Source: Escherichia coli
GTDB taxonomy: Bacteria; Pseudomonadota; Gammaproteobacteria; Enterobacterales; Enterobacteriaceae
DNA: 64,000 nt
Assembly: GCF_036507355.1 (NCBI RefSeq)
Contig: NZ_AP027877.1
Direction: 5' to 3' (one strand)
In this document: positions 1 through 64,000 of the stretch, one piece after another
How the letters are laid out: every line of letters begins with the position of its first letter
Numbering within the stretch: the first letter of the stretch is position 1
Made by a program: the position numbers and the translations under genes
Notes under the pieces: generated by a model
Databases searched by the model: none
Told to the model about the DNA's origin: nothing
Seen by the model: the letters and a program-made list of their open reading frames with translations, nothing else

Positions 1-483
1 AAACACTGTCCGCGTCCGATCGTGATGCCGCTGTCTAACCCGACGTCACGCGTGGAAGCCACACCGCAGGACATTATCGCCTGGACCGAAGGTAACGCGC
101 TGGTCGCCACGGGCAGCCCGTTTAATCCAGTGGTATGGAAAGATAAAATCTACCCTATCGCCCAGTGTAACAACGCCTTTATTTTCCCGGGCATCGGCCT
201 GGGTGTTATTGCTTCCGGCGCGTCACGTATCACCGATGAGATGCTGATGTCGGCAAGTGAAACGCTTGCACAGTATTCGCCGCTGGTCCTGAACGGCGAA
301 GGTCTGGTACTACCGGAACTAAAAGATATTCAGAAAGTCTCCCGCGCAATTGCGTTTGCGGTTGGCAAAATGGCGCAGCAGCAAGGCGTGGCGGTGAAAA
401 CGTCTGCCGAAGCCCTGCAACAGGCCATTGACGATAATTTCTGGCAAGCCGAATACCGCGACTACCGCCGTACCTCCATCTAA
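1..483 (+). CDS. maeA: NAD-dependent malic enzyme, C-terminal part (gene runs off the window start)
   Basis: ORF in frame from base 1, no start in window; C-terminal sequence recalled as MaeA/SfcA; synteny with adhP. Confidence 0.8.
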
Positions 484-616
484 GCCTGCGCCCGGTAGTG
501 AAGGCTACCGGGCAATTTCCCTCTCCCTTTTTCAGATCTCATCCATACTGGGTAGTGGCGAATAAATCTCATTTGCCTCACCTGCTATGCAGAACATCAT
601 CCGAAAAGGAGGAACT

Positions 617-1627
617 ATGAAGGCTGCAGTTGTTACGAAGGATCATCATGTTGACGTTACGGATAAAACACTGCGCTCACTGAAACATGGCGAAGCCCTG
701 CTGAAAATGGAGTGTTGTGGTGTATGTCATACCGATCTTCATGTTAAGAATGGCGATTTTGGTGACAAAACCGGCGTAATTCTGGGCCATGAAGGCATCG
801 GTGTGGTGGCAGAAGTTGGCCCAGGTGTCACCTCATTAAAACCAAGCGATCGTGCCAGCGTGGCGTGGTTTTACGAAGGATGCGGTCATTGCGAATACTG
901 TAACAGTGGTAACGAAACGCTCTGCCGTTCAGTTAAAAATGCCGGATACAGCGTTGATGGCGGGATGGCGGAAGAGTGCATCGTGGTCGCCGATTACGCG
1001 GTAAAAGTGCCAGATGGTCTGGACTCGGCGGCGGCCAGCAGCATTACCTGTGCGGGGGTCACCACCTACAAAGCCGTTAAACTGTCAAAAATTCGTCCCG
1101 GTCAGTGGATTGCTATCTACGGTCTTGGCGGTCTGGGTAACCTCGCCCTGCAATACGCGAAGAATGTCTTTAACGCGAAAGTGATCGCCATTGATGTCAA
1201 TGATGAGCAGTTAAAACTGGCAACCGAAATGGGTGCAGATTTAGCGATTAACTCACGCACCGAAGACGCCGCCAAAATTGTGCAGGAGAAAACCGGTGGC
1301 GCTCACGCTGCGGTGGTAACAGCGGTAGCTAAAGCTGCGTTTAACTCGGCAGTTGATGCTGTCCGTGCAGGTGGGCGTGTTGTGGCTGTCGGTCTGCCGC
1401 CGGAGTCTATGAGCCTGGATATCCCACGCCTTGTGCTGGATGGCATTGAAGTGGTCGGTTCGCTGGTTGGCACGCGCCAGGATTTAACTGAAGCCTTCCA
1501 GTTTGCCGCCGAAGGTAAAGTGGTGCCGAAAGTCGCCCTGCGTCCGTTAGCGGACATCAACACCATCTTTACCGAGATGGAAGAAGGCAAAATCCGTGGC
1601 CGCATGGTGATTGATTTCCGCCGCTAA
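617..1627 (+). CDS. adhP: Zn-dependent alcohol dehydrogenase (propanol-preferring)
   Basis: 336-aa ORF starting MKAAVV at ATG 617 with GGAGG-like RBS upstream; GHEGIG and Cys-rich Zn motifs of MDR family. Confidence 0.9.
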
Positions 1628-1772
1628 GAGGCCTTTGCTGCGACTGCCATGTTCGGGTCGCAGCATCGCACACTCTCCAACATGAAATGGCTAAATGGAT
1701 TATTGTTGCGTAGGAAGGAACAATAATGATAGTGTTCCCAGAGAAGGAACGCTACTGAGAGTAAAGACACTA

Positions 1773-2057
1773 ATGAAAATGGCCAATCATCCCCGCCCGG
1801 GGGACATTATTCAGGAATCACTGGACGAACTTAATGTCAGCCTGCGCGAGTTTGCCAGAGCAATGGAAATTGCTCCCTCCACGGCAAGCCGATTGCTGAC
1901 CGGAAAAGCAGCTTTGACGCCAGAAATGGCAATTAAACTTTCCGTGGTGATCGGCAGTTCGCCGCAAATGTGGCTGAATCTGCAAAACGCCTGGAGTCTG
2001 GCAGAGGCTGAAAAAACGGTGGATGTGTCGCGATTACGCCGTCTGGTTGCGCAATAA
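1773..2057 (+). CDS. yddM: XRE/HigA-family HTH DNA-binding protein
   Basis: 94-aa ORF from [11 protein letters not shown]; matches K-12 YddM by recall and by position between adhP and fdnI. Confidence 0.75.
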
Positions 2058-2085
2058 AAAATGGCGCCTTTTACAGCGCCATTTT
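2056..2085. terminator. Bidirectional hairpin terminator between convergent yddM and fdnI
   Basis: AAAAATGGCGC-loop-GCGCCATTTT perfect inverted repeat flanked by A/T runs on both sides. Confidence 0.5.
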
Positions 2086-2106
2086 CAGCTTAAAGTTCAA
2101 AAGAGA

Positions 2107-2760
2107 TTATATCCCTTCTTCACTCTCTTTTTTCGCTTCTGCCTTCTCGATTTCACGATACCAGCGTGGATGGTGTTTCTTAGCCCAGCGACGGCTCACC
2201 TTCCCTTCGATCATCCCTTTAATCGATCCTTTCACCCAGAATGCCATATACATATGGATCAGGATGGCGTGGATCAGGATGATACCCGCAGCCGCGTGGA
2301 TCAGCAGGCTGTAGCGAACAACCTGCATCGGGAAGTACTGCGCAAAGTACGGACGCCAGATAATCACCCCGGTCACCAGCAGCACGAAAATCATGCTCAT
2401 GATCGACCAGAACATCATCTTTTGCCCGGCGTTGTACTTACCAACATCCGCCACTTTATGCTCATTGCCTTTCAATACTTCGACAATGTTCAACAGCCAC
2501 GGAATATCTTTCTTATCCGGGATGTTGTGATGCACAAAACGCACAAACATAAACATCAGTGCGACGAAAATCGCAATGCCGAAGAATGGGTGCAAAATGC
2601 GTCCCATCTGCGGCGTACCGAAGGTTTGCGTCAGCCATTGCAGCGTCGGGAAGAAGAACGAAATCCCGGACAGCGCCACCAGGAAGAAGCAAATCACCAC
2701 GGTCCAGTGACAGGCGCGATCAATAAATTTGGTGCGCACAATCATTTTCGACTTACTCAT
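2107..2760 (-). CDS. fdnI: Formate dehydrogenase-N gamma subunit (cytochrome b556)
   Basis: 217-aa membrane protein from [12 protein letters not shown]; overlaps fdnH stop by 8 nt. Confidence 0.9.
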
Positions 2761-3637
2761 GATGATCCTCCTCGTCATCGTCCACTTCCTTATTCGGGCC
2801 AATACCGATGTAGTGGAAAATCAACCCGGCAAAAGTGGCAATAAAGCCAGCCGCTGCCAGCGGTTTCAACGCGCCTTTCCACAGGCTTACCGAGGTGTCG
2901 ATCTTCGGATCTTTCGGCAGACCGTGATACAGCTCCGGCTGATCGGCGTGATGCAGCACGTACATAACGTGCGTACCACCGACCCCTTCCGGGTTGTAGA
3001 CGCCAGCATGTTCGTAACCACGCGCTTTCAGTTTCGCCACGCGCTGTTCCGCCAGCTCCAGCATCTCCTTCTTGGTGCCGAAGTGGATAGCCCCGGTCGG
3101 ACAGGTTTTCACACAAGCCGGTTCCTGGCCGACGCTGACGCGATCGACGCAGAGCGTGCATTTATATACCCGGTTATCCTCTTTGTTGAGGCGCGGAATA
3201 TTAAACGGACACCCGGCAATGCAGTAACCACAGCCGATGCAGTTTTCCGACTGGAAATCGACAATCCCGTTAGCGTACTGAATGATTGCACCAGCAGACG
3301 GGCACGCCTTCAGGCAGCCGGGATCTTCACAGTGCATACAGCCGTCTTTACGGATCAGCCACTCCAGCTTGCCGTTCTGTTCGGTTTCGCTAAAGCGCAT
3401 CACCGTCCAGGACTTGGCGCTCAGATCGGCGGGGTTATCGTAAACCCCGACGCAGTGCCCCACTTCATCACGGATGTCGTTCCACTCCGAACACGCCACC
3501 TGACAGGCTTTACAGCCGATACAGGTGGAAACGTCGATAAGTTTTGCGACTTCTGCTTTGTAATCACGCACCTGAGAAGGCGGCGTGATGGAGTTAGTTG
3601 CGGACCTTTTGATAATGTCCTGCGTTTCCATAGCCAT
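2753..3637 (-). CDS. fdnH: Formate dehydrogenase-N beta subunit (4Fe-4S)
   Basis: 294-aa ORF with multiple CxxCxxCxxxCP ferredoxin motifs; synteny. Confidence 0.9.
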
Positions 3638-3649
3638 CTGTTCGCCCCC

Positions 3650-6600
3650 TTACGCCTTCTCGATGTTGACTAAGAACGCTTTATATTCCGGCGTTTGCGA
3701 GTTTGCATCACCGACATTCGGCGTCAGAGTGTTAGCGATATAACCTTTACGCGCGACACCCTCAAAGCCCCAGTGGATTGGAATACCCACCGTTTCAACC
3801 TGCTGACCATTTACATTCAGCGGTTTCAGACGACGCGTTACCACAGCCACCGCGCGGATAAAGCCACGCTTGCTTGAGACAGTGACACGATCGCCATTAT
3901 TAATGCCTTTCGCCGCCGCCAGCGTTTCGCTGATTTCCACAAACTGTTCCGGCTGAGCAATTGCGTTGAGCAATGCGTGCTTGGTCCAGGTGTGGAAGTG
4001 CTCGGTCAGACGATAGGTCGTACCCACATACGGGAACTGCTCTTTTTTACCCATCCGCAGTGCGTCTTGTTCATACAGACGAACAACCGGGTTAGACACC
4101 ACGTTCGGATGCAGCGGGTTAGTGCCCAGCGGCGTTTCAATCGGCTCGTAGTGTTCCGGGAACGGACCTTCCGCCATTTTGTTGATGGCAAACAGGCGTC
4201 CCATCCCTTCCGGCTGCATGATAAACGGCCCGGTTGGCGTACCCGGTGCGGCATTGCCGAAGTCAGGAATATCGTTACCCGTCCACTTGCTGCCGTTCCA
4301 CTGGATCAGCATCCGTTTCGGATCCCACGGTTTACCGTTGATATCCGCCGAAGCACGGTTGTACAGCACGCGACGGTTGAGCGGCCACGCCCAGGCCCAT
4401 CCCAGCGTATTCCCCAGACCGGACGGGTCGGAGTTATCGCGGTTAGCCATCTGGTTGCCCTGCTCTGTCCAGCTACCGGTGTAGATCCAGCAAGAAGATG
4501 CGGTTGTACCGTCATCACGCAGATGCGCAAAGCTACTCAGCAACTGACCTTTCTTCGCAATCAGCACGCCATTAGCATCATAGAGATCTTCCAGCGCATA
4601 GCCGTTGTTCTCTTTTGCCACTTCGTCAGATTGCGGTTCGTGCGGCTGCTTGTAGTTCCAGCTCATCTTCATCAGCGGTTCTACGCCTTTACCACCTTCG
4701 GCCTGGTACAGCTCGCGCAGATGATGGTAGATACCCGCCAGAATTTCGCCGTCGTTACGCGCTTCGCCCGGCGCGTCCTGACCTTTCCAGTGCCACTGCA
4801 ACCAGCGACCGGAGTTAGCGATAGAACCATCTTCTTCGGCAAAGCAGGTCGAAGGCAGACGGAATACTTCAGTCTGAATAGACGCCGGATCGACATCGTT
4901 CGACTCGCCGTGGTTCTGCCAGAAGGTAGAGGTTTCAGTCACCAGCGGATCGATAACCACCATGTACTTCAGTTTGCTCAGGCAGCTCACCACTTTGTTT
5001 TTGTCCGGGAAGGACGCAACCGGGTTAAAGCCCTGGCAGAAATAACCGGTGACTTTGCCTTCGTCCATCATGTTGAAATACTTGATGACGTCGTAGGTCT
5101 GGTCCCACTTCGGCAGCCAGTCATAGCCCCAGTTGTTCTCTTTCTGCGCGGCATCGCCATAGAAAGATTTCATCAGGCTAACGAAGAACTTCGGATAGTT
5201 GCTCCAGTAGTTCACCTGACCAGCCAGCGTTGCTTTCGGCGTGTTCGCTTCCAGATACGACTGCAAATCAACCTGTTTTTCTGACGGCAGCGTCAGATAA
5301 CCTGGCAGGCTGGTAGAGAGCAGGCCTAAGTCAGTCAGCCCCTGAATGTTGGAGTGACCACGCAATGCGTTCACGCCGCCACCGGCCATACCCATGTTAC
5401 CGAGTAGCAACTGGATCATCGCCATAGTACGGATGTTCTGCGCACCCACGGTGTGCTGCGTCCAGCCCAGCGCGTACAGGAAGGTGGTTGTGCGATCCGG
5501 TGCGCTGGTGGAGGCCAGCACTTCACACACTTTCAGGAAGTCGGCTTTTGGCGTACCGCAGATGTTTTCAACGACGTCCGGCGTGTAGCGGGAAACGTGC
5601 TCTTTCAGCAGGTTCCACACACAGCGCGGATGAGTCAGTGTTTCATCGCGTTTTGCATAGCCGTTTTCATCGAACTGATAGTTCCAGGACGATTTATCGT
5701 ATTGCCGTTTTTCAGCGTCGTAGCCGCTGAACAGACCGTCTTCGAAAGCAAAATCATCACGCACCAGCAAGCTGGCGTTGGTGTAATGCTTAACGTATTC
5801 AGCGTTGATTTTGTTGTTTTCGATCAGGTAGCGCAAAACGCCAGACAGGAACGTAATGTCCGTACCGGAACGAATAGGTGCGTAAATATCCGCTACAGAA
5901 GCGGTACGCGTAAAACGGGGATCGACAACGATCAAGGTTGCATCGTTGTTGTTTTTCGCTTCCATCGCCCAGCGGAAACCGACGGGATGCGCTTCAGCAG
6001 CGTTACCGCCCATTACCATTACGACGTTAGCGTTTTTGATATCCACCCAGTGGTTGGTCATCGCACCGCGACCAAATGTTGGAGCAAGACTTGCTACCGT
6101 TGGTCCGTGTCAGACGCGCGCCTGGTTGTCTACCGCCAGCATCCCGAGGGAGCGGGCAAATTTCTGGGTCAGCATCCCGGTTTCGTTGCTGGCACCGGAA
6201 GCACACAGCATACCGGTAGAAAGCCAACGGTTTACCGTTACGCCCTGCTCGTTCTTTTCAATAAAGTTAGCGTCACGGTCAGCTTTCATCAGCTTCGCAA
6301 TACGGGAGAATGCTTCTTCCCAGCTAATGCGCTGCCATTTGTCAGAACCTGGCGCACGATATTCCGGGTAGCGCAGACGGTTTTCGCTGTTGACGTAATC
6401 CAGCAAACCGGCCCCTTTCGGGCACAGCGCACCACGGCTTACCGGATGATCCGGGTCACCTTCAATGTGATAAATCGCTTCTCTGGCGTTTTTCGCGCCA
6501 TCACCCAGGCTATACATCAATAGCCCGCAACCTACGGAACAGTATGTGCAGGTGTTACGGATCTCTTTAGCGCGTAATAATTTGTAGTTTCGCGCCTGAG

Positions 6601-6697
6601 CCAGTGCTTGCTTCGGGGCAAAGCCCAATGCCGCTACTGTTGTTCCAGCCATACCGCCCGCGCAGATTTTAAAAAATTGTCTGCGACTGACGTCCAT
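3650..6697 (-). CDS. fdnG: Formate dehydrogenase-N alpha subunit, selenocysteine-containing (in-frame UGA at 6110-6112 read as Sec)
   Basis: Two same-frame ORFs (6697-6110 and 6061-3650) separated only by a TGA; Tat signal MDVSRRQFFK; total 1015 codons as in FdnG. Confidence 0.9.
6065..6112 (-). promoter_or_regulatory. Selenocysteine UGA codon plus downstream SECIS-region of fdnG mRNA
   Basis: In-frame TGA at codon 196 of fdnG; bacterial SECIS elements lie immediately 3' of the UGA (fold not computed). Confidence 0.6.
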
Positions 6698-6761
6698 TGC
6701 TTTCCTCTTTTTTCAGGGGTATTACTGCGCGAGGAAACTAACAGTAAAATTCTGAATCTTT

Positions 6762-6775
6762 TTGCGCGAAATCAA
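6762..6775 (-). promoter_or_regulatory. Putative FNR binding site of the fdnG promoter
   Basis: On the fdnG strand reads TTGATttcgCGCAA, a near-consensus FNR half-site pair (TTGAT-N4-ATCAA), about 70 bp upstream of the fdnG start. Confidence 0.5.
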
Positions 6776-6928
6776 AAAGAACACGTGTTTGCCACAAAAT
6801 AATCCGCCTTCGCAAATTGACCTACCTCAATAGCGGTAGAAAAACGCACCACTGCCTGACAGGCCAGTTAAAAAAATGCTATAAAATTCAGCTTAATTTT
6901 TAACGGCAAAAGAGACAAAACAGCGAGC

Positions 6929-7810
6929 ATGACACGACAAAAAGCAACGCTCATAGGGCTGATAGCGATCGTCCTGTGGAGCACGATGGTAGGATTGATT
7001 CGCGGTGTCAGTGAGGGGCTCGGCCCGGTCGGCGGCGCAGCTGCTATCTATTCATTAAGCGGGCTGCTGTTAATCTTCACGGTTGGATTTCCGCGTATTC
7101 GGCAAATCCCGAAAGGCTATTTACTCGCCGGGAGTCTGTTATTCGTCAGCTATGAAATCTGTCTGGCGCTTTCCTTAGGGTATGCGGCGACCCGTCATCA
7201 GGCGATTGAAGTGGGTATGGTGAACTATCTATGGCCCAGCCTGACAATTCTCTTTGCCATTCTGTTTAATGGTCAGAAAACCAACTGGCTGATTGTACCA
7301 GGATTATTATTAGCCCTCGTCGGCGTCTGTTGGGTGTTAGGCGGTGACAATGGGTTACATTATGATGAAATCATCAATAATATCACCACCAGCCCATTGA
7401 GTTATTTCCTGGCGTTCATTGGTGCGTTTATCTGGGCAGCCTACTGCACAGTAACGAATAAATACGCACGCGGATTTAACGGAATTACCGTTTTTGTCCT
7501 GCTAACGGGAGCAAGTCTGTGGGTTTACTATTTTCTTACGCCACAACCAGAAATGGTATTTAGCACGCCCGTCATGATTAAACTCATCTCTGCGGCATTT
7601 ACCTTAGGATTTGCTTATGCTGCATGGAATGTCGGTATATTGCATGGCAACGTCACCATTATGGCGGTAGGTTCGTATTTTACGCCCGTACTTTCCTCAG
7701 CGCTTGCAGCCGTGCTGCTCAGCGCCCCGCTGTCGTTCTCATTCTGGCAAGGCGCGCTAATGGTCTGCGGCGGTTCCCTGCTCTGCTGGCTGGCGACACG
7801 TCGTGGTTAA
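6929..7810 (+). CDS. yddG: Aromatic amino acid exporter (DMT superfamily)
   Basis: 293-aa polytopic membrane ORF; synteny next to fdnG. Confidence 0.85.
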   Translation: MTRQKATLIGLIAIVLWSTMVGLIRGVSEGLGPVGGAAAIYSLSGLLLIFTVGFPRIRQIPKGYLLAGSLLFVSYEICLALSLGYAATRHQAIEVGMVNYLWPSLTILFAILFNGQKTNWLIVPGLLLALVGVCWVLGGDNGLHYDEIINNITTSPLSYFLAFIGAFIWAAYCTVTNKYARGFNGITVFVLLTGASLWVYYFLTPQPEMVFSTPVMIKLISAAFTLGFAYAAWNVGILHGNVTIMAVGSYFTPVLSSALAAVLLSAPLSFSFWQGALMVCGGSLLCWLATRRG

Positions 7811-8068
7811 AATAATTGCCGGGTCTACGGCCTGGCAGTTAATCAGATAAATTCCGACAATATTAAAAAATAAATTTCGAATACCAGTAATTCACTTTAT
7901 ATCTCATTTCGACTTCGATCACATATCGATAAATAATATTATTTCATCTATTTTTCTCATTGTTTTTAATCACCATTCTATTTTAAAAACAGTATGTCAT
8001 TTATAAATGACGCCGTTTAAAATTCGTTTAGAAAATACGTTTAACGATAATTAAAAGGATTCTGTTAA

Positions 8069-9169
8069 ATGAAATTAAAAATAGTTGCGGTGGTTGTAAC
8101 TGGTTTGTTAGCTGCGAACGTAGCACACGCTGCCGAAGTCTATAACAAGGATGGTAATAAACTCGACCTTTATGGCAAGGTTACCGCTCTACGTTATTTT
8201 ACTGATGATAAGCGTGACGATGGTGATAAAACTTATGCCCGTCTCGGCTTTAAAGGAGAAACGCAAATCAATGATCAAATGATTGGTTTTGGTCACTGGG
8301 AATATGATTTTAAAGGCTATAACGATGAAGCCAACGGCTCGCGCGGCAACAAGACCCGTCTGGCCTATGCTGGTTTAAAAATTAGTGAGTTTGGCTCTCT
8401 GGACTATGGTCGTAACTACGGTGTCGGCTATGACATTGGTTCATGGACCGATATGTTGCCAGAATTTGGTGGCGATACCTGGAGTCAGAAAGATGTCTTC
8501 ATGACATACCGTACCACCGGTGTAGCAACCTATCGCAACTACGATTTCTTTGGCTTAATTGAAGGGCTGAACTTTGCCGCGCAATATCAAGGCAAAAATG
8601 AACGTACTGACAACAGTCATCTTTATGGTGCAGACTACACGCGTGCCAACGGTGACGGTTTCGGTATCTCCTCAACTTATGTTTATGATGGCTTTGGTAT
8701 CGGTGCGGTATATACCAAATCCGATCGGACAAATGCGCAGGAAAGAGCCGCTGCTAATCCTCTTAATGCCTCCGGTAAGAATGCAGAACTGTGGGCCACA
8801 GGTATAAAGTATGATGCCAACAACATCTACTTTGCAGCTAATTACGCTGAAACATTAAACATGACCACCTATGGCGATGGTTATATCTCGAACAAAGCAC
8901 AAAGTTTTGAAGTGGTGGCGCAATATCAATTCGACTTCGGCTTGCGCCCATCACTCGCTTACCTGAAATCGAAAGGCAGAGATCTGGGCCGCTACGGCGA
9001 CCAGGACATGATTGAGTATATCGACGTTGGTGCGACGTATTTCTTCAACAAAAATATGTCGACCTATGTTGATTATAAAATCAACCTGATTGATGAAAGC
9101 GACTTTACCCGTGCCGTAGATATTCGCACCGATAACATCGTCGCAACGGGCATTACCTATCAGTTCTAA
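8069..9169 (+). CDS. yddL: General porin of the OmpC/OmpF/OmpN family (intact counterpart of the K-12 yddL pseudogene)
   Basis: 366-aa ORF, signal peptide ending [20 protein letters not shown]-terminal YQF; position between yddG and the LRR genes. Confidence 0.75.
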
Positions 9170-9182
9170 CATCCTCTCCTGA

Positions 9183-9208
9183 CCAGCCCTTCTCTGGGCT
9201 GGTTTTTG
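9183..9208 (+). terminator. Rho-independent terminator after the porin gene
   Basis: CCAGCCC-ttctct-GGGCTGG stem followed by TTTTT. Confidence 0.55.
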
Positions 9209-9338
9209 ATTTAAGTGCTGCTGTATGACTCCTTAAGTAAAAATGAGCAATTTTTGATATTTCTGGTCATTCACCTCAATTAATATTATTCCATACCCTC
9301 CGGGGACATCTTACTATAATATTTATTGATGAGTGATT

Positions 9339-10598
9339 ATGACCAATATTAATACAGCTTGTGTAAAAAATAATGCCAGTTATCAATTTAATAACGCATC
9401 AACTAACAAAGAAACCATCTCCAGCAATTTTTGTGAACGACTAGAACAATGGGGTAATAAGTCGATTAATAATGGTGAAGAAAGAGCAATTGCCGTGGAG
9501 CGAATTAAAGAAGCTTACAATTCGAACATGGCATCTCTTGATTTGTCATATCTTGATTTGAGTGAGTTGCCGCCTATCCCTTCGACAGTTAATACGTTAA
9601 ATCTGGAAAACAATTGTCTAACTTGTCTTGACTTTGCTGACAATGCTAGTCTCGTCAATATCAACCTCAGCTTTAATAAAATTAACACGATAACCTTTCC
9701 AAATGAATCAAATCTGGAAAACATTTATATTGATCATAACAATCTGGAAAGTTTAGATTTAAAAAATCAGCATTCATTGGTTAATCTGGAAGCGCAAAAT
9801 AATAACCTAAAAAAAATTAATATTTCTGATAGTCATAAACTGAAATTTCTTAATCTTGATTATAACAAACTATCATCACTGGATGTCTCCCGGCAAGAGT
9901 CTCTGATTGAGTTAAGTGCCCATCACAATATGATCACTGACCTTATATTACACAATCATCCCAGGATGAAAACAATCACTTTAAACGACAACCATATTGC
10001 ACATTTAAACACCAAAACCACTACAAAACTTGAATATTTAAACTTAAGCAATAACAATTTATTGCCAACCAATGACATTGATCAACTAATATCATCAAAA
10101 CATCTTTGGCATGTATTAGTTAACGGCATCAACAATGATTCACTTGCACAAATGCAGTACTGGACTGCAGTAAGAAATATAATTGATGACACTAATGAAG
10201 TGACCATTGATTTATCTTATAATCTGGCAATCACAAATATCGATACCAGTGATGAACATCTTGTAGAAGTAAGCGATAATTCCGAAGGTAATTATATAAA
10301 AGACAATGACTCAATGTCTATTCGTTATAGATCCAAATATTATTCCAGAGAGTATACCTTAATAGAAGAAGAAACAATATTTTCTGACGCAGAATTAAAA
10401 GCTATTCTGCCTATGCGTCGCATGTACGGGGTTGGTGACTATAAGTCAAATTCCTCTTCTCTATCCTCACACTCGGGGCTCAAGGACCCAACGGGCACAC
10501 CCGTCTGTTATTATATTCATAATGAGAGTAAACCTTCCTTAGGTTATGGTCCAACATGCAATAATTGGTTAAGCCAATCCTTTACAACAGAGTTATAA
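9339..10598 (+). CDS. yddK: Leucine-rich repeat protein with IpaH/YopM-like N-terminal cap
   Basis: Repeating LxxLxLxxNxL units of ~20-22 aa; N-terminal W..W...EER..AV.RIKE..........LDLS.L.L..LP pattern; low GC; synteny (start could also be GTG 9333). Confidence 0.65.
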   Translation: MTNINTACVKNNASYQFNNASTNKETISSNFCERLEQWGNKSINNGEERAIAVERIKEAYNSNMASLDLSYLDLSELPPIPSTVNTLNLENNCLTCLDFADNASLVNINLSFNKINTITFPNESNLENIYIDHNNLESLDLKNQHSLVNLEAQNNNLKKINISDSHKLKFLNLDYNKLSSLDVSRQESLIELSAHHNMITDLILHNHPRMKTITLNDNHIAHLNTKTTTKLEYLNLSNNNLLPTNDIDQLISSKHLWHVLVNGINNDSLAQMQYWTAVRNIIDDTNEVTIDLSYNLAITNIDTSDEHLVEVSDNSEGNYIKDNDSMSIRYRSKYYSREYTLIEEETIFSDAELKAILPMRRMYGVGDYKSNSSSLSSHSGLKDPTGTPVCYYIHNESKPSLGYGPTCNNWLSQSFTTEL

Positions 10599-10660
10599 AA
10601 CACATCCTGATTTATCAAGGGTGATAAATCAGAAAAACATTGTATTACTACGGAGCAGTT

Positions 10661-21440: not shown

Positions 21441-22286
21441 TTATTTTCCCGCCTCCGGGTGCGTATCAAACGCCGCCATCACCAGCGCTAACTCATCCAC
21501 GGTAAAGCCATGTTTCGCATCATCCACGCCCAGACCAAACTGTTCTTGCATCACGGCATATAACGACGCCACATCCGGTAGATTTCGCTGCTCCACCGCG
21601 TGCCCATTTTCATAATGGGTAAAATGAAAATTGGGCAGTGTCAGCTTGCCGCCGTCCGGTAAATGGCGGCACATCAGCAAATGATGGCGAAAATGCGACT
21701 GCGGCCAGTGCGCCGACCAGAAATTGCCCATCACATAATCGCTTTGTTGCTGCTCGCAGAGATCAAAACGGTACATCGACTGCCAGTGCTGATGATGATT
21801 AAACTGCAACACCCAATCATCACCCTCCTGCAACAACCGATACTCTCCGTGTGGCGTGGTCTGCACGAGATCGGGAACTAAACGAATCGGCGCGGTTAGC
21901 GTCTGCCCACCGAAACCGACATCAGCAATCCATTTTTCCTCTTCCAGTTCCACCAACAGCAAACGATGGGTGCGCGGCGGTAATGCTGGCGGATTTGATA
22001 ACACTACGCGCCCTAACAAGCTGCGAACGTTAAACCCCAGCTCGCGTAACACCCGCTCAAACACGCCATTCTGCTCAAAACAGTAACCGCCACGACGGGC
22101 TATCACCAGTTTCTCTTCCAGCGATTGATCATCAAGCTGTATTTCCCTCGGCAGCAAAACGTCAAGGTTTTCAAACGGAATGGTGCAATTGTGTTTCAGG
22201 TGCAATGCACGAAGCGTATCAATATTGACCGCAGCAGCTCCCGACCAGTTAATACGGGCAAAATAGTGATTCAGAATGGGCGTCAT
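21441..22286 (-). CDS. nhoA: Arylamine N-acetyltransferase / N-hydroxyarylamine O-acetyltransferase
   Basis: 281-aa ORF; NAT family with catalytic Cys context GGYCFEQN. Confidence 0.9.
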   Translation of the reverse strand: MTPILNHYFARINWSGAAAVNIDTLRALHLKHNCTIPFENLDVLLPREIQLDDQSLEEKLVIARRGGYCFEQNGVFERVLRELGFNVRSLLGRVVLSNPPALPPRTHRLLLVELEEEKWIADVGFGGQTLTAPIRLVPDLVQTTPHGEYRLLQEGDDWVLQFNHHQHWQSMYRFDLCEQQQSDYVMGNFWSAHWPQSHFRHHLLMCRHLPDGGKLTLPNFHFTHYENGHAVEQRNLPDVASLYAVMQEQFGLGVDDAKHGFTVDELALVMAAFDTHPEAGK

Positions 22287-22458
22287 CAGGCGTTTCCCTT
22301 AGTGGTTTTCTCAACTTATAACCTGGAATAGACGCCGCACCGGCTATTTTGTGCGATCGCGGACATGCATCACGTTCGCAAATCGCCAATCCCGTTAATT
22401 TCGTTACTTATTGCGTTACGGACTACGCTTAAAAAAACCTTCTTCGCGAGGCGATACC

Positions 22459-23028
22459 ATGAGCCGATTCATCCCCATAGAATTACACCATGCCAGCCGT
22501 CTGTTAAATCATGGCCCAACTGTCTTGATCACCAGTTTCGATGAGCAATCCCAGCGGCGTAACATTATGGCTGCAGCCTGGTCAATGCCGGTGGAGTTTG
22601 AACCTCCACGCGTGGCGATTGTGGTAGATAAATCGACATGGACCAGGGAGTTGATTGAACATAACGGTAAATTTGGCATCGTTATCCCGGGCGTTGCAGC
22701 AACTAACTGGACGTGGGCGGTGGGAAGTGTGTCGGGGCGTGATGAAGATAAATTTAATTGCTATGGCATTCCGGTTGTGAGAGGCCCGGTATTTGGTTTG
22801 CCTCTGGTCGAGGAAAAATGTCTGGCGTGGATGGAGTGTCGATTGCTACCTGCGACTTCTGCGCAAGAAGAATACGACACGCTGTTTGGCGAAGTAGTAT
22901 CAGCAGCGGCAGACGCACGGGTATTTGTCGAAGGCCGCTGGCAGTTTGATGATGATAAGCTCAATACATTGCATCATTTAGGTGCTGGCACGTTTGTTAC
23001 TAGCGGCAAGCGTGTTACGGCGGGTTAA
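22459..23028 (+). CDS. yddH: Flavin reductase-like domain protein
   Basis: 189-aa ORF from MSRFIPIELH; synteny. Confidence 0.8.
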   Translation: MSRFIPIELHHASRLLNHGPTVLITSFDEQSQRRNIMAAAWSMPVEFEPPRVAIVVDKSTWTRELIEHNGKFGIVIPGVAATNWTWAVGSVSGRDEDKFNCYGIPVVRGPVFGLPLVEEKCLAWMECRLLPATSAQEEYDTLFGEVVSAAADARVFVEGRWQFDDDKLNTLHHLGAGTFVTSGKRVTAG

Positions 23029-23031
23029 GCA

Positions 23032-23259
23032 TTACATGCTGTAACCAGGTTTCTTTATCAAAGCCTCCATTTGGGGCGCGATTTCGGCATCCCAGATAGC
23101 TTGCCATGATTCTGGTTGAATCTGCTGTAGAGAAATGCTTATCGAGCTATCTTTACTGTTCAGATGGCGAATAATAACGTCGGTAATATCTGCAGCAAGT
23201 GCTGCTTTTTGTTGTTCGTCCAGTTCACGCGGAAAACATTTAATGTCGATGTGCGGCAT
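23032..23259 (-). CDS. pptA: Tautomerase (4-oxalocrotonate tautomerase family)
   Basis: 75-aa ORF beginning MPHIDIKCF with the catalytic N-terminal Pro typical of this family. Confidence 0.85.
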
Positions 23260-23626
23260 GATTGTGCTCCTTTTGAAAGATGTCAGTAAAATTAACACAC
23301 ATTGTGAATGTCGTGTGTCCGGTAATGCGTTTTTACGACAATAATGCCTGCTTGAAATTGTAGATATTTGCACTACACCCTTTTAAATAAAGCACCAACA
23401 AATCTTCAAATTGCAGGACATATTCTTCTGCCAATATACCATTAAGAAAACATCAAGTTCCCGGCTTGCCAATTTATTAACGCCCATTATAGACGCTGAA
23501 ACAAGCCACGGACAAAGAAGATGCCAAAATTACCGGCAATGCAGAAAAACTCAACGAACTGTTAGGTTAAATGGATAATTTTGAATTTTGGTTCAATATA
23601 GTGACACTATAAAATTACTTTGTATC

Positions 23627-23649
23627 GGGCAGGTGCCCTGCCCTTTTTT
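23627..23649 (+). terminator. Orphan rho-independent terminator (perfect 7-bp GC stem + T6)
   Basis: GGGCAGG-tgc-CCTGCCC followed by TTTTTT; overlaps a second CCCTTTTT/AAAAAGGG inverted repeat; no annotated + strand gene ends here. Confidence 0.5.
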
Positions 23650-23712
23650 AGTTAAAAAGGGCTGAAAGAAGAAATACGCATCATTCATGGAAAACTCGCC
23701 GCGATATGGTAA

Positions 23713-24015
23713 TTCGCGGCATGGCAATTAACTTGCCAGTCAGAGGATATTGTTGTCCGTTATGGTAGCGAAGATTTTGCCATCAAACTTTTTAATGCAA
23801 CATTGCCGGAAGCAGAGACGGTAGCAGCCAGAGTGAAACAAGAACTTAAACTGGCAGCTATCCCGCATCAGGCATCTGCTGTTAGTGCGTTCGTTACGGT
23901 TAGTCACGGGATTACCTGGTCTGCTCCCGCCAAAACGGCTGAACAAATTATTTCAGATGCCGACGCCGCGTTATACCGGGCGAAAGCAAGTGGGCGAAAT
24001 CGATGGGCTTTATAA
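23713..24015 (+). pseudogene. C-terminal fragment of a GGDEF-domain (diguanylate cyclase-like) protein
   Basis: In-frame translation ...RYGSEDFAIKL...SAFVTVSHGITW...ADAALYRAKASGRNRWAL matches the C-terminal half of GGDEF domains; no N-terminal part and a stop immediately upstream. Confidence 0.5.
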
Positions 24016-24078
24016 CTATTAGGGGACTGGCTAGATTACGTATCTTCGCTCTTAACAAGGACTGACGGCAGGGCAAGA

Positions 24079-24560
24079 TTACGAAAGCCCGCTCCCCGCA
24101 AGGACTGACGCCAGATAGTTTCTGTCCATGGCTGCTTTTCGCATCTTATGTCTTAACCCTGCCTTGAATACCTTATCATTCGTCAAAATATTAATAGCAA
24201 TGTGCCGTATCCCTGGAAATAATTCTGCTGCATTTCCTCTTCTTATTTTGCAGTCGTCTTCATTCATTACCACGTCCAGACGCCAGTGCAGCTTATTCTC
24301 CACGTGCCAGTGGTTTCGGATTGCTGTGGCGAACTTCTCTGCGGTTAAATCAGCAGAACTGATATAATATCTGACCGTCATTTCTGGCTCTTTCTTTTGT
24401 TCTGCTATTATGGACCGAAAGGAGACTGCCACGCATAATTTCTTCAGCCCTTTCCATTCAAACGTGAAATCAATAAGTTCATCAGGAACATCGCAAACAA
24501 TATGAAGACGGATTTCTTCTCTGCCGTGACTAAAATGCGAATTATTTAGTACAAAAAAAG
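24079..24560 (-). pseudogene. 3' remnant of an H-repeat / ISAs1-family transposase gene
   Basis: ORF 24079-24432 encodes ...[43 protein letters not shown]..., the conserved C-terminus of H-repeat proteins such as YdcC; further matching residues continue upstream in a shifted frame; N-terminal two-thirds absent. Confidence 0.6.
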
Positions 24561-24636
24561 CGGCGCACCTTGTTCTTTCCCAGATTCCTAATATGGCAAC
24601 TTTAAGTTATCGCCGTCTATACTTATAGAAATTTCA

Positions 24637-25092
24637 TCAGGGGTGACATAAATAGAATTTTTTTTCATCCTCAATTGCCCATAACTGATTAATAAAAAAG
24701 TGTTTTTTATCATCTAATAACAAATCATCACATGTAGTAAAATTATTAATATCAAAAAAATCATCAGCACAATTAATTTTTAAATTTAAAAAATAAAGAA
24801 AAATATTATTGATTGATTTGAGTGTAAACCACTTGTCATTAACAAATTTATAGCCAGATGATTTTATAAAATAATAATTATCTCCTGGTATAAAGGCATA
24901 CATATCATTTAAGGTTATACTCAACAAAAAACTACGACCTGGTTTAATAGTATTCCAGCGTTCAGGATTCGTATTAATTTCAAAAGGACATGAACCACCT
25001 AAGTAGTCCAACGTGATATTCCCAGAGTTGATCCTGGATGGTTTTTTGCATATCGCATCATATTCATCTCCTTTTCCATCTTTTACTTTCAT
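24637..25092 (-). CDS. Hypothetical protein (151 aa), AT-rich, translationally coupled to the upstream small ORF
   Basis: Start ATG overlaps the stop of the upstream ORF (ATGA at 25089-25092); no recognisable motif. Confidence 0.4.
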   Translation of the reverse strand: MKVKDGKGDEYDAICKKPSRINSGNITLDYLGGSCPFEINTNPERWNTIKPGRSFLLSITLNDMYAFIPGDNYYFIKSSGYKFVNDKWFTLKSINNIFLYFLNLKINCADDFFDINNFTTCDDLLLDDKKHFFINQLWAIEDEKKFYLCHP

Positions 25093-25379
25093 AGGTAGAT
25101 AATATTTAGAAAAAAATACGTGGTAGAGCTATTGTTAGTAAAGGTTATGTTAGCAAAAATCCTGTTATTTTTTTTACTCATAGCTAATTGAGCATTGACA
25201 TCCGCTATATAATTTATATGATTACATTTTTTCTTACACTCATCATAATTTTCGATAGGATAAATTAATGGCCTTCCTTTGATATCTCTCTCAAGCCCAA
25301 ACCCGTATTTTTTTATTAAAACCATTTCATCCGCAGTCGATTGAAAGGAATAGAAAAATATAATATTTACGATTGTCAT
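25089..25379 (-). CDS. Hypothetical small protein (96 aa), AT-rich
   Basis: ORF only; hydrophobic N-terminus; coupled to the downstream ORF. Confidence 0.35.
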   Translation of the reverse strand: MTIVNIIFFYSFQSTADEMVLIKKYGFGLERDIKGRPLIYPIENYDECKKKCNHINYIADVNAQLAMSKKNNRIFANITFTNNSSTTYFFLNIIYL

Positions 25380-25431
25380 TATTATGATTTTTTTATAGCT
25401 TGCAGCATTAATATATTTCTCGACTTATTAG

Positions 25432-26280
25432 TTAATGGAGAAGTGTTTTTTCTAATTCCGCTATTTTTTTCTTAACTGAATTGCTTAATATTTCATCATT
25501 AATCGAGTCTATCTCACTTTCAATTAATCTTATTTCAAAATATCTTTCTATGTTATATGCATTCTCAAATATTTGATCTTTTTGTTTAGAGATCAGTTTA
25601 GTTGCAATACGGATATGTTCGTCATATGAAACTTCATCCTCTTTGCACGTTGAATATTTATCAGTAGTTGTATAATCCTGTGACCACATACCACCTTTTT
25701 TATTATCCCCATAATACCACTGAATATGAGACATTTCATGACATAAAGTAGCAACATGAGAATCCTTTCCCGTTACTGGATTTTTTTTGCCATCTCTATA
25801 CTCAAATTTTGCGCCTATGTTAATTATATAGGGCATATCCTTACTTGGGCTGACGAATGCTGCAAATTCATTACAACCTGTATAATTTATAAAACTGCTC
25901 ATTGTTAAATCATTAGCTATAATCATTAATCTTCTCACGCCATCCATCATAAGAAATCTAGCATTCATGCGCCTACCTGTATTATGTCCATATTTTCTTA
26001 TATTAACTTCCTTATTTCCTTTAACACCAAAGATCTTACTGAAATAATATTCCTCCTGTGCTCCCCATCTCAAAAGATCATCTGCTCTTTTTATCAAAAC
26101 CAACTTTTGTGCCTTACGAGCCTTATCAATCATTATTTTAAAATGATCAGTTATTTTTTGCTCTTTCACACATTCTTCTGGCTCTGGCTTTGGTTGTCCA
26201 GAAGTTTGATTATTATCGTCCATAGTGTCCTTCCATTGAGAGAAAATCATCATTCGCAAATAGCAACTAAAAAGCAGCAT
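25432..26280 (-). CDS. Hypothetical protein with HExxH motif (putative zincin-like metallopeptidase or toxin domain)
   Basis: Motif ATLCHEMSHIQWYYG; ~30% GC; true start may be the internal MDDNNQ (26223); function inferred from motif only. Confidence 0.45.
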   Translation of the reverse strand: MLLFSCYLRMMIFSQWKDTMDDNNQTSGQPKPEPEECVKEQKITDHFKIMIDKARKAQKLVLIKRADDLLRWGAQEEYYFSKIFGVKGNKEVNIRKYGHNTGRRMNARFLMMDGVRRLMIIANDLTMSSFINYTGCNEFAAFVSPSKDMPYIINIGAKFEYRDGKKNPVTGKDSHVATLCHEMSHIQWYYGDNKKGGMWSQDYTTTDKYSTCKEDEVSYDEHIRIATKLISKQKDQIFENAYNIERYFEIRLIESEIDSINDEILSNSVKKKIAELEKTLLH

Positions 26281-26410
26281 TACTTGACCTTTCCCTGCAT
26301 AACAATATTTATAAAATAATACGTTTTATGATCTCACCTTGGGCTCCCAACAAGATAATTTCAGTTTTAAAGACTTTCACGAAAAAAATATAGAAATACC
26401 TCACCACCCT

Positions 26411-26701
26411 TCACTTACCAATTAATCTCACAGGAAATCCAACTTCCTTACCACAAATACAATCCCAAGTAACACCTCCCAAAATTTTTGATACTTTAGG
26501 CTGCAATGGCATTATTGACATTATAAATTTATCAAGTTCTTCGCTATATTTAATTCCCTTTATATTTCTTATTATTGATATTCTAGCAGTAAAGATAGCC
26601 GTCTCTCCATCTACACTAAAAGTGTAATTACAATTTTTTGTAATCTCATCAAATTCAACCGATAACAAATCAATATTATGGTTTGTAAACACTATGCCCA
26701 T
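26411..26701 (-). CDS. Putative immunity protein for the upstream effector
   Basis: 96-aa ORF whose start overlaps the effector 3' end by 26 nt; call rests on position and size only. Confidence 0.4.
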   Translation of the reverse strand: MGIVFTNHNIDLLSVEFDEITKNCNYTFSVDGETAIFTARISIIRNIKGIKYSEELDKFIMSIMPLQPKVSKILGGVTWDCICGKEVGFPVRLIGK

Positions 26702-28115
26702 TCCATACCTCCTTAAATTCCTGTTCAGTCATCAGATATCGACTCCCTTGATATGGATCATATATTATCACATTCCCAGCATCATCAACACCCTTAACAA
26801 GTACCCAATGCCCTACTTTACTTCCAGAATCCCACATCATTGCTCCCCATGAACCAGTATTACTGAGGGCATATAAACTAGATTCGCTCACTGCATTCCC
26901 TTCCCAGCCGACATCAAATTTATTAAGCTTGTTTGCCAGCGACGTCATAGATGTTAATTCTGTTCCAATTACATTTTGCGTGACAAAAATATACCTATCC
27001 CTAAGCAACATTTCCCCACAGGCCGCTCCACAGCCTGTTAAAGTCAATTGCTTTATTACATTTGAATCTAAAACCTCATCAAATACTGTCCAATTGCCAC
27101 CAGCACCACCTTCTAAAACTACCGGCTCTACAAATACTTTCCCAGAGATATTTTCTTCTGGTATTTTTGCGGGTATCATAAAGCCCCATAAAAAGCTGGC
27201 AAAATGCTCCAGAGCAATCTGATCACCATTATTTGCATCCATTATCATTTTTTTAAGTGCATCCCATGCTTGCCCATTTATCAATGAATCACTAATATTA
27301 AATAAAGCCTGTTCTTTTTCGTTTAAATTTATATTTGCCTGTTCACATAACCCATCTTCGCCTATCGGGCAAGCAACCGTTGCCGTTGCCGTATCTAACA
27401 GAGCATCGAATGTAACTAAGGCTAAATCCGCCACACCATGTAAAGTGGTGATTGCTCCATTCCCCATTTGAGTAAGTGTGTTCTCTACAAACCATTCTCT
27501 AATTTGAGATTTATCTCCTTCAATATCATTCCTGAGAGATTCTCTGATATTCTTTATTGAAAAAAACTCCCCCCATGATTGGTCAGGATCTTTTATTTGG
27601 AATAAATCATTTTTAACCTCAGGTGAAATATCTCCGTCAAAAATATTACCAACAGAGAGGAGATCCTTCAGAAGCAGTAAATCGTGTATTACTTCAGCAG
27701 TCCTTTCATAATTAAAAGTTCTATCAATGACAGAAATCATTGGTGATTTTATTTTGGTATATAATTTACCAAGGCAGTTATGGTTATTAATCCCAACAAC
27801 TGAACCATGATAAGCGACAGGTCTCCCCTCTATTGTTACAGTCGGACTTCCCGTTAAAATAACGCAGTCACCTGTTCCTTGAGATGTACCAGATATGACA
27901 CCTTTACCGGCATTACTTTGAGTTCCAGCAATCACTGAACCAACATTTAAAGCTCTGCATCCACGCGCCCATACCGTTGAACTGTACTGCCTTTCACTAT
28001 CTAAAGTCTGGTAACTGTCAAAAGGAACCTTGTCACCTCCTACTTCACATACATCTGGTGAAGAGCACACGACTTTAAATCTACATTCACCATCCCCGAT
28101 ATGATAGCTACCCAT
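26676..28115 (-). CDS. Putative T6SS effector: N-terminal DUF4150-type PAAR-like domain, C-terminal C39-like papain-fold Cys peptidase domain
   Basis: N-term SPDVC...VPFDSY...GKGVISGTSQG...TVTIEGRPVAYHGSVVGINNHN resembles the DUF4150 pattern; C-term GCGAACGEML and GHWVLVKGVDD...IIYDP resemble Cys and His motifs of C39/papain-like peptidases; downstream of vgrG. Confidence 0.6.
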   Translation of the reverse strand: MGSYHIGDGECRFKVVCSSPDVCEVGGDKVPFDSYQTLDSERQYSSTVWARGCRALNVGSVIAGTQSNAGKGVISGTSQGTGDCVILTGSPTVTIEGRPVAYHGSVVGINNHNCLGKLYTKIKSPMISVIDRTFNYERTAEVIHDLLLLKDLLSVGNIFDGDISPEVKNDLFQIKDPDQSWGEFFSIKNIRESLRNDIEGDKSQIREWFVENTLTQMGNGAITTLHGVADLALVTFDALLDTATATVACPIGEDGLCEQANINLNEKEQALFNISDSLINGQAWDALKKMIMDANNGDQIALEHFASFLWGFMIPAKIPEENISGKVFVEPVVLEGGAGGNWTVFDEVLDSNVIKQLTLTGCGAACGEMLLRDRYIFVTQNVIGTELTSMTSLANKLNKFDVGWEGNAVSESSLYALSNTGSWGAMMWDSGSKVGHWVLVKGVDDAGNVIIYDPYQGSRYLMTEQEFKEVWNGHSVYKP

Positions 28116-28698
28116 AATATTTTTTTCCTATACATTCAGGAATAATACAACTCAGCACTCCTTCTTTCATTCCAAAAAAATCAGGTATTGTCAATCTCCA
28201 GGTAAGGTATATTTCCTGTCGATTTAAATCGATAACCATTGTATCCGCAACAGGTAAGAACATATGAGATGTATTATGCTTGGTTTTTAATATAAGTACA
28301 GGTCGTATACCTGGCAATTTTGTCTTAACAACCTGTTCAAATTTAAAAAAACCTTCAAGAGTGATGTTTTCATCGCCAGAGAGAAACCCCGCGTATATCA
28401 TATCCGGATGAGCACTATTGTAGAACCTCTCATCAAAATCATCCGGCAAATAGGGATAGCGCTTTTCACGCCATACTTCATTGTAGGTTCCTGCATACTG
28501 GAGGCGACTTTTCCACCATCGAGATACAGGGCCAACGCCTTGAAAAAAGTCAGATTCCCCATTAAAAATGGTAGCGTTTTCTGACAAAGCAGAGCTGGTT
28601 ATTTGTGGGAGTTTATATTGACAACTTGTATTAAGTTGGGAAATATCAGGATAATATCCACAACCTACAGGGTTTGCTGAAAAAACCAATTTTCCCAT
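28108..28698 (-). CDS. Hypothetical protein in adaptor/chaperone position between vgrG and the effector
   Basis: 196-aa ORF; stop overlaps effector start by 8 nt; adaptor role (DUF2169-type by analogy) inferred from gene order only. Confidence 0.35.
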   Translation of the reverse strand: MGKLVFSANPVGCGYYPDISQLNTSCQYKLPQITSSALSENATIFNGESDFFQGVGPVSRWWKSRLQYAGTYNEVWREKRYPYLPDDFDERFYNSAHPDMIYAGFLSGDENITLEGFFKFEQVVKTKLPGIRPVLILKTKHNTSHMFLPVADTMVIDLNRQEIYLTWRLTIPDFFGMKEGVLSCIIPECIGKKYYG

Positions 28699-29560
28699 AC
28701 CATCTGGTTGCCAAATACCACCGTAAGCAAGCTCATAGCGTAGAGGAATATTAATAATTTTATCGTGAGATGCTGATCGTTCGCTACCACAATCTTCTGA
28801 TCATGACTGCCTTCCTTCTTACTCCCAACATTCACCGTCTGACCCACACCCACCGTAATTTTCTGGTTATTGGTTATGGTTTCCGTGTGGTCGTGTTTCA
28901 CCGTCGTCGTCCGGTCATTCAGCACCTCCGTATCCATGTTCTTCTGCGCATGGATATACACCTGCTCATTACTGGTGGCGTCTTCAAACCGCAGCTCGTT
29001 AAATCCGCTTCCTTTATAGGTTTTTGACCGGATGGTCATCTGCGTCTTCGTTCCCGGCAGGTCGCCCGGCGAACGGTTGTCCTCATGGTAGGTCCGCCCC
29101 ATGATTATCGGCTGGTCCGGGTCGCCGTTCAGAAAATCAACAATCACCTCCTGGCCCACCCGCGGTATCGCCAGGTTACCGAACCCCGGCCCCGCCCACG
29201 CCTGCGATACCCGCACCCAGCATGAACTCGCCTCCGTCATCCCGTGATAACGGTCCCAGTGGAACTTCACCCGTACCCGGCCATGTTCATCGCAGAAGAT
29301 TTCCTCTCCCGCAGGCCCGGTGACAATGGCACTCTGCGGCCCGTCCACCTTCGGTTTGCTTTGCAGCCGTGGACGCCACGTCCGGTCCGCCGGTATCACC
29401 TCTAACTGATTTCCCAGCGTGGTTCCTCTCCCTTGGCTGCCGTGCAGCGCCTGCGGCTGGTTTCCTGACAGAATGCTCTGTACCACCTGCCATTCACGGT
29501 TCAGCATCTTCTGCGGATGAGGTGTACTGGCAATAGCGGACACTACCATTTGTTCTTTTT

Positions 29561-30379
29561 TTAAGCAGCCATCTGATGATATTTTTCCCTGAAGGCTGCC
29601 GGGGAGATATTCCCCAGACGAGAGTGACGACGCTGACGATTGTAGAAAATCTCAATGTATTCCCGTATTACTGAGATGGCTTCATCCCGGTTATTAAAAC
29701 GATAGTGGCTCAGGCTCTCATTTTTCAGCGTTCCCCAGAAGCTTTCCATCGGAGCGTTGTCGTAACAGTTACCTTTACGCGACATTGATGTTTTCAGACC
29801 AAACTGCTCCTGTATGACCCGGTAATCGTATGCGCAGTACTGTGAACCTCGATCAGAGTGGTGGATTAGCCCGGCAGGTGGGCGCTGTCTCCTGAGCGCC
29901 ATAAACAGGGCTTTACCTGTCAGCTCTTTTGTCATGCGCTCTCCCATGGCGTAGCCGACAATTTCGCACGTATAAACATCTTTGATGCCAGCGAGGTACA
30001 ACCATCCCTCCTGTGTGGCAACATACGTCAGGTCCGCCACCCAGACCTGATTTGGTGCTGTAGGAGCGAACGTCTGGTTCAGCAGATTTGGCGCAACTGG
30101 CAGATTGTGGTTCGAGTTCGTAGTCGCTCTGAACTTGCGTTTCTGCTTACAGCGTAGCCTTAGCTCCTTACGAAGACGTGCCAGTCGGTCACGACCAACG
30201 ATGATGCCATTCTCTGCCAGCTCCGTCTGGAGCCGCCGGGTTCCATATGTTTCGCGAGTGCGGATATGTGCCACCTTAATCTCCAGTTTTAGCCGCTCAT
30301 CACTTTGTTTTCTGTCTGAGGGTTCATGCTGTACCCAGTTGTAATAACCGCTCCTGGATACACCAAATACCTGACACAT
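29561..30379 (-). CDS. IS600-like transposase OrfB (DDE integrase core)
   Basis: 272-aa ORF with IS3-family OrfB sequence; normally expressed as an OrfAB fusion by -1 frameshifting. Confidence 0.8.
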   Translation of the reverse strand: MCQVFGVSRSGYYNWVQHEPSDRKQSDERLKLEIKVAHIRTRETYGTRRLQTELAENGIIVGRDRLARLRKELRLRCKQKRKFRATTNSNHNLPVAPNLLNQTFAPTAPNQVWVADLTYVATQEGWLYLAGIKDVYTCEIVGYAMGERMTKELTGKALFMALRRQRPPAGLIHHSDRGSQYCAYDYRVIQEQFGLKTSMSRKGNCYDNAPMESFWGTLKNESLSHYRFNNRDEAISVIREYIEIFYNRQRRHSRLGNISPAAFREKYHQMAA

Positions 30380-30414
30380 CGCTTCAATGGGAAATTGTTG
30401 TCGCCATTGTTCGA

Positions 30415-30717
30415 TTAACGCGTATTTTTCAGCGACTCCTGTGCAAAATACGCTGTTGCTTTTTTTAATATATCTCGCTCAAGGCGAGCTTCATTTAACG
30501 CCTTACGCAGTTGCAGAATTTCAGATTCCAGTTCAGCCACCGTGCGGGAACCAGGAGTACCGAGCCCTTTTCTGGCGGCGGTAACCCATTGTCCTAAAGT
30601 GCCTTCAGGAAGAGATAATCGGGAAGCGCCTTCACTGATCGAAAGTTGATTTTCAAGAACCGTTCTGACAGCTTCGGCTTTGAACTCTTTAGAGTAACGT
30701 TGGGTTTTTCTGCTCAT
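30415..30717 (-). CDS. IS600-like transposase OrfA (HTH)
   Basis: 100-aa ORF MSRKTQRYSKEFKAEAVR... typical of IS3-family OrfA. Confidence 0.8.
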   Translation of the reverse strand: MSRKTQRYSKEFKAEAVRTVLENQLSISEGASRLSLPEGTLGQWVTAARKGLGTPGSRTVAELESEILQLRKALNEARLERDILKKATAYFAQESLKNTR

Positions 30718-31725
30718 TATTAGCTCCTTCTGATGCCATTCTATTTCAGGAAGGAGTGTCCGTTAAACTCAGGCTACCTCAGGATGCCCCGTCAGCGTAA
30801 ACCGCGTTCCCGGCCACAGCCTCGGCGAATTACTCTGCCCTGTGGCCTTTTCCGCATCACTGCGCAGGCTCTCCATCTGGTACAGCGTGAAATCCTTGCC
30901 GTGCTGCTCATCCTTGAACCTTCCCGGATAATCAAATATTTCATACTGCGCCAGCTGTCCGTTCAGGTTCTCACCCTGCTGCTCATACATCCCCGGCCAG
31001 TCCGGCACCTTAAACGTGTAATCCTGGCTCTGCACCGACGACGGGCGGACATGCGCCTCATAACGGAACATACTGAGACACTCCGTCTCCGCTCCTGCCG
31101 ATGTGTCCGGGTTAAACGGAAGCTCTCCCGCCTGTGACAGCCCCGCCACATCGTCGCACAGCGTCAGCTTCTGCTCCGGACTGTCCGCCGCAAACCGCTC
31201 AAAGAAGAAAATTCCCTCCTCCGCCCACAGCCGGGACAGAAACGCCAGGTCGCTTTCCCCGTACTGGACACAGAACTCCCGCGCCGGATGGTCCTCATAA
31301 AACAGCGGCGTCCACTCCGTGACGCCGTTCTCGTTCAGTAACGTGGCCGATATCGTCCGGATATCCTGCTGCTGGAAGATACGGAAGTTCTGCCGCAGCC
31401 CGCACCGCCATAACGGCGGCTCAATACGCAGGTGATAACGCATCTGCCAGCCGTTATTCTCCTGCATACCAAAACCCGCCACCACGCCGGTGACATAACG
31501 CTGCGCCACTGCGCCCTGCCAGATGGTCAGCGTCGCCTTCTTCTCCAGCAGCATCTCCGCCGTCTGCATAAAAGAGTCGCTGGCAACATCCACACTCATC
31601 ACAAACGGATATGACTGGCTCTGGATTAACCGGAAGCTCACCACTGCAAAGGTGTCCGGCTCCTGGCCGTCAACCTCCAGCGTAAAGCGAAGACCTTTTA
31701 ATGACATAAATACCTCTCAGACATA

Positions 31726-32010
31726 TCAGCCTATATTTACCGTGCCGCCACCGATAACCACGCCGCCGCAGTCAACAGCATCACCGCTTCTGGCGGCGGG
31801 CAGACCGTCAATAAAGACGGTTGAAGAACCTCTGGCGATTTTTCGGGGATGAGGGGGATGCTTCGGTTTAGCATGCGGCGTCAGCGGATCTCCCTGACGG
31901 GCTGCGGGAAGACCATCGATAAAGACGGTGGATGACCCGGCGGTGATGACGGTCTCGTAATAACCGTCGTGCTGGGTGCCTTTGTCGGTGAGTTTGGCTG
32001 CTAAAGGCAT
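31726..32010 (-). CDS. PAAR-repeat protein (T6SS spike tip)
   Basis: 94-aa ORF containing GLPAARQGD and GLPAARSGD; immediately upstream of vgrG on the same strand. Confidence 0.8.
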   Translation of the reverse strand: MPLAAKLTDKGTQHDGYYETVITAGSSTVFIDGLPAARQGDPLTPHAKPKHPPHPRKIARGSSTVFIDGLPAARSGDAVDCGGVVIGGGTVNIG

Positions 32011-32340
32011 AATTCCTCCTGTTCAGAATTTCTACAGCAGCAGGTTTCAAAAATCCGGAGAAATATTCAACGAAATATTAATCACTTCACCGGATATTCT
32101 GATACGTACCTTCACTGGTCTATTTAAGTAATACAAATTGTTGGCGTGTATTAAGTTCCATTTTGTTCTCCTTAATTATGTAAGGAGTATTTGATCATGT
32201 ATAAGCAATAAAAACAGCTTCAGGAAATAAGGAATATCGCAATTTTTAAACATAAAATGCGAATCGTTCAATACAAAAAAGCAGCGTTGCGTAATCTTTC
32301 CCTGATTAAATACGCTACCGCCCTACTCTGATGACATGAT

Positions 32341-32397
32341 CTGCACTGCACTGCACTGCACTGCACTGCACTGCACTGCACTGCACTGCACTGCACT
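32341..32397. repeat. Pentanucleotide tandem repeat (CTGCA) x 11.4
   Basis: Perfect direct repeat read from the sequence; intergenic, ~330 bp upstream of the PAAR start. Confidence 0.95.
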
Positions 32398-32594
32398 ATC
32401 ATATCGACATGTTTCTCTACATGCGAAGAGATGTTTTATTTTCGGATTATATTAAATTGATATTTCATATAAAAAACGAAATTACATCAATCATATAAAT
32501 AATTGTATCAACTTTAATTACTATTCATAGCAAACAAATGGATATCCAGTTAACTACGCCAGTGATTCATTAACATTAACCTCCGGCATTATTG

Positions 32595-33212
32595 TTAAAT
32601 AATGACATTCCTTTTTAATACTTCTTGTAATTTCGGTAACTGACATACAGCATCAGCAATCGCACTGATATTCGTGGCATTATCCTGAAACCATTCATGC
32701 CCAGGCCCCCATGTGCGCATAGTGCAAAGATAACAGTCCACCAGCGTTAGTTGCTCACCAAACGCATAAGGTTCAGCGGTCAATTGTGAATTCAGCCAGA
32801 TATAAAGCGATTTACGATATTCAATAACATTCTTCTTTAACTGTTCGGGTGCGTCAGGAGCCCAACGCTCAGGGTAATCGGCGAAAGTGAATGTTGGATA
32901 GACATTAGCAACCAGCCAGACCAATAGCCGTTGAAACTGCTGACGTTCGGCGCGCCCAACCGGTGGCGCAAGGTCCGGGCGACGATCGAGAACCATCAAT
33001 GCAATCGCCGCTGTCTCCGTCATAATCTCGTCATTTTCCAGCGCCAGTGTCGGAATCTGACACAACGGGTTCAGGGTTTTCAATAACTCGCGTGAAGTTC
33101 CCTCGTGGTCAAAACCACTGACATCAACGAACTGATAAGGAATATCAGCCAGTGTTAGCATCAGCTCACTGATTGTAGAGCCCCATCCGGGTACGCCATA
33201 CACCTTAATCAT
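32595..33212 (-). CDS. yncG: Glutathione S-transferase-like protein
   Basis: 205-aa ORF; synteny next to ansP. Confidence 0.8.
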   Translation of the reverse strand: MIKVYGVPGWGSTISELMLTLADIPYQFVDVSGFDHEGTSRELLKTLNPLCQIPTLALENDEIMTETAAIALMVLDRRPDLAPPVGRAERQQFQRLLVWLVANVYPTFTFADYPERWAPDAPEQLKKNVIEYRKSLYIWLNSQLTAEPYAFGEQLTLVDCYLCTMRTWGPGHEWFQDNATNISAIADAVCQLPKLQEVLKRNVII

Positions 33213-33478
33213 ATGCCCCTCACAATCTTTTAAAGATTAAGTGTAGGACAGTACACAGGTTAACCAGCAAAAGGATTTGTCATTTTTTCGTCAGTTGTAT
33301 TAATCCCCTTCAGGATTGTAAGGGGATGTTTTGCATCGTTTATCGATAACGGGTAGGATGCTGCGCCGATAGTTTTATACCCATAAAGAATAATGGTGAT
33401 AACTATCATCGCCAGGATGAATAAACATTGTTCATGGCAACTTATATGACTTTTTCATTAAAGCAATCAGGGAGAGCA

Positions 33479-34978
33479 ATGAGTAAACACGACACCGACA
33501 CTTCAGATCAACACGCCGCGAAACGCCGCTGGCTTAATGCCCACGAAGAGGGGTATCACAAAGCGATGGGCAATCGCCAGGTACAGATGATCGCCATTGG
33601 CGGCGCGATTGGCACCGGCTTGTTTTTAGGTGCAGGAGCCCGACTGCAAATGGCGGGTCCAGCACTGGCACTGGTTTATTTAATTTGTGGCTTGTTTTCG
33701 TTTTTTATTCTGCGTGCATTGGGTGAGCTGGTGCTACACCGCCCTTCCAGTGGCAGTTTTGTCTCTTATGCCCGTGAGTTTTTGGGTGAGAAAGCCGCTT
33801 ATGTTGCTGGCTGGATGTACTTCATCAACTGGGCGATGACGGGGATTGTTGATATTACCGCCGTCGCTCTGTATATGCATTACTGGGGTGCGTTTGGCGG
33901 CGTGCCGCAGTGGGTCTTTGCGCTCGCTGCGCTGACCATCGTTGGCACCATGAATATGATCGGTGTGAAATGGTTTGCGGAGATGGAGTTCTGGTTTGCG
34001 CTTATTAAAGTGCTCGCCATTGTGACCTTTTTGGTCGTGGGTACAGTGTTCCTCGGTAGTGGTCAGCCGCTGGATGGCAACACGACTGGCTTACATTTAA
34101 TTACCGATAACGGCGGCTTCTTCCCCCACGGTTTGCTGCCTGCTCTGGTATTGATTCAGGGCGTAGTGTTTGCTTTTGCCTCCATTGAAATGGTGGGTAC
34201 AGCTGCCGGAGAATGTAAAGATCCGCAGACCATGGTGCCTAAAGCGATTAACAGTGTGATTTGGCGTATTGGCCTGTTTTACGTCGGCTCCGTGGTGTTG
34301 CTGGTTATGTTATTGCCGTGGAGCGCGTATCAGGCGGGGCAAAGTCCGTTCGTGACGTTTTTCTCTAAACTGGGTGTGCCATATATCGGCAGCATTATGA
34401 ACATTGTGGTGCTGACCGCTGCCCTCTCCAGCCTGAACTCAGGTCTGTACTGCACCGGACGTATTCTGCGCTCAATGGCGATGGGCGGTTCCGCACCGAG
34501 TTTTATGGCGAAAATGAGTCGTCAGCATGTGCCGTATGCTGGGATTCTGGCGACACTGGTTGTGTATGTCGTCGGCGTATTCCTCAACTATCTGGTGCCG
34601 TCGCGCGTATTTGAGATTGTGTTGAACTTCGCGTCGCTGGGAATCATCGCTTCATGGACGTTTATCATCGTGTGTCAGATGCGCCTGCGTAAAGCGATTA
34701 AAGAAGGCAAAGCAGCGGATGTCAGTTTTAAACTGCCTGGCGCGCCCTTCACTTCCTGGCTGACATTACTGTTTTTACTGAGTGTCCTTGTGCTGATGGC
34801 GTTCGATTACCCGAACGGGACTTATACTATCGCGGCGCTGCCGATTATCGGTATTCTGCTGGTTATAGGCTGGTTTGGTGTGCGCAAACGCGTTGCTGAA
34901 ATTCACAGCACTGCGCCAGTCGTCGAGGAAGATGAAGAAAAACAGGAAATTGTGTTTAAGCCTGAAACGGCGAGCTAA
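33479..34978 (+). CDS. ansP: L-asparagine permease (APC family)
   Basis: 499-aa 12-TM ORF from MSKHDTDTSDQ. Confidence 0.9.
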   Translation: MSKHDTDTSDQHAAKRRWLNAHEEGYHKAMGNRQVQMIAIGGAIGTGLFLGAGARLQMAGPALALVYLICGLFSFFILRALGELVLHRPSSGSFVSYAREFLGEKAAYVAGWMYFINWAMTGIVDITAVALYMHYWGAFGGVPQWVFALAALTIVGTMNMIGVKWFAEMEFWFALIKVLAIVTFLVVGTVFLGSGQPLDGNTTGLHLITDNGGFFPHGLLPALVLIQGVVFAFASIEMVGTAAGECKDPQTMVPKAINSVIWRIGLFYVGSVVLLVMLLPWSAYQAGQSPFVTFFSKLGVPYIGSIMNIVVLTAALSSLNSGLYCTGRILRSMAMGGSAPSFMAKMSRQHVPYAGILATLVVYVVGVFLNYLVPSRVFEIVLNFASLGIIASWTFIIVCQMRLRKAIKEGKAADVSFKLPGAPFTSWLTLLFLLSVLVLMAFDYPNGTYTIAALPIIGILLVIGWFGVRKRVAEIHSTAPVVEEDEEKQEIVFKPETAS

Positions 34979-35090
34979 TTGCAAAATTGCCCGGCTACGT
35001 GCCGGGCAAATTTAGATTACTGACGAAGGTGCCGCATGCGGCGTGATAAAAGTCAGGCAAGTCTCTCCGTTTTCACCCTCGCCATATCTA

Positions 35091-36152
35091 TTACAGCGCA
35101 ATACGAATCACATCGTCCGGCTGGGTAGCTTCCTGCTGTTTAGTGGATTTTTGTTTCACACTGACATACAGCGTTTTGCCATCGGCAGACAGCGCCAGGC
35201 TGTTTGGATGAGTCGGCGTATCGAACGTTTTCACCACTTTATAGCTTTTCGCGTCAATCACACTGACTTTACCTGCCTGACGATGCGTTACGTAGGCTTC
35301 ATTACGCGCTGAGTTAAACAGCACAGCCAGTGATTCCGGTGCCGCAACCTTCGCCAGAATATTGCCATTACGGGTATCGACCACTAACACTTCTGCGGCT
35401 TTAGAATCGGTGATAAATGCACGCTGCCTGGCGGTATCAAGGCTAATGTTGATAAAGAAGTGCTCTTTGCCGTCATCCAGCAGCTTTTTACGGCTGAGGA
35501 TTTTATTGTCGGCGGTGTCGATGGTAATCAATTCGCCGTCAGCGTTAGTGGTGTAAAGACGTTTGCCTTTGCTATCCAGCGCCAGACCGGTACTCATTTT
35601 ACCGGTGTTCTGGATGGCGGTTTTCAGTTTGATATTCTCGCCATCAACGACCCAAATCACGCTCTCTTTACCAATACCACTGATGTAAACGGTGTTCGTG
35701 GCATCATCAGCTACCAGCTCACGCGGTTGCAGCGGGCGCACCTCTTCCGTGCGCTTACGATCATCCAGCACCAGACGGCCTTTCACTTCGCCCGTTTTGG
35801 CATCTATCGCCGTGACCGCGCTGTTTACGGTGTTACCAAACCACAACGTCTGAGTCGTGTTATTGATGGTGGCACCAAACGGCTTGAGATCGTTATGGAT
35901 CGCCTGCGTCACTTCCAGAGTGACCGGATCAAGACGATAAACCACGCCACCTTTATCCAGTTTGCGGCTTTGCGAAGTGGCGAGCCACAGCGCGTTTTCT
36001 TGCTGGCTATAAGCCATTTCGTAGGCACCTTTACCTACCGCTTTACGCAGCATTTCTTCTGCGGCCTGCGTACTGAATGATGAAGCAACAAGCAATGAAC
36101 CTAACAGTAATGAACCACGCAGGCGCAATGAAAACAGATGACGTAAATGCAT
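35091..36152 (-). CDS. yncE: Periplasmic seven-bladed beta-propeller protein
   Basis: 353-aa ORF with signal peptide ending TQA-AEEM; synteny. Confidence 0.85.
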   Translation of the reverse strand: MHLRHLFSLRLRGSLLLGSLLVASSFSTQAAEEMLRKAVGKGAYEMAYSQQENALWLATSQSRKLDKGGVVYRLDPVTLEVTQAIHNDLKPFGATINNTTQTLWFGNTVNSAVTAIDAKTGEVKGRLVLDDRKRTEEVRPLQPRELVADDATNTVYISGIGKESVIWVVDGENIKLKTAIQNTGKMSTGLALDSKGKRLYTTNADGELITIDTADNKILSRKKLLDDGKEHFFINISLDTARQRAFITDSKAAEVLVVDTRNGNILAKVAAPESLAVLFNSARNEAYVTHRQAGKVSVIDAKSYKVVKTFDTPTHPNSLALSADGKTLYVSVKQKSTKQQEATQPDDVIRIAL

Positions 36153-36237
36153 GACGACTCCCTTTGATGAACCGATATTTTTGCTGCTTCACAATGCTTC
36201 GCTAAGCGTAATCATCGTTACGCTCTTGTTATAAATG

Positions 36238-36257
36238 GGAATGGTAATCATTATTTA
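36238..36257. promoter_or_regulatory. Putative Fur box in the yncE–yncD divergent intergenic region
   Basis: GGAATGGTAATCATTATTTA resembles the Fur consensus GATAATGATAATCATTATC; second weaker match GTAATCATCGTTAC at 36207-36224. Confidence 0.45.
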
Positions 36258-36393
36258 CTCAAATGTGGAGCATTTCTTGCCGTTACGACTACAATTTTCT
36301 CATTTACTTAACGTATTGTGCCGTTTCATTTTCCATAAATTTACAATTTCATTACCATGACGGCGTTTTCCCATTCTTAACCTGGCTTTTTTC

Positions 36394-38496
36394 ATGAAGA
36401 TTTTTTCCGTCCGACAGACCGTTTTGCCCGCACTGCTTGTCCTTTCCCCCGTTGTTTTTGCCGCTGATGAACAGACCATGATTGTCAGTGCCGCGCCGCA
36501 GGTGGTTTCAGAACTGGATACCCCTGCAGCAGTAAGCGTGGTGGATGGCGAGGAGATGCGCCTGGCAACACCGCGCATTAACTTGTCCGAATCACTGACC
36601 GGCGTGCCTGGTTTGCAGGTACAAAACCGGCAGAACTATGCGCAAGATTTACAGCTGTCGATTCGCGGATTTGGCTCCCGTTCCACTTACGGAATTCGCG
36701 GTATTCGCCTGTATGTGGACGGTATTCCCGCCACCATGCCCGACGGGCAAGGGCAAACATCCAACATCGATTTAAGCAGTGTGCAAAATGTGGAAGTGCT
36801 GCGTGGCCCCTTTTCTGCCCTGTATGGCAACGCGTCTGGCGGTGTAATGAATGTCACCACCCAGACCGGACAACAGCCACCAACCATTGAAGCCAGTAGT
36901 TACTACGGCAGTTTTGGCAGCTGGCGCTATGGGCTGAAAGCAACGGGCGCAACGGGAGACGGCACACAGCCCGGCGATGTTGATTACACCGTCTCAACCA
37001 CGCGTTTTACGACCCACGGCTATCGTGACCATAGTGGCGCACAGAAAAATTTAGCCAATGCCAAACTGGGCGTACGCATTGATGAAGCCAGCAAATTAAG
37101 CCTGATTTTCAATAGTGTGGATATCAAAGCAGATGACCCAGGTGGGCTAACCAAAGCAGAATGGAAGGCGAATCCACAACAAGCGCCTCGTGCAGAACAG
37201 TACGACACGCGAAAAACCATCAAGCAAACTCAGGCTGGGTTGCGCTATGAACGTAGCCTGAGTTCGCGGGATGATATGAGTGTGATGATGTATGCCGGAG
37301 AGCGAGAAACGACCCAGTACCAGTCAATACCCATGGCACCACAACTTAACCCGTCACATGCGGGCGGCGTGATTACCCTGCAACGCCATTACCAGGGAAT
37401 AGACAGCCGCTGGACACACCGTGGTGAACTGGGCGTTCCGGTCACGTTCACTACCGGCCTGAACTACGAAAACATGAGTGAAAACCGCAAGGGCTACAAT
37501 AACTTCCGCCTGAATAGCGGCATGCCGGAGTACGGGCAAAAAGGTGAGTTGCGTCGCGACGAACGCAATCTGATGTGGAACATCGATCCCTATTTACAGA
37601 CGCAGTGGCAGCTGAGCGAAAAACTGTCGCTGGATGCTGGCGTGCGCTACAGCTCCGTGTGGTTTGATTCCAACGACCATTACGTTACTCCGGGTAACGG
37701 CGATGACAGCGGTGATGCCAGTTATCACAAATGGCTACCTGCCGGATCGCTAAAATATGCAATGACCGATGCCTGGAATATCTATCTGGCAGCCGGGCGT
37801 GGTTTTGAAACGCCGACGATTAATGAGCTGTCTTATCGCGCTGATGGGCAAAGCGGTATGAACTTTGGTTTAAAACCATCCACCAACGATACAATTGAGA
37901 TCGGCAGTAAAACGCGTATTGGTGATGGGCTGCTTAGTCTCGCATTGTTCCAGACCGACACCGATGATGAAATTGTTGTCGATAGCAGTAGCGGTGGGCG
38001 TACGACTTACAAAAATGCTGGAAAGACCCGTCGTCAAGGTGCTGAACTGGCATGGGATCAACGTTTCGCGGGAGATTTTCGCGTAAACGCGTCCTGGACC
38101 TGGCTTGATGCGACCTATCGCAGCAATGTTTGCAATGAACAGGATTGTAACGGTAATCGGATGCCTGGGATCGCCCGTAATATGGGCTTTGCGTCGATAG
38201 GTTATGTACCGGAAGATGGCTGGTATGCAGGCACGGAAGCGCGTTATATGGGCGATATTATGGCAGATGATGAAAATACGGCCAAAGCGCCGTCTTATAC
38301 TCTCATCGGCTTATTCACCGGGTATAAATACAATTACCACAATTTAACTGTGGATTTATTTGGTCGTGTCGATAATTTATTCGATAAAGAATACGTTGGT
38401 TCTGTCATTGTCAATGAGTCAAACGGGCGATATTACGAACCTGCGCCCGGGCGAAATTATGGTGTCGGCGTGAATATCGCATGGCGATTTGAGTAA
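36394..38496 (+). CDS. yncD: TonB-dependent outer membrane receptor
   Basis: 700-aa ORF with signal peptide, plug domain and C-terminal aromatic residue (AWRFE). Confidence 0.85.
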   Translation: MKIFSVRQTVLPALLVLSPVVFAADEQTMIVSAAPQVVSELDTPAAVSVVDGEEMRLATPRINLSESLTGVPGLQVQNRQNYAQDLQLSIRGFGSRSTYGIRGIRLYVDGIPATMPDGQGQTSNIDLSSVQNVEVLRGPFSALYGNASGGVMNVTTQTGQQPPTIEASSYYGSFGSWRYGLKATGATGDGTQPGDVDYTVSTTRFTTHGYRDHSGAQKNLANAKLGVRIDEASKLSLIFNSVDIKADDPGGLTKAEWKANPQQAPRAEQYDTRKTIKQTQAGLRYERSLSSRDDMSVMMYAGERETTQYQSIPMAPQLNPSHAGGVITLQRHYQGIDSRWTHRGELGVPVTFTTGLNYENMSENRKGYNNFRLNSGMPEYGQKGELRRDERNLMWNIDPYLQTQWQLSEKLSLDAGVRYSSVWFDSNDHYVTPGNGDDSGDASYHKWLPAGSLKYAMTDAWNIYLAAGRGFETPTINELSYRADGQSGMNFGLKPSTNDTIEIGSKTRIGDGLLSLALFQTDTDDEIVVDSSSGGRTTYKNAGKTRRQGAELAWDQRFAGDFRVNASWTWLDATYRSNVCNEQDCNGNRMPGIARNMGFASIGYVPEDGWYAGTEARYMGDIMADDENTAKAPSYTLIGLFTGYKYNYHNLTVDLFGRVDNLFDKEYVGSVIVNESNGRYYEPAPGRNYGVGVNIAWRFE

Positions 38497-38531
38497 TTAC
38501 CTTGATGCCCGGTATTTGCCGGGCATTTACT

Positions 38532-39197
38532 TTAACGATTGTATTGCTGGTATAAAATAGCAATATTTTGTTGCATAATTTCAGCAAGACAATGTCTGCA
38601 TCCCTCTTTGTCTTTTGCTTTTAACGCAGCGAGTAACAGATGATAGTTTTCTATATGCTCCCGTAATTCCGCTGGATTAATCGCTTCATAGAGATAATGT
38701 AAACCAGGTCCCATCCTGACCCACAGTTGCTCAATCATCTCACACAGGATGGGCATATTTGAGCGATGATAAATCGCTAAGCGAAATAGCCTGTTTACAT
38801 TAATGATTTGTTCCATGTCGCCCTTTTCTTGCGCCTGCTGTAATTTCTCGAGCAATTCCTGGAGTTCCGCCAGGTCTTGCGGGGTGAGGTTTTCAACAGC
38901 CAGAGCAACTGCCATTAATTCCAGTTCGTAGCGGATCCGATTGATTTCGTCTAATTGACGTTTCCCCACTTCCGGAACTGTAAATGCTTGCGCTGGTGCG
39001 ACAGAAAGCGCATTCACCGAAACCAGACGTAATAATGCTTCACGCACAGGTGTAATACTCATACCTAATTGCTCCGCCAGATTTTTAGTAATCAGGCGTG
39101 CGCCAGGTTTTAGTGCGCCAATACTAAGCTGATGTTTCAGGTCGTTCTCAACCTGCAGAGTCAAACTGACATGTTTCATTTTTTCCGTTCCAGGCAT
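38532..39197 (-). CDS. mcbR: GntR-family transcriptional regulator
   Basis: 221-aa ORF from MPGTEKMKH; N-terminal HTH; synteny. Confidence 0.8.
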   Translation of the reverse strand: MPGTEKMKHVSLTLQVENDLKHQLSIGALKPGARLITKNLAEQLGMSITPVREALLRLVSVNALSVAPAQAFTVPEVGKRQLDEINRIRYELELMAVALAVENLTPQDLAELQELLEKLQQAQEKGDMEQIINVNRLFRLAIYHRSNMPILCEMIEQLWVRMGPGLHYLYEAINPAELREHIENYHLLLAALKAKDKEGCRHCLAEIMQQNIAILYQQYNR

Positions 39198-39394
39198 TTT
39201 AATTCCTTCGCGTGTTTTCTGTCCAACCCTGCCTGCATGGCAGAAGGAATTCACCTGGTGTATTAAAGTGAATAATCATAAACCACTCACCTTTGTTGTT
39301 ATTAGCAGCAGAACAATGATGTGGTTAGTTAATTAAAGCTGAAAATAAGCTTTTTGCCTGGATTTTTATGGCGGCTTACGCCGCCGTTGAAACT

Positions 39395-40432
39395 TTAATC
39401 ATCACCCGCCACGCGGATCACCACTTTGCCGAAGTTTTTACCCTTCAGCAGGCCGATAAACGTCTGTGGCGCATTCTCTAAACCGTCAGTAATTTCTTCG
39501 CGGTAGTGGATTTTATCCTCTTTCACCCATTGCCCCATCTCCTTCTGAAACTCATGGATGCGGTGACCATAATCCTGAGCGATAATAAACCCTTGCAAGC
39601 GAATACGTTTTTTCAGCACCGTTGCCATCAACAGGGGTAAACGATCCGGACCGGGTGGTAGCTCTGTAGCGTTATAGCTGCTCACTAAGCCACAAACGGG
39701 AATGCGCGCAGATGTATTAAGTAATGGTAGCACTGCATCAAATACCTTACCGCCCACGTTTTCATAATAGATATCAATACCTTTTGGGCACGCTTTCGCC
39801 AGTTGTTCGGCAAAATCGTCCGCGTGGTGATCAAGGCAAACATCGAAGCCTAACACCTCGGTAGCATGGCGGCATTTTTCCGCGCCACCGGCTACCCCCA
39901 CCACTCTGCAACCTTTAAGTTTGCCGATTTGCCCCACCGTCGCCCCCACTGGTCCTGTCGCCGCAGCTACCACCAACGTTTCGCCCTCTTTAGGCTGACC
40001 GATATCCAGTAGGCCCATATAAGCGGTAAAGCCTGGCATCCCTAGCACACCCAGCGACCACGATGGATTTTGCGGATGATCGCCAAGTTTCACCAGATCA
40101 TCACCACTGGATATGTCATAGTCTTGCCATCCACTGTAGCCCAGCACCCAGTCGCCAGACTGATAATCAGGATGATTCGACTCCACGACACGGCTCACCG
40201 TACCGCCGACCATCACGCCGCCAATATCAACCGGCGGTGAATAAGATGGCTCATCGCTCATACGTCCACGCATATACGGGTCCAGTGACAAATAAACTGT
40301 GCGTAGTAACACCTGACTTTCACCCGGTGTGGCGACATCATCTTCTTCAAGACGGAAATTCTCCGGAACCGGCGCGCCATGCGGACGCGAGGCCAGAACC
40401 CAACGTCGATTACGCTTCTTTTGTTGCCCCAT
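39395..40432 (-). CDS. curA: NADPH-dependent curcumin/dihydrocurcumin reductase (MDR family)
   Basis: 345-aa ORF from MGQQKK; synteny. Confidence 0.85.
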   Translation of the reverse strand: MGQQKKRNRRWVLASRPHGAPVPENFRLEEDDVATPGESQVLLRTVYLSLDPYMRGRMSDEPSYSPPVDIGGVMVGGTVSRVVESNHPDYQSGDWVLGYSGWQDYDISSGDDLVKLGDHPQNPSWSLGVLGMPGFTAYMGLLDIGQPKEGETLVVAAATGPVGATVGQIGKLKGCRVVGVAGGAEKCRHATEVLGFDVCLDHHADDFAEQLAKACPKGIDIYYENVGGKVFDAVLPLLNTSARIPVCGLVSSYNATELPPGPDRLPLLMATVLKKRIRLQGFIIAQDYGHRIHEFQKEMGQWVKEDKIHYREEITDGLENAPQTFIGLLKGKNFGKVVIRVAGDD

Positions 40433-40612
40433 AATGCTCTCCTGTGCTTTTGGCATGAATCCATCAATAGTAGCAGGCTCGCAGGATTGGTTTTGTTTGC
40501 AGCCGTCACATCCCCTCTGCAACACGCAATAATTTCATCGAGGAATCCGTTGCTTCGGGCTGTTTTCGATAGTATTGATAACATCATCATCATTATTTTA
40601 TTGAGGCCAGAC

Positions 40613-41131
40613 ATGTCCATCCGTTTTGCCCGCAAAGCCGACTGTGCTGCCATTGCGGAAATTTATAACCACGCCGTGTTGTATACGGCGGCTATCTGGA
40701 ATGACCAAACGGTGGATGCAGATAACCGCATTGCCTGGTTTGAAGCGCGGACCATAGCAGGTTATCCGGTGCTGGTAAGTGAAGAAGATGGCGTAGTGAC
40801 GGGATATGCCTCATTTGGCGACTGGCGTAGTTTCGATGGTTTTCGCCATACCGTGGAACATTCGGTTTATGTCCATCCCGATCATCAGGGCAAAGGTCTG
40901 GGGCGTAAATTGTTAAGCCGATTGATTGATGAAGCGCGGGATTGCGGGAAGCATGTCATGGTCGCCGGGATCGAATCGCAAAATCAGGCCTCGCTGCATC
41001 TGCACCAGTCGCTGGGATTTGTCGTCACCGCACAAATGCCGCAGGTGGGCACTAAATTTGGGCGCTGGCTGGATCTGACATTTATGCAGTTGCAACTCGA
41101 CGAACGCACTGAACCGGACGCGATTGGATGA
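40613..41131 (+). CDS. mnaT: GNAT N-acetyltransferase (L-amino acid / methionine derivative N-acyltransferase)
   Basis: 172-aa ORF from MSIRFARKADCAAIAEIYNH; GNAT motifs. Confidence 0.85.
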   Translation: MSIRFARKADCAAIAEIYNHAVLYTAAIWNDQTVDADNRIAWFEARTIAGYPVLVSEEDGVVTGYASFGDWRSFDGFRHTVEHSVYVHPDHQGKGLGRKLLSRLIDEARDCGKHVMVAGIESQNQASLHLHQSLGFVVTAQMPQVGTKFGRWLDLTFMQLQLDERTEPDAIG

Positions 41132-41577
41132 ATCAGTCGCTCACCCTTACCTTTTTGATTGCCGCCGGAATTGGTCTGGTAGTCCAGAACACGCTGATGG
41201 TGCGCATCACCCAGACATCCTCTACCATTCTCATCGCCATGTTGCTGAACTCACTGGTGGGGATTGTGCTCTTTGTTTCTATTTTATGGTTTAAACAAGG
41301 TATGGCGGGGTTTGGCGAACTGGTGTCCAGCGTGCGCTGGTGGACACTTATACCTGGCTTGCTGGGTTCGTTTTTTGTCTTCGCCAGTATCAGCGGGTAT
41401 CAGAATGTAGGGGCGGCGACAACTATTGCAGTACTGGTCGCCAGCCAGCTGATTGGCGGTCTGGTTCTGGATATCTTCCGCAGTCATGGCGTACCACTAC
41501 GGGCGTTGTTCGGCCCAATTTGTGGCGCAATTTTACTTGTGGTTGGCGCCTGGTTGGTGGCCAGACGCTCATTTTAA
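41128..41577 (+). CDS. ydcZ: Inner membrane protein, DMT-like
   Basis: 149-aa 4-TM ORF; ATGA overlap with mnaT. Confidence 0.8.
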   Translation: MNQSLTLTFLIAAGIGLVVQNTLMVRITQTSSTILIAMLLNSLVGIVLFVSILWFKQGMAGFGELVSSVRWWTLIPGLLGSFFVFASISGYQNVGAATTIAVLVASQLIGGLVLDIFRSHGVPLRALFGPICGAILLVVGAWLVARRSF

Positions 41578-41811
41578 TCACAGGATGGTGCCGCCTTTGG
41601 TTAACTGTTCATGGCGCGCTTCCATATCTTCTTTATGCTTGCGACCGTGATGAGCAATAGCGGTGCGCAAACGCTGCTGCTGGGTGTAGCGATCTTCCCG
41701 ACTTAACTCCGCGTCATCGCTCAGGGCGATTAATAATTCGTTCATATGGGCAATGACGCTCTCTTCAATCGCGGCATCCACGCGCGCGATGACTTCATCC
41801 AGATGCGACAT
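41578..41811 (-). CDS. ydcY: Small uncharacterised protein
   Basis: 77-aa ORF; synteny. Confidence 0.75.
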   Translation of the reverse strand: MSHLDEVIARVDAAIEESVIAHMNELLIALSDDAELSREDRYTQQQRLRTAIAHHGRKHKEDMEARHEQLTKGGTIL

Positions 41812-41896
41812 ACTTTCTCCTTAGCCACTTGTGAAATTTATCGATTCATCCAAATGATATAAGTCTGCGTGGTGACGTCAAGCCAGTGAGTAAGAT

Positions 41897-42070
41897 TTAA
41901 AACAGTGAAAACAACAGCGCCACCGGGAAACTCATCGGCCATGTTGCCCCCACCAGAAAGGCGCTTAAGAAACGGATGCGTTTCTTATCGTGAGAAAGAA
42001 ACCAAGTGATAAGAAATGCGATTGCTGCCATAACCGCATAAAAAACAAGCATGTGTTGATAGAGAGACAT
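41897..42070 (-). CDS. ortT: Small membrane toxin OrtT (orphan toxin related to TisB)
   Basis: 57-aa hydrophobic ORF MSLYQHMLVFYAVMAAIAFLITWF... Confidence 0.75.
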   Translation of the reverse strand: MSLYQHMLVFYAVMAAIAFLITWFLSHDKKRIRFLSAFLVGATWPMSFPVALLFSLF

Positions 42071-42758
42071 GTACGGGCGTCCAGCCAGATGAATAAAACG
42101 CGCGCAAATATGCGTCATTTTTTGACGTGCATCAAGTTTTTTAACCGGTTTGAGAAAAAAACATCAAACAGCAACTTGCCCTTATCCATCTTCAGAATGA
42201 GTATTATTGCGGATTTTCTTAACCCGTACTATACACATAGGGGCAATGATAAAAGGTGGCAAAAATGAATGTTTCCAGTAGAACTGTAGTACTGATAAAT
42301 GTCTTTGCTGCTGGTTTGTTTACTCTTATCTCTATGAGATTTGGCTGGTTTATTTGATGTAGTGATTTTGCACGCAGCACGTACTGTCAGAGAAATCAAC
42401 TCTCTGACAGTACGCAAGATCTTCTCATACTCTCCAGGTTTACAACATTATCCTTAATATTTACTTCTTTTTGCTGGCATCTACATTGAAATGAGTAGAA
42501 AACATCCCCCTACTGTCGTCTATACAAACAGCTTACTGATTCAAAGGGAATCTTGTTTTCACATTTTTCTATCATGAATACTTTATACGCGCGGGAGTCT
42601 ATAAATGCTTTATACTTTCAAGGAATAACGTAAATATAAAAAGATGGCGTGAAGTATATGCATGGCAGGATGTTTGCAACCTCCTTGATGACGCTGCCCC
42701 ATTGAAATTGCAAACCCCGCCCTGGTTATCTTGCCCATTTATCATGCAAAACAGATAA

Positions 42759-43568
42759 TTATAGGCCTCTGAATACCTCAGAAAGATTGAATTTTTTATA
42801 GTCCCTCTCTTGAATATTTCCATTTGATATCAATCGATTCATCTCTTCAACAAAATAATTTATATCATCACACTTGTTATTATCCGGAAGATCTGAGTAG
42901 TTATAATTCCACCATTTTATTCTCAACAGTTCATCAATAACATTTGAATCAAACCTAAATCTGATTATTTTTGCAGGAACTCCTGCAACTATGGCATATG
43001 GGGGCACATCTTTGGTAACAACGGAATTGGCAGCAATAACAGCACCATCACCTATTGCGATGCCACCTTTCAATACAACATCATTTCCTATCCAGACATC
43101 ATTTCCTATAATCGGATTTTCAGGTTTGGTAATGAATGGTTTCAATGTCCAGCTACGTTCAAACTCACTCATAGCAAACTTATCAAATTCACCGTTATAA
43201 GTCATCATGTGAGTAGTAAAACGATTCAAAGGATGATTTCCACCCATTATTTTTACATTTGATGCAATACTACAAAATCGACCTATACGTATATTCCCTG
43301 AAAAATGACAGGTCGGAAATGAAAAAGCGCCGACACTGGAGAAATTTTTTACAGGCATTGTTGAATATTCTTCAGCAATAACATTATCTTCAATTGTTAT
43401 CTTGTCACCTTTTGAGAAAAGAAATAAATTCCTTTCTTTATACGACTTCTTCCCCTTATGATTTAAAAAGATTTTATTATCCATACAAAACTCAAAGTGT
43501 TTTTTCGTCCATCTGAAGGTAAGGGTTTTATTTTTATCTTCCGTGAATTTGTACAATTGAACTTTCAT
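42759..43568 (-). CDS. Hexapeptide-repeat (left-handed beta-helix) acetyltransferase, XAT/Vat-like
   Basis: Repeating [LIV]-G-x-x-x-x units (IGNDVWIGNDVVLKGGIAIGDGAVIAANSVV) and PPY motif; ~33% GC versus ~52% flanks; no gene annotated between ortT and patD in K-12. Confidence 0.6.
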   Translation of the reverse strand: MKVQLYKFTEDKNKTLTFRWTKKHFEFCMDNKIFLNHKGKKSYKERNLFLFSKGDKITIEDNVIAEEYSTMPVKNFSSVGAFSFPTCHFSGNIRIGRFCSIASNVKIMGGNHPLNRFTTHMMTYNGEFDKFAMSEFERSWTLKPFITKPENPIIGNDVWIGNDVVLKGGIAIGDGAVIAANSVVTKDVPPYAIVAGVPAKIIRFRFDSNVIDELLRIKWWNYNYSDLPDNNKCDDINYFVEEMNRLISNGNIQERDYKKFNLSEVFRGL

Positions 43569-43777
43569 TGTTAATACTTCTACTTATAAATTATTAATTT
43601 AATAACGATACTCTAAAGCCTTATGCTAATCAACTGTGACAGGATGAAAAATCGCCATCAAACATTTAGCCTAATTTTTACGCTAGTTATTAATGTAATC
43701 ATTCTAATACTTAACCGCCATTAAACTCAGAACCTAAAACGATAGTGGCCGTCCTATAACAGCCACTAACATCTAAC

Positions 43778-45202
43778 TTAATGTTTAACCATGACGTGGC
43801 GGACGACGGTGTAATCCTCCAGCCCATAAAGTGACATATCCTTGCCGTAACCAGAAAGTTTCTGCCCACCGTGCGGCATTTCACTTACCAGCATGAAATG
43901 GGTATTGACCCAGGTACAACCATATTGCAGCCGTGCACTGACGCGATGCGCCCTGCCCACATCTTTCGTCCATACCGAAGATGCAAGTCCGTACTGGCTG
44001 TCATTCGCCCAGTTTACCACCTGTTCTTCGTTGTCGAAGAGCGTAACACTCACTACTGGACCAAATACCTCTTTTTGCACGATGGCATCGTCCTGTAATG
44101 CGCCAGCCAGCAGCGTCGGCGCATAGTAATAGCCATTACCCTTGCGCTTTTCACCGCCAGTGATCACTTTGATGTGCCCTGTCGCTTTCGCCTCTTCTAC
44201 TGCCTTGCTGACGCGTTCGAGATGCGCCAGCGAGCTTAAAGGCCCAAGCTCCGTAGACTCGTCATCCGGCGCACCCGATTTTAACGTTGCCACCGCAGCA
44301 CCGAGTTTTTCCACCAGCGTATCGTAAATGCCTTTTTGCGCGTAGATCCGACAGGCCGCAGTACAATCCTGTCCGGCATTGTAATAGCCAAATGTACGTA
44401 CACCTTCGACCACTGCTTCAATATCCGCATCATCAAAAACAATCACTGGCGCTTTGCCACCAAGTTCCATATGAGTATGCTTAATGGAGGGCGCGGTATG
44501 GCTGATGATGTGCTCGCCGGTGGCGATAGAGCCCGTCAGCGACACCATCCGCACTTTGGGATGACCGGTCAGCGGATCGCCCACCGTTTTGCCTCTGCCA
44601 AACAGTACGTTAATCACGCCTGCCGGGAAGATATCTTTCGCCAGCTCTGCCAACTTCAACGCGGTCAGCGGGGTAATTTCTGATGGTTTAAGCACTACGC
44701 AGTTCCCTGCCGCCAGCGCCGGAGCAAGTTTCCACGCTGCCATCATCAGCGGATAATTCCACGGTGCGATAGAAGCCACGACCCCCAACGGATCGCGACG
44801 GATCATCGAAGTATGACCTTCAAGATATTCACCTGCCGCCAGACCATTCAGACAGCGCGCCGCACCCGCGAAAAAGCGAAAAACATCGACAATCGCCGGG
44901 ATTTCATCATTGAACGCACTATGCAGCGGTTTGCCACAATTACGGGACTCCAGTTCGGCAAAAACCTGACCATTTTCTTCGATTACATCAGCCAGTTTCA
45001 GCAGACATTCCGCACGCACTTTCGGCGTGGTTTGCCCCCATTCGGCAAATGCTGCATCTGCCGCGCGCACAGCAGCATCGACCTGCTCTGCGGATGCCTC
45101 GGCAATCTCCAGTAAAACGTCCCCCGTTGCCGGATTATAGACAGGCTGTTTTTCCCCTTCGCCGCTAACCAGTTCTCCGTTAATCAGTAACTTATGTTGC
45201 AT
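43778..45202 (-). CDS. patD: Gamma-aminobutyraldehyde dehydrogenase
   Basis: 474-aa aldehyde dehydrogenase family ORF; synteny. Confidence 0.9.
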
Positions 45203-45223
45203 AGCATATTCCTGTATCAGTGG

Positions 45224-46018
45224 TTATTGACCATTGTCGCCTTCGCGGGTTAGCCACCAGGCCCCCAGGATCGGCAAGGTTGTTACCAACATAACCAGCA
45301 GTGCCACCACGTTAGTTACCGGTACATCACGCGGTCGCCCAAGCTGATTGAGCAACCACAACGGTAACGTTCGTTCATGACCTGCCGTAAAGGTCGTAAC
45401 GATGATTTCATCGAACGACAAGGCAAACGCCAGCATTCCTCCTGCCAGTAACGCCGAACTGAGATTCGGCAACACTACGTAGCGGAAGGTTTGCCAGCCA
45501 TTGGCCCCAAGATCCATTGACGCCTCAACCAGACTCCACGAGGTGCGGCGAAAACGGGCGATGACATTGTTAAACACCACAACTACACAAAAAGTCGCAT
45601 GACCGACCACGATGGTGAAAAATCCCGGCTCCAGATTGATGGTTTTAAAAGCGGTTAATAGCGCCAGACCAGTGACAATGCCCGGCAGCGCAATGGGCAG
45701 CAGCAGTAACAGCGAAATGGCGTTTTTGCCGAAAAAGTCTCGTCGCCACAGCGCGGCAGCTGCAAGCGTCCCTAACACCAGCGCGATTAATGTCGCCAGC
45801 GCCGCCACTTTAAGTGACAGTGTCACGGCATCAAGAATATCACTACGCTGTGCTGCCACGCTAAACCAGCGCAGCGTCAGGCCTTGCGGTGGAAAACTAA
45901 ACGCCGCATCTTCAGTGTTAAACGCATAGGCGGCGATAATCAGGATAGGAAAATGTAGGAAAACTACGCCGCCCCAGGCCGCCAGTTTGAGGAAAAACGG
46001 TGCGCGTTCAGAGTGCAT
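45224..46018 (-). CDS. ydcV: ABC transporter permease
   Basis: 264-aa membrane ORF; ydcSTUV operon order. Confidence 0.85.
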
Positions 46019-46949
46019 CGAACGCTCCCAGACGTTTCACGAACGCCAGGTACAGTGCGATGAGAACAATCGGCACAAGGGTGAATGCCGCCGCCATCGG
46101 CATATTGCCAATCGCCCCCTGCTGGGAATAAACCATATTGCCGATAAAATATCCTGGAGGGCCAACCAGTTGCGGGACGATAAAATCACCCAGTGTGAGT
46201 GAGAAGGTAAAGATAGAGCCAGCGGCAATACCCGGGATCGCCAGCGGCAGCACCACATAGCGAAAGGTTTGTCGTGGACGCGCACCGAGATCAGCCGACG
46301 CCTGCAACAATGACGGCGGCAAACGCTCAAGCGCCGCCTGCACGGGCAGGATCATGAACGGCAACCAGATATAGAGAAACACCAGAAAGCGCCCCAGCCC
46401 GGAAGTTGACAGCGTATTGCCGCCCACCGCAGGTAATGTAAGGAACGCAGTCAGCAGTGGTTCCAGCCCAAGATGTTGTAAAAACCACTGCGCCACGCCA
46501 TCTTTTGCCAGCAATAACGTCCAGGCATAGGCTTTAACAATGTAGCTCGCCCACATCGGCAACATTACCGCAATATAAAAAAACGCTTTCATTTTCCCGC
46601 TGGTATAGCGCGCCATATACCACGCCATTGGAAAAGCCAGAATGGCGCTGGCGATAGTGACTGCCACAGCCATAGTCAGCGTGCGGAGAATGATGTCGTA
46701 ATTCGCCGGATTAAACAGCGCACGGATATTCGCCAGCGTCAGTTCCGGCGTTACCGACATGGTGAAATCGTCAAAAGTATAAAATCCCTGCCATAACAGT
46801 GTCAGCAGCGAGCCGAAATAGACAATGCCAAACCACATTAGCGGGCCAAGCAGCAGTAAAAACAGCCCCAGCCCCGGATTACGCCAGAAGAAACCGGACA
46901 CCTTACCCAGACCTGGACGTGAAGGTGATTGCAATACGTTCATCGCCAT
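46008..46949 (-). CDS. ydcU: ABC transporter permease
   Basis: 313-aa membrane ORF; overlaps ydcV. Confidence 0.85.
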
Positions 46950-47963
46950 TCACCTCTCCTCAACCAGCGGCACCATCACATCACGCGACCAGGAAACCAT
47001 CACCTGTTGTCCGGGCGTGAGCGTGGCAGGCAGTTCTTCGCCTGTCATATTGGCCTGACTCACCAGCAGTTTTTCACCGCCGTTCAGTCTCAGTTCAAAA
47101 CGGGTCGCCGCGCCCTGATATTGCACCGCCTGGATCGTGCCATTAGCCTGCACTTCGCCGGGGGTGTTGAAGCGGATATGTTCCGGTCGCAGGGCGAAGC
47201 TTCCCGTCATGCCGCAAAGATTCTCGGCCATTAGCGGATCAAAAACGTTGGATGTCCCGACGAATCCGGCAACAAACGGCGTGCGCGGGCGCATATAGAG
47301 ATCGCGCGGGGAATCGACCTGCTCAATGCGTCCATTATTGAAAACCGCCACACGATCGGACATCGATAACGCTTCGCCCTGATCGTGGGTAACGAAGATA
47401 AAAGTGATACCGAGAGACTGTTGCAGTTTTTTCAGTTCCAGCTGCATCTGCTCACGCAATTTGAGATCCAGTGCGCCGAGCGGTTCATCCAACAGCAATA
47501 CGCGCGGTTCATTCACCAATGCTCTGGCGATAGCAACCCGCTGGCGCTGACCACCAGAAAGTTGTGACGGTTTACGTTGCTGTACAAACCCCAACGCCAC
47601 TTTCTCCAGCGCCTCTTGCGCCATTGCGTGCCGCTGCTTTTTATTCACGCCTTTGACCATCAGCCCATAGGCGACATTGTCAAGAATCGACATATGCGGA
47701 AATAGCGCGTAGTCCTGAAAGACAGTATTCACGTCCCGCTCCCACGGTGGCAGATTGCTGGCGGGTTTACCAAAGATAGAGATAGCCCCGCCGGAAAGCT
47801 GTTCGAAGCCAGCAATCAGGCGCAGGCAGGTGGTTTTGCCGGAGCCGGACGGCCCCAGCATAGAGAAGAACTCACCATCTTTTATCGCAATACTGACGCC
47901 ATCTACTGCGCGCACGTCACCGTACAACCGCGAGACGTTGTCAAACTCCACTGCGTACGTCAT
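46950..47963 (-). CDS. ydcT: ABC transporter ATP-binding protein
   Basis: Walker A GPSGSGKTT, signature LSGGQRQR, Walker B LLLDEP. Confidence 0.9.
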   Translation of the reverse strand: MTYAVEFDNVSRLYGDVRAVDGVSIAIKDGEFFSMLGPSGSGKTTCLRLIAGFEQLSGGAISIFGKPASNLPPWERDVNTVFQDYALFPHMSILDNVAYGLMVKGVNKKQRHAMAQEALEKVALGFVQQRKPSQLSGGQRQRVAIARALVNEPRVLLLDEPLGALDLKLREQMQLELKKLQQSLGITFIFVTHDQGEALSMSDRVAVFNNGRIEQVDSPRDLYMRPRTPFVAGFVGTSNVFDPLMAENLCGMTGSFALRPEHIRFNTPGEVQANGTIQAVQYQGAATRFELRLNGGEKLLVSQANMTGEELPATLTPGQQVMVSWSRDVMVPLVEER

Positions 47964-47980
47964 AAAGCACCCCAGCGAAG

Positions 47981-49126
47981 TTAGCGACCGCCCATAATGG
48001 CAATGTAATCCTGCGTCCAGCGACTGTAGGGAATAAACTTGCCCCCTTCTGCTATAGGCGTTTTCCAGAAGGCGATTTTGTCGAAATAGTTAAAACCGTT
48101 GGTTTCACAACCTTTTTCGCCTAATAACGGACTGGCTTTACACCCTTGCGGCACTACCGGTAACGAGCCAAACCAGGCCGCCACATCGCCCTGCACTTTT
48201 GGCGTTAATGACCAGTTCATCCATTTGTAGGCGCAAACCGGATGTTTCGCTTCGCTATGCAGCATGGTGGTATCAGCCCAACCGGTAACACCCTCCTTCG
48301 GGAAAACGGTAGCAACAGGCTGGCCTTCGGCTTTCAGGGCGTTGGCCTGATAGGGCCAGGCACTGGAAGCAACCACACCCTCGTTTTTGAAATCGCTCAT
48401 TTGCACGGTAGTGTCATGCCAGTAGCGATGGATCAAACTGTGTTGAGCGCGCAGCACTTTCAGCACCGCCTGGTACTGTTCTTCGGTGAGTTGATACGGA
48501 TCGCTGATGCCCAACTGCGGCTGAGTGGCTTTAACGAACAACGCAGCGTCCGCAATATAGATAGGGCCATCATAAGCCTGAACGCGGCCTTTATTGCTCT
48601 TGCCGTCCGGCAGATTTTGCTCAACAAAAACCACTTGCCAGCTATCCGGCGGCGTCGGGAAGGTTTTAGTGTTGTACATCAGCAGGTTCGGCCCCCATTG
48701 GTAAGGTGTGCCGTAAACTTTGCCGCCAACGTTAAACCAGTCGCCTTTAACCACGCGCGGATCGAGCGTTTTCCAGTTGGGAATCAAGGCGGTATTAATC
48801 GGCTGCACGCGTTTACCCATAATCAAACGCAGCGAGGCATCGCCGGACGCCGTGACCAGATCGTAACCTCCTTTGGTCATCAGGCTGACCATTTCATCGG
48901 AAGTCGCGGCAGTTTTAACATTCACCGCGCAGCCTGTCTCTTTTTCGAACTGCGTTACCCAGTCGTATTGTTTATCAGTTTGTCCGCGTTCGATGTATCC
49001 CGGCCAGGCGATAATATCCAGTCGCCCTTCCGGTTTATCTAAATTGGTAGGCGGTTCGGCGGCGTGAGCGGTCATTATTGTCATGCTGAGCGCACACAGG
49101 CTGCTGCGGGCAAATGTCTTGCTCAT
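47981..49126 (-). CDS. ydcS: Periplasmic substrate-binding protein (polyamine-type)
   Basis: 381-aa ORF with signal peptide; operon position. Confidence 0.85.
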   Translation of the reverse strand: MSKTFARSSLCALSMTIMTAHAAEPPTNLDKPEGRLDIIAWPGYIERGQTDKQYDWVTQFEKETGCAVNVKTAATSDEMVSLMTKGGYDLVTASGDASLRLIMGKRVQPINTALIPNWKTLDPRVVKGDWFNVGGKVYGTPYQWGPNLLMYNTKTFPTPPDSWQVVFVEQNLPDGKSNKGRVQAYDGPIYIADAALFVKATQPQLGISDPYQLTEEQYQAVLKVLRAQHSLIHRYWHDTTVQMSDFKNEGVVASSAWPYQANALKAEGQPVATVFPKEGVTGWADTTMLHSEAKHPVCAYKWMNWSLTPKVQGDVAAWFGSLPVVPQGCKASPLLGEKGCETNGFNYFDKIAFWKTPIAEGGKFIPYSRWTQDYIAIMGGR

Positions 49127-49370
49127 AAGGTCTTACTCCTGTCGTAATTAATTGTTCAGCCGCCGTGCCGTAAAAATATCTCCTTGTTTAACCATAGACG
49201 GCGGCTTGCAGGCACACCTTCGCCCCTGAGAAAATTTAATCAGGTTGTGAGCTACCGCGCATTATGCCGTCTGTAAGGTTATCTTCTGGAGTATAGACAA
49301 GGAGTTAGGAAATATGACTGCTATTCGAAATTCATATTACCCAACCTAAGAGGAATTAAATTAAACGCTA

Positions 49371-50777
49371 TTACAGCCGTTCTTGAATAAGTTTGCCTAA
49401 TTGTTTTACCGCCTGTTCTTCACGTTCTCCCCACTGCCACGCGGTATTAAAACGAAAAAAACGTGACCAGTTTTCACCGGTAGAAAACATTTTACCCGGC
49501 GCAATACTGATATGATGCGTCAGTGCCGCCAGGCTTAATTCGCCGGCATCTAACGGCTCGGGGAGCTCCAGCCAGAGAAAATAACCGCTGTCATTATGAT
49601 GAATTTTCACTTCCGCAGGCAGATAACGCAGCAGTGCCTGCCAGGCACGTTGTTTACGTTCCGCAAGCTGGCGACGCAGGCGACGAAGATGGGCGTCGTA
49701 TCGGCGCGTGGAAAGGTAATCCACCAGCGCAAGCTGCATCGGTGAGCTGGTGGAAAGCGTACTCATCAACTGCAATCGTTGAATTTTACGTGCATGTTTT
49801 CCGGCGGCGACCCAACCAATACGAAAACCAGGCACCAGACATTTCGAAAACGAAGAGCAATGCAAAACGCCATCGTGGCGATCCCACGCTTTCGCAGGCA
49901 GCGGTTTTTCCCGTCCAAAATAAAGTTCGCTGTAAACGTCATCTTCAATCAGCGTTACGTTGTACTGATTGAGCAACGCCACCAGTTGTGCTTTTTTTTG
50001 CGGCGTTAAGGTAAATCCGAGTGGATTCTGGCTATTAGTCATCAGCCAGCACGCTTTCACCGGATACTCCTGCAACGCCAGTTCCAACGCCTGAAGATCG
50101 ATCCCTTCTTTAACATCCGTCGCCACCGATAACGCCTTCAGCCGTAGCCGCTCCAGCGCCTGCAACGCACCGTAGAAACAAGGATTCTCTACTATCACCC
50201 AATCGCCCGGTTCAGTTACCGCTTGCAAACTGAGGTTTAATGCCTCTAACGCCCCGGCAGTAATGACAATTTCATCAGGAGAAATGGTGATCCCCTGTAA
50301 GGCATAGCGACGAGCAATAGCCTGACGCAGTTCTGCGTTTCCTGGCGGTAAGTTTTCAATCACGCTCATCGCTGTGGCGGTTTTGCTTACCTGCGCCAGC
50401 GAGCGGTTTAGTTGTTGGAGGGGGAAAAGTCGCGGGTCGGGAAAGGCCGAGGCAAACGGAACGACCGACGGATCGCGACTGGCCTGCAACATATCAAAAA
50501 TATAAGTGTTGATATCGACTGCTTCATCTCGAGTGACTGGAATGACTGGCGCTTTCGGCATTTTTATTGCCTGTGGCGCAACGTAATAACCCGACTGCGG
50601 TCGTGCGATAATATATCCCTGACTTTCGAGCAACTGATAGGCATGGCTGACAGTCATAAAGCTCATGCCAGAAAGCGCCACCTGGTCACGCAACGAAGGC
50701 AAACGATCGCCGGGTTGCCAGATACCCGACGCAATCTGCTCGCGTAATTGTTCTGCAAGCTGCTGGTATTTTTTCAT
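49371..50777 (-). CDS. ydcR: MocR/GntR-family regulator with aminotransferase-like domain
   Basis: 468-aa ORF; N-terminal HTH plus PLP-fold domain. Confidence 0.85.
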   Translation of the reverse strand: MKKYQQLAEQLREQIASGIWQPGDRLPSLRDQVALSGMSFMTVSHAYQLLESQGYIIARPQSGYYVAPQAIKMPKAPVIPVTRDEAVDINTYIFDMLQASRDPSVVPFASAFPDPRLFPLQQLNRSLAQVSKTATAMSVIENLPPGNAELRQAIARRYALQGITISPDEIVITAGALEALNLSLQAVTEPGDWVIVENPCFYGALQALERLRLKALSVATDVKEGIDLQALELALQEYPVKACWLMTNSQNPLGFTLTPQKKAQLVALLNQYNVTLIEDDVYSELYFGREKPLPAKAWDRHDGVLHCSSFSKCLVPGFRIGWVAAGKHARKIQRLQLMSTLSTSSPMQLALVDYLSTRRYDAHLRRLRRQLAERKQRAWQALLRYLPAEVKIHHNDSGYFLWLELPEPLDAGELSLAALTHHISIAPGKMFSTGENWSRFFRFNTAWQWGEREEQAVKQLGKLIQERL

Positions 50778-50855
50778 TATCGAATCGTAATTATGTGCAG
50801 ATGATTCGGCAGTCTATATCAGTTGTTAAAAATGACAACTTTTCGTTAACTGTAA

Positions 50856-51293
<438 letters not shown>

Positions 51294-51317
51294 GTCATTA
51301 ACCTTTTTAATTGGCGA

Positions 51318-51494
51318 TTAACTCAAACCGAGTTGTTTCAGGATTGCTTTACGCAATGGTTCTTTAATCTCATCGCAGGGGTGACGCGGCATGACACTGC
51401 GCCTCCCATGAAACCTGAGTTTCAAATGGTTGCTGCCATTCGCTACATCGACGCCCTGAGATTCGAGCCAACGTCTGAACTCGCTTTGTTTCAC
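51318..51494 (-). CDS. hicA: HicA mRNA interferase toxin (58 aa, GTG start)
   Basis: Hand translation gives VKQSEFRRWLESQGVDVANGSNHLKLRFHGRRSVMPRHPCDEIKEPLRKAILKQLGLS; below the 60-aa cutoff of the ORF track. Confidence 0.8.
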   Translation of the reverse strand: MKQSEFRRWLESQGVDVANGSNHLKLRFHGRRSVMPRHPCDEIKEPLRKAILKQLGLS

Positions 51495-51715
51495 ATCGCC
51501 TCCCTGCCGCTGAGTATATCAACAAAGTAAACATTAGTGTTTACCTCCGTGTGTAATTTGCTCGAAAATAGCACTAAATCGCCGCAACGGCAGAATGCAA
51601 TGCAAAATCAGGAAGGAAGATTCCAGAATTTCTTTGCGCTAATTTGCAAAACTGAATAATAACCTCAAGAAACGATCGGCATCATAGCGGCAAAAGGTAA
51701 GAAAAAGGTGGCAGG

Positions 51716-51946
51716 ATGTTTACGAAGGCGTTATCGGTTGTCTTATTAACGTGTGCGCTGTTCTCAGGACAACTCATGGCAGGGCACAAAGGACATGAAT
51801 TTGTGTGGGTAAAGAATGTGGATCATCAGCTGCGTCATGAAGCGGACAGCGATGAATTGCGTGCTGTGGCGGAAGAGTCGGCGGAAGGTTTGCGCGAGCA
51901 TTTTTACTGGCAAAAATCGCGCAAACCAGAAGCGGGACAACGTTGA
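51716..51946 (+). CDS. yncJ: Small secreted protein
   Basis: 76-aa ORF with signal peptide; synteny. Confidence 0.75.
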   Translation: MFTKALSVVLLTCALFSGQLMAGHKGHEFVWVKNVDHQLRHEADSDELRAVAEESAEGLREHFYWQKSRKPEAGQR

Positions 51947-52037
51947 GTCGTTTGATGCCGGATGCGGCGTGACGCCTTACCCGGCAGGCAATATCATGCA
52001 GATTCAATGAGTGGTGAGTAACCAGAAAACTGGCGTT

Positions 52038-53999
52038 TTACCCTTTTCGCTTCGGCAATGTTTTCAGCAGCTCATCCGGACTTACGGATGCCACTACGCT
52101 TCCCGGTAAAGGCATTTTCAGTATGTGATTTTTGATTTTGCCAATGACGTGCATCTCGCATGGGCGGCAATCAAACTTTAGCGTTAATACTTCATCGCCG
52201 TTAACCAGTTGCATTGGCGTAGCCTTCCAGCTTTTGATATTGCCTTTCGCCTGTTTCGGGCACAAATTAAAGGCAAAGCGCAGACAATGCTTGGTGATCA
52301 TCACCGGGACTTCGCCTTTCTCTTCATGTGCCTCATACGCCGCGTCAATCAGCTGCACACCATAGCGATGATAAAATTCACGCGCTTTCTGGTTGTAAAC
52401 GTTCGCGAGGAAACTCAGATGCGTTTGCGGATAAACCGGCGCAGGATCAGCAACCGGTTTACGGCTGCCGCGCTGGTAACTGGCAAGACGTGCAGCATCC
52501 AGCATGTCGGCGGCTTCGCGGCGGAACTGGTTTAACAGACTGTTTGGTACAAACAGCGCACCCGGCAAATTAATTTGCACATCGCGGGCGTAATAGATGG
52601 TTTGACCCAGTTTTGCCAGACCATCCTTTAGATTGTTCATTGCTTTTTCGGCGTTATTGGCTTCGTCGAACTGCCCGTCCAGCGTATGCGTGATGCTGAC
52701 ACCCTCTTCACTGGTGAGGGTCAGAATCAGTTGTTCCTGCCAGCCGCCCAGTTCAATGTCTACCGCCACCCGACGTTCGCTGGAGGTTTTTGTCAGTGCC
52801 TGCTGCCAGTTATGATCAAGATTACGGTTTAGTGGGTGATGCGGGCGAATTTTGTGCAAATCTGCTGGCATTTCATTGGGCCAGACGCGGTACTGATTTT
52901 CTCCGGTTTTCTCGACCGTATTGGCACGAAAACCGACGACTTCACGTTTAATCAACACGTTCAGGCCATCGCCATTTGCCAGTGGATCGGTAACGGCAAC
53001 ATCGAGATGATCTTTCGCCACTTTCAATACTTCGCCTACCGGCAGGCCGATAAATTTCGGCGAATCGAACGCGCCAATATCGCCTTTACGGGCATTCACA
53101 AAATAATCTGTGCTACCACGGTGGAAAGTCTTTTCCGTCGATGGAACAAAGAAATGTTCAGTACGACCTGATGAAGCGCGCGCCAGATCGCCACGTTCTT
53201 CAATAATGGCATCCAGCATCTGGCGATAATGGGCGGTGATATTCTTCACGTAGCTCATATCTTTGTAACGCCCTTCAATCTTGAAGGAGCGTACGCCAGC
53301 ATCAATCAGCGCGCCGAGGTTGGCAGTCTGATCGTTATCTTTCATCGACAGCAGATGTTTTTCATAGGAAACCACCCGCCCCTGATCGTCTTTCAATGTG
53401 TATGGCAAACGGCACGCCTGCGAGCAATCGCCACGGTTGGCGCTACGCCCTGTTTGCGCATGAGAAATGTAGCACTGACCCGAATAGGCCACGCACAGTG
53501 CCCCATGAATAAAGAATTCAATGGTCGCGTCCGTGGCCTGGTGAATCGCGCGGATCTGCTCAAGATTCAGCTCTCGCGCCAGCACAATCTGCGTGAAGCC
53601 AACATCAGAGAGGAACTTCGCTTTTTCTACTGTACGAATGTCGCACTGCGTACTGGCGTGCAGTTCAATCGGCGGAATATCAAGTTCCAGAATCCCCATA
53701 TCCTGAACAATCAGCGCATCGACACCGGTCTGGTAGAGGTCAGTAATCAGCCGTTGCGCGGGTTCCAGCTCATCATCATGCAAAATGGTGTTAAGCGTGA
53801 CGAAAATTTTTGCACCATAACGATGGGCAAACGGTACCAGCTCGGCAATATCTTTCAGGCTATTACTGGCATTATGACGGGCACCAAAACCAGGGCCGCC
53901 GATATAAACAGCATCGGCACCGTGCAAAATAGCTTCGCGGGCAATGGCGGCATCGCGTGCCGGGCTTAACAGTTCAAGTCGATGAGAAGATACGGTCAC
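52038..53999 (-). CDS. rlhA: U32-family peptidase-like protein (23S rRNA hydroxycytidine synthase, formerly ydcP)
   Basis: ~653-aa ORF; U32 family; start may be GTG at 53999 or ATG at 54041. Confidence 0.75.
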   Translation of the reverse strand: MTVSSHRLELLSPARDAAIAREAILHGADAVYIGGPGFGARHNASNSLKDIAELVPFAHRYGAKIFVTLNTILHDDELEPAQRLITDLYQTGVDALIVQDMGILELDIPPIELHASTQCDIRTVEKAKFLSDVGFTQIVLARELNLEQIRAIHQATDATIEFFIHGALCVAYSGQCYISHAQTGRSANRGDCSQACRLPYTLKDDQGRVVSYEKHLLSMKDNDQTANLGALIDAGVRSFKIEGRYKDMSYVKNITAHYRQMLDAIIEERGDLARASSGRTEHFFVPSTEKTFHRGSTDYFVNARKGDIGAFDSPKFIGLPVGEVLKVAKDHLDVAVTDPLANGDGLNVLIKREVVGFRANTVEKTGENQYRVWPNEMPADLHKIRPHHPLNRNLDHNWQQALTKTSSERRVAVDIELGGWQEQLILTLTSEEGVSITHTLDGQFDEANNAEKAMNNLKDGLAKLGQTIYYARDVQINLPGALFVPNSLLNQFRREAADMLDAARLASYQRGSRKPVADPAPVYPQTHLSFLANVYNQKAREFYHRYGVQLIDAAYEAHEEKGEVPVMITKHCLRFAFNLCPKQAKGNIKSWKATPMQLVNGDEVLTLKFDCRPCEMHVIGKIKNHILKMPLPGSVVASVSPDELLKTLPKRKG

Positions 54000-54071
54000 A
54001 TTCTTATCCAGTAGCTGAAAAATGGCGGCTATTTTAGCCACAAGCGCGACGTTGCGAAATAGTTTTCCCGC

Positions 54072-54608
54072 TTAACTGCGCGGGTAATGGATGAGGGAAT
54101 GAAAATGTACGGTTTGCTCCCCACCATTACGATAGACATGCGTGACGTCTGCAGCAAATCGAGCGCCTTCCCCACAATTAAGGCTCTTCCATTCACCATC
54201 AACGCACAGATCAAGTTGTCCATCAATGACGACGACATGTTCGATTACCCCCTTCTCATGGGGCGTCGATTCGCTTATTGCACCGGGTGCCATCTGAATC
54301 GAGAAGTGTTCAAAGCAGAGTTGTGGATCATAAGGAAACAGCGAAGTGATCACCATCGCCTGCTGTTGTGGATCATAAACTGAAGGCGTAGCGGACTGTG
54401 GCGGAGAAATAAATGTCGAAAATGGCACGTTCAACCCGGTAGCAATTTTCCATAATGTCGCGACCGTCGGGCTGGACTCATTACGCTCAATCTGTCCTAA
54501 CATTGCTTTAGAAACGCCCGTCGCTTCTGCCAGTCGCGAAAGACTCCAGCCGCGCTGCTGACGTAGTTGTTTAAGTGTGGTGGATAAAAAGCGAGCGAGA
54601 TTTTCCAT
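54072..54608 (-). CDS. sutR: HTH (XRE) plus cupin-domain transcriptional regulator
   Basis: 178-aa ORF MENLARFLSTTLKQLRQQRGWS...; synteny. Confidence 0.8.
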   Translation of the reverse strand: MENLARFLSTTLKQLRQQRGWSLSRLAEATGVSKAMLGQIERNESSPTVATLWKIATGLNVPFSTFISPPQSATPSVYDPQQQAMVITSLFPYDPQLCFEHFSIQMAPGAISESTPHEKGVIEHVVVIDGQLDLCVDGEWKSLNCGEGARFAADVTHVYRNGGEQTVHFHSLIHYPRS

Positions 54609-54699
54609 GCGACTCCTCCGGCAAAACGGAAGTTTATCACTTGTGCGTTATAACGGACAAATGCTACGGTGCCTGTACGCTATAACGCACGAGGTGACT

Positions 54700-55872
54700 A
54701 TGCGTCTGTTTTCTATTCCTCCACCCACGCTACTGGCGGGGTTTCTGGCGGTATTAATTGGCTACGCCAGTTCAGCGGCAATAATCTGGCAAGCAGCGAT
54801 TGTCGCCGGAGCCACCACTGCACAAATCTCTGGCTGGATGACGGCGCTGGGGCTGGCAATGGGCGTCAGTACGCTGACTCTGACATTATGGTATCGCGTA
54901 CCTGTTCTCACCGCATGGTCAACGCCTGGCGCGGCTTTGTTGGTCACCGGATTGCAGGGACTAACACTTAACGAAGCCATCGGCGTTTTTATTGTCACCA
55001 ACGCGTTAATAGTCCTCTGCGGCATAACGGGACTCTTTGCTCGTCTGATGCGCATTATTCCGCACTCGCTTGCGGCGGCAATGCTTGCCGGGATTTTATT
55101 ACGCTTTGGTTTACAGGCGTTTGCCAGTCTGGACGGTCAATTTACGTTGTGTGGAAGTATGTTGCTGGTATGGCTGGCAACCAAGGCCGTTGCGCCGCGC
55201 TATGCGGTAATTGCCGCGATGATTATTGGGATCGTGATCGTTATCGCGCAAGGTGACGTTGTCACAACTGATGTTGTCTTTAAACCCGTTCTCCCCTCTT
55301 ATATTACCCCTGATTTTTCGTTTGCTCACAGCCTGAGCGTTGCACTCCCCCTTTTTCTGGTGACGATGGCATCGCAAAACGCACCGGGTATCGCAGCAAT
55401 GAAAGCAGCCGGATATTCAGCTCCTGTTTCACCATTAATTGTATTTACTGGATTGCTGGCACTGGTTTTTTCCCCTTTCGGCGTTTATTCCGTCGGTATT
55501 GCGGCAATCACCGCGGCTATTTGCCAAAGCCCGGAAGCGCATCCGGATAAAGATCAACGTTGGCTGGCAGCTGCCGTTGCAGGCATTTTCTATTTGCTCG
55601 CAGGTCTGTTTGGTAGTGCCATTACCGGGATGATGGCTGCCCTGCCCGTAAGTTGGATCCAGATGCTGGCAGGTCTGGCGCTGTTAAGTACCATTGGCGG
55701 CAGTTTGTATCAGGCGCTGCATAATGAGCGTGAGCGCGACGCGGCGGTGGTGGCATTTCTGGTAACGGCAAGTGGATTGACGCTGGTCGGGATTGGTTCT
55801 GCGTTTTGGGGATTAATTGCCGGAGGTGTTTGTTACGTGGTGTTGAATTTAATCGCTGACAGAAACCGATAA
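54700..55872 (+). CDS. ydcO: BenE-family membrane transporter
   Basis: ~390-aa polytopic membrane ORF from MRLFSIPPPTLLAGF. Confidence 0.8.
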   Translation: MRLFSIPPPTLLAGFLAVLIGYASSAAIIWQAAIVAGATTAQISGWMTALGLAMGVSTLTLTLWYRVPVLTAWSTPGAALLVTGLQGLTLNEAIGVFIVTNALIVLCGITGLFARLMRIIPHSLAAAMLAGILLRFGLQAFASLDGQFTLCGSMLLVWLATKAVAPRYAVIAAMIIGIVIVIAQGDVVTTDVVFKPVLPSYITPDFSFAHSLSVALPLFLVTMASQNAPGIAAMKAAGYSAPVSPLIVFTGLLALVFSPFGVYSVGIAAITAAICQSPEAHPDKDQRWLAAAVAGIFYLLAGLFGSAITGMMAALPVSWIQMLAGLALLSTIGGSLYQALHNERERDAAVVAFLVTASGLTLVGIGSAFWGLIAGGVCYVVLNLIADRNR

Positions 55873-55875
55873 TAA

Positions 55876-55899
55876 AAAGCGCCATCTAACGATGGCGCG
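55876..55899. terminator. Bidirectional hairpin between convergent ydcO and ydcL
   Basis: GCGCCATC-taac-GATGGCGC perfect 8-bp stem. Confidence 0.5.
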
Positions 55900-55906
55900 T
55901 CTGGAA

Positions 55907-56575
55907 CTACTTTTTGTTAACGTCAAACATGGTGGCATCGGTCGCCATGTCATCAATAACTTGTTTAATATTTTCGAAAGCCATTGGCGTACTTTCGTTA
56001 TTCAGGTCTTTACCTTCGCCCTGACGAACGACTTTGATAACCGGTTTATTAGTCGCTGCATCAATCAGCTCACCTTCAAAATACAAGCGAGTATCCATGG
56101 TACGGTGGCCTGTAGCCATTTGCGTCCCCGCAACCACTAATGCAACAGGAACCACTTCATAGAATTGCAGCCCTTCTTTGCTGGTATCTACACCGGTAAT
56201 GGCCCCACGGAAAATCAGACTACGCGGCCCCGCGGTGGTAACCAGTGGTTTACGCTGCGCTATCGCTTCTTTCATTTCGGTGTTGGTATAGTTCAAAATT
56301 TTATCCAGAACTTTCTGCCCTACCTGGGTCGAAGGTTTCGGTACCGGATAATAAGTGATTGGGTTCCAGACGATGCTGTCATATTTGCTTTGATCAAAAC
56401 TCGGGTCTACCCAACGTAAAACCGGTTTACCTGTAGCCGAGGTTGTTTCTTTTAAATCAGAGTAATTGTTTAAAAAACCAGAATATTTATCTGGCTGGGT
56501 GATTTTAGAGGCACAACCAGACAGAGCCAACAAGCCGCATAAAGCTGCAACTTTCGCAAATGATGTGGTACGCAT
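55907..56575 (-). CDS. ydcL: Lipoprotein (DUF3313 family)
   Basis: 222-aa ORF with lipobox LALSGC. Confidence 0.8.
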   Translation of the reverse strand: MRTTSFAKVAALCGLLALSGCASKITQPDKYSGFLNNYSDLKETTSATGKPVLRWVDPSFDQSKYDSIVWNPITYYPVPKPSTQVGQKVLDKILNYTNTEMKEAIAQRKPLVTTAGPRSLIFRGAITGVDTSKEGLQFYEVVPVALVVAGTQMATGHRTMDTRLYFEGELIDAATNKPVIKVVRQGEGKDLNNESTPMAFENIKQVIDDMATDATMFDVNKK

Positions 56576-56878
56576 GAATAGTTTCCTGAGATGATTATAT
56601 TACTTTTTAAGTTATAGCAAAAAGCGCCGCTTCGTGTTGTGGCAAAAAAAGTGTTGGTGAAAATAAATTTTTTTAGCCCCTTTTCAGACGACATAGTCAA
56701 TGCCGAAAAAGGGGCTAAGTCAATCATCAGTAGTTAAATTTCAGTAAGTTAAGCTGCTAAAAAACTTCGACTACCGTGATTAATTTCACATCCCTTCGAT
56801 AAAAAATATGCTTACCGAAAAGAAGGACAGTAAACCATCTCAGCGTGGGGAATTTTCACGCGCTTTGTTCTTACCGGG

Positions 56879-57472
56879 TCATTTTTTACGTGCCAGCATC
56901 GTGGCGAAACGCAGTTTAATACGATTACCGTTGGCGTCGGTGCGGTGCAGCTCGCCGACGTCTTCATTGTATTTCACCATCTCCCAGCCTTCGTAATATC
57001 GACGTAATTCTCTCTCTTTGAAGGCAAACGGGAAGCCGACGGTACATGGATAATCAGCGGTATCCATCGCCGCCACAATCAGGTTGTAACCGCCAGGTTT
57101 CGTGCAACGTTGCATATTGGCAATCAGCCCTGGGATGGTTTTAGCCTCAAGGAACATCAGCACCACAGTCGAAAGAATAAAATCGTACTGTCCAGCAAAT
57201 GTGAGGTTATTCAGATCAACGACCCGAGTGTGTAAATTATCCAGATTTTCAATAGATTTAATGCGCTCGACGTTGGCGATACTCATGGCATTTTTATCCC
57301 ATGCGTCAACATCATAACCATTGGCTGCCAGGTAAAGACTGTTACGACCATTGCCACAGCCCAGATCCAGCGTTTTACCCGGTTTAACCACTTTCACCGC
57401 TTCCAGTACTTCAGAGTGTGTGCGGGTTAATTCATATTTATCAGTAAAATAGTTTTCGTCACGAATGATCAT
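56879..57472 (-). CDS. tehB: Tellurite methyltransferase (SAM-dependent)
   Basis: 197-aa ORF with SAM-binding motif [11 protein letters not shown]. Confidence 0.9.
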
Positions 57473-58461
57473 TCTTTGTCCTCTGCTTTCATTAAAACGG
57501 CGCGCTCGGTTCTGACTAACAATTTTCCCTGCATCAGAAGTGCAAAAGTACGGATGAGCAGTATTGCAATAATAAAATTGGTAAAGATAAACAGCGGCAC
57601 CGCCAGCGTATGGAAAAATCCATTATCGCTGCCACTCCCCAGATGCAAACCGGTGGTTGCCAGTGCAGATACGCCGAACGAGAAACTCCAGAATGAAGCA
57701 TTAAATGGCTGGGAGAGATACCATGGCATCAGACGTAGCATAAACAGCAGTTGCAGCAGTCCATAACCGAAAAGCATTTTCGCCAGCGTGTCACCCTCGC
57801 CGCCGTTGACGCTCAGCCAGGCACTACAGGCCACCAGCGCAGGAGCGAGCTGAATGCCGAGTGATGTCCGCAGTGCCGTGGGTAATTCTCCCGAACTGCG
57901 CAGACGCTGCAAGATCACCGGTTCAAGGCTTAGCCATGAGAAAACGCCTGCGCCTAAAAACACCAGACCGGCGTCGGTGTAGCCCAACGCACCACAGGCC
58001 ATTGCGCTGATAAAGTTGTTGGCAACTGTCGGCAGATACAGTCCAGGCGTGGTAGCTTCTTCAGGGTGAGATCCGCGCCATAATCCCGCAGTTTGCCAGG
58101 CGGCATAAGCCAACTGAACCACGACACCAAAACTGAACAGGCACACCGCCAGTGGGCGAAACCACGGAACAAAACCAATCGCCACCAGCATCGTCGTTGC
58201 CGGAAACAAACTCACAAAACTGCTCAGCACTGGATGGCGAACTTCCGCCAGCACGCTATGCGGAAAGCGTATGAGTCGGGCAATAAATGCGCTAGTCAAT
58301 AATCCCCAGATGATCATCGCCAGAATCACCAGCCCATCCCCTAACCAGTGGCTGACCTGCCAAACCTGGCTGGCATAGCGCCAGGCAAATCCCATCCCTA
58401 TCGTCCCCAACACAATACCAAAGTAGCCTGCCGGCAAATTGAGCACTTTATCGCTCTGCAT
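57469..58461 (-). CDS. tehA: Tellurite resistance / dicarboxylate exporter family membrane protein
   Basis: 330-aa membrane ORF from [15 protein letters not shown]; ATGA overlap with tehB. Confidence 0.85.
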
Positions 58462-58584
58462 CTTCTTACTCATTTTGTTTAATTTATAAAGTATATTTGA
58501 AATGCATTTTATGGAATTTTCTCGAGCATAGCCAGAGCCGCAGAATTTGCTACGGTTATAGTAAGTCACCTGTGGGAAAACGCT

Positions 58585-59565
58585 ATGCGCAAATATCGTC
58601 TAAGTGAAGAACAGCGAGCCTTTAGTTATCAGGAAGATGGCACTAAAAAAAATGTGTTATTACGGCAGATTATCGCCATTAGCGATTTTAACGATGTGAT
58701 AGCAGGAACCGCTGGCGGCTGGATCGATCGCGAAACGGTGTTAGCACAGGAAGGAAATTGCTGGATTTACGACCAGAATGCTATTGCGTTCGGCGGAGCG
58801 GTGATTTCCGGTAATACGCGCATCACCGGCACCAGCGTGCTGTGGGGAGAGGTTTACGCAACGGATAATGTCTGGATCGATAATAGTGAAATCAGCCAGG
58901 GTGCATATATAAGTGACAGCGTCACCATTCATGAATCACTGGTTTGCGGGCAATGTAGAATATTTGGTCACGCCTTAATTAATCAACATTCTATGATCGT
59001 CGCCGCACAAGGCTTAACGCCCGACCATCAACTCCTGCTACAAATTTATGATCGCGCAAGGGTTAGCGCCTCGCGTATTGTTCACCAGGCACAAATTTAT
59101 GGCGATGCCGTCGTCCGGTATGCTTTTATTGAACATCGCGCCGAAGTTTTTGATTTTGCCAGTGTTGAAGGTAATGAAGAGAACAACGTCTGGCTATGCG
59201 ATTGCGCTAAAGTTTACGGTCACGCGCAGGTTAAAGCTGGCATAGAAGAAGATGCCATTCCGACGATTCATTACAGTTCACAGGTGGCGGAATATGCCAT
59301 TGTGGAAGGTAATTGTGTGTTAAAACATCATGTTTTGATTGGCGGAAATGCCGTGGTACGTGGCGGACCGATTCTGCTCGACGAGCACGTTGTAATACAA
59401 GGTGAGAGCCGTATTACAGGTGCGGTGATAATTGAAAACCATGTGGAGTTAACCGACCACGCCGTCGTTGAAGCCTTTGATGGCGACACGGTTCATGTCC
59501 GTGGTCCAAAAGTCATTAACGGCGAGGAGCGCATTACGCGAACGCCGCTGGCAGGGTTATTGTGA
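58585..59565 (+). CDS. ydcK: Hexapeptide-repeat protein
   Basis: 326-aa ORF; synteny. Confidence 0.8.
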
Positions 59566-60096
59566 ATCGATAATACGCGCGTATAAGTTCACATCATCAT
59601 AGGCATCATTCAGGAACTCAGCCTGTTTCAGGCAACCTTCAAGGATAAAACCATTGCGCAAAGCGACCTGGTTGCTTTGCGGATTGTCCACCCGACATTT
59701 GATCACGAAGCGTCTAAGTTCACCAGACTGGGCGTAATGATGAATCAGTGCCTGCAGCGCCTGAGAAATGATCCCCTGCCCCTGATGAGATTCGTCCAGC
59801 CAGTAGCCGATTTCAGCGGTTTTATTCAGTGGTTCAATACGATTAAACGAGATAACGCCGATAAGTTCATCTTCTTTGAAAATCATGAACATTTTGGCAT
59901 AGCCGCGTTGATGCAACATCACATTACCCTGCACCGTTTTTCGCGTGTCCTCTTCAATCTGAACGAACTGCGGCCAGTTTAGCGACTGCTGTAACCAGGT
60001 TTTATTTTTACAGATTAACTGATAAAGAGGAGTGACGTGATTTTCTGCAACAGCATGTAATTCAAGTGATTCGCTTACTTTTATCGTTTCAGTCAT
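59557..60096 (-). CDS. rimL: Ribosomal protein bL12 serine acetyltransferase (GNAT)
   Basis: 179-aa ORF from [16 protein letters not shown]; convergent overlap with ydcK. Confidence 0.85.
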
Positions 60097-60158
60097 CTTA
60101 TCTCCAGTCAATCCATGCAGTTGTTAAAAAAGCCGCCTGGCTGGCGGCTTAGGAAAGT

Positions 60159-60383
60159 TTACACCTCTTTGACGCTCTCATGCTGCAGGATTTTGAGCAT
60201 CTCATCTTTTAACTGTAGCTTTTGTTTTTTCATGCGGACCACTTCCGCATTGTACCCTCGACCGTCGGAACCTTCCTTTCTGGCAATTTCATGATCAAGT
60301 TTATTGTGTTTATCGAACAAGGACATAAAGCGAGGATTTTCGTTTTTCAGACGGGATATTAAATCTCGGTATTCTGGAAACAT
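60159..60383 (-). CDS. ydcH: Small DUF465-like protein
   Basis: 74-aa ORF; synteny. Confidence 0.75.
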   Translation of the reverse strand: MFPEYRDLISRLKNENPRFMSLFDKHNKLDHEIARKEGSDGRGYNAEVVRMKKQKLQLKDEMLKILQHESVKEV

Positions 60384-60522
60384 ACGCACTCCCTGTTAGT
60401 GGCTGACAAGGTGTATCTGAAATACACACCATCAGATTACTCATTTAACTTAGGGAAAAATGCGAGCGGGATCGTGTTTAACCAGACGGCACCTCCCGAA
60501 GAAGGTGCCGAAGAAAAAACGA

Positions 60523-62178
60523 TTAACTCATCACGCGGTCGTCAACATACTGACGTTTATCCGGCGCTGGCGGGAAATACTGATACAGCCATGTTTCACT
60601 GATAGCGTCACCCTGACAACGCAGATACATCCGCATATCGACCGGATCAGTGGAGTCCGAAGTCGGATACCAGTCAAACTGAATACGATAACCATCAATG
60701 GGTTCAATATAGAGAATTTCGATTTGCTTCGCTTCCCCACTGGAAAGCGTAATCACCGGCTCAATGCCTTTTGGTGCGGCAGCTTTCAGATCACCACCAA
60801 CGAAATCGACGGCAAAACGACGCGCCCATTTTTCGGGATAGTGTTCACCTGGTGCCCAACCTTCCGGGAAACCGCCCATGCCGGTACGCGTCGCCATAAC
60901 GCGCGCTAATGGGCAATGAACAGGCGGTTGCGCACTCCAGTACAGACGATACTGGAATGCAAACTCATCACCCGCCTTTACAGCTTTTTCTGGCTGCCAG
61001 AAGCAGACAATGTTATCCAGCGTTTCGCCCGTTGTTGGGATTTCCATCAGGCCGATAGTGCCCTTACCCCACTTGTTACGCGGTTCCACCCACAGACTTG
61101 GGCGTTTGTTATACCAGCCCATAATGTCCTGATAATGGGAGAAATCACGATCCAGCTGCAATAAACCAAACCCTTTCGGGTTGTTGTCGGTGTAAGCATT
61201 GAACTGCAATTTTTGCGGATTATTCAGCGGACGGCAAATCCACTCGCCGTTGCCCCGCCACATGGACAGACGATCAGAGTCATGAATTTGCGGATGAATG
61301 GTGTCGCACATCCGACGTTCATTAGTACCGCAGCTGAACATACTGGTCATCGGCGCAATGCCCAGCTGTTTAATGTCTTTGCGCGCATACAGGTGATTTT
61401 CCACATCCATAATCACCTGACTTTTCTCACAATGGATAGTGAACTTATAGGCACCAGTAATGCTGGCGCTATCGAGCAACGCATAAACGGTAAAGGTAGT
61501 TGCCCCCGGTTTTACCGTATCAAACCAGAAGGCGGTAAAGTCGGGGAACTCTTCTTTACTGTCGGTGTAAGTGTCAATCGCCAGGCCGCGGGCCGACAAA
61601 CCGTATTGATATGTGTCATCAACGGCGCGGAAATAACTCGCTCCGAGGAATGATACTACATCACGGCGCGCCAGTTCGGGGGCTTTAAACACGCGAAAAC
61701 CGGCAAAGCCGAGATCGCTTTGCCCTTCTAATTGTTTGGTATCAACACCTGCATCGTTGTATTTGAACAACTCCGGGCGAAAGTGAATTTCACGCGCCAG
61801 ATGTGTTGCTGGATCTACAGAAAACATACGAACGCGGCGACGGAATCCCATTCCCATATGGAAGAACTGAGCGTCCAGTTGACGGTTCTCAACGTTATGC
61901 CAGAGCGATTTTTCGGCGTCGTATTGAATACTGTTATAAGCCTGCGGCGTCATTGTCGCCAGAGTGTCAGGTAACGGACGAGGCGCACCACGCCACGCTG
62001 TTTGCGCTAAGTCATGCGCCATTGACTGTAGAATGGAGAAGTCAAAACGCTGGGTTTGCCCGTCGGCAATATCAGAATCTGCCGCGAATGCCGCCTGAGA
62101 AAAAAGAGAAGCAATGCCGCTGGTACCGCACACGGCGGCCATAGCCATTGAACCTTTAATAAATCGTCTACGATCCAT
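60523..62178 (-). CDS. opgD: Periplasmic glucans biosynthesis protein D
   Basis: 551-aa ORF with Tat signal [16 protein letters not shown]...AFA. Confidence 0.9.
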
Positions 62179-62402
62179 ACCTGAAAGTGAGTCCTTCTGG
62201 TGTTGTGAATGGTCCCGCGCTGGTCGTTTTCAGCGGCAAGAAAGTGCTTATTTATGACCGCTCACTCTAGACAATATTTATTAATAATCCAATTGTTGAA
62301 CTGAGAGAATATGCATAAATCGGCATTTTTTTTATGTCGATGGGATGAGCCTGATTCGTTTGTAAAATCAGGCAAATTTTTGCAAAGGCGGATGGTCAGA
62401 AT

Positions 62403-63746
62403 TTAAAGCAAACCACAGCGACGTTTACTGCGTTCTTCCGCTTCCTGATAAAGCTGGAACTCATCCAAAACCGGACAACCCAACGCCTGCTCAAATGCTT
62501 CGCGACTGGCATTACCGTGGCTGCGTGCCTGCGTTTCATTACCCAGATTTGACTGGAAGATCCCCGCCGCGCTAACGGGCAAGAAATCTTCATAGGTAAT
62601 GGGTTGCGCCGCGACCCAACCACGTTCAATTAAGGGCTGTGGATCGTCTCCGGGATGAATCGCCTGACGATGCGCCTCACCTGAAGGCGTCAGACGGTAC
62701 CGGAACCATGCCAGTCCTTGCTGACGCATTAAAAACTCACTGTCAGGAAAAGTGCGGAAGGTTTCCTGTAAATGCATTTGGTGAGTGAGATTATCCTGCC
62801 CGGTTCCAGCGTTACGCAGAAGATCATCATACAGTTGTCGACCTTTCGGCGTTAATGCCACGCCACGCTGCTCAATTTCACCAAAGCGCGCAGTATGCGT
62901 GCCCTGTTTCTGCCCCGCAAACAACACCGTCTCTTCCAGTGCTTTAAAGCTGGTCTGGCGTAGTAAAATCGGTACCTCGCGGCGCGGCGGCCCTTCGATC
63001 AGAATTTTTGGTTCAATCCCGCATTCAGGCATCATCGACTGCACCCGGTCAATATCCAGCGTACGTGGCGTCAGGTGGTTGATATGGCATCCAGGGAAAC
63101 AGACCACATCAGCAATCAACCGATGTTCGTTGTGCAAGGCGCGATAGGTTTCTTCATCTACCGTTGCTGACTGGTGCCAACGGAACGTTTCCAGGGCCTC
63201 CTGCACAAACTCCTGTGCCTGTGTTTCGTTAAAACCGCCCCGCTGGTCATACTCCTCTAACAGTTGTCGACAACGTGGGGTGAAGATATCGCGCTGACGC
63301 AGAATCTCCGCCGCTTTCTGGCGCAAAATTTCGTTCTCGATAAGCTCAAGGCGGAGTAATGAAGTAAAAACGCGGAAGGGATTACGCGCCAGAGAAGCAT
63401 CATCAATGGGCCGAAATGCTGTGGAATGTACCGGCACCCCTGCCTGCGAGAGATCGTAATAGCTCACCGGGTACATCCCCATAATGGCAAACATCCGCCG
63501 AAGAGTAGCAAGCTCTTGTGCAGTCCCAACGCGAATCGCCCCATGACGTTCAACATTCAGTCGCGCCAGCTCGTCTGCATTTACCATTTTTTCGTGCAGT
63601 TGAGGATTGTTTTCCAGCACAGCCAGATTCACATCAGCTACCAGTTCCAGCAGCGTGCCGTACTGCGGAACTTCTTGCTGGTACATGGCTGACATTGCCT
63701 GCGAAAACTGTTCCCGAATCTCATCCGCCGTGATGCTGTTCGCCAT
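62403..63746 (-). CDS. ydcJ: DUF1338-family metalloenzyme-like protein
   Basis: 447-aa ORF from MANSITADEIREQF; synteny. Confidence 0.85.
   Translation of the reverse strand: MANSITADEIREQFSQAMSAMYQQEVPQYGTLLELVADVNLAVLENNPQLHEKMVNADELARLNVERHGAIRVGTAQELATLRRMFAIMGMYPVSYYDLSQAGVPVHSTAFRPIDDASLARNPFRVFTSLLRLELIENEILRQKAAEILRQRDIFTPRCRQLLEEYDQRGGFNETQAQEFVQEALETFRWHQSATVDEETYRALHNEHRLIADVVCFPGCHINHLTPRTLDIDRVQSMMPECGIEPKILIEGPPRREVPILLRQTSFKALEETVLFAGQKQGTHTARFGEIEQRGVALTPKGRQLYDDLLRNAGTGQDNLTHQMHLQETFRTFPDSEFLMRQQGLAWFRYRLTPSGEAHRQAIHPGDDPQPLIERGWVAAQPITYEDFLPVSAAGIFQSNLGNETQARSHGNASREAFEQALGCPVLDEFQLYQEAEERSKRRCGLL

Positions 63747-64000: not shown

Follow-up and report, generated by a model that had tools for sequence, protein, structure and literature searches.

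Formate dehydrogenase-N is a nitrate-inducible, respiratory enzyme of which FdnG is the catalytic alpha subunit, and in the solved structure the selenocysteine at residue 196 is a ligand of the active-site molybdenum. The closest described system is the fdnG gene of Escherichia coli K-12, locus b1474, with PDB entries 1KQF and 1KQG as its structures and Rfam family RF01989 as its SECIS element. According to the passages of PMC13188914 that cite the original work, the UGA-encoded selenocysteine of K-12 fdnG and the requirement for a stem-loop were described in 1991 (Berg, Li, Heider and Stewart; Berg, Baron and Stewart; JBC 266:22380 and 22386). The reference for bacterial SECIS elements is the hairpin of fdhF (Rfam RF01988, SECIS_2), and the SelB contact positions and other defining features of such elements are a bulged U17, the loop nucleotides G23 and U24, and an apical stem located 11 nt from the UGA (PMC8659212). 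A third system is K-12 fdoG, the paralogue of fdnG, which also carries its selenocysteine codon at position 196.

The DNA we investigated is a 64-kb stretch from E. coli, hereafter the window, in which a first-pass annotation had noticed two open reading frames on the minus strand that lie in the same frame and appear to be separated only by a TGA at codon 196. It had read the split as translational recoding and not as a broken gene. Our analysis leads to the same reading: the region 6697-3650 (-) is almost certainly an intact E. coli fdnG, whose UGA at codon 196 is recoded as selenocysteine with a SECIS element downstream. The sequence data show one frame with a single in-frame UGA, a full-length match to the solved selenoprotein, a SECIS match, and a hairpin that is constrained and covaries at the nucleotide level among orthologues. 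The coordinates of the features are collected in Table 1.

The two open reading frames, 6697-6110 (195 aa plus the TGA) and 6061-3650 (803 aa), are both on the minus strand and share a frame. The second is given from position 6061 only because the program that lists the open reading frames takes the first ATG as a start. Between the two lie 48 nt (6109-6062) that are open in the fdnG frame and encode HGPTVASLAPTFGRGA; the TGA at 6112-6110 (-) therefore divides the two reading frames on its own, as had been claimed. In translation, the fdnG frame runs through 1016 codons up to its terminal stop, with the TGA at codon 196 as the sole internal stop, and a single stop within a frame of this length is far beyond chance. 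The first-pass annotation had named a frameshift elsewhere in the gene as an observation that would speak against recoding. We looked for one across the 1016 codons, in the translation and in the alignment to PDB chain 1kqf_A, and found neither a frameshift nor a second lesion.

Table 1. Features of the fdn region of the window (positions are those of the 64-kb stretch)
Feature	Position	Strand	Basis
fdnG, formate dehydrogenase-N alpha subunit, coding sequence of a 1015-residue selenoprotein	3650..6697	-	3048 nt including the stop
Twin-arginine motif S-R-R-Q-F-F-K, codons 4-10 of FdnG	6668..6688	-	read from the translation
UGA codon 196, read as selenocysteine	6110..6112	-	sequence; aligned to residue 196 of 1kqf_A
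Bacterial SECIS element, fdnG/fdoG type (Rfam RF01989 SECIS_3), UGA included	6057..6115	-	full-length model match
Whole SECIS hairpin, lower helix and apical stem-loop	6067..6107	-	fold of this sequence
Apical stem-loop, putative SelB-binding part	6081..6098	-	folds and Rfam structure line
fdnH, formate dehydrogenase-N beta (iron-sulfur) subunit	2753..3637	-	TIGR01582; annotated fdnH in matching genomes
fdnI, formate dehydrogenase-N gamma (cytochrome b) subunit, 217 aa	2107..2760	-	NF007558; annotated fdnI

The comparison with the solved protein places the UGA at the selenocysteine position. Residues 1-1015 of the fdnG product align onto residues 1-1015 of 1kqf_A, the solved alpha subunit of E. 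coli formate dehydrogenase-N, with 2398 bits and three differing residues, and the non-standard residue (X) of that chain at position 196 coincides with the UGA. The earlier identification of codon 196 as the selenocysteine site of formate dehydrogenase-N is thereby borne out. The locus is also like K-12 in its gene, operon and neighbours, in having UGA at codon 196 and in matching SECIS_3 over its full length, and the 75 nt that we examined around the UGA are identical in the two. It is unlike K-12 fdnG in 31 of 3048 nt (about 99% identity) and in three amino acid substitutions only (L342F, D493G and S666A); none of the differences is near the UGA or the hairpin, and they represent strain-level variation only.

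If the internal TGA had arisen by nonsense mutation, or by an error in sequencing, then fdnG would be a pseudogene in two fragments. The naive list of open reading frames does contain two entries, and gene callers that take UGA as a stop would give the same split. However, of 5433 E. coli records, 5366 match the TGA and its 91-nt surroundings at 100% identity, and K-12 fdnG and fdoG both have TGA at this codon. All 120 loci from other species that we recovered have it as well, though the search pattern demanded TGA. A degraded gene is also difficult to reconcile with the lack of a second lesion in 1016 codons, with only 3 amino acid changes among the 31 nucleotide differences from K-12, or with a solved protein that has a non-standard residue at position 196. 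In RefSeq, the matching genomes carry fdnG as one continuous 3048-nt coding sequence, as does K-12, and the pseudogene flag is absent. We therefore consider a disrupted gene very improbable and retain recoding of the UGA as the explanation for the split, in agreement with the first-pass annotation.

The first-pass annotation had also predicted a SECIS hairpin directly 3' of the UGA, and the sequence there matches RF01989 SECIS_3 over model positions 1-59 of 59, with 84.3 bits (gathering score 63) and E=1.3e-20. This is the only gathering-level Rfam match in the whole 64-kb window. Membership in SECIS_2, the fdhF type, was rejected, as the window reaches 28.8 bits against a threshold of 70, whereas K-12 fdhF itself scores 87.1. 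Both the folds of this sequence and the Rfam structure line have U17 (6096) bulged and G23, U24 and C25 (6090-6088) in the apical loop. Nucleotides 4-14 lie between the UGA and G15, where the apical stem begins, which gives a spacing of 11 nt. The fdnG hairpin fits the defining features listed in PMC8659212, that is, the U17 bulge, G23 and U24 in the loop, and the 11-nt spacing.

Folding energy separates this element from shuffled sequences less clearly. For the 45 nt 3' of the UGA, the minimum free energy and centroid structures are identical (-13.8 kcal/mol). Folding these nucleotides, the check put forward in the first pass, did return the expected hairpin, but not an energy clearly better than that of shuffles (z = -1.70; 11 of 200 shuffles do equally well). 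For the 59-nt element the value is z = -0.77, and 39 of 200 shuffles are as good. Folding stability is not a curated criterion of SECIS_3, and we did not count the energy as evidence of function. Folding alone would not settle the hairpin; what settles it is the covariance model together with the covariation analysis.

Orthologues for the covariation analysis were collected by scanning species-representative genomes with a pattern that fixed the peptide only and required the TGA. The scan returned 120 loci in diverse bacteria, comprising 77 distinct 63-mers. In these 77 sequences every cell of the apical helix is paired (100%), a value to be read with the fact that a pattern fixing the peptide also fixes many paired bases. 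At two pairs both members are third-codon positions: pair 21/33 (6095/6083 in the window) occurs as GC, AU, GU and CG, whereas AU, CG and GC are found at pair 24/30 (6092/6086). Both show compensatory change, with 16 double changes at the former and 28 at the latter, and none of 500 shuffles matched the observed pairing or covariation score; these statistics ignore phylogenetic relatedness. All 77 of the 77 orthologues have G23 and U24, even though the search pattern placed no constraint on the codon to which they belong.

An alternative explanation is that the UGA is decoded but that the nucleotide conservation after it reflects only the conserved peptide of the active site, or else conversion between the genes fdnG and fdoG, with RNA structure not required for function. 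That the folding energy is not significantly better than that of shuffles would agree with this explanation, and the peptide HGPTVASLAPTFGRGAM is so highly conserved that coding fixes many of the paired bases. The longest identical run between fdnG and fdoG extends over 71 nt from codon 195, and 19 of 19 synonymous-capable codons among codons 197-216 are identical, compared to 58% gene-wide; gene conversion could in principle account for the 71-nt identity. However, the third-position pairs 21/33 and 24/30 remain paired in 77 of 77 sequences through three or four pair types, and when the 3' partners are slid by 1-3 columns, pairing falls from 92.5% to 27-49%. Furthermore, the third codon positions behind the G of column 18 and behind U24 never vary, although synonymous codons are available, whereas those past the hairpin (after column 49) vary freely among the orthologues. 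The stem-loop was also found essential by mutation, as far as the citation of Berg, Baron and Stewart (1991) in PMC13188914 conveys. In light of these observations, an origin of the conservation in coding or conversion appears highly improbable, and selection on the hairpin as part of the recoding signal is the reading we prefer. Constraint beyond the hairpin, which the 71-nt identity to fdoG had hinted at, was likewise rejected, given the free variation of third positions after column 49.

The fdnG product scores 1621.8 on NCBIfam TIGR01553 (cutoff 814.2), covering positions 2-1014, and the neighbouring genes allow the enzyme to be named more precisely. FdnH scores 482.1 on TIGR01582 (cutoff 334.7), and FdnI scores 486.9 on NF007558 (cutoff 339), covering 1-217 of 217, with its gene equal in length and position to the annotated fdnI. 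Upstream of fdnG lies yddG, and downstream the order is fdnH-fdnI-yddM-adhP. In K-12, the paralogue fdoG is located at another chromosomal place, in the operon fdoGHI-fdhE beside fdhD. The gene is exceedingly unlikely to be fdoG, which would mean the same recoding in another enzyme, the aerobic formate dehydrogenase-O: FdoG likewise has Sec196, an identical SECIS and the same 84.3-bit SECIS_3 score, and TIGR01553 does not tell FdnG from FdoG, but the 31 differences in 3048 nt from K-12 fdnG contrast with 75% nucleotide and 77% amino acid identity to K-12 fdoG, the neighbours are yddG, fdnH, fdnI, yddM and adhP and not fdhD, fdoH, fdoI and fdhE, and the gamma subunit has 486.9 bits on the formate dehydrogenase-N model versus 268.4 on the formate dehydrogenase-O-type model. 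The gene name given in the first pass can thus be kept.

By analogy with molybdoenzymes exported through the Tat pathway, the twin-arginine motif near the start of FdnG is a predicted export signal. An FNR-like site, TTGATTTCGCGCAA, was considered upstream of fdnG and set aside: the window has 4 matches to the relaxed pattern where chance alone would give 3.7, and the site by itself is no evidence. No tRNA genes, selC included, were found within the 64-kb window; selA, selB, selC and selD are all outside it and presumably reside elsewhere in the genome of this strain.

Immediately 3' of the UGA, the mRNA folds into the SECIS hairpin, which exposes U17, G23 and U24. The way in which the UGA would then be read can be outlined from what has been published for E. 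coli fdhF and fdnG. SelB, a specialised elongation factor that carries GTP and Sec-tRNA(Sec), would bind the apical part. With the UGA in the A site, SelB would compete with release factor 2 and deliver Sec-tRNA(Sec), after which the ribosome would melt the hairpin and read it as codons 197-212. SelB binding and selenocysteine insertion probably take place in this strain as they do in those examples.

The hairpin of fdhF resembles that of fdnG in following immediately after the UGA, in the distance of 11 nt between UGA and apical stem, and in having U17 bulged and G23 and U24 in the loop; a SelB-dependent mechanism is probably common to both. In contrast, the fdhF element belongs to a different Rfam family, and codon 140 specifies its selenocysteine, in an enzyme that is shorter and cytoplasmic. 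The apical helices differ in detail as well: a possible extra pair, A22-U26, would leave fdnG with a 3-nt loop, whereas the loop of fdhF has 4 nt, and where fdhF has the pair U18-A29, fdnG has A18-U30.

In published work the lower helix is dispensable for a minimal SECIS. Across the 77 orthologues it pairs in about 87-88% of cells, in two registers. Neither register stands out among the orthologues, the two giving 86.6% and 88.5% pairing. Placed in the Rfam register, the sequence studied here has two non-standard lower-helix pairs, A-G and A-C; in its own best fold the lower helix is shifted by one base from that register and fits better, and the Rfam register was therefore rejected for this sequence. 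The E. coli-type register has A12-U45 and a bulged G47, and the Rfam consensus type has C12-G44 and a bulged C14; among the 77 orthologues, the base at column 12 is strongly linked to that at column 45. One could speculate that the lower helix is selected as a register-flexible spacer that tunes the efficiency of selenocysteine insertion, and not as a fixed structure, although we consider this rather unlikely. The two registers could equally represent lineage-specific codon usage on a dispensable helix. The two-register lower helix is the only feature described here that is not already in textbooks.

For annotation, these results mean that fdnG has to be called as a single selenoprotein of 1015 residues, with codon 196 entered as a translation exception, and neither as two open reading frames nor as a pseudogene; RefSeq already has it correct. 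The biology is already known: work from 1991 described the UGA-encoded selenocysteine of fdnG and the need for its stem-loop, the enzyme has a solved structure, and Rfam has a curated family for the SECIS. The locus serves as a positive control for a scan, in which folding energy barely flags a functional SECIS, whereas the covariance model and the covariation of third-codon positions detect it clearly.

The fdnG gene (window 6697-3650, minus strand) is an intact selenoprotein gene in which a single UGA occupies the active-site selenocysteine position of the solved enzyme. The first-pass annotation had read two same-frame ORFs, split by a TGA at codon 196, as one gene with a selenocysteine recoding site rather than as a pseudogene, and every element of this interpretation is supported. 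The split is confirmed exactly: both ORFs lie in one minus-strand frame in the ORF list, direct reading of the sequence (CAG GCG CGC GTC TGA CAC GGA CCA ACG GTA GCA AGT CTT GCT CCA ACA TTT GGT CGC GGT GCG ATG ACC) places the TGA at 6112-6110, and the 1016 codons translated from 6697-3650 contain just two stops, an internal one at codon 196 and the terminal one, with no frameshift along the entire gene. The ATG at 6061 is the first start codon 3' of the TGA, which explains where the downstream ORF begins; the 48 nt from the TGA to this ATG are open and the frame is unchanged. Two ORFs antisense to fdnG (3977-5284, 435 aa, and 5453-6523, 356 aa, both on the plus strand) are most likely non-coding shadows of its reading frame.

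In protein comparisons, for which X was substituted at position 196, residues 1-1015 of the product align to 1-1015 of PDB chain 1kqf_A (2398 bits). This chain is titled 'formate dehydrogenase, nitrate-inducible, major subunit' and has a non-standard residue at 196, matching the fdnG TGA and the earlier assignment of Sec to this codon. The product scores 1621.8 on NCBIfam TIGR01553 (formate dehydrogenase-N subunit alpha; cutoff 814.2), and the first and second downstream ORFs are FdnH (TIGR01582, 482.1 bits) and FdnI (NF007558, 486.9 bits over 1-217 of 217, versus 268.4 bits on the FDH-O-type cytochrome model). Of 5426 complete E. coli genomes, 5425 contain the 3.2-kb stretch, and its best matches (99.3-99.5% identity) are annotated fdnG and fdnH. 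In RefSeq, both K-12 MG1655 and the closest genome have fdnG as one continuous 3048-nt CDS without a pseudogene flag, with yddG upstream and fdnH, fdnI, yddM and adhP downstream. K-12 fdnG differs from the window gene by 31 nt and three substitutions (L342F, D493G, S666A) that leave the UGA vicinity unaffected; the K-12 paralogue fdoG shares 75% nucleotide and 77% protein identity with it. Sequence identity and gene order exclude that the gene is fdoG; it is fdnG, as the first-pass annotation had it. The alternative that the TGA is a nonsense mutation and fdnG a pseudogene is likewise excluded: the TGA is conserved across E. coli and in fdoG, and the gene carries no further lesion. Orthologues scanned in other species all carry the TGA too, but the scan pattern demanded it, so they provide no independent evidence against a pseudogene.

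Rfam scans with all families, of 601 nt around the UGA and separately of the whole 64-kb window, gave a full-length match to SECIS_3 (RF01989) at 6115-6057 on the minus strand (84.3 bits, gathering score 63, E=1.3e-20), the only gathering-level match in the window. K-12 fdoG also matches SECIS_3, with an equal score (84.3 bits), whereas K-12 fdhF matches SECIS_2 (87.1 bits), on which the window reaches only 28.8. Numbering the U of the UGA as nucleotide 1, the 59-nt element and the 45 nt 3' of the UGA each fold into a hairpin with the same apical part, G15 G16, bulged U17, A18-A22, loop G23-U24-C25, then U26-U30 and C31 C32. The stem of this apical part begins 11 nt downstream of the UGA, with U17 bulged out and the loop holding G23 and U24. 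A review (PMC8659212) names this set of features as what defines the E. coli SECIS and as the contact sites of SelB. The fdhF equivalents of U17, G23 and U24 are equally distant from the UGA, and U18-A29 in fdhF corresponds to A18-U30 in fdnG, a compensatory difference.

Folding the nucleotides 3' of the UGA, where the first-pass annotation had expected a hairpin, did produce one, with an energy that is not significant (45 nt, z = -1.70, 11 of 200 shuffles equally good; 59-nt element, z = -0.77, 39 of 200). Stability alone does not demonstrate a hairpin beyond chance. Judged from sequence comparison, nucleotide-level constraint on the predicted hairpin is established by the paralogue, by conservation within E. 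coli and by covariation across species. The longest identical run between the window fdnG and K-12 fdoG is 71 nt, from codon 195 (6115-6045, minus strand), the runner-up being 36 nt. Codons 197-216 include 19 that encode a conserved amino acid for which synonymous codons exist; all 19 are identical, against 58% gene-wide (naive probability about 3e-5). Of 5433 E. coli records, 5366 show 100% identity over the 91 nt surrounding the UGA.

For the species scan, each bacterial species was represented by a single genome, and the search pattern specified the peptide alone (V-U-H-G-P-x-V-A-x-L-A-P-x-F-G-x-G-A-M-T-N), so that third-codon positions could vary. It found at least 120 orthologous loci; those listed come from Enterobacterales, Pseudomonas, Burkholderiales, Methylobacterium, Xanthomonadales-type genera, a Geomesophilobacter and a Terriglobia MAG. 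Among the matches listed are 77 distinct 63-mers (alignment A1, to which column numbers refer), one being the window sequence. Within the apical helix (columns 18-25 paired to 29-35), 100% of cells are standard pairs. Two pairs join third-codon positions on both sides, 21/33 (GC 57, AU 13, GU 4, CG 3) and 24/30 (AU 49, CG 23, GC 5), each with zero mismatches. None of 500 shuffles attains the observed pairing or covariation score, and pairing falls from 92.5% to 27-49% once the 3' partners are displaced by 1-3 columns, although these statistics ignore shared ancestry and the peptide-fixing pattern itself fixes many paired bases. The Thr/Ser codon 5' of the apical stem, source of G15, is NCG in all 77, and the loop Ser/Gly codon, source of G23 and U24, is AGT or GGT in all 77; both have synonymous alternatives and are unconstrained in the pattern. 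Third-position covariation excludes a reading in which only the peptide is conserved and there is no RNA element, and the evidence shows an fdnG/fdoG-type SECIS hairpin directly 3' of the UGA that is under selection as RNA. The identity to fdoG extends about 20 nt beyond the hairpin, probably through chance, codon bias or gene conversion, because third positions there vary among orthologues; those of the Gly and Ala codons directly beyond the hairpin use three or four bases in the 77 sequences.

The lower helix occurs in two alternative registers among the 77 listed 63-mers, A12-U45 with bulged G47 (E. coli) and C12-G44 with bulged C14 (Rfam consensus). Placed in the Rfam register, the window sequence contains one A-G and one A-C pair, both non-standard, and its own best fold shifts the lower helix by one base, bulging G47 and pairing A12 to U45. 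Pairing holds in 86.6% of cells in the Rfam register and 88.5% in the shifted one; C at column 12 fits the former and A the latter, with a strong association between columns 12 and 45. The difference is treated here as minor, because lower-region pairing is described as far less important than the apical part (PMC8659212).

The mechanism at fdnG is modeled on established E. coli work (PMC13188914, PMC8659212), where the original reports by Berg et al. 1991 (JBC 266:22380 and 22386) are cited. The apical stem-loop would be bound by SelB carrying GTP and Sec-tRNA(Sec); once the UGA occupies the A site, SelB would deliver the Sec-tRNA(Sec), competing with release factor 2. The hairpin would be unwound by the ribosome, translated as residues 197-212 and refolded before the next ribosome; lacking selenium or sel gene products, translation would stop at codon 196. 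No tRNA genes were found in the 64-kb window; the trans-acting genes lie outside it and are assumed to be present in the strain.

Upstream, TTGATTTCGCGCAA at 6762-6775 (minus strand), 65-78 nt before the fdnG ATG, resembles an FNR site (consensus TTGAT-N4-ATCAA). The fdn genes are induced anaerobically, with which this candidate site would fit; the relaxed FNR pattern occurs in the window at chance frequency (4 matches versus 3.7 expected).

Apart from strain-specific differences, the window is collinear with K-12 1,495,034-1,554,454 in reverse orientation. The most notable difference is at the rhsE region, where 23349-32596 (minus-strand genes) has the appearance of a type VI secretion cargo island; about 8 kb without a K-12 match in the region replaces K-12 rhsE/ydcD/yncI/ydcC (rhsE pseudogene region). 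A VgrG-like gene there is split in two by an IS3-family element, and several ORFs at 24637-26280 that have no Pfam match are possibly immunity genes. The porin and leucine-rich-repeat genes (8069-10598) sit between yddG and narU, where K-12 has only a yddL remnant and a shorter yddK. Directly after patD the window has 1.3 kb (42464-43776) inserted relative to K-12, and the K-12 IS609 copy (insQ, K-12 1503161-1504908, ydcL/ydcO interval) is missing, its flanks joined at window 55871/55872.

Table. Features of the window, with their coordinates and the basis of assignment
Feature	Position	Strand	Basis or remark
ORF, 195 aa	6697-6110	-	ORF list
ORF, 803 aa	6061-3650	-	ORF list
Lower helix	6109-6100 with 6075-6067 (A1 columns 7-16 with 41-49)	-	fold, alignment
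Porin_1 family porin, intact, 366 aa	8069-9169	+	closest genome: 'porin OmpC'
Leucine-rich-repeat protein, 421 aa	9333-10598	+	closest genome: 'leucine-rich repeat domain-containing protein'
Tox-PAAR-like + Peptidase_C39 protein, 479 aa	26676-28115	-	domain match
DUF2169 ORF, truncated	28108-28698	-	matches profile positions 137-294 only
VgrG-like gene, piece with Phage_base_V/Gp5	28665-29549	-	domain match
IS3-family rve transposase	29561-30379	-	domain match
IS3-family element, small upstream ORF	30415-30717	-	
VgrG-like gene, piece with Phage_GPD	30769-31707	-	domain match
Hexapeptide-repeat transferase ORF, 269 aa	42759-43568	-	within 1.3-kb insertion

The site is the E. coli fdnG Sec196 recoding site, which was described in 1991 and has entries in RefSeq annotation, Rfam (RF01989) and PDB (1KQF). 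Its chief use is to remind annotators and to give methods a positive control.

Follow-up and report, generated by a model that had tools for sequence, protein, structure and literature searches.

The porin repertoire affects antibiotic entry, the receptors used by phages and colicins, and vaccine antigens. The constriction of OmpF-type porins is formed by a basic cluster located opposite acidic residues of loop L3. OmpD is a reported target of the protective antibody response in non-typhoidal Salmonella. The yddL gene of E. coli K-12 has reportedly been taken by recent papers to encode a small four-strand outer-membrane protein.

E. coli nmpC has been treated as the counterpart of ompD (PMC3333887), and a yddG-ompD gene pair has been reported in Enterobacter hormaechei (PMC11874173). 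The relationship between yddL and z2239, a gene of 'O-island 62' in the O157:H7 strain EDL933, was published in 2011, and in the same study the disruption seen in K-12 was ascribed to 'insertion of yddK' (Okeke et al., 2011, PMC3079680). The gene analyzed here is the same as z2239 and as orf1601 of the enteroaggregative strain EAEC 042 considered by these authors. Since the yddL-z2239 relationship was published in 2011, the presence of an intact porin was already known; it is an annotation fact, the gene being called in more than 1,000 RefSeq genomes (approximately 1,100 complete genomes). We report here how this locus compares with those of OmpD, NmpC, OmpC, and OmpN, based on a 64,000-nucleotide stretch of E. 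coli contig NZ_AP027877.1 (assembly GCF_036507355.1), hereafter referred to as the window.

Results

The porin gene extends from position 8069 to position 9169 of the window, on the plus strand, as do its expression signals, yddG, and the two genes encoding leucine-rich-repeat (LRR) proteins located downstream. It encodes 366 residues from an ATG start codon, and a program-made listing of open reading frames revealed neither an internal stop codon nor a frameshift. Residues 27 to 366 matched the complete Pfam Porin_1 model (PF00267, positions 1 to 337 of 337, 448.8 bits, E = 1.9e-134), phmmer returned solved OmpK36 and OmpC with E-values of about 1e-127, and residues 22 to 366 aligned from the first to the last residue with many solved mature porin chains. 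The signal peptide of 21 residues (8069..8131) was delineated by alignment with mature OmpC, OmpK36, OmpF, and PhoE chains and with the K-12 porin precursors. It comprises n, h, and c regions ending in AHA, and cleavage is predicted to occur before AEVYNK, an alignment-based assignment relying on solved mature chains that start at query residue 22. The following segment (8132..9169) encodes the mature porin of 345 residues, including the stop codon, as supported by the full-length Pfam match, an AF2 model, and Foldseek. The protein ends with ATGITYQF, in which the terminal phenylalanine belongs to an aromatic beta-signal for assembly by the BAM machinery. A previous reading of this DNA, made from the sequence only, had proposed an intact 366-residue porin with a signal peptide and a YQF terminus; the open reading frame, the Pfam match, and the mature-chain alignment agree on this point. 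A frameshift overlooked by eye was excluded by the listing of open reading frames, the full-length Pfam match, and allele comparison. The other 366-residue open reading frame of the window (57469-58569), considered as a second porin gene, was found to be tehA.

The region separating yddG from the porin gene (7811..8068) contains a putative promoter and a 5' leader, as assessed by upstream alignment and motif matching. The promoter-like site (7994-8023, ATGTCA-18-TAAAAT) is a weak consensus match (9/12). A Shine-Dalgarno sequence, AAGGA (8055-8059), is located 9 nucleotides upstream from the ATG codon. On the 3' side, a Rho-independent terminator is predicted at 9181..9209; its hairpin (9181-9204), whose 9-bp stem contains 6 GC pairs, is followed by a T run. 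RNA folding gave -18.2 kcal/mol (z = -4.85), a value equaled by none of 200 shuffled sequences, in keeping with the strong terminator noted by the sequence-only reading. Searching the whole window with Rfam for structured RNAs near the porin gene identified only the fdnG SECIS element.

The AF2 model of the porin, obtained with moderate confidence (pLDDT of 68.6), displays 16 strands and an L3 helix at residues 121 to 127. Comparison of this model with solved structures by Foldseek gave TM scores of 0.85/0.90 with OmpC (2j1n) and of 0.85 to 0.91 across OmpC, OmpK36, and OmpF. The PEFGGD motif of the constriction loop L3 (residues 131 to 136, 8459..8476) is invariant with OmpF, OmpC, PhoE, and OmpD. 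Alignment with K-12 OmpF, OmpC, PhoE, and OmpN showed that the equivalents of OmpF residues K16, R42, R82, R132, D113, and E117 are all conserved. L3 would fold into the lumen of the barrel, and the C-terminal YQF would serve as the BAM-assembly signal of a protein that presumably forms trimers. We infer from these features that the gene very probably encodes a functional general-diffusion porin, equipped with a Sec signal peptide and folded as a beta-barrel of 16 strands; this appraisal applies to the whole explanation, including the orthology with OmpD and the minor role considered below.

The sequence-only reading placed this gene where K-12 has a truncated pseudogene, and stated that about 100 N-terminal residues match the K-12 yddL fragment. 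Alignment confirmed both points. The locus is the same (fdnG-yddG-porin-LRR-LRR-narU), positions 1-6284 of the K-12 locus corresponding to positions 2070-8352 of the window with 99.06% identity. According to blastn, inspection of the junctions, and the MG1655 annotation, window positions 8069..8352 survive in K-12 as nucleotides 1-284 of yddL (b1472). The first 93 residues are identical and are followed in K-12 by KNL and a stop codon. K-12 also retains the yddG-porin intergenic region, including the promoter region. The window gene is complete, whereas K-12 lacks a 1.54-kb segment (8353..9890, plus strand), as deduced from comparison of the K-12 and window junctions. This deletion, whose boundaries are ambiguous due to a CGGCAA microhomology, removed the last 817 bp of the porin gene, its terminator, and the first 558 bp of the proximal LRR gene. 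The K-12 stump comprises the signal peptide, about 72 residues, and the KNL-stop sequence, and is therefore unable to form a barrel. The existence of a small four-strand outer-membrane protein is contradicted, as K-12 yddL is a deletion remnant of a full porin gene. The K-12 double junction was found as one contiguous piece, with at least 99% identity, in approximately 3,168 records, and some 3,150 complete genomes have it. In contrast to the published insertion of yddK (Okeke et al., 2011, PMC3079680), the junctions show that K-12 yddL, yddK, and yddJ are the remnants of two deletions, with no insertion.

Analysis of 5,426 complete E. coli genomes revealed three main states of the locus: full-length DNA (about 20%), the K-12 truncation (about 58%), and a clean 4.15-kb deletion (about 21%). 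Full-length genomes (n = 1,111) were counted by DNA coverage irrespective of the state of the open reading frame, and at least one lineage in this class carries the nonsense mutation E78*. The clean deletion corresponds to a segment of 4,152 bp (7900..12051), comprising the porin promoter, the porin gene, and both LRR genes, that about 1,150 complete genomes lack; in these genomes, yddG lies directly next to narU (e.g. strain 81009). Altogether, at least five independent events inactivated the porin locus: the 1.54-kb deletion, the 4.15-kb deletion, a nonsense mutation, a fusion deletion, and an IS1 insertion. The best complete-genome match to the island was 98.7% identical. The porin alleles of O157:H7 showed 98.5% DNA identity with the window gene and two amino-acid differences.

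The RefSeq label of the porin gene, 'ompC: porin OmpC', raises the possibility that ompC or ompN was relocated or duplicated to this site. PGAP assigned the name ompC to the syntenic gene of every full-length genome among those listed, and the score obtained with the NCBIfam model NF007841 'porin OmpC' (496.1 bits) exceeds the cutoff of 484. However, NF007841 is a broad subfamily model that scores true OmpC at 751.7, OmpN at 593.8, OmpD at 533.1, and NmpC at 526.4 bits. The porin is only 61.7% and 62.0% identical to K-12 OmpC and OmpN, respectively (59-62% for OmpC, OmpN, OmpF, and PhoE), compared to 73.5% for OmpD and 68.7% for NmpC; homologue searching gave 72-73% for OmpD and 73-78% for Citrobacter porins, and phage NmpC/Lc porins reach 67-70%. 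The nearest homologues are thus Citrobacter porins and Salmonella OmpD. A neighbor-joining tree based on Kimura distances (200 bootstrap replicates) placed the porin in an OmpD/NmpC/yedS-locus clade with 100% bootstrap support, OmpC, OmpN, OmpF, and PhoE being outside. The genetic environment also differs from the ompC-micF-rcsD and ompN-micC-ydbK contexts. Relocation or duplication of ompC or ompN is therefore extremely improbable, and these comparisons show that the 'ompC' name of this yddL-type porin is a generic over-naming. The designation 'OmpC/OmpN-like' given by the sequence-only reading holds at the family level, since the porin has in common with K-12 OmpC, OmpN, OmpF, and PhoE its Pfam family, a 16-strand fold, the PEFGGD motif of L3, and the C-terminal YQF. 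It does not hold beyond this level, as the latter proteins are outside the clade of the porin and are encoded at other loci with other regulators, and the closer relatives are Citrobacter and Salmonella OmpD (72-78%) and phage NmpC/Lc.

Resolution inside the OmpD/NmpC clade was poor (58.5% support for the grouping of the window and C. koseri porins), partly because some database porins are mosaic (P0001, P0097, P0108, and P0114). The slot fdnIHG-yddG-porin-...-narU-narZ is common to the window, Salmonella ompD (STM1572), and C. koseri, and the E. albertii gene is located in the same slot. The yddG gene (6929..7810), which encodes an aromatic amino acid exporter (NCBIfam NF008676, 472 bits) and defines the ompD slot, adjoins the porin gene in Salmonella, C. 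koseri, and E. albertii. The last 190 nucleotides or so of the intergenic region align with the sequence upstream from ompD in both Salmonella and C. koseri, and a GATCACA block within them is invariant. The whole intergenic region of the window has half the length of its counterparts (258 bp versus 524-568 bp). The OmpF-type constriction residues are also shared with Salmonella OmpD, including K80, which is replaced by W in OmpC and OmpN. The loci differ downstream, where the window harbors LRR effector genes in place of the GFA-smvA-smvR genes of Salmonella and C. koseri. Placement in the clade and in the fdnGHI-yddG-porin-...-narU slot together identify the yddL gene, as judged from tree and locus, as the orthologue, by position, of the OmpD porins of Salmonella, Citrobacter, and Enterobacter, located in the ancestral yddG-narU slot. 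NmpC, encoded by the DLP12 prophage, and the lambdoid Lc porin belong to the same clade, but are prophage-borne, at another locus, and have the signal peptide MKKLTVAISAVAASVLMAMSAQA. In contrast, the window gene is chromosomal, is located in the ompD slot, and encodes an OmpD-type signal peptide (MKLK.VAV.VT.LLAA...A). By these comparisons, yddL is the positional E. coli orthologue of ompD, which corrects the common attribution of this role to nmpC.

The first LRR gene (9333..10598, GC content of 34.0%) is intact and encodes an EspR2-like protein matching Pfam LRR_4/LRR_8, with a weak SlrP match. It is intact in EAEC 042 as well, unlike in O157. ECs2074/2075 of strain Sakai correspond to EspR2' (PMC5931665), and ECs2074 was accordingly rejected as the Sakai porin gene. 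The second LRR gene (10640..11914, GC content of 33.1%) encodes an EspR1-type type III secretion effector, also matching LRR_4/LRR_8, and its counterpart is named espR1 by PGAP in syntenic genomes. LRR genes were not called at the porin locus of Salmonella, C. koseri, and the one E. albertii strain examined. Based on their low GC content, this distribution, and the EspR1 name, the LRR genes look horizontally acquired, as the sequence-only reading had proposed. The porin gene could in principle have been acquired as well, either together with the LRR genes within the AT-rich 'O-island 62' or from an lc/nmpC-type gene of a lambdoid phage. The whole island has been proposed to be a recent acquisition (Okeke et al., 2011, PMC3079680), the GC content of the porin gene (44.7%) is lower than that of the flanks (about 50%), its branch is long, its synonymous divergence from E. 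albertii is high (dS of 1.47, twice the 0.77 of yddG), and phage-borne relatives exist. However, Salmonella and C. koseri have both the yddG-porin adjacency and an alignable leader, E. albertii has this adjacency with no LRR genes called, and the GC content of the porin gene is sharply unlike that of the LRR genes. Moreover, the best phage match was only 69.6% identical (tblastn, 50,697 phage records), and phage or mobility genes do not flank the porin gene within the window. Horizontal acquisition of the porin gene is thus very unlikely: the gene is ancestral at this site and lies outside the acquired segment. Its GC content and its dS value relative to E. albertii imply that an old allelic replacement may have occurred at the locus.

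Intact porin alleles are under strong purifying selection. Comparison of eight E. coli alleles, which differ by dS values of up to 0.18, gave dN/dS ratios of 0.01 to 0.04; third codon positions accounted for 53 of the 60 variable sites, and six amino-acid positions varied. The dN/dS ratio relative to the E. albertii gene, a perfect open reading frame after removal of an IS1 copy, was 0.029, and the porin gene is as constrained as yddG. The Escherichia porin accumulated 46 lineage-specific replacements versus 11 for the Citrobacter orthologue, about a fourfold difference; dS values relative to Citrobacter and Salmonella were saturated. The high-expression codon bias of major porins, a proxy for abundance, is absent from the window gene. 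Its effective number of codons (Nc) is 51.0, compared to 35.7 for Salmonella ompD, 33.6 for the C. koseri gene, 29.0 for ompC, and 37.1 for ompF, and C-ending NNY codons represent a fraction of 0.42 versus 0.67-0.78 in the ompD genes of Salmonella and C. koseri.

The target sites of the small RNAs MicC, RybB, and SdsR in ompD were not found in the early coding sequence of the window porin by comparison of RNAduplex energies with those of shuffled sequences. The predicted duplexes had energies of -11.9, -14.3, and -24.2 kcal/mol, respectively, and were matched by fractions of 0.68, 0.20, and 0.23 of the shuffles. The corresponding values for Salmonella ompD were -20.8, -19.1, and -33.5 kcal/mol, matched by 0.010-0.015 of the shuffles. 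Considering the Salmonella and C. koseri controls together, these fractions were 0.005-0.04 for MicC and SdsR, and 0.015 and 0.075 for RybB. The control MicC duplex is located at codons 23-26, as published for ompD (PMC3333887). These predictions suggest that the window porin has lost control by MicC, RybB, and SdsR, and its codon usage points to low expression. This porin probably plays a minor role or is expressed conditionally.

Alternatively, the gene might look intact but be functionally dispensable or silent, and be heading for the pseudogene state seen in K-12. About 80% of the complete E. coli genomes lack it or have a truncated form, following the independent inactivations described above, and its codon bias is weak. 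Expression, proteomic, or conductance data for this porin were not found in the literature, which provided only the study of Okeke et al. (2011) and unrelated mentions. This scenario is nonetheless unlikely since the constraint on the gene, both within E. coli and relative to E. albertii, equals that on yddG, and the determinants of pore formation, assembly, and export are all intact, as are the promoter region, the Shine-Dalgarno sequence, and the terminator.

Discussion

The added value of this analysis resides in the identification of yddL as the positional counterpart of ompD, in the recognition that 'ompC' over-names the gene, and in the assignment of K-12 yddL, yddK, and yddJ as deletion remnants. 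The data are best accounted for by a minor porin of OmpD descent. In the Escherichia lineage, purifying selection has maintained the porin, yet with faster sequence change, and the gene would have shed the traits of OmpD as a major porin, namely its codon bias and its MicC, RybB, and SdsR sites. Repeated losses have occurred, through the 1.54-kb deletion inherited by K-12-type genomes, the 4.15-kb deletion that characterizes a second large group, and sporadic knock-outs.

A more tentative proposal, which we consider possible rather than likely, is that yddL, as opposed to the prophage gene nmpC, is the true E. coli orthologue of OmpD and was demoted in Escherichia to a minor porin with different regulation, and that the three-state polymorphism and the sporadic knock-outs reflect a trade-off. 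If this were the case, the trade-off would shape lineage-specific outer-membrane permeability, susceptibility to antibiotics, bile, or phages, or antigenicity, and would have a parallel in S. Typhi and carbapenem-resistant Enterobacter hormaechei, both of which show loss of ompD. Since only about one fifth of the complete E. coli genomes carry the porin, O157:H7 and O145 strains among them, this protein is a reasonable candidate for lineage-specific differences in permeability.

An intact porin gene of the ompD type

The porin ORF (8069..9169, + strand) encodes 366 amino acids from an ATG start codon, and a Shine-Dalgarno sequence, AAGGA (8055-8059, +), was read 9 nt upstream. In profile searches, Pfam Porin_1 covered the protein over the entire model (E 1.9e-134). 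Alignments to the solved structures of OmpK36, OmpC, OmpF, and PhoE paired residues 22-366 with each mature chain in full (E ~1e-127 to 1e-100), indicating a 21-residue signal peptide cleaved before AE. The protein ends in YQF, and the gene is followed by a terminator-like hairpin and T run (9181-9204, +; dG -18.2 kcal/mol, z = -4.85 versus shuffles). The ORF list, the Porin_1 match, the mature-chain alignment, and the hairpin fold thus confirmed every detail of the sequence-only reading of an intact ORF with a signal peptide, a YQF end, and a strong terminator; neither an overlooked frameshift nor an internal stop was found. The protein is identical to the alleles of O145 RM9872 and SCU-102 (RefSeq WP_000768396.1). 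Over the surrounding 5.3 kb (6900-12200), identity to the complete E. coli genomes of the collection did not exceed 98.7%.

All OmpF-type pore residues are present (K16, R42, R82, R132, D113, and E117 in OmpF numbering), and the alignment showed that the L3 PEFGGD motif, Y102, Y106, and the terminal Phe are also kept. The AlphaFold2 model, built on a shallow alignment (pLDDT 68.6), contains 16 strands and a short L3 helix, and superposes on OmpC, OmpK36, and OmpF at TM 0.85-0.91. No solved structure more than 60% identical to the porin was found, so that it has no close relative of solved structure. The protein most likely follows the standard general-porin mechanism: Sec-dependent export, BAM-dependent insertion into the outer membrane, and assembly into presumably trimeric, water-filled channels whose L3 eyelet would pass small hydrophilic solutes by non-specific diffusion.

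The gene had been described as a third OmpC/OmpN-like porin. Its interpretation as an intact porin is supported, but identities, tree, and synteny indicate that the type is OmpD. Identity values were 77.6% for a C. koseri porin, 73.5% for Salmonella OmpD, and 68-69% for NmpC/Lc, versus 61.7% for OmpC, 62.0% for OmpN, 60.6% for OmpF, and 59.2% for PhoE. In a neighbor-joining tree (200 bootstraps), it formed with OmpD, NmpC/Lc, and the yedS-locus porins a 100% clade that excluded OmpC, OmpN, PhoE, and OmpF; the nearest neighbor was the C. koseri protein, with weak support (58.5%). Identity with OmpC or OmpN is ruled out by the tree and by the 61.7% and 62.0% values. The PGAP/RefSeq symbol ompC, given for example to the gene at 6001-7101 of the syntenic locus L002, is due to the broad subfamily model NF007841 ('porin OmpC'), whose cutoff the protein just passes (496 bits, cutoff 484; true OmpC 752, OmpN 594, OmpD 533, NmpC 526). 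Genomes with the intact gene consequently carry two genes called ompC.

Phage-borne relatives were at most 69.6% identical. Relatives from E. fergusonii (P0056 and P0052; 68% identity) lie at another locus (L007/L008, 6369-9113), in tandem with a 351-aa porin and beside vsr, HD-domain, and DrpB genes, which we take to be the yedS locus. The latter is another porin pseudogene locus in K-12, intact elsewhere. A 365-aa metagenome protein, P0001, is chimeric: its ~125 N-terminal residues resemble OmpC/OmpK36, and the rest is near-identical to the porin of the window, with a single conservative difference on visual comparison. It may have arisen by natural recombination or through misassembly.

Synteny and the neighboring LRR genes

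Salmonella ompD and the C. koseri porin gene share the locus fdnI-fdnH-fdnG(-), yddG(+), porin(+), GFA, smvA-like MFS(-), TetR, narU, narZ. The window order is fdnG(-), yddG(+), porin(+), LRR, LRR, narU. The yddG-porin pair occupies the same place in E. albertii, and a yddG-ompD pair has also been reported in E. hormaechei (PMC11874173). In addition, the ~190 nt that precede the start codon are alignable between E. coli and Salmonella or C. koseri. The shared yddG-porin-narU slot and the alignable leader indicate that the window gene is the positional orthologue of ompD; synteny settles the assignment. This orthology is at odds with the sRNA literature, which names nmpC as the E. coli counterpart of ompD (PMC3333887). 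Upstream, fdnG appears as two ORFs (3650-6061 and 6110-6697) because of an in-frame UGA selenocysteine codon between them, where a SECIS element was detected (6057-6115, -; Rfam RF01989, 84 bits).

The LRR genes are of the EspR2 type (LRR1, 9333-10598, +) and the EspR1 type (LRR2, 10640-11914, +). Both are AT-rich and displayed LRR_4/LRR_8 repeats and weak SlrP similarity in profile searches; PGAP names one of them T3SS effector EspR1. In O157 Sakai, EspR1 and a split EspR2' correspond to this pair (PMC5931665), whereas EspR2 is whole in the window. Horizontal acquisition of the pair, as previously proposed, is reasonable: its GC content is 33-34% (porin 44.7%, yddG and narU ~50%), it stands where Salmonella and Citrobacter/C. 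koseri have GFA-smvA-smvR, and no LRR gene was called at the locus of the one E. albertii strain examined. The porin itself is ancestral and does not belong to the acquired sequence. This contradicts the view of Okeke et al., 2011 (PMC3079680) that the island came in as a whole; they reported the EHEC/EAEC form of 'O-island 62' to be ancestral and the island to be a mark of phylogroup D and O157/O55 strains. Several genomes displayed differing deletions or fusions between the LRR paralogues (e.g. Z1002, lacking window 9620-11236).

Repeated inactivation of the porin gene

Of 5,426 complete E. coli genomes queried by megablast with the porin gene, 4,267 gave a match. Judged on DNA, the gene was full-length in 1,111 of these (PGAP name 'ompC: porin OmpC'); the remainder retained only nt 1-281/284 ('yddL: porin', incomplete). 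The K-12 locus is colinear with the window up to 8352, then jumps to 9891-10216 inside LRR1, and from there to 10858 inside LRR2. The junctions sit at short microhomologies, CGGCAA and ATTGATTTATC. K-12 YddL consists of 93 porin residues followed by KNL-stop, which bears out the match noted earlier between the N-terminal ~100 aa of the porin and the yddL fragment. MG1655 annotation designates the remnants yddL, yddK, and yddJ. The yddK/yddJ region (6276-7645 of the K-12 locus, L001) is a chimera joining mid-LRR1 to most of LRR2, which arose by the second deletion (window ~10217-10857) at the 11-12-bp microhomology ATTGATTTATC. The resemblance of K-12 yddL to the 5' end of EDL933 z2239 was previously reported, the K-12 state being attributed to 'insertion of yddK' (Okeke et al., 2011; PMC3079680). 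Such an insertion is ruled out by the junctions, which show two deletions. A 601-bp probe that crosses both K-12 junctions matched ~3,168 records in one piece (≥99% identity), indicating that the K-12-type truncation is a single inherited event.

In a third state, ~1,152 genomes matched yddG but nothing past window 7899; in strain 81009 (L022), narU directly follows yddG, window 7900-12051 (4,152 bp) having been cleanly deleted. Other lesions were a nonsense allele, E78* (GAA>TAA, equivalent of window 8300; L025, 1210-2310), present on many contigs, a porin::LRR1 fusion protein (P0005) representing a further knock-out by fusion deletion, and an IS1 interrupting the porin gene of E. albertii CP034213.1 (L024, 6137-8014). 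At least five independent inactivations have occurred in Escherichia: the 1.54-kb K-12 deletion, the 4,152-bp yddG-narU deletion, E78*, the porin::LRR1 fusion, and the E. albertii IS1 insertion.

Selection and predicted expression

The intact porin is under strong selection. In a comparison of eight intact E. coli alleles (dS up to 0.18), 53 of the 60 variable sites were at third codon positions, only six residues varied, and pairwise dN/dS was 0.00-0.14 (mostly 0.01-0.04), as for neighboring yddG. Removal of IS1 from the E. albertii copy restored a perfect 366-codon ORF (dN/dS 0.029 versus the window porin). Between E. coli and E. albertii, dS was 1.47 for the porin and roughly half as much (0.77) for adjacent yddG, with similarly weak codon bias in both genes; recombination at the porin locus or a long-standing split between its alleles may account for this difference.

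[quoted passage not shown] Typhimurium (PMC4215857). In a relative-rate test with Salmonella as the outgroup, the window porin had 46 lineage-specific replacements versus 11 for C. koseri (chi-square 21.5). Of the 46, 14 hit sites that do not vary among 21 further clade members; these were mostly conservative and located in barrel strands (H42R, Q76H, F100Y, F105I, L255F, and others). Codon bias was weak (Nc 51.0), comparable to yddG and narU, versus 35.7 for Salmonella ompD, 33.6 for C. koseri, 29.0 for ompC, 37.1 for ompF, 40.4 for ompN, and 46.3 for phoE. Pairing with K-12 MicC, RybB, and SdsR was evaluated by RNAduplex against shuffled sequence. Salmonella and C. koseri ompD gave strong MicC and SdsR duplexes beyond the shuffled level, RybB being less clear in C. 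koseri (0.075); the predicted MicC site was at the published codons 23-26 (PMC3333887) and the RybB and SdsR sites were early in the coding sequence. In contrast, energies for the three sRNAs on the E. coli gene were no better than shuffled. The intergenic region ahead of the porin gene measures 258 bp, versus 524-568 bp in Salmonella and C. koseri. Faster replacement, weak codon bias, weak predicted sRNA pairing, and the shorter intergenic region suggest that, unlike abundant OmpD, the Escherichia orthologue would be a minor or conditionally expressed porin.

The open-access literature yielded neither a paper naming yddL as an ompD orthologue nor published expression data for the intact gene. 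A 2023 paper (PMC9976479) considers whether K-12 yddL might be a small beta-barrel protein with a link to osmotic stress; the yddL discussed there is the stump. The intact gene as first described was already known and annotated, and it is an ordinary representative of a very familiar protein family. The present analysis adds modest refinements: the orthology to OmpD, the suggested role as a minor porin, and a three-state picture of the population.

Follow-up and report, generated by a model that had tools for sequence, protein, structure and literature searches.

The hairpin between pptA and a degenerate GGDEF gene in the 64,000-nt stretch of Escherichia coli DNA analysed here (the window) is very probably the relic Rho-independent terminator of a deleted accessory alkyl/aryl-sulfatase gene of the SdsA1/YjcS type, which has the metallo-β-lactamase fold. 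In strains with the intact gene, the hairpin would end the sulfatase transcript 14 nt past the stop codon. A deletion, probably by illegitimate recombination at a 2-bp microhomology, took 1927 bp and left 39 codons and the terminator, and a second deletion, at an imperfect 9-bp repeat, gutted the adjoining GGDEF gene. The terminator would now be a passive relic, a competent sequence with no gene to terminate, and little or no transcription probably reaches it in the window. Directly observed were the homology and the endpoints of both deletions, along with where the hairpin sits behind the intact gene and how it is conserved.

The hairpin and the sulfatase remnant

The hairpin was composed of a perfect 7-bp stem, GGGCAGG/CCTGCCC, and a TGC loop (23627–23643, + strand), and six of the seven pairs were G-C. 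A TTTTTT run (23644–23649) abutted the stem directly on the same strand, and the resulting U6 tail was preceded by an A/U-rich stretch. The RNA of the + strand folded with −13.5 kcal/mol. When both strands of the 64-kb window were scanned with a strict terminator definition (seven perfect pairs, at least five of them G-C, a loop of 3–8 nt and a T6 run abutting the stem), the hairpin was the sole match. The chance expectation of this motif was 0.015 per window (mean of 200 first-order Markov randomisations), and for the stem pattern alone, dinucleotide shuffles gave an expectation of 0.03. The hairpin is thus a real feature that chance does not explain. The same stem folded on the − strand with −13.8 kcal/mol and was followed there by GAUACAAAGUAAUUUU, with no abutting U-run, so the terminator is one-way and belongs to the + strand. 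A repeated element of the REP type was considered and rejected, as the window and each genome with the hairpin had a single copy. This anatomy suggests that the hairpin acts as a transcription terminator in vivo. It shares with canonical E. coli intrinsic terminators the G+C-rich 7-bp stem, the short loop, the U6 tail, the placement 14 nt after a stop codon, and a stem that is kept where the loop varies. It differs from them in being stranded, since its gene is down to 39 codons and the putative promoter is damaged.

The first-pass annotation had described a perfect hairpin with a T6 run about 360 bp from pptA and on the opposite strand. Both points were borne out: 368 bp lie between the hairpin and the start codon of pptA, on the upstream side of that gene. 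It had further called the terminator an orphan at which no protein gene ended, and neither statement held: the last 39 codons of a sulfatase gene stop just before the stem, and this gene lies intact upstream of the hairpin in 441 genomes. The interval of 14 nt between the sulfatase stop codon and the stem, on the same strand, was identical in the window remnant, in the 441 genomes with the intact gene and in other Escherichia.

Translation in frame from 23493 gave TLKQATDKEDAKITGNAEKLNELLG, a stop codon, MDNFEFWFNIVTL and a second stop codon, and the sulfatase of strain W46 ends in TLKEATAKGDVKITGNEEKLNELLGYMDNFEFWFNIVTP before its own stop. The remnant was identical to residues 620–657 of the W46 sulfatase at 32 of 38 positions (84%, E = 1e-19) and matched positions 87–124 of the 125 in the Pfam profile Alkyl_sulf_C with 39.5 bits (curated cut-off 27). 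A premature TAA was located at 23568–23570, where intact alleles have TAT. Because only residues matching 620–658 are left and the reading frame contains an internal stop, no enzyme can be made. A complete sulfatase open reading frame was absent from the window; the start codon, the Lactamase_B domain and the dimerisation domain were gone with the 1927 bp. Judged by translation and protein match, the stretch 23493–23612 is a sulfatase remnant and not a gene.

The intact sulfatase contained the Pfam domains Lactamase_B, Alkyl_sulf_dimr and Alkyl_sulf_C, and matched the solved alkyl sulfatases 7TL5, 4NUR, 4PDX (YjcS) and 2CFU (SdsA1) over its full length. The ancestral gene thus had the same domain architecture as these type III alkyl/aryl-sulfatases, among them SdsA1 of P. 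aeruginosa and YjcS of E. coli. Unlike YjcS, the sulfatase next to pptA is a strain-variable accessory copy, and its place is not the yjcS locus of K-12.

The remnant allele (23493–23729) was only 86–90% identical to each of the 441 intact E. coli copies. The intact sulfatase copies were mostly at least 99% alike, and the pptA flank of the window was about 94–95% identical. On these identities, the exact ancestor of the remnant allele is unsampled among the intact E. coli alleles, and the deletion lineage is either old or derived from an unsampled divergent donor.

The ancestral locus and its two deletions

In W46 (L001), the + strand after pptA carries an alkyl/aryl-sulfatase gene (1977 bp) and then a GGDEF gene (1050 bp), separated by a 94-bp spacer. 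The ancestral order, pptA (−), sulfatase (+), hairpin and MASE5-GGDEF gene (+), was found in 441 of 5426 complete E. coli genomes (about 8%). When the window was aligned to W46 by BLAST, three blocks were obtained (Table 1), and the window consequently carries two deletions relative to W46. Deletion 1 extended from the last base of the −10 hexamer of a promoter-like site upstream of the sulfatase to codon 619, and its junction was contiguous in 161 complete genomes. Deletion 2 (731 bp) lay within the GGDEF gene. The window retains the terminator between sulfatase codons that contain a premature stop and a GGDEF stump whose frame is shifted.

Table 1. Features of the pptA–ISAs1 interval in the window and their alignment to W46 (L001)
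Feature	Window position	Strand	Evidence or remarks
pptA (tautomerase), conserved left-hand neighbour	23032..23259	−	ORF; annotated at the homologous place in relatives
pptA–sulfatase intergenic region, retained	23260–23492		
Remains of the promoter-like site upstream of the sulfatase: TTGCCA 23466–23471, 16-nt spacer, TATAGA 23488–23493	23466..23493	+	
Deletion 1 junction	23491..23494		1927 bp missing relative to W46 (L001 4074–6000); 2-bp AG microhomology
Sulfatase 3′ remnant: 39 codons and ancestral TAA 23610–23612	23493..23612	+	Translation, protein match, Pfam
Putative intrinsic terminator of the sulfatase gene	23627–23649	+	7-bp stem, 3-nt loop, T6; conserved position after the intact gene
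Start of the MASE5-GGDEF gene, 11 codons (MVIRGMAINLP) ahead of deletion 2	23706..23738	+	Aligns to L001 6217–6249
Deletion 2 junction	23730..23738		731 bp missing (L001 6250–6980); imperfect 9-bp repeat (..TTGCCA / ..TCGCCA); fusion out of frame
GGDEF C-terminal stump: 92 codons and stop	23737..24015	+	Pfam GGDEF
Truncated ISAs1-family (ydcC-like) element	24069..24531	−	DDE_Tnp_1; ydcC annotations in relatives
BLAST block 1: pptA and its upstream region	22900–23492		L001 3481–4073
BLAST block 2: last 122 bp of sulfatase, spacer, first 33 bp of GGDEF gene	23491–23738		L001 6001–6249
BLAST block 3: last 286 bp of GGDEF gene and downstream sequence	23730–24076		L001 6981–7326

The intact neighbour of the sulfatase was a MASE5-GGDEF protein by Pfam. 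The stump in the window matched positions 72–161 of the 161 in the GGDEF profile (E = 1.6e-18), and its active-site motif read GSEDF, where the intact sequence has GGEEF. A complete GGDEF domain with a GG(D/E)EF site was absent from the window, given the partial profile match, the GSEDF motif and the out-of-frame fusion to the start codon. The same piece was labelled a pseudogene by PGAP, the NCBI annotation, in strain OkiPb01695. DgcX has an eight-helix sensor domain of ~270 residues related to YcdT and YeaI, and adjoins lambdoid prophages at attB (Richter et al. 2014, PMC4287979). The neighbour gene of the window resembles DgcX in being a strain-variable diguanylate cyclase with a membrane sensor, but an identification with DgcX was rejected: its sensor domain is MASE5 and its locus lies beside pptA. 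In contrast to DgcX, only a stump is left of the window copy, with its frame shifted and its motif reading GSEDF. In E. coli AF10 (L007, 3715–5963), the locus was otherwise intact and the MASE5-GGDEF gene was split by an insertion of ISKpn26 (IS5-like), so that this cyclase was also inactivated independently by another route.

A second perfect 7-bp hairpin, GCCGCGA-(9 nt)-TCGCGGC, was located at 23698–23720 (+), and its loop holds the ATG of the GGDEF gene (23706). It occurred at the same place in L001, L007, L008 and L019 and was kept in most intact alleles; two alleles had a G-U pair, strain E1V33 had one mismatch, and the stem was broken in E. coli E69. An upstream open reading frame of 14 codons, from an ATG at 23687, overlapped the GGDEF start. 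In intact strains, this hairpin and the upstream reading frame could serve to control translation of the cyclase.

The window covered the narV-yddE-nhoA-yddH-pptA region of E. coli. The best identity of its core genes to any of the 5426 complete E. coli genomes was 98.8%, and the strain is thus without a close relative among them. The 817-bp stretch from pptA to ISAs1 was found whole only in OkiPb01695 (98.6%) among these genomes. The ISAs1 element was reduced to its last 463 bp. Its end at 24069 formed a fixed right-hand boundary, from which the further deletions of other strains ran leftwards. Past ISAs1, an AT-rich block (29–38% G+C) extended from 24532 to about 28500 and contained − strand open reading frames without a significant Pfam match; one of 282 residues (25432–26280) had a HEMSH motif and a weak match to Aspzincin_M35. 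These reading frames probably belong to the Rhs hotspot as orphan toxin/immunity cassettes. On the other side, yddH (+) and pptA (−) were convergent with 3 bp between their stop codons (23026–23034), and the sole terminator-like site after yddH, GCAGCAAGTGCTGC followed by TTTTTG (23192–23205), lay antisense within the coding sequence of pptA. A palindromic repeat of the REP type (tgccggataaggcgtttacgccgcatccggca) was located between yddE and nhoA at about 21398–21431, and probably explains the median of 11 matches per genome for a yddE–pptA query.

Promoter-like sites and the question of a small RNA

Promoter-like hexamers had been reported just upstream of the hairpin in the first-pass annotation, together with a possible unannotated small RNA ending at it. 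Both strings exist. TTGAAT (23581–23586) was within the codons N-F-E-F-W of the remnant, and TATAAAAT (23608–23615) spanned its last sense codon and the TAA stop. As a sigma-70 promoter the pair was rejected: TATAAA lies 21 bp from TTGAAT, where the accepted hexamer spacing is 16–18 bp, and both hexamers belong to coding or stop sequence of the sulfatase. A transcription start from this pair would fall on the hairpin itself. A promoter scan of the + strand from 23262 to 23627 gave no site with at least 9/12 consensus matches between pptA and the hairpin, and hence no promoter of a small RNA's own upstream of the terminator.

The promoter-like site with the best score ahead of the intact sulfatase gene was TTGCCA-16-TATAGT (L001 4047–4074, 10/12), ~65 nt before the start codon; matches of this quality occur about as often in shuffled sequence. 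As a consensus match, this site is the candidate promoter of the sulfatase. Deletion 1 starts right after TATAG, and the −10 hexamer of the window therefore reads TATAGA, as opposed to TATAGT in intact strains. The final T is one of the two most critical positions of the sigma-70 −10 hexamer. Its loss would be expected to silence the putative sulfatase promoter. On the − strand, a hybrid promoter-like site, TTGTCC-18-TATAAT (10/12, 23515–23486), straddled the deletion 1 junction and faced pptA. It was made by the deletion, with its −35 hexamer from the sulfatase remnant and its −10 hexamer from the old intergenic region, and is a consensus match as common as in shuffled sequence.

When positions 22000–25500 were scanned against Rfam 15 by E-value, nothing was found at 23400–23660. 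The sole sub-threshold match was Ysr206 inside pptA, with 16.5 bits versus 124. Folding of a putative 151-nt RNA that starts at 23500 and ends with the T-run revealed no structure apart from the terminator (z = −1.36). Among the 5426 complete E. coli genomes, no hairpin was found conserved apart from the sulfatase 3′ end. The small RNA thus found no support, considering the Rfam result, the hexamer spacing, the damaged promoter-like site and the loss of the hairpin in 160 of the 161 genomes that share the deletion 1 junction. A weak junk transcript might still arise at the hairpin. The first-pass annotation had alternatively taken the hairpin for a relic of the neighbourhood of the decayed GGDEF gene; its relic nature stands, and the gene to which it belongs is instead the sulfatase upstream of the GGDEF gene.

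CpxQ, SroC and DapZ are 3′-UTR-derived small RNAs of enterobacteria that share the terminator of an mRNA. An RNA made from the coding end and 3′ UTR of the sulfatase and ending at the terminator of its mRNA would share this anatomy. In contrast to these RNAs, the window showed no sign of a processing site or of a promoter inside the remnant; a conserved seed-like segment and an Rfam family were likewise missing, and the element was not retained without the parent gene.

Conservation, loss and alternative explanations

The hairpin segment was present in 442 of the 5426 complete E. coli genomes, once in each. Among the hairpin copies listed, all but that of OkiPb01695 end an annotated alkyl/aryl-sulfatase gene. 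One of the 442 sulfatase-terminator segments was on a record typed as plasmid and not chromosome. A cross-species scan for the C-terminal coding motif of the sulfatase, with one genome per species, returned 17 loci. The same stem followed the stop codon in E. whittamii, in Escherichia sp. E1V33, in two divergent E. coli and in a metagenome-assembled genome labelled Citrobacter. The loops of these relatives were TAT, TTT, TTC or TGC, the last being that of the window, and the stem of E. whittamii had one mismatch. In Atlantibacter, Aeromonas, Serratia and Ensifer, an unrelated hairpin was located at the same position after the sulfatase. Among seven Escherichia alleles, one of 14 stem columns was variable, compared with 29 of 39 in the flanks (Fisher p = 1.5e-5). 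No compensatory changes were found in the stem of the Escherichia alleles, which was invariant but for the E. whittamii mismatch. A kept stem with a free loop would be the pattern expected of a working terminator of an intact gene.

Conservation of the hairpin across strains, proposed in the first-pass annotation as a check on its function, was accordingly found in the 442 genomes and in other Escherichia, but not in the deletion lineage, where the window-type hairpin was lost in all but one of the 161 genomes. Two endpoints of this loss were distinguished. In L003 and L006, the sequence was cut at window position 23559 and joined straight to the ISAs1 (ISAs1/ISEc1) end at 24069, and in L004 and L005 it was cut at 23589 and joined to a SymE/Rhs segment. 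In K-12, ydcC (ISEc5) is 100 bp from pptA, and the match to the window extends only up to 23348. Some part of this region was retained in 687 genomes. The loss throughout the deletion lineage indicates that nothing retains the hairpin once the gene is gone. Within the remnant lineage, 16 of 194 comparable neighbouring sites had changed, against none of 20 in the hairpin and T-run. The intact hairpin of the remnant was considered as a sign of selection and rejected, since at this lineage's own substitution rate 20 sites stay unchanged with P = 0.18.

Other explanations of the hairpin were weighed against a relic sulfatase terminator. An attenuator is unlikely. The hairpin would then lie within a sulfatase–GGDEF operon of intact strains, the cyclase would be made by regulated read-through, and the window would keep a relic of the device. 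In W46, the T-run ends only 56 nt before the GGDEF start codon, the interval contains no promoter-like site of 9/12 or better, the spacer is moderately conserved, and the second hairpin encloses the GGDEF start codon, all of which suit this arrangement. However, no anti-terminator pairing was found as an alternative to the hairpin, which with its T6 run resembles a plain strong terminator, and the unrelated hairpins of other genera at this position point the same way; with both flanking genes dead in the window, there is also nothing left to regulate. About as doubtful is a relic mini-transcript, in which the damaged TTGCCA-16-TATAGA site fires weakly to give a non-coding RNA of ~150 nt (roughly 23500–23649), either neutral junk or a co-opted small RNA. 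The −35 hexamer and five of the six −10 bases do remain ~135 nt upstream of a strong terminator, and a U6 tail after an A/U-rich stretch is also found in Hfq-type small RNAs. Yet the missing base is the critical final T, from established knowledge of sigma-70, and the scan gave no promoter-like site on the + strand here. The RNA is unstructured beyond its terminator and has no Rfam match, its 3′ part including the terminator is gone in nearly all genomes with the same deletion, and lineage-specific substitutions in the segment have accumulated at a pseudogene-like rate. It is very unlikely that the deletion, by fusing a weakened promoter, the last 117 coding nucleotides and a strong terminator, created a stable RNA of ~150 nt with an acquired regulatory role; such an RNA would perhaps be the same 3′-end-derived RNA that is processed from the sulfatase mRNA in intact strains.

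A minus-strand insulator, in which the stem blocks transcription reading out of ISAs1 (−) before the promoter region of pptA, is highly improbable. The − strand fold is equally good, and the IS remnant is on that strand and upstream of the stem in that direction. Against it, GAUACAAAGUAAUUUU provides no U-run next to the stem, the hairpin is older than the present arrangement and belongs to a + strand gene, and 160 of the 161 related genomes do without it. Scarcely credible, finally, is a chance hairpin without history or function. A loose terminator scan did return four sites compared with 3.5 in shuffled sequence, but the strict motif is unique in the 64 kb, 441 genomes, as well as other Escherichia species, have an orthologous hairpin behind the intact gene, and the stem is selectively conserved, so that this reading was counted as already refuted.

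The relic sulfatase terminator is an already known kind of element, and the outcome is plainly negative: gene decay fully explains a strong terminator that had seemed an orphan and that is not a small-RNA candidate. The window represents a rare intermediate, found in one of 5426 complete genomes, in the erosion of the sulfatase and diguanylate-cyclase genes beside pptA, which runs from the intact locus through two internal deletions and then one next to the IS to the state of K-12, where the loss is complete. It provides an example of gene loss at the pptA–ydcC–Rhs hotspot, where terminators may outlive the genes that they served.

Follow-up and report, generated by a model that had tools for sequence, protein, structure and literature searches.

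Pseudogene relics of a sulfatase, a MASE5-GGDEF diguanylate cyclase and an H-repeat at the edge of a type VI secretion island in Escherichia coli

Very probably, the interval that runs from pptA into the edge of the type VI secretion island in the DNA analysed here (64,000 nt of Escherichia coli contig NZ_AP027877.1, referred to as the window) consists of non-functional relics only, the remains of a sulfatase gene, a cyclase gene and an H-repeat that have decayed at the island edge. The correct labels for these features are three pseudogene relics (sulfatase, MASE5-GGDEF cyclase and ISAs1/H-repeat), and not genes. This is ordinary gene decay, already annotated in public genomes as pseudogenes, and there is no sign of new function. 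A sequence-only reading of the same DNA had listed two relics, a GGDEF fragment and a transposase fragment; this inventory was incomplete, as the 3' end of a sulfatase gene lies just upstream of the cyclase relic. In net terms, the cell would have lost a c-di-GMP-synthesising enzyme and a sulfatase, and no function is expected of what is left.

Genomic context and reference loci

The flanking gene order in the window is narZ-narH-narW-narI (the nitrate reductase Z operon), yddE, nhoA (21441-22286, minus strand), yddH (22411-23028), pptA (23032-23260, minus strand), the relics, the type VI secretion island, yncG (32595-33212, minus strand) and ansP. The highest identity of the nar-yddE block to any complete E. 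coli genome was 98.9%. All genome counts refer to a megablast set of 5426 complete E. coli genomes. PM06121 (locus L002) was used as the reference for the intact locus, and positions in other genomes are given under the codes L001 (OkiPb01695), L004 (PapRG-04-4) and L009 (MRY15-131).

The megablast search showed that some strains have the intact order pptA, alkyl/aryl-sulfatase (658 aa), GGDEF protein (349 aa) and ydcC. When the window was compared to PM06121 using blastn, the homology was found in separated colinear blocks with precise junctions between them, and window positions 22000-23492 correspond to L002 4580-6074.

The sulfatase and cyclase relics

The sulfatase relic comprises the last 39 codons and the stop codon of the alkyl/aryl-sulfatase gene (23493-23612, plus strand), as determined by blastn, from its translation compared to the intact C-terminus, and from the Pfam domains of the intact 658-aa protein. 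It matches the intact locus (L002 8001-8249) at 89% identity by blastn, and a Tyr codon has been replaced by an in-frame TAA stop at 23568-23570. Relative to PM06121, 1928 bp are missing at a junction with AG microhomology (23491-23492), and this deletion took the start and most of the gene; the same junction was found in 161 of the 5426 complete genomes. Downstream of the relic, a consensus scan detected a terminator-like hairpin on the plus strand (GGGCAGG-TGC-CCTGCCC, 23627-23643) that is followed by a T run and extends with it to 23652. The hairpin is presumably the former terminator of the sulfatase gene, a function that we infer.

The cyclase relic begins with the native ATG and the first 11 codons of the gene (MVIRGMAINLP; 23706-23738, plus strand), which were identified by alignment to L002 8217-8249. 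At this point 740 bp are missing at a GCCA microhomology (23735-23738), and the relic continues with the last 92 codons and the stop codon (23737-24015, plus strand), which encode the second half of the GGDEF domain and of which the last 8 nt (24008-24015) are derived from the island. The deletion is out of frame, and therefore the frame of the native ATG ends after 20 codons. The frame at 23713-24012 (plus strand) matched the Pfam GGDEF profile PF00990 with an E value of 7.4e-19, far beyond chance, at profile positions 70-161 of 161 only, and contains the motif RYGSEDF at 23758-23778. The GGDEF-domain C-terminal fragment with this motif that had been read from the letters alone is therefore real. 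It is not a bare C-terminal fragment, however, as its own ATG and 11 codons remain and are joined, in a different frame, to the 92 C-terminal codons.

Nor is the degenerate motif an original trait of a degenerate GGDEF protein, as the wording of that reading allowed. The intact alleles read RYGGEEF, both in E. coli and in a divergent Escherichia (SCPM-O-B-8794), and the degeneracy is therefore secondary. The relic and the intact allele are identical at 83 of 92 residues (90%), and the retained part carries nine replacement and six silent codon changes, giving a pN/pS of 0.48 that is based on 15 substitutions only. Two of the replacement changes, both in the catalytic motif, account for the change from GGEEF to GSEDF, and the catalytic GG(D/E)EF motif is not present in the relic. 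The complete GGDEF fold (~160 residues) is also absent, whereas the intact homologue matches positions 1-161 of PF00990, and the remaining domain has no uninterrupted frame from a start codon, the native ATG being in another frame. From its sequence, and from its colinearity with the gene for the 349-aa MASE5-GGDEF protein found at this site in other genomes, the relic is evidently descended from a GGDEF gene. The sequence does not fix the order of these events, and the cyclase may already have been inactivated by the G-to-S replacement in its motif when the deletion occurred.

The same cyclase relic was found in only one of the 5426 complete genomes, that of OkiPb01695, which is colinear with the window over 22000-24531 at 97.9% identity. 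In its NCBI annotation the relic is given as an incomplete diguanylate cyclase pseudogene.

It was considered whether the GGDEF piece may be a functional small gene encoding a stand-alone degenerate GGDEF protein, for instance a c-di-GMP receptor or interaction partner, which is translated from an internal start such as the TTG at 23803. Degenerate GGDEF proteins with non-catalytic roles do exist in E. coli, such as CdgI/YeaI (PMC4287979), which favours this explanation, and a 70-aa ORF is present at 23803-24015. This ORF begins after the motif, however, and half of the GGDEF fold is missing. In addition, the ATG and 11 codons of the colinear full-length gene remain upstream and out of frame, substitutions have occurred at replacement and silent sites alike, and this version has been kept in a single complete genome; a functional small gene is therefore extremely unlikely. 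Under the preferred reading of a decayed gene, the native promoter region and ATG of the cyclase nevertheless survive, and a 20-codon peptide or a non-coding transcript could be made from them. A search of Rfam for structured RNAs in and around the relics gave nothing credible, with one match at an E value of 0.46 and 16.5 bits against a gathering score of 124.

The H-repeat remnant

The H-repeat remnant is 515 bp in length (24069-24583, minus strand); both termini are kept and 776 internal bp have been lost, with the junction at 24531. The larger part (24069-24531) corresponds to nt 1-463 of an H-repeat of the ISAs1 family (ISEc1/YdcC type) and contains the right terminal inverted repeat CAGGGCAAGATTACG, which is exact by pattern match, and transposase codons 226-378. 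It shares 96.5-98.3% DNA identity with the H-repeats of PM06121, OkiPb01695 and K-12 (blastn). The smaller part (24531-24583, minus strand) is the left, transposase-upstream terminus of the element, about nt 1240-1291, and 27-28 nt of it are identical to L002 10712-10738 and L001 10008-10035. Its terminal repeat is present and degenerate, reading CTGGGAAAGAACAAG compared to CAGGGAAAGATTACG, with a match at ~10 of 15 positions. Because this far non-coding terminus remains, the element has been internally deleted and not truncated from outside; the 776 bp that were lost held the region upstream of the transposase gene and the first codons of that gene, up to about codon 228. The view that the cyclase and transposase fragments both lack their N-termini has to be amended accordingly, as each deletion is internal and leaves the 5' end of its unit in place.

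The frame at 24082-24540 (minus strand) matched the NCBIfam ISAs1 transposase NF033564 (E=1.8e-36, positions 204-314 of 314), again far beyond chance, and by tblastn it is 96% identical to YdcC over residues 226-378 of 378. The remnant that had been described as the 3' third of an ISAs1/H-repeat transposase gene is thus borne out, but its size is not, as it represents about 40% of the protein. The fragment covers positions 139-200 of 200 of DDE_Tnp_1 only, whereas full-length YdcC covers positions 3-200 and also has the N-terminal DDE_Tnp_1_assoc domain. Residues 1-225 are absent, so the remnant lacks the complete DDE transposase that the ISAs1 family requires, and its assignment to the ISAs1-family H-repeat/ISEc1 is one of sequence homology. 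Frame-corrected alignment did not restore an intact start and full domain to either gene, as the ATG of the cyclase is intact but 740 bp are gone, and the H-repeat is without 776 bp.

The K-12 H-repeat that encodes YdcC (b1460) occupies the same site beside pptA with the same orientation, its right terminal repeat is identical, and the 463 bp retained in the window are 98.3% identical to it. The K-12 element is complete, however, at 1291 bp with an intact 378-aa transposase, while the 515 bp in the window are without nt 464-1239. Furthermore, the K-12 element abuts DNA 88 bp from pptA, and the counterpart of window 23349-24068, which holds the cyclase and sulfatase relics, is wholly gone. In OkiPb01695, a group II intron with a frameshifted ltrA (L001 10122-11445) was observed inserted in the left end of an intact H-repeat.

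The 776-bp deletion junction was present in 219 of the 5426 complete genomes and is annotated in O145:H28 as an incomplete ISAs1 transposase. The pseudogenes labelled 'ISAs1 family transposase, missing N-terminus' in O145:H28 (e.g. RM9872 I3Y_RS09760) and in PapRG-04-4 have the identical junction, and that of O145:H28 shows 100% identity to the window over 141 nt, with the adjoining island genes also being the same. The O145 and PapRG-04-4 genomes have however lost more on the pptA side, and neither retains the cyclase relic.

The occurrence of an identical derivative in 219 genomes, with both termini retained and the right terminal repeat intact, is what may be expected if the deleted H-repeat were a non-autonomous (MITE-like) derivative that is moved by the transposase of a full-length H-repeat. 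This is very unlikely, as the left terminal repeat is degenerate, only one copy per genome was seen among the 25 genomes listed, with no increase in copy number, and the derivative is at the same locus in both genomes that were checked (O145 RM9872 and PapRG-04-4). MITE-like proliferation was rejected based on the single copy per listed genome and the shared locus of the two checked, and the remnant is regarded here as a decayed element.

There is also practically no chance that faulty assembly or sequencing of the window produced the apparent deletions. Repeats such as the H-repeat can collapse in short-read assemblies, and nothing more specific favours this explanation, but each junction recurs in independently assembled complete genomes (OkiPb01695, PapRG-04-4, O145:H28 and the 161 with the sulfatase junction).

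Identity and distribution of the intact cyclase

The intact 349-aa protein has a MASE5 domain (residues 9-190) followed by a GGDEF domain (residues 191-346) with the motif RYGGEEF, and is represented by WP_021555416.1 in PM06121 and by WP_000236740.1 in MS 69-1. DgcX, which has a ~270-aa eight-helix N-terminal domain and adjoins prophages at attB (PMC4287979), was considered as the identity of the cyclase and rejected, as the intact homologue is a MASE5-GGDEF protein of 349 aa encoded beside pptA. In the literature that was searched, nothing on E. coli was found for dgcY or MASE5, and no name or earlier account of the cyclase emerged.

The gene is carried by 443 of the 5426 complete E. coli genomes (about 8%), and in 440 of these it is at least 99% identical to the query. 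The intact genes share with the relic their chromosomal position and orientation, their first 11 and last 92 codons and their sulfatase neighbour, downstream of pptA. The window copy differs in that it is frameshifted and lacks 740 bp, and with them the MASE5 sensor and positions 1-69 of the GGDEF profile, and in its motif, GSEDF in place of GGEEF. Its DNA is ~92-95% identical to that of the intact copies, whereas the intact copies are at least 99% identical to each other. This is an accessory diguanylate cyclase which, in genomes other than those that carry it, appears to have been lost stepwise beside an insertion-sequence end, and it is relevant to differences between strains in c-di-GMP signalling capacity. 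Only one of the Escherichia species representatives has a close homologue, and therefore it is not established that the cyclase is ancestral to the genus; the closest homologues outside Escherichia are 48-50% identical (Hafnia paralvei and Mangrovibacter).

The presence of the gene in only 443 genomes, and the absence of a close homologue from most of the Escherichia species representatives, would also fit a history in which the short state came first, other strains acquired the sulfatase-cyclase pair by insertion, and the 'fragments' amount only to similarity at the borders of that insertion. No insertion would leave a recipient with pieces from inside a gene, however, and the window has three colinear coding pieces (sulfatase 3', cyclase 5' and cyclase 3') with junctions inside reading frames, as well as a frameshift and a premature stop. 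The complete pair is also found at the same site and without the island in a lineage with flanks that are ~88% identical to the window, which makes an ancestral short state extremely improbable compared to the decay of a once complete pair.

The island boundary and other H-repeat ends

In the island-free genome of MRY15-131, the order pptA-sulfatase-dgc is followed directly by yncG, and SCPM-O-B-8794, which is labelled E. coli and has flanks only ~88% identical to the window, has the same island-free order. The cyclase C-terminus is RWEK-stop in island-free genomes compared to RWAL-stop in island-bearing alleles, including the relic, and from this contrast the island corresponds to window 24008-32594. 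Its edges are thus at 24007/24008, which falls within the final three codons of the cyclase relic, and at 32594/32595, giving a length of 8.6 kb. The suggestion that relics made by deletion mark the edge of the accessory island is supported by the comparison to MRY15-131 and SCPM-O-B-8794, which places the boundary at 24007/24008, and the locus supplies exact edges for the variable VgrG/Rhs island between pptA and yncG. In MRY15-131 (L009 8042-8051) and in locus L010 (7042-7051), the convergent stop codons of the cyclase and yncG are directly adjacent (TAA/TTA), and therefore the island went in where there was no intergenic DNA at all, taking the place of the last two codons of the cyclase.

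The island encodes PAAR, VgrG, DUF2169, a PAAR-like/C39 effector and an M35-like protein, and also contains H-repeat sequences. Its end on the cyclase side (24008-24071) is also present in the dgc-positive, island-bearing loci L002 and L008, and includes at about 24026-24071 a degenerate copy of the H-repeat right end, which is a direct repeat of the adjoining live end at 74% identity. A solo H-repeat left end (nt 1137-1291; 32151-32304, minus strand) was identified by blastn at 93.8%, with an intact terminal repeat by exact pattern match. It is located upstream of PAAR-vgrG near the yncG side, and is conserved in other E. coli at the site. A weaker copy of the left end, with 78% identity and three mismatches in the terminal repeat, was observed at 26266-26302 beside the M35-like gene.

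H-repeat ends flank the island in inverted orientation (right at ~24026, left at 32304). The island as a unit bounded exactly by these ends was rejected, as the empty-site boundaries are 19 nt and 290 nt further out, and no target-site duplications were evident around the H-repeat and the island in the flanks inspected. The idea that H-repeat ends brought in the sulfatase-cyclase module came from a sequence immediately past the left sulfatase breakpoint in PM06121 that weakly resembles the terminal repeat; this was unsupported, as the terminal-repeat pattern (up to 3 mismatches) gave 5 matches compared to 3.1 expected in shuffles.

Deletions at the right end of the H-repeat

In seven genomes, five different left flanks were found joined to the same terminal base of the H-repeat, at the end with the sequence CAGGGCAAG. 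In the PM06121 type (1 of 5426 genomes) the H-repeat end is located ~150 bp beyond the degenerate end, and in the type shared by the window and OkiPb01695 (1 of 5426) it is directly at the degenerate end. In the EC28 type (10 of 5426) it is inside the cyclase, after about codon 315, and in the PapRG-04-4 type it is inside the sulfatase relic, at window 23559 (29 of 5426, including one spurious two-piece match to OkiPb01695). In the K-12/O145 type it is 88 bp from pptA, at window 23348. Read as a series, these junctions suggest that deletions anchored at the end of the insertion sequence progressively erased the sulfatase-cyclase pair.

The invariant end and variable flanks would be the outcome of transposase-mediated adjacent deletion, or of insertion followed by recombination between copies, and the invariance of the H-repeat end is the sole basis on which we infer that the transposase was involved. 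The transposase-less derivative occurs with three of the right-end junctions, those of the O145/K-12, PapRG and window types, so either recombination between strains has shuffled the parts or the junctions predate the internal deletion. The H-repeat is generally seen as being carried along passively with Rhs/VgrG loci in E. coli. We put forward, tentatively and with some doubt, that it may have been an active deletion engine at this site, that deletions anchored at its right end may have removed the resident sulfatase-cyclase pair, and that the window and the one matching genome of 5426 might represent a rare intermediate of the loss undergone by most E. coli.

Proposed history of the locus

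The older arrangement would have been pptA, alkyl/aryl-sulfatase and MASE5-GGDEF diguanylate cyclase followed by yncG, as in the island-free genomes, with the 8.6-kb type VI secretion island then inserting at the 3' end of the cyclase gene. Later in this lineage, the 1928-bp deletion at the AG microhomology removed the promoter-proximal region and codons 1 to about 619 of the sulfatase, and through the 740-bp deletion at the GCCA microhomology the cyclase lost all of its MASE5 sensor along with the first half of GGDEF. The relics would then have drifted, giving the change from GGEEF to GSEDF and the stop codon in the sulfatase relic. The adjoining H-repeat lost 776 internal bp, namely the promoter and the first ~228 codons of the transposase gene, and kept both ends. 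The small deletions probably arose through slippage or illegitimate recombination. The right-end junctions that vary between strains may be due to adjacent deletions mediated by the transposase, or to insertion and recombination, with a stepwise loss of the pair in most E. coli.

Other features of the island

An IS3-family element (29520-30781) is located in the vgrG gene of the island, with orfA at 30415-30717 and orfB at 29561-30379 on the minus strand, and splits vgrG into 30769-31707 and 28665-29549; it is absent at this position in PapRG-04-4, O145 RM9872 and PM06121. At about 28758-28764, ~796 bp are missing relative to PapRG-04-4 (L004 8365-9160), which takes the C-terminal end of VgrG together with the N-terminal portion of the accessory DUF2169 protein, and the leftover DUF2169 ORF (28108-28698) matches profile positions 137-294 only. 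From this loss, the secretion island itself has decayed in the source strain.

A perfect repeat of the pentanucleotide CTGCA with 11.4 copies (32341-32397) lies ~330 nt upstream of the start of the PAAR gene, in the interval that separates yncG from the solo H-repeat end. Runs of at least three copies were present in none of the 10 loci compared, and about two copies were seen in six inspected flanks, and the expansion may therefore be strain-specific.

The product of the gene at 26676-28115 (minus strand) is 479 aa long and has a PAAR-like toxin domain at its N-terminus and a C39-type peptidase domain at its C-terminus; the gene is overlapped by a 96-aa ORF with no family match (26411-26701, minus strand). 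From their arrangement and domain content, these look like an effector-immunity pair of the island. Downstream of the 96-aa ORF are two AT-rich ORFs without matches and the gene for the M35-like protein, which has an HExxH motif (25432-26280).

Follow-up and report, generated by a model that had tools for sequence, protein, structure and literature searches.

The region between yncG and pptA in the 64,000-nt stretch of Escherichia coli DNA analysed here (the window) is very probably a decayed auxiliary type VI secretion system (T6SS) 'vgrG island' of E. coli with two effector/immunity modules of described families, a reading in which the identity of the island, its composite history and its decayed state are judged jointly. 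The island is real but ordinary, and both cargo modules belong to known families, namely Cpe1/Cpi1 and an M35 metallopeptidase pair. The minus strand carries, in order, PAAR, a vgrG interrupted by IS600, a fragment of a DUF2169 gene and a 479-aa effector with its 96-aa partner, and continues with an HExxH protein and small ORFs, an ISAs1/H-repeat remnant and then a GGDEF remnant (Table 1). K-12 has yncH, rhsE', ydcD, yncI' and ydcC between yncG and pptA, and the island occupies the site of rhsE'. Both gene content and position agree with the sequence-only reading, which had placed a degraded T6SS spike/effector island, linked to vgrG, where K-12 has rhsE, and every ORF it listed was found on the minus strand at the same place. 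The GC drop it had seen from the vgrG body into the cargo was likewise observed (0.57-0.58 in PAAR and vgrG, 0.29-0.39 in the cargo, 0.484 for the entire window), and its provisional family assignments held in HMM searches, with PAAR, VgrG, DUF4150, DUF2169 and Peptidase_C39 all matched. The profile E-values for the island ORFs are far past chance expectation.

Table 1. Features of the island and its borders, in window coordinates.
Feature	Position	Strand	Basis
720-bp stretch with GGDEF (diguanylate cyclase) 3' fragment, ORF 23803-24015	23349..24068	+	
ISAs1-family H-repeat transposase gene, 3' remnant, ydcC-like	24069..24531	-	NF033564
M35-partner pseudogene, ~273 codons when intact	24588..25408	-	tblastn, GPT24-02 allele comparison
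Aspzincin (M35-like) metallopeptidase effector gene, intact, 263 aa	25432..26223	-	
Recombination breakpoint	26266..26268	.	Homology limits in IHE3034 and Rb-3
cpi1, intact immunity gene, 96 aa	26411..26701	-	PDB 9l5u_C
cpe1, intact, 479 aa	26676..28115	-	PDB 9l5u_A, Pfam, PGAP naming
DUF2169 chaperone/adaptor gene, 3' remnant	28108..28757	-	Pfam DUF2169, intact homologues
Deletion junction, 803 bp lost	28758..28764	.	PapRG alignment, BLAST coordinates vs L002, junction sequences
vgrG middle fragment, ~codons 308-558	28765..29517	-	TIGR03361, alignment to PapRG
IS600, 1264 bp, within vgrG	29518..30781	-	Identity to annotated IS600, junctions vs PapRG
vgrG 5' fragment, ~codons 1-308, IS600-cut	30785..31707	-	TIGR03361, PapRG-04-4 collinearity
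PAAR spike-tip gene, canonical, intact, 94 aa	31726..32010	-	NF033420, syntenic annotation
H-repeat element left end, between yncG and PAAR	32151..32279	-	K-12 identity

The PAAR ORF matched NF033420 with 156.5 bits (cut-off 124; model positions 1-94/94), and syntenic genomes label the gene 'type VI secretion system PAAR protein'. Two pieces of vgrG follow: the 5' ORF (30769-31707) matched TIGR03361 positions 1-302 (E 4e-76) and is collinear with the vgrG of E. coli PapRG-04-4, which is intact at 660 codons, and the middle ORF (28665-29549) matched positions 298-513 (E 2e-99), the final ~102 codons being deleted, as the missing 3' end in the alignment to PapRG demonstrates. The IS600-like element noticed earlier between the pieces is IS600 (orfA 30415-30717, orfB 29561-30379), with 99.9% identity along its full length to annotated copies from Shigella sonnei and E. 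coli plasmids, and comparison of its junctions with the uninterrupted PapRG gene identified a target duplication of 3 bp, GGA (29515-29517 and 30782-30784). The 803-bp deletion, with a 7-bp microhomology at its junction (TTTTATC on the plus strand), removed the 3' end of vgrG and the intergenic region behind it, together with the first ~130 codons of DUF2169. The 196-aa ORF beyond it is present as reported and matched Pfam DUF2169 (E 3e-39), but only at model positions 137-294 of 294; it starts from a Met inside a gene of 348 codons, whose intact 348-aa homologue in PapRG and IHE3034 carries the annotation of a DUF2169 T6SS accessory protein. Rather than a gene in its own right, the ORF is thus best read as the C-terminal half of a DUF2169 chaperone gene left behind by the 803-bp deletion. 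DUF2169 proteins are needed for DUF4150/PIPY domains to build a spike with VgrG (PMC11883445).

The 479-aa ORF combines PF13665 (Tox-PAAR-like/DUF4150, E 1.9e-11) at residues 15-115 with PF03412 (Peptidase_C39, E 1.2e-5) at 352-474, and overlaps the 96-aa ORF by 26 nt (26676-26701), an overlap already pointed out from the sequence. On sequence identity, the two ORFs can be assigned firmly to Cpe1/Cpi1 of E. coli ATCC 11775 (Song et al., PLoS Biol 2025, PMC12136450; PDB 9l5u): residues 337-479 of the larger protein are 100% identical to chain A (143/143) with the catalytic C362 retained, and the smaller protein is 100% identical to 9l5u_C 'Cpi1' (96/96 residues). The homologue is called cpe1 by PGAP in other genomes, and the protein differs from that of IHE3034 by 8 substitutions. 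Both systems share a PAAR-like N-terminus followed by a C39/papain-like toxin with C362, an overlapping gene pair, and DUF2169 and vgrG upstream. In contrast to the known system, vgrG is here split by IS600 and truncated, the DUF2169 gene lacks its first ~130 codons, and the module is part of the yncG-pptA island instead of closing the core T6SS cluster. A further pair, XmtU/XmtV of APEC TW-XM, shares the architecture of the Cpe1/Cpi1 module and was shown to be functional in 2018 as part of an hcp2B, vgrG2, DUF2169, xmtU, xmtV operon, a working effector/immunity system requiring Hcp2B and VgrG2 (PMC5874247). The suggestion that the cargo is uncharacterised in E. coli therefore fails for this pair, which is identical to the crystallised Cpe1/Cpi1 and resembles in architecture one known since 2018.

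Cpe1, a papain-like protease, cuts GyrB and ParE at Gly-Gly motifs (PMC12136450). When complete, the first module would comprise vgrG, a DUF2169 chaperone gene, cpe1 and cpi1; the PAAR-like (DUF4150/PIPY) N-terminal domain of Cpe1 would cap the VgrG trimer with the aid of the DUF2169 chaperone, and the protease domain would cleave GyrB/ParE and so keep the target cell from replicating its DNA and segregating its chromosomes, with Cpi1 neutralising Cpe1 by competing for its substrate-binding surface. Among 5426 complete E. coli genomes, 332 carry cpi1 (at least 99% identity in 331/332) and 299 (~5.5%) full cpe1, which occupies exactly one place in each cpe1-bearing genome; the exact 479-aa sequence was found on 14 contigs. 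Set side by side, these counts (332 vs 299) favour a picture of cpi1 persisting while the weapon decays.

The decay of the island in this strain's clone comprises IS600 in vgrG, the 803-bp microhomology deletion and a homopolymer frameshift in the gene of the M35 partner. The 803-bp deletion and the frameshift at 25116 recur in independent assemblies, as do contig breaks where IS600 begins or ends, and in O145:H28 and further lineages a different deletion, of ~2.6 kb, likewise spared cpi1. Judged from these lesions, the locus would no longer be able to build a spike or mount Cpe1, while the intact cpi1 may still guard the cell against Cpe1-firing neighbours; the sparing of cpi1 could also reflect chance instead of selection. 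A wholly intact cpe1 is unexpected if the gene is useless, and it could be served in trans. We consider it improbable, however, that only the local spike is dead and that the arsenal still works, with Cpe1 and perhaps the M35 protein loaded in trans on paralogous VgrG/DUF2169 of a core cluster. Full-length cpe1 with its catalytic Cys, the exact sequence recurring on 14 contigs, the intact PAAR gene and the frequency in E. coli of core clusters with a 98%-identical vgrG, DUF2169, cpe1 module would all suit such loading, but the single cpe1 place per genome makes a second DUF2169/vgrG set of that type unusual, DUF2169 and PIPY pairs are described as cognate (PMC11883445), the source chromosome measures only 4.64 Mb, and the presence of three separate lesions within a single operon suggests relaxed selection.

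The second module was described from the sequence as an HExxH protein with two coupled small ORFs; the former is present, whereas the latter are pieces (96-aa ORF 25089-25379 and 151-aa ORF 24637-25092) of one frameshifted gene of ~273 codons. The 263-aa HExxH protein, of whose gene the 282-aa ORF starting at 26280 is an upstream extension, has an aspzincin fold with invariant HExxH and Asp (E 1e-6 and 1.4e-4 in aspzincin profile searches) and belongs to a divergent subfamily with its closest relatives in Salmonella (63%) and Buttiauxella (55%). Salmonella, two Buttiauxella, Franconibacter, Cronobacter, Rahnella and E. coli Rb-3, which were all the contexts examined, share the order vgrG, M35, partner. 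The partners from Salmonella (276 aa) and Buttiauxella (266 aa) gave successive tblastn matches in frames 2, 1 and 2, and alignment base by base with the E. coli GPT24-02 allele, which is intact, exposed the frameshifts, single-base homopolymer indels near 25116 and 24665. It is very unlikely that these are homopolymer assembly errors and that the M35 module is an intact effector/immunity pair. All length differences in the partner gene do fall within 7-8-base A or T runs, and the extra A near 24665 was seen in none of the clone-mate assemblies; but the T-run deletion near 25116, which L019, L020 and L021 share in identical form as independent assemblies, is alone enough to break the frame, and other lineages have their own, different breaks in the partner gene and M35, as expected of a decaying orphan module.

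M35PAR of E. coli PAR, carried by a VgrG DUF2345, is toxic and is neutralised by its immunity protein (Commun Biol 2023, PMC10673891). A 262-aa PAR protein shares 30% identity with the M35 protein of the island (E 6e-33), a 246-aa paralogue 34% (E 4e-40), and the PAR partner homologues 26-28% with the partner (E 2e-21 to 4e-23); the order vgrG, effector, partner in native contexts is also common to both. From gene order, the 262-aa and 308-aa PAR proteins would correspond to AKO63_2955 and AKO63_2956, i.e., M35PAR and its immunity protein. With 30-34% identity to two vgrG-linked PAR proteins, one of them taken as M35PAR, the HExxH protein too belongs to a family known in E. coli, although it represents a divergent subfamily, its carrier vgrG is lost and its partner is frameshifted. 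HExxH and a downstream Asp, invariant in the family, are also common to the peptidyl-Lys metalloendopeptidases of the aspzincin group (MEROPS M35), namely GfMEP (1g12), AsaP1 (2x3a) and deuterolysin (1eb6), in contrast to which the island protein lacks a signal peptide or fused propeptide, has a long extra N-terminal helical region and is encoded as T6SS cargo adjoining vgrG.

Module 2 consists of an aspzincin (M35) zinc metallopeptidase effector gene followed by a gene for a putative immunity protein of ~273 aa, the native setting of the M35 gene being directly 3' of a gene for an 800-840-aa VgrG that would load the effector. The hydrophobic, signal-peptide-like N-termini of the partner homologues suggest that the partner product is a periplasmic immunity protein, and periplasmic action of M35 is proposed only because of this resemblance. 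The M35 protein would then work similarly to the C-terminal metallopeptidase of VgrG2b with PA0261 and to Tpe1/Tpi1, VgrG2b being a VgrG-delivered HExxH metallopeptidase with an immunity protein exported via a signal peptide (Wood et al., 2019; PMC6899460). Unlike VgrG2b, it is encoded by a separate gene with no VgrG fusion, and PDB searches gave no sequence or fold match between it and the Pseudomonas VgrG2b metallopeptidase domain. The intact M35 gene appears to be left here without its cognate carrier; should its product work in the periplasm, as related metallopeptidase effectors do, its presence in the cytoplasm would do the producing cell no harm.

Genome comparison bore out the proposed cassette exchange at the vgrG 3' end. 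Homology to the core cluster of IHE3034 covers 26266-28764 of the window (98.6%) and homology to the island of Rb-3 covers 24531-26268 (98.5%); below the breakpoint lie the M35 module and the last 45 bp of a displaced 801-codon vgrG, and above it sequence matching the core-cluster cpe1 cassette. The arrangements compared were the intact composite (PapRG-04-4), native cpe1 (IHE3034) and native M35 (Rb-3). Since the vgrG bodies are mosaic (88-95% identity), the left, vgrG-internal crossover cannot be placed. We infer that the island is composite, the core-cluster cpe1 cassette having ousted the original 801-aa vgrG from its 3' end and thereby made an orphan of the M35 module. The original island would have carried PAAR, vgrG (801 codons), M35 and immunity genes, an arrangement seen in E. 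coli Rb-3 and also in Salmonella and Buttiauxella. A core T6SS cassette of vgrG 3' part, DUF2169, cpe1 and cpi1, as in IHE3034, would then have recombined in and taken the place of the corresponding part of the 801-codon vgrG, its 3' end, with the M35 module remaining as a displaced orphan. Such displaced 'orphan' effector/immunity modules are known from Rhs and CdiA orphan arrays and Vibrio cholerae T6SS auxiliary clusters, in which a cassette recombines at the carrier 3' end and the older pair is pushed downstream and decays, immunity genes tending to persist. Unlike in Rhs and CdiA orphans, the carrier here is vgrG and the displaced M35 is a full-length gene, not a C-terminal tip. That one island houses a PAAR-like effector in addition to a canonical PAAR gene fits two merged modules.

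The H-repeat and GGDEF remnants named as bounds by the sequence-only reading were both recovered. The H-repeat remnant next to the M35 partner matched NF033564 positions 241-314/314 (E 7e-29) and shares 98.3% identity with K-12 ydcC at the 3' end of that gene. H-repeat ends stand on both sides of the island, because the left end of a like element lies between yncG and PAAR, with 93.8% identity to the K-12 sequence spanning the ydcC start (L011 12698-12827) and ~86% to IHE3034 sequence downstream of cpi1. Such ISAs1 H-repeat remnants are typical of Rhs elements and K-12 has rhsE' at the same site, but there is next to no chance that the ORFs are pieces of a single rhs gene or Rhs element, a candidate ruled out since no island ORF matched Rhs or YD-repeat profiles (the rhs core being absent, as had been proposed), a non-Rhs family explains each ORF, and K-12 homology within the island is confined to the H-repeat ends. 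The 720-bp GGDEF stretch gave no match in the K-12 comparison and is 98.7% identical to the E. coli OkiPb01695 region, a 'diguanylate cyclase domain-containing protein' adjoining ydcC.

The minus strand of the window carries, over 24079-32279, a degraded spike/effector island in which every element described by the sequence-only reading is present in the ORF list, and matches were obtained for all of the domain models PAAR, VgrG, DUF2169, DUF4150 and Peptidase_C39. The sharp drop in GC content into the cargo was likewise confirmed (0.57-0.58 in PAAR and vgrG vs. 0.29-0.39 in the cargo). The island lies between yncG at one end and, at the other, an ISAs1/H-repeat remnant followed by a GGDEF fragment and pptA; at the same yncG-pptA site K-12 carries yncH, rhsE', ydcD, yncI' and ydcC. 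The genes encoding Cpe1, Cpi1, PAAR and the M35 effector are intact, the spike and chaperone genes are disrupted, and the partner gene of M35 is frameshifted. In short, the structural reading was right, the cargo had been characterised before and the locus is a copy in decay.

Features of the island and its flanks, with their occurrence among 5426 complete genomes
Feature	Position	Strand	Match, size or placement	Genomes
H-repeat left end	32151-32279		between yncG and PAAR	
PAAR	31726-32010	minus	NF033420, 156.5 bits vs. cut-off 124, model positions 1-94/94	
vgrG piece 1 (ORF)	30769-31707	minus	TIGR03361 positions 1-302	
IS600 (IS3 family)	29518-30781		1264 bp, complete, TG...CA ends, between the vgrG pieces	
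vgrG piece 2 (ORF)	28665-29549	minus	TIGR03361 positions 298-513	
cpe1	26676-28115	minus	479 aa	299 (full cpe1 with the DUF2169 3' part)
cpi1	26411-26701	minus	96 aa	332 (at least 99% identity in 331)
M35 effector gene	25432-26223	minus	263 aa	508 (M35 module)
M35 partner gene	24588-25408	minus	frameshifted	
H-repeat 3' part	24069-24531		463 bp, after the immunity pseudogene	
Stretch holding a GGDEF 3' end	23349-24068		720 bp, between the ydcC remnant and pptA	
GGDEF diguanylate cyclase 3' end (ORF)	23803-24015			

The view that the cargo domains are uncharacterised in E. coli had to be given up, as the main cargo is Cpe1/Cpi1, an already known pair whose structure is solved and whose target is known, and the second cargo belongs to the described M35 family. 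Since an NCBIfam search of the cargo ORFs gave no matches, they were identified through PDB, Pfam and RefSeq annotation. The 479-aa protein combines a Tox-PAAR-like domain (DUF4150, PF13665; residues 15-115, E 1.9e-11) with a Peptidase_C39 domain (PF03412; residues 352-474, E 1.2e-5); its residues 337-479 are 100% identical to PDB 9l5u_A, with the catalytic C362 kept. The gene directly downstream overlaps cpe1 by 26 nt and encodes a protein of which 96/96 residues match 9l5u_C, named Cpi1, and the NCBI pipeline annotates the two genes elsewhere as cpe1 and cpi1. Cpe1 of E. coli ATCC 11775, the toxin domain of which is identical to that of the window, is a papain-like cysteine protease that cuts GyrB and ParE at Gly-Gly motifs and helps a T6SS-active strain to kill MG1655, and Cpi1 blocks it through competition for the surface that binds the substrate (Song et al., PMC12136450). 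The same architecture is seen in the XmtU/XmtV operon of APEC, where hcp2B, vgrG2, DUF2169, xmtU and xmtV were shown in 2018 to form a working effector/immunity system dependent on Hcp2B and VgrG2 (PMC5874247).

The gp27/gp5-like core of VgrG is matched by two pieces jointly covering TIGR03361, and an uninterrupted full-length frame is absent due to the IS600 split and the loss of the last ~102 codons as compared to the 660-aa homologue of E. coli PapRG-04-4. The insertion is 99.9% identical over 1262 bp to copies annotated as IS600 and is flanked by a 3-bp target duplication (GGA), the unsplit target being seen in PapRG-04-4. IS600 had pointed to Shigella as the source, which was rejected because exact-sequence look-ups led to E. 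coli proteins (BED22482-BED22491). The intact locus of the latter consists of PAAR, vgrG (660 aa), DUF2169 (348 aa), cpe1 and cpi1, and its alignment to the window revealed an 803-bp deletion with 7-bp microhomology at the junction (28758-28764), which takes out the last ~102 codons of vgrG and extends across the intergenic region into DUF2169, where ~130 codons are lost from the start of the gene. Hence, the 196-aa ORF is a DUF2169 fragment that matches model positions 137-294/294 of PF09937 only, and a complete DUF2169 domain is absent. A functional spike of VgrG and a DUF4150/PIPY domain forms only with the help of that domain's own DUF2169 chaperone (Sachar et al., PMC11883445). Since vgrG and DUF2169 are both broken and DUF2169 is needed for the spike, Cpe1 should not be deliverable from the window locus, and its delivery is doubtful. 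The main rival explanation is in-trans loading of Cpe1 by a core T6SS cluster elsewhere in the genome; no T6SS core genes were found within the 64-kb window. We favor the reading that the locus no longer fires, that Cpi1 would still protect against Cpe1-armed E. coli, and that the M35 protein would be without a carrier and, provided that its site of action is the periplasm as the export signal of its partner suggests, would do no harm in the cytoplasm.

Cassette exchange at the vgrG 3' end, which had been proposed from the drop in GC content, was borne out by comparison with two strains. E. coli Rb-3 carries at the same yncG-pptA position an island consisting of PAAR, vgrG (801 aa), M35, partner and an ISAs1 remnant, and in IHE3034 the core T6SS cluster ends in hcp, vgrG (660 aa), DUF2169, cpe1, cpi1 and an ISAs1 remnant, in this order. 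Window positions 26266-28764 are homologous to IHE3034 (98.6%) and 24531-26268 to Rb-3 (98.5%), thus placing the breakpoint at 26266-26268, and only 45 bp of the 801-codon vgrG are left upstream of the M35 start. A clean breakpoint of the left crossover within vgrG was not found, the vgrG bodies being mosaic with 88-95% identity to every comparator. The cpe1 cassette would have taken the place of the resident vgrG 3' part, which encodes the M35 carrier extension, and this replacement would in turn have orphaned the M35 module. Entry of the cpe1 cassette into a resident island would also account for the presence of a canonical PAAR gene together with a PAAR-like effector in one island.

The intact composite was found in 1 of the 5426 complete genomes, namely PapRG-04-4. 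The configuration of the window recurs in at least six other assemblies, which show the 803-bp deletion and contig breaks at the IS600 edge. A separate and independent deletion of ~2.6 kb is carried by O145:H28, ESDR8 and GPT24-02, where vgrG is fused to the 3' 500 bp of cpe1 (a toxin fragment); this deletion removes DUF2169 and the PAAR-like domain and spares cpi1. With both cargo modules belonging to described effector/immunity families, the locus has little discovery value; its value is that of a worked example of the evolution of T6SS auxiliary islands, in which an incoming cassette ousts the resident effector at the 3' end of vgrG, IS insertion, microhomology deletion and homopolymer slippage then break down the weapon, and the immunity gene cpi1 is kept in each E. 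coli lineage that broke the island differently, O145:H28 included.

The effector of the second module, deposited as a 263-aa protein starting at 26223, belongs to a small family confined to Enterobacteriaceae. H162, E163, H166 and D183, that is the HExxH motif and the downstream Asp as third zinc ligand, are invariant in 21 homologues, and the family profile matches the PDB aspzincins AsaP1 (1e-6) and GfMEP (1.4e-4); the protein has an aspzincin fold. Pfam PF14521 gave a weak match to the single sequence (E 0.0054), and precomputed PF14521 matches are present in three distant homologues. PDB searches turned up no similarity to the metallopeptidase domain of Pseudomonas VgrG2b (PDB 6H56), a periplasmic toxin (PMC6899460), and VgrG2b is therefore compared here for a probable likeness in mode of action rather than as a family member. 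In all native contexts examined (Salmonella, two Buttiauxella, Franconibacter, Cronobacter, Rahnella and E. coli Rb-3), the M35 gene is preceded by an 800-840-aa vgrG, whose end abuts or overlaps the M35 start, and is followed by an ORF of 206-305 aa, the hydrophobic N-terminus of which resembles a signal peptide. By the order of vgrG, effector and partner and by the homology of both proteins, these are pairs of the M35PAR type, and in the window itself the carrier vgrG of the module has been replaced.

M35PAR of E. coli PAR is toxic, is loaded via the DUF2345 part of VgrG and is neutralised by a downstream immunity protein (Liu et al., PMC10673891). The PAR T6SS cluster (locus L014, 5770-14429) contains two tandem vgrG, M35-like and partner modules, the effectors of which are 30-34% identical to the M35 protein of the window and the partners 26-28% identical to its partner. 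Cluster look-ups returned no locus tags for the 262-aa and 308-aa PAR proteins; from the gene order and the split vgrG we infer that they are AKO63_2955 and AKO63_2956. The second vgrG of the PAR cluster is frameshifted, and it is probably from this split that PMC10673891 has 'VgrG' and 'DUF2345' as two proteins. In Salmonella, a 359-aa C-terminal vgrG fragment followed by unannotated ORFs lies downstream of vgrG, M35 and partner (L003, 9735-10814; L005, 9738-10817), which suggests that vgrG-linked cassettes have been displaced serially in this genus as well.

The two coupled small ORFs noted after the M35 gene turned out to be one partner gene broken by frameshifts into 96-aa and 151-aa pieces, the partner proteins of Salmonella and Buttiauxella aligning to the window in frames 2, 1 and 2 successively. 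Compared to the intact allele of E. coli GPT24-02, a T is missing from a T8 run at ~25116 and an additional A is present in an A7 run at ~24665, so that M35 is without an intact immunity gene in the window. The lesion at ~25116 is real, since three independently assembled genomes of the same clone share it unchanged, and the change at ~24665 was found in the window only. The partner gene has at its 5' end an A7/A8 run (window ~25389; PapRG-04-4 locus L002, ~4990) that sets whether the protein begins MLQAIKKIII-MTIVN (273 aa) or MTIVN (263 aa), the 273-aa form having a basic n-region of the kind typically seen in Sec signals. Each of the two run lengths is common in E. coli, and the run may act as a slippage-prone on/off or export switch.

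The one lead that may be worth following further is a structural hint concerning the partner. Its predicted model has a confident beta-sandwich core, and the effector model matches the AsaP1 chain (PDB 2x3a) together with catalytic-domain-only aspzincins, the latter topping its list. As these catalytic-only chains are missing from the match list of the partner, the match of the modelled partner to this same AsaP1 chain probably lies in the propeptide half. From these models it is conceivable, if on balance somewhat doubtful, that effector and partner represent an aspzincin zymogen split into two genes. If so, the immunity protein would be a free-standing pro-domain, exported via Sec and blocking the active site in the manner of a protease propeptide, and the pair would have arisen by a distinct evolutionary path to effector and immunity. 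The partner-family profile found nothing relevant in PDB or Pfam, giving no sequence-level support to the pro-domain idea, and no fused zymogen form was seen, the longest of 170 representative partner homologues being without an HExxH domain.

A derivation of these ORFs from a single rhs gene or Rhs element was ruled out, as no ORF matched any Rhs or YD-repeat model, in line with the lack of an rhs core reported earlier, and K-12 homology inside the island is limited to the H-repeat ends. The two ends of this H-repeat element (ISAs1 family, K-12 ydcC type) bracket the whole island from PAAR to immunity gene, and in the core cluster of IHE3034 cpi1 is closely followed by a sequence similar to the left end (L008, 8468-8622). 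Such copies may serve as recombination substrates that move or delete these cassettes. Promoter-like sites were enriched in a promoter/terminator scan, as expected in AT-rich DNA. Next to pptA, the stretch holding the GGDEF 3' end is absent from K-12; it occurs in full in one complete genome of the collection (OkiPb01695), and ~690 genomes carry related sequence of 80-99% identity, with an alkyl/aryl-sulfatase gene adjoining in the best-listed matches.

Follow-up and report, generated by a model that had tools for sequence, protein, structure and literature searches.

The AT-rich block on the minus strand of the 64-kb Escherichia coli stretch analysed here (the window) is best read as a two-gene type VI secretion system (T6SS) effector-immunity cassette, comprised of a VgrG-linked M35-family zinc peptidase and its cognate immunity gene, that has since decayed. 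We hold this reading with a probability of about 85%; the family and fold of the peptidase, its synteny with vgrG, the single-gene nature of the two open reading frames (ORFs) that follow it and the positions of the lesions are established below. The module itself is already known, as experiments have been published on an ortholog with 98.9% identity and on a paralogous toxin-immunity pair (PMC7904677; PMC10673891). The first-pass annotation had proposed either an orphan toxin with immunity proteins or an unrelated metalloprotein. The former is correct in that the block is toxin-immunity cargo of a vgrG island, with one immunity gene in place of two, and "orphan" is an apt description for a gene that, in the window, is no longer directly coupled to vgrG. 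The latter gives way to a vgrG-linked T6SS cargo whose ortholog is toxic in the periplasm (PMC7904677). GC content is 0.29-0.34 over positions 24500-26500, in line with the earlier estimate of about 30%, against ~0.52 in the flanking backbone.

The three ORFs first described, of 282 aa (25432-26280), 96 aa (25089-25379) and 151 aa (24637-25092), are all present on the minus strand. The largest is over-extended, and its length does not hold for the gene: RefSeq and all homologs start instead at the ATG at 26223 (MDDNNQ..., 263 aa), which is served by a GGAAGGA ribosome-binding site. Most of the 19 extra codons (26266 downward) lie within the 3' stub of vgrG in another frame, and the first few fall just upstream of the stub. 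The resulting gene (25432..26223) is intact. Its product harbors the motif ATLCHEMSHIQWYYG, the sole HExxH in the protein as previously noted, with the HEMSH zinc-binding and catalytic residues H162, E163 and H166 encoded at 25726..25740 and D183, a putative third zinc ligand, at 25675-25677. These four residues are invariant in 27 homologs; judged on this conservation, the feature is genuine and not a chance pattern.

The peptidase had been considered unassignable to a known family by eye. However, the RefSeq product name (peptidase M35), family profile searches and fold comparison all place it among the M35 peptidases, or aspzincins. Pfam Aspzincin_M35 (PF14521) matches the window protein weakly and below threshold (E=0.005); among 11 family members, 10 score E<=0.1, and two of the 11 relatives reach E<=0.001 (best 2.3e-6). 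A single-sequence phmmer search of the PDB returned noise only (E≈1), with AsaP1 already at E=1.3, and a family profile was therefore needed for PDB matches; this profile recovered AsaP1 (E=7.9e-6) and GfMEP (E=5e-4). HEMSH aligns with HESSH of GfMEP and with the corresponding AsaP1 motif, which reads HQLSH in the matched E294Q mutant chain. Similarly, an AF2 model of the protein (pLDDT 89.4, pTM 0.85) contains the aspzincin catalytic-domain fold, with a Foldseek probability of 1.00 and TM scores of 0.66-0.73 normalised to the target. The remote homology and structure searches suggested at the outset thus agree on the family, and zinc-dependent endopeptidase activity is predicted. M35 is not a housekeeping family free of toxins, a case in which the earlier proposal would have failed; it includes known toxins.

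Relative to the MEROPS M35 aspzincins (GfMEP, 1G12; AsaP1, 2X3A; deuterolysin, 1EB6), the window protein shares the HExxH and downstream Asp as well as a C-terminal helix motif, NAxN.E.F, that appears as NADNHEYF in AsaP1 and as NAYNIERYF here. D183 sits in a conserved GGMxxxD segment and, by sequence alignment, lies nine residues past the second His in short family members, as in GfMEP. This segment replaces the canonical GTxDxxYG, which is not conserved in the family alignment, its Tyr included. The window protein also differs from aspzincins in having a helical extension of ~100 residues at the N-terminus and a helix at the C-terminus, and in lacking both signal peptide and pro-peptide; aspzincins are secreted as zymogens, whereas the window peptidase would be delivered by a T6SS. 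Lys-specific cleavage is a trait of the M35 peptidyl-Lys subfamily.

A different zincin family deserves consideration, as the study of the E. coli PAR paralog equates that effector with the metallopeptidase domain of VgrG2b (PMC10673891). If so, the window protein would be a VgrG2b C-terminal/Tpe1 (DUF4157) effector and the downstream gene a PA0261/Tpi1-type immunity gene. The two systems do follow the same logic, namely a vgrG-associated periplasmic HExxH toxin followed by an immunity protein that is exported to the envelope and has conserved cysteines (Wood et al. 2019, PMC6899460). Yet neither the window protein nor any of the 11 family members matches Pfam DUF4157, no VgrG2b chain appears in the PDB profile search at E<=10, and no relation in sequence or fold was detected between the two families. 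Enterobacteriaceae PA0261 homologs are, by description, lipoproteins (Wood et al.), whereas the window immunity protein carries no lipobox cysteine. We consider this assignment highly improbable, and DUF4157 membership was rejected for want of a sequence or fold match.

Downstream of the peptidase, the ORFs of 96 aa and 151 aa form one immunity gene split by homopolymer frameshifts rather than the two translationally coupled genes first proposed. The gene spans 24588..25408, and the window copy is a frameshifted pseudogene; its intact product is a periplasmic signal-peptide protein, 273 aa long when translation begins at the ATG at 25408 and 263 aa when it begins at 25379. Single-ORF forms exist in other genomes as 273-aa (P0030) and 263-aa (P0084, on 294 contigs) proteins, and the window fragments are colinear with both. 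They are also colinear with a Salmonella ortholog (41% identity over 275 aa, E=6e-77) and with a paralog from E. coli T6SS clusters (E=1e-21). By tblastn, residues 6-100, 99-257 and 257-273 of the immunity protein fall in three separate frame segments of the window. The small ORFs are therefore conserved, against the possibility raised earlier that they might not be, though as a single gene.

The lesions were called by comparing the window with three other E. coli genomes. The first is a one-base deletion in a T run (25110..25116; T7 in place of the T8 of intact alleles) that splits the gene and creates the stop-start overlap, which is present as described and reads cct-ATGA-aag at 25089-25092. 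The 96-aa ORF (25089..25379) is accordingly the N-terminal fragment, comprised of the signal peptide and the first ~90 residues, and ends at the frameshift-induced stop; the 151-aa ORF (24637..25092) is the C-terminal fragment, whose ATG is the internal Met107 and which lacks a separate signal peptide. The second is a one-base insertion in an A run (24658..24665; A8 in place of A7) that swaps the last 17 residues and introduces a premature stop at 24637. A third run (25388..25394) is polymorphic, A7 in the window and A8 in the 273-aa form; with A7, translation from the ATG at 25408 meets a stop and the start would be Met11 (25379). This state may be tolerated because the 263-aa form starting at Met11 is the commonest member seen. 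In sum, the T8→T7 and A7→A8 changes yield both ORFs and the ATGA overlap between them.

That the two ORFs are instead genuine coupled genes for immunity or accessory proteins is extremely improbable. The ATGA overlap does exist, split forms annotated as two hypothetical proteins occur in 7 of 59 sampled complete genomes (e.g., L003, L023 and L025), and both lesions are found again in E. coli BCE049. However, the split points vary by genome (codons ~80, ~100, ~219, ~240 and ~257), and the four inspected directly (~80, ~100, ~219 and ~257) fall in A/T runs. The two ORFs are consecutive parts of one protein in Salmonella (276 aa), in both E. coli single-ORF forms and in paralogs of 301-308 aa; the second begins at an internal Met with no export signal, yet the toxin acts in the periplasm; and its last six residues are read in a frame other than that of the conserved C-terminus (...IDGxxxKLPY).

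The lesions could also be artefacts of sequencing or assembly over an immunity gene that is actually intact in this strain. Both alter the length of a 7-8-nt A/T run by a single base, a classic error mode of several platforms, and the best complete-genome match across the region is 99.5-99.6% identical, with no genome in the collection identical to the window here. Against this, T7 and A8 co-occur in BCE049, which was sequenced independently and whose fragment with the A8 lesion ends ...EDEKKFYLRHP; other frameshift alleles are common to whole lineages, including the Sanger-era S88; and elsewhere the island has decayed independently, through IS insertion and vgrG truncation. Because BCE049 carries both lesions, the split state is most likely inherited and not a read error; error was rejected as the main cause, and we regard an intact immunity gene in this strain as unlikely.

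Downstream homologs in all related loci retain two invariant Cys residues, and full-length copies carry N-terminal signal-peptide-like segments. The signal peptide of the window-type protein is plain (...FQSTA/DE). Word-indexed searches with the immunity protein, alone or as a three-sequence profile, found E. coli-type relatives only and no named family. An AF2 model built from seven sequences was poor (pLDDT 55.8) and suggests an N-terminal helix and a beta-rich core.

Linkage of the peptidase to vgrG is ancestral and not current. With the VgrG of locus L002 as query, tblastn matched residues 785-801 to positions 26266-26216 at 100% identity and found residues 562-784 absent from the window. 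What is left of the ancestral cognate vgrG (26216..26266, minus strand) is a stub of its final 17 codons, which overlaps the peptidase start as in intact loci. The overlap is 11 nt in loci L002 and L003. The association with vgrG and the distribution of the module, both of which the first-pass annotation had marked for checking, were examined across seven related locus types (E. coli orphan islands, E. coli T6SS clusters, Salmonella, and a metagenome or other genome). In all seven, the M35 homolog and the vgrG stop share an overlap of 8-14 nt, and a gene of 203-308 aa, frameshift-split in some E. coli copies, comes next. In the window, the vgrG body is disrupted. An IS element has cut vgrG, another effector module (PAAR-like/C39) has taken the place of codons 562-784, and the 17-codon stub is what stands before the peptidase gene; the cassette is a displaced, decayed copy. 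An ISAs1-family (H-repeat) transposase remnant (24079..24432, minus strand) lies outside the module and marks the island boundary on the pptA side, and no T6SS core genes occur in the 64-kb window. Since vgrG is disrupted in addition to the frameshifted immunity gene, this strain probably carries the module as an inactive relic.

The closest characterised counterpart is the M35 peptidase of "T6SS effector locus1, module 5" in E. coli BCE049 (FQU84_13640 / FQU84_RS13640 / WP_000342575.1; Front Vet Sci 2021, PMC7904677), which is identical to the window protein at 260 of 263 residues. It occupies the same chromosomal site, with a PAAR-vgrG island, the peptidase, a split downstream gene bearing the same two lesions, and the ISAs1 remnant. 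In BCE049, however, the peptidase still overlaps an intact vgrG, whereas the window has the stub and an interposed C39-type module; unlike the window, its immunity gene has an additional frameshift at codon ~80. The BCE049 peptidase is toxic to E. coli when expressed with a PelB leader and harmless in the cytoplasm (PMC7904677).

A more distant pair, M35-PAR and its immunity protein (AKO63_2955-2956) of E. coli PAR (Commun Biol 2023, PMC10673891), resembles the window type in its order of vgrG, an effector that overlaps the vgrG stop, and immunity gene. The effector is 30% identical to the window peptidase (E=6e-33), and the immunity protein is 31% identical to the window's over the core (E=2e-21). 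We mapped the pair to L018 at 32630-33418 (effector) and 33503-34429 (immunity), with the AKO63_2953-2956 tags placed on RefSeq features by gene order and the internal vgrG stop. M35-PAR, a paralog inside the metV T6SS cluster, differs from the window peptidase in carrying an insertion of ~30 residues within the N-terminal half of its protease domain. The associated VgrG proteins differ as well: that of M35-PAR is of the DUF2345 type, and that of the window's island type has a Gp5_trimer_C/TTR-like region at its end. AKO63_2956 neutralises the toxicity of M35-PAR, whose loading requires the C-terminal (DUF2345) part of VgrG (PMC10673891). The published evidence consists of heterologous toxicity, plus co-immunoprecipitation for the paralog; neither PMC7904677 nor PMC10673891 reports T6SS-dependent secretion or killing by this M35 protein. 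A literature search combining aspzincin with type VI secretion found no papers, and general papers on E. coli and Salmonella T6SS effectors describe, as metallopeptidases, only Rhs-MPTase4 and M91, with the window M35 family unmentioned.

From these systems, we infer the following mechanism for intact loci. Translation of the peptidase begins at a start codon that overlaps the end of vgrG; the enzyme would ride the VgrG spike and be fired by the T6SS into neighbouring Gram-negative cells, where, in the periplasm, it would cleave a putative envelope target and halt growth. The immunity protein, predicted to be Sec-exported and periplasmic with conserved cysteines, would bind and block the protease. 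By analogy with the 31%-identical paralog, for which neutralisation is known, the window-type downstream gene would serve the same function.

Several lineages nonetheless pair an intact toxin with a broken immunity gene, which is contrary to a simple active toxin-immunity pair. One could envision that the peptidase is primarily an anti-host protease like AsaP1 and that the downstream gene is dispensable, as an intact toxin gene beside a broken partner would allow. Deletion of the whole effector locus1 in BCE049, however, left mouse virulence unchanged (PMC7904677), and toxicity to E. coli is periplasm-specific. Moreover, every related locus keeps the downstream signal-peptide gene, the toxin of the paralog is neutralised by its own copy, and the window peptidase has no signal peptide or pro-domain, unlike AsaP1. 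An anti-host role in place of an antibacterial one is thus hardly probable. Alternatively, the six A/T tracts in the immunity gene could act as a phase-variation switch or permit transcriptional or ribosomal slippage, or the toxin could be kept for an immunity-independent role; we consider these options very unlikely. Under a switch or slippage, the window strain, BCE049, O145 and B2 strains would still make some full-length immunity protein or would toggle self-protection and kin discrimination.

Finally, for a decayed effector-immunity cassette, the significance outside correct annotation is small. We propose that the window "peptidase M35" is better read as a T6SS cargo toxin and that both downstream hypothetical ORFs should be merged into one frameshifted immunity pseudogene. 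An NCBIfam scan of six island proteins gave no useful match. Promoter-like sites in 24300-26800 (19 versus 14.5±3.6 in shuffled sequence) and terminator-like sites (1 versus 0.9) were not in excess. Among 5426 complete E. coli genomes, the toxin and immunity block is present in ~508, and the immunity gene in ~640.

The AT-rich block at 24588-26266 on the minus strand (GC 0.29-0.34, relative to ~0.52 for the backbone) is an ordinary, already annotated and partly characterized type VI secretion system (T6SS) M35 effector-immunity cassette. The first-pass annotation had entertained a toxin with immunity cargo, and that reading holds: M35 homologs are linked to vgrG, and both the toxicity of an ortholog and the neutralization of a paralog have been published (PMC7904677, PMC10673891). 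The single HEMSH motif is present, as is the 282-aa open reading frame (ORF) described around it, but the conserved product is 263 aa and starts at ATG 26223 (MDDNNQ...), which is preceded by GGAAGGA and used by the RefSeq annotation and every homolog. The surplus 19 codons are mostly (26266 down) a wrong-frame vgrG stub, with the first few just upstream of it.

The protein had also been considered unassignable to any known family by eye; RefSeq, however, names it “peptidase M35,” and two M35 proteases of solved structure, AsaP1 (E=7.9e-6) and GfMEP (E=5e-4), match a profile built from 11 relatives, with the alignment extending from the HExxH region to the C-terminal helix (NADNHEYF / NAYNIERYF). 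Taken alone, the window protein matches Pfam Aspzincin_M35 below threshold (E=0.005), and an NCBIfam scan of it returned no match. H162, E163, H166, and D183 are invariant, and GGMxxxD, with no conserved Tyr, occupies the place of the canonical GTxDxxYG. The RefSeq name, profile matches, and invariant residues together identify it, at the level of sequence, as an M35/aspzincin-fold metallopeptidase that lacks a signal peptide and carries an additional helical region at its N terminus. The family is small: at the 50% identity level, a set of 1.84 billion proteins yields 48 representatives.

Downstream, the 96-aa and 151-aa ORFs are present with their ATGA overlap (25089-25092), but their description as two translationally coupled genes is an artefact of homopolymer frameshifts in one immunity gene, colinear with single-ORF homologs. 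When aligned with three other E. coli genomes, the window shows one T lost at 25110-25116 (T8 to T7) and one A gained at 24658-24665 (A7 to A8). With T8, the frame goes on as ...TYFFSKYYLPMKVKDG..., so that the 151-aa ORF begins at an ATG that is in fact internal codon Met107, and the 96-aa ORF ends at a TGA created by the frameshift. Residues 6-100, residues 99-257, and the C-terminal tail of an intact E. coli immunity protein (P0030) align by tblastn to three successive frame segments of the window. This intact protein occurs in two forms, one of 273 aa (P0030) and one of 263 aa from Met11 (P0084), the latter being the commonest member seen (294 contigs). Downstream of the Salmonella ortholog, one uninterrupted ORF of 276 aa encodes a protein that is 41% identical over 275 residues (E=6e-77) and colinear from signal peptide to C-terminal ...IDGxxVKLPY. 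Paralogs of 301-308 aa at other loci have the common core, with invariant C121 and C141 and LDY / LNDxYxF motifs.

Both T7 and A8 are also found in BCE049, the E. coli strain with the published ortholog, and we infer from this shared state that they are inherited lesions rather than read errors. Among 11 copies (the window and ten complete genomes), six A/T runs at codons ~5-7, ~80, ~100, ~219, ~240, and ~257 vary in different combinations; the codon ~240 shift is lineage-wide in S88, APEC O18, Nissle, 536, and ECONIH2. Two ORFs are annotated under the immunity gene in 7 of 59 complete genomes from a spread sample. It is a curiosity that intact toxin genes repeatedly sit beside frameshifted immunity genes. 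The M35 gene itself also has a variable A-run near codon 250 (comparison loci L003, L019, L020, L022, and L023), is C-terminally truncated to a 253-aa form in B2-type strains (S88, APEC O18, 536, ECONIH2), and is split in two ORFs in O145 RM9467.

The suspected association with vgrG is borne out in every related locus type fetched: the M35 homolog overlaps the vgrG stop, starting 8-14 nt before that codon, and is followed by a 203-308-aa gene, which forms one ORF except in frameshifted copies. This gene order occurs in E. coli orphan islands (L002, L003, L020-L023, L025), an E. coli T6SS cluster with Hcp-VgrG (L013/L014), Salmonella (L004-L006), and an additional genome and metagenome (L010-L012). 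Two tandem copies are found in the E. coli metV T6SS cluster (L007-L009, L015, L018).

In the window, which is E. coli chromosome, an orphan T6SS island lies on the minus strand between pptA and yncG; the genes beyond its two ends are narZYWV-yddE-nhoA-yddH-pptA and yncG-ansP-yncE, respectively. It begins with a PAAR gene (31726-32010) and a vgrG (28665-31707) that is split after codon ~310 by an IS3-family element (29561-30717; ORFs 29561-30379 and 30415-30717) and then truncated, codons 562-784 being missing. The vgrG reading frame continues into a DUF2169-like fragment (28108-28698), which is followed by a PAAR-like/C39-type effector (26676-28115), its 96-aa immunity gene (26411-26701), and the M35 block, all likewise on the minus strand. 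By tblastn with the 801-aa cognate VgrG, residues 1-310 and 306-561 flank the IS element, residues 562-784 have no match in the window, and residues 785-801 lie at 26266-26216, abutting the M35 start. This 17-residue vgrG end and the missing segment indicate that the cassette was formerly vgrG-coupled; it was displaced as the C39-type module took the place of the vgrG 3’ region.

Two remnants separate pptA from the cassette: a minus-strand ISAs1 (H-repeat) transposase remnant (24079-24432), the last part of the island, and a plus-strand fragment from the C terminus of a GGDEF-type diguanylate cyclase (...DADAALYRAKASGRNRWAL; 23803-24015). In K-12 the site is occupied by the RhsE-ydcD-ydcC element, so the island may be equivalent to an Rhs locus. 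A second AT-rich stretch (10000-12500, GC 0.32-0.35), upstream of a narU-like ORF, holds two plus-strand ORFs of ~420 aa (9333-10598 and 10640-11914).

The published BCE049 “M35-peptidase” belongs to “T6SS effector locus1” (FQU84_13600-13645); it inhibits E. coli growth only with a PelB leader, and deletion of the locus leaves mouse virulence unchanged (PMC7904677). We located the gene as FQU84_RS13640, which has the same neighbours as the window gene and differs from its product at 3 of 263 residues. For the paralog M35-PAR (AKO63_2955) from E. coli PAR, toxicity, neutralization by AKO63_2956, and binding to VgrG only through the DUF2345 segment have been shown (PMC10673891). Judged from the order of the genes and from an internal vgrG stop, this pair corresponds to 32630-33418 and 33503-34429 of the E. 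coli PAR locus (L018), with 30% identity to the window effector (E=6e-33) and 31% to the immunity protein (E=2e-21). AKO63_2954 was taken as an example of a separately encoded adaptor, a ‘stand-alone DUF2345 gene’ (PMC10673891); it seems to be the last 250 codons of a vgrG (L018 30120-32637; NZ_CP012379.1 2970120-2972637), a RefSeq pseudogene whose single frame contains an internal stop (560 + 250 aa).

In the proposed mechanism, the effector would attach to the C-terminal portion of its VgrG, be injected into the periplasm of adjacent cells, and act there as a zinc endopeptidase on an envelope target; in sibling cells, the exported, disulfide-containing immunity protein would bind and block it. 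The VgrG2b/Tpe1 (DUF4157) family, a periplasmic HExxH toxin with an exported, cysteine-rich immunity protein (PMC6899460), works in a similar way. Membership was rejected because Pfam gave no DUF4157 match for the window protein or any of 11 family members and there was no VgrG2b sequence or fold match; the protein is filed under M35. The window immunity protein also lacks a lipobox. In this strain, the cassette is probably inert, given no intact cognate vgrG, no T6SS core genes in the 64-kb window, and a split immunity gene, the larger fragment of which lacks an export signal.

In ~508 of 5426 complete E. coli genomes, 80% or more of the 24400-26420 block is present; the immunity gene occurs in ~631-642, an excess that includes orphan immunity copies. 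In Nissle 1917 (L024 1364-3460), a 251-aa immunity gene copy, with its cognate M35 gene not adjacent, lies downstream of a different ‘peptidase M35’ and a 227-aa gene, an arrangement suggestive of M35 module arrays in which orphan immunity genes persist. Finally, a 273-aa immunity protein (P0093) from Salmonella enterica subsp. arizonae/indica is at least 90% identical to that of E. coli, suggesting that the cassette has recently been exchanged horizontally across genera.

Follow-up and report, generated by a model that had tools for sequence, protein, structure and literature searches.

The window analysed here is a 64-kb stretch of the E. coli chromosome that extends from fdnG and narZ through ydcR and opgD, and the genes of interest lie in an island between pptA and yncG (Table 1). 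An earlier note, made from the letters alone, had singled out the open reading frame at 26676-28115 without mentioning its strand. The frame is real: it lies on the minus strand and translates from ATG to stop over exactly that interval, giving a protein of 479 aa, and the plus-strand translation of 26676-28115 has stops throughout and no open frame. Every motif quoted earlier is found in the protein, namely SPDVC (aa 19-23), VPFDSY (aa 30-35), GKGVISGTSQG (aa 70-80), TVTIEGRPVAYHGSVVGINNHN (aa 92-113), GCGAACGEML (aa 361-370) and GHWVLVKGVDD...IIYDP (aa 435-454), and the domain and motif matches of this frame are far above chance. It is flanked on one side by an immunity gene that overlaps its 3′ end and on the other by the remains of a chaperone gene (DUF2169) and of a vgrG gene, the latter split by an insertion sequence.

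Table 1. Features of the cpe1 island, in window coordinates.
Feature	Position	Strand	Basis and remarks
cpi1, 96-aa immunity protein	26411..26701	-	26-nt overlap with the cpe1 stop region; matches to S88 Cpi1 and 9l5u_C
cpe1 (= tsaP)	26676..28115	-	479-aa T6SS cysteine-protease effector, intact; ORF, S88 identity, Pfam and PDB matches
C39 papain-like cysteine peptidase toxin domain, aa 338-479	26679..27104	-	triad C362/H436/D453 and second Cys C366; 9l5u_A, PF03412
G336-G337/A338 di-glycine site	27102..27110	-	equivalent of the StbD-CT auto-processing site G157-G158/A159
Middle helical domain, aa 189-335	27111..27551	-	phmmer alignment to PDB 8ssk (query 189-477); C249/C257 kept
PAAR-like/DUF4150 ('PIPY') spike-tip domain, aa 15-115	27771..28073	-	Pfam PF13665, E=1.9e-11
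Truncated DUF2169 chaperone gene	28108..28764	-	residues 131-348 of 348 left; longest ORF 196 aa
796-bp deletion junction between 7-bp direct repeats TTTTATC	28758..28764	.	blastn against the intact PapRG-04-4 locus
vgrG fragment, about residues 306-561 of 660	28765..29517	-	TIGR03361 positions 298-513; tblastn
IS3-family element, 1,264 bp	29518..30781	-	two overlapping transposase ORFs, TGAGGT terminal inverted repeats, 3-bp GGA target duplication
vgrG N-terminal fragment, about residues 1-310	30782..31707	-	TIGR03361 positions 1-302; tblastn
Canonical T6SS PAAR gene, 94 aa, head of the island	31726..32010	-	NF033420, E=1.4e-46, above the curated cut-off

The encoded protein is a characterised effector. 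It agrees with Cpe1 of E. coli S88 (WP_000528852.1, the Cpe1 of ATCC 11775) at 471 of 479 positions (about 98%) over an equal length, and the RefSeq record of S88 lists both genes by name ('cpe1: cysteine protease effector protein Cpe1' and 'cpi1: cysteine protease immunity protein Cpi1'). The eight substitutions (positions 3, 14, 28, 98, 197, 210, 276 and 294) fall in the PAAR-like and middle regions and all lie outside the toxin domain, which is 100% identical, as is Cpi1; the gene order DUF2169-cpe1-cpi1 is also the same. A PDB sequence search gave four strong matches: 9l5u_A, 8ssk, 12aj and 8ssm. The first is the crystallised toxin domain, to which aa 337-479 are 100% identical (E=2.5e-94), and it comes from the Cpe1tox-Cpi1 crystal structure (Song et al., PLoS Biol 2025, PMC12136450). 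The others are structures of StbD-CT from Citrobacter rodentium: 8ssk, deposited as 'Fimbrial usher protein StbD', aligns with aa 189-477 (E=1.7e-81), and 12aj and 8ssm contain its C39 domain. With an identical toxin domain in 9l5u and 38-58% identical entry and peptidase domains in 8ssk, the question of structure that the earlier note had left to prediction is already answered. NCBIfam holds no family for Cpe1, for Cpi1, for the DUF2169 remnant or for the three downstream ORFs.

The effector had also been described under a second name. TsaP (gene 1835) of ExPEC RS218 is a T6SS effector that was divided into a PAAR part (1-324 nt), a middle part (324-1041) and a C39 part (1041-1437), of which only the C-terminal one is toxic when expressed (Lu et al., Microbiol Spectr 2023, PMC10434152). 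Judged by that published layout, its three parts and their boundaries are the same as those of the window cpe1; the main interest of that study lay in deriving engineered antimicrobial peptides from TsaP. The earlier note was aware of no characterised effector that joins a PAAR-like to a C39-like domain, but the combination was reported as TsaP in 2023 (PMC10434152) and as Cpe1 in 2025 (PMC12136450) and its crystal structures have been deposited. The protein, its structure, the GyrB/ParE target, the immunity mechanism and the CDI-type entry domain are all published, and with the gene already named cpe1 in RefSeq, PDB entries, two papers and one preprint, the locus has little value as a discovery.

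The first of the three parts is the DUF4150-type PAAR-like domain that had been proposed for the N-terminus, and a Pfam search bears this out: Tox-PAAR-like/DUF4150 (PF13665) is matched from model position 2 to 107 of 108. Effectors of this type carry a P(I/V)P(Y/F) 'PIPY' motif, defined by Sachar et al. (JBC 2025, PMC11883445). At the motif position the window protein reads K29-V30-P31-F32, as does S88 Cpe1 with the same residues, which fits at three of the four positions and replaces the first proline by lysine. Tse7 of P. aeruginosa, VP1415 of V. parahaemolyticus and Tde2 of Agrobacterium share the N-terminal DUF4150 and the 'type B' synteny vgrG-DUF2169-effector seen here; they differ from Cpe1 in that their motif is P(I/V)P(Y/F) rather than KVPF and in that their toxin domain is a nuclease rather than a protease. 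A further difference is the canonical PAAR gene at the head of the window island, which is rare near DUF2169 according to Sachar et al. (PMC11883445). DUF4150 genes are linked to vgrG and DUF2169, and remnants of both lie directly upstream of cpe1; both genes are intact at the same locus of PapRG-04-4.

The middle part is related to a domain first seen in a different delivery system. [quoted passage not shown] From this alignment, the middle domain of Cpe1 is a homologue of the cytoplasm-entry domain of CdiA-CT toxins of the StbD-CT type. The linker GGAGGNW is identical in the two proteins, so auto-cleavage after G336-G337 is predicted for Cpe1 as well. The entry and C39 domains, this linker, the triad, the second cysteine, the cysteine pair and the GyrB/ParE target are common to both toxins, which differ in how they are carried: StbD-CT is delivered on a CdiA filament (two-partner secretion) after VENN cleavage, whereas Cpe1 relies on its PAAR-like domain and a T6SS spike. 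The region between the first two domains (aa 116-188) had no match in the searches run. The earlier note had passed over the middle domain (aa 189-335) as well as the damaged upstream vgrG and DUF2169 genes.

The C-terminal part had been read as a C39-like papain fold with a candidate nucleophile in GCGAACGEML and a candidate histidine and aspartate in GHWV and IYDP, and here every element has a published counterpart. Pfam places Peptidase_C39 (PF03412) at aa 352-474 (E=1.2e-5), the identity to 9l5u_A has been given above, and aa 338-477 are identical to StbD-CT at 81 of 140 positions (58%). The first cysteine of GCGAACGEML is C362, the catalytic residue of Cpe1, whose replacement (C362A) abolishes toxicity (PMC12136450). 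In the alignment with StbD-CT, C362 corresponds to the mutated Ala183 of the 8ssk construct, C366 to C187, H436 to H258 and D453 to D275; mutagenesis showed that C183, H258 and D275 of StbD-CT are each required for activity (bioRxiv 10.64898/2026.05.07.723447). The Cys-His-Asp triad C362/H436/D453 is present in the window protein. Killing by Cpe1 is T6SS-dependent, and the enzyme cleaves GyrB and ParE in the ATPase domain, after the Gly-Gly of LHAGGKF, at sites mapped to G101-G102 of GyrB and G97-G98 of ParE (PMC12136450). The isolated toxin domain (Cpe1tox) is toxic in the cytoplasm, crosslinks to GyrB and ParE and cleaves both in vitro, and its action leads to loss of DNA supercoil relaxation, failed chromosome segregation and filamentation with no lysis (PMC12136450). 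Cleavage-resistant GyrB and ParE gave cells no protection, and the authors noted that other substrates may exist (PMC12136450). Since the toxin domain of the window protein is 100% identical, it would be expected to cleave GyrB and ParE too. The earlier note had named amidase, protease and deamidase as possible activities and held that the target could not be read from the sequence; the protease stands, amidase and deamidase do not, and the literature supplies the target as GyrB/ParE (PMC12136450).

The downstream ORF, to which the earlier note had also pointed, is cpi1: its 96-aa product is identical to S88 Cpi1 at 96 of 96 positions and matches 9l5u chain C, 'Cpi1', over its full length at 100% identity. 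Its relation to the CdiI protein of 8ssm is distant (E=6e-9). Cpi1 neutralises Cpe1 by binding an exosite and not the active site (PMC12136450).

Put together, these parts suggest the following course of action for an intact system. The DUF4150 'PIPY' PAAR-like cone would cap its cognate VgrG with the help of the DUF2169 chaperone, as judged from other PIPY effectors. After delivery the middle helical domain probably uses inner-membrane YajC to reach the cytoplasm, as proposed for Cpe1 by homology to StbD, and the C39 peptidase probably releases itself after G336-G337 under reducing conditions, a step seen in StbD-CT and proposed for Cpe1, again by homology. The C362/H436/D453 peptidase would then cut the LHAGGKF motif of GyrB and ParE at its Gly-Gly and block supercoil relaxation and chromosome segregation, as demonstrated with the identical domain, and the producer would be shielded by Cpi1 filling the hydrophobic substrate-binding exosite, as demonstrated with an identical Cpi1.

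In the window, the first step of this scheme is the one that appears to be missing. Neither delivery gene at the cpe1 locus is intact: vgrG is split by the IS3-family element after about residue 310 and lacks residues 562-660, and DUF2169 lacks residues 1-130. The reference for this comparison is PapRG-04-4, whose intact island reads, in minus-strand order, PAAR, vgrG, DUF2169, PAAR-like effector, immunity gene, 'peptidase M35', hypothetical protein and an ISAs1 remnant. Relative to it, a single 796-bp deletion cost vgrG its final 99 codons and DUF2169 its initial 130, together with the spacer between the two genes, and the frame of the vgrG fragment continues out of frame into the DUF2169 remnant. 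The same 196-aa DUF2169 product is matched by PF09937 in other contigs. The IS3-family element is the sole copy within the window. Neither Hcp nor a TssB/C/E gene was found within the 64-kb window, and the site differs from that of S88 and ATCC 11775, where cpe1 belongs to the main T6SS cluster, beside yafV; the disrupted vgrG and DUF2169 genes of the pptA-yncG island are a further difference from those strains.

The damage is not peculiar to one chromosome. In a megablast search with the gene and its neighbours, the region was found at ≥95% identity in 335 of 5,426 complete E. coli genomes, and every hit was chromosomal. The exact window arrangement was found in none of the 5,426; the nearest were PapRG-04-4, with an undamaged locus, and O145:H28, with another deletion. 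All eight other contigs (8/8) that encode the exact Cpe1 sequence have the 796-bp deletion junction, and one of them has the vgrG/IS junction too. Assembly GCA_905398585.1 shares the junction. Since the deletion junction is common to these eight contigs, the arrangement is shared by a lineage. In O145:H28 an independent deletion of 1.8 kb at the same site has left a 111-aa C39 fragment of the toxin and a cpi1 that is 100% identical to that of the window.

The best explanation overall, and one we hold to be almost certainly right, is that the locus is the known three-part T6SS effector cpe1 with cpi1, in which the pair is intact and the genes for delivery are broken. How the pair is used in its present state is a separate question, and the answer is less firm. 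DUF2169 is needed for formation of the PIPY-VgrG spike, according to genetic and biochemical evidence from P. aeruginosa and V. parahaemolyticus (PMC11883445). Because PIPY effectors need their own VgrG and DUF2169 and both are broken here, loading from the own locus would appear impossible. Judged from the 64 kb covered, we think it likely that this copy is a stranded toxin-immunity pair that probably serves chiefly to confer Cpi1 immunity. The order of loss in the island can be read in the same way: the spike and chaperone genes went first and the toxin-immunity pair was kept, and O145:H28 keeps cpi1 with a 3′ fragment of cpe1, a pattern of persistence that fits selection for immunity against neighbours that still fire Cpe1. 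Seen like this, the locus has a modest value of its own as a natural example of the decay of a T6SS effector island.

Other readings have to be weighed against stranding. A compatible vgrG-DUF2169 pair outside the 64 kb, perhaps in a main T6SS cluster like that of S88, may be able to load Cpe1. In that case the protein could still be an active weapon, carried on another VgrG that accepts it, with an intact DUF2169 from elsewhere in the genome, and unaffected by the local decay. The integrity of both cpe1 and cpi1 and the presence of the identical protein in 14 contigs speak for this, as does the main-cluster vgrG of S88/ATCC 11775, which is 94% identical to the window vgrG over the N-terminal part and indicates that compatible paralogues exist within the species. 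We nevertheless consider continued firing unlikely: DUF2169 and DUF4150 occur 1:1 in most genomes and delivery is VgrG-specific (PMC11883445), any vgrG-DUF2169 pair of a main cluster would probably bring a PIPY effector of its own, the locus decays further in O145:H28, and the window contains no gene of the T6SS core. Less probable still, to the point of being rather doubtful, is that cpe1 has stayed intact for a reason of a different kind, either because it is still used (through a non-cognate spike, or with a DUF2169 remnant of 196-218 aa that still acts as chaperone) or because the pair serves as a chromosomal addiction module. Continued use or an addiction-module role, if true, would mean that the strict VgrG-DUF2169-PIPY cognate rule is relaxed.

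Two further alternatives concern the toxin domain itself, and for both the chance of being right is vanishingly small. Among T6SS effectors, those with a papain fold of the Tae/NlpC-P60 type act as peptidoglycan amidases, and by analogy the domain might be a periplasmic cell-wall amidase or deamidase; published biochemistry on the identical domain excludes this, since Cpe1tox cleaves GyrB/ParE and its toxicity is cytoplasmic, with filamentation and no lysis (PMC12136450), and the Pfam match is to C39 and not to NlpC/P60 or CHAP. The nearest structural relatives of the toxin domain are the peptidase domains of ComA and LahT (PMC12136450), which together with the Peptidase_C39 match would suit a housekeeping peptidase for bacteriocin leaders, yet such a role is excluded by the lack of ABC-transporter transmembrane and ATPase domains in or beside the ORF and by its context, a vgrG island in which the peptidase shares a polypeptide with a PAAR-like domain and has an immunity gene beside it, with toxicity and T6SS-dependent killing demonstrated (PMC12136450, PMC10434152).

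Some smaller observations concern the allele and its surroundings. In comparisons of the window cpe1 with S88 and PapRG-04-4, the substitutions cluster in codons 3-118. Relaxed selection on this allele was considered and set aside: the substitutions are too sparse, and their clustering could equally reflect a recombination tract. The neighbouring 282-aa HExxH ORF was likewise rejected as an orphan module sharing sequence with Cpe1, there being no shared sequence, and it had no relative in the PDB sequence search. A promoter and terminator scan of 26300-29600 gave 15 promoter-like sites where 8.3±3.0 would be expected for DNA this rich in AT, and none of them was compelling. The cargo part of the island has a G+C content of 29-39% compared with 53-58% for vgrG, a contrast typical of exchangeable toxin modules.

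Two separate deletions affect this locus, one in the window and one in the O145:H28 lineage. A 796 bp deletion, bounded by short direct repeats, joins a truncated vgrG to a truncated DUF2169 gene, and its junction is common to all eight of the other contigs that encode an identical Cpe1 (the C39 protease effector of this T6SS island). In the O145:H28 lineage (strain 16003), the same locus has undergone an independent deletion of 1.8 kb, which left a 111-aa fragment described as a "C39 domain-containing protein". The O145:H28 copy of cpi1, the immunity gene of cpe1, is nonetheless 100% identical to the cpi1 of the window, and seems to be an orphan immunity gene that was retained after loss of its toxin. 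The vgrG gene is also interrupted by an IS3-family insertion sequence, which has TGAGGT terminal inverted repeats and a 3 bp target duplication (GGA), and which occurs only once within the window. Strain 16003 also carries an IS3-family element, but a different one and elsewhere in the same island.

Features of the island and of the related O145:H28 locus (window coordinates unless stated)
Feature	Coordinates	Strand	Details
Canonical PAAR gene, 94 aa	31726-32010	-	First in island; NF033420, above cut-off
IS3-family insertion sequence, 1,264 bp	29518-30781		Interrupts vgrG; two transposase ORFs, of 100 and 272 aa
796 bp deletion junction	28758-28764		Between two 7 bp direct repeats (TTTTATC)
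1.8 kb deletion, O145:H28 lineage	L003 (strain 16003) 5341-7566 versus window 27178-28966		Independent; same locus
Cpe1 aa 116-188	27552-27770		~70-residue segment between PAAR-like and entry-like domains
HExxH ORF, 282 aa	25432-26280	-	Directly 3′ of cpi1
Two small ORFs after the 282-aa ORF	25089-25379 and 24637-25092	-	Mutual overlap of 4 nt
ISAs1-family (H-repeat) transposase remnant	24079-24432	-	Island limit on pptA side

Downstream of cpi1, the 282-aa ORF contains an HExxH motif that reads HEMSH, and Pfam returned weak matches to Aspzincin_M35 (E = 0.0054) and Peptidase_M91 (E = 0.03). NCBIfam and PDB sequence searches with this ORF gave no match, and comparison with Cpe1 revealed no similarity. 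An orthologue is labelled "peptidase M35" by PGAP; the gene is intact in the window, frameshifted in PapRG-04-4 (the strain with an intact version of the island) and split in O145:H28. The DNA around the two small ORFs that follow has a G+C content of 29-31%. The 282-aa ORF may encode an uncharacterised metallopeptidase effector carried as cargo, with the small ORFs as its immunity genes.

PapRG-04-4, O145:H28 and S88 (a strain with a RefSeq-named cpe1) likewise have the ISAs1-family remnant of the island boundary, annotated there as a partial pseudogene. Beyond the island, the flanking core genes reach at best 98.4% (left, 1-24000) and 99.0% (right, 39001-64000) identity among 5,426 complete E. 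coli genomes, and the source lineage therefore has no close representative in that collection. Within Cpe1, the segment between the PAAR-like and entry-like domains matched no Pfam family and no PDB chain; it may act as a linker, or it may be where the chaperone or VgrG makes contact. According to Sachar et al. (PMC11883445), DUF2169 seldom adjoins canonical PAAR genes. The island has a canonical PAAR gene at its head, and the partners of its vgrG are a DUF4150/PIPY effector and DUF2169; the same arrangement is found in PapRG-04-4 and O145:H28.
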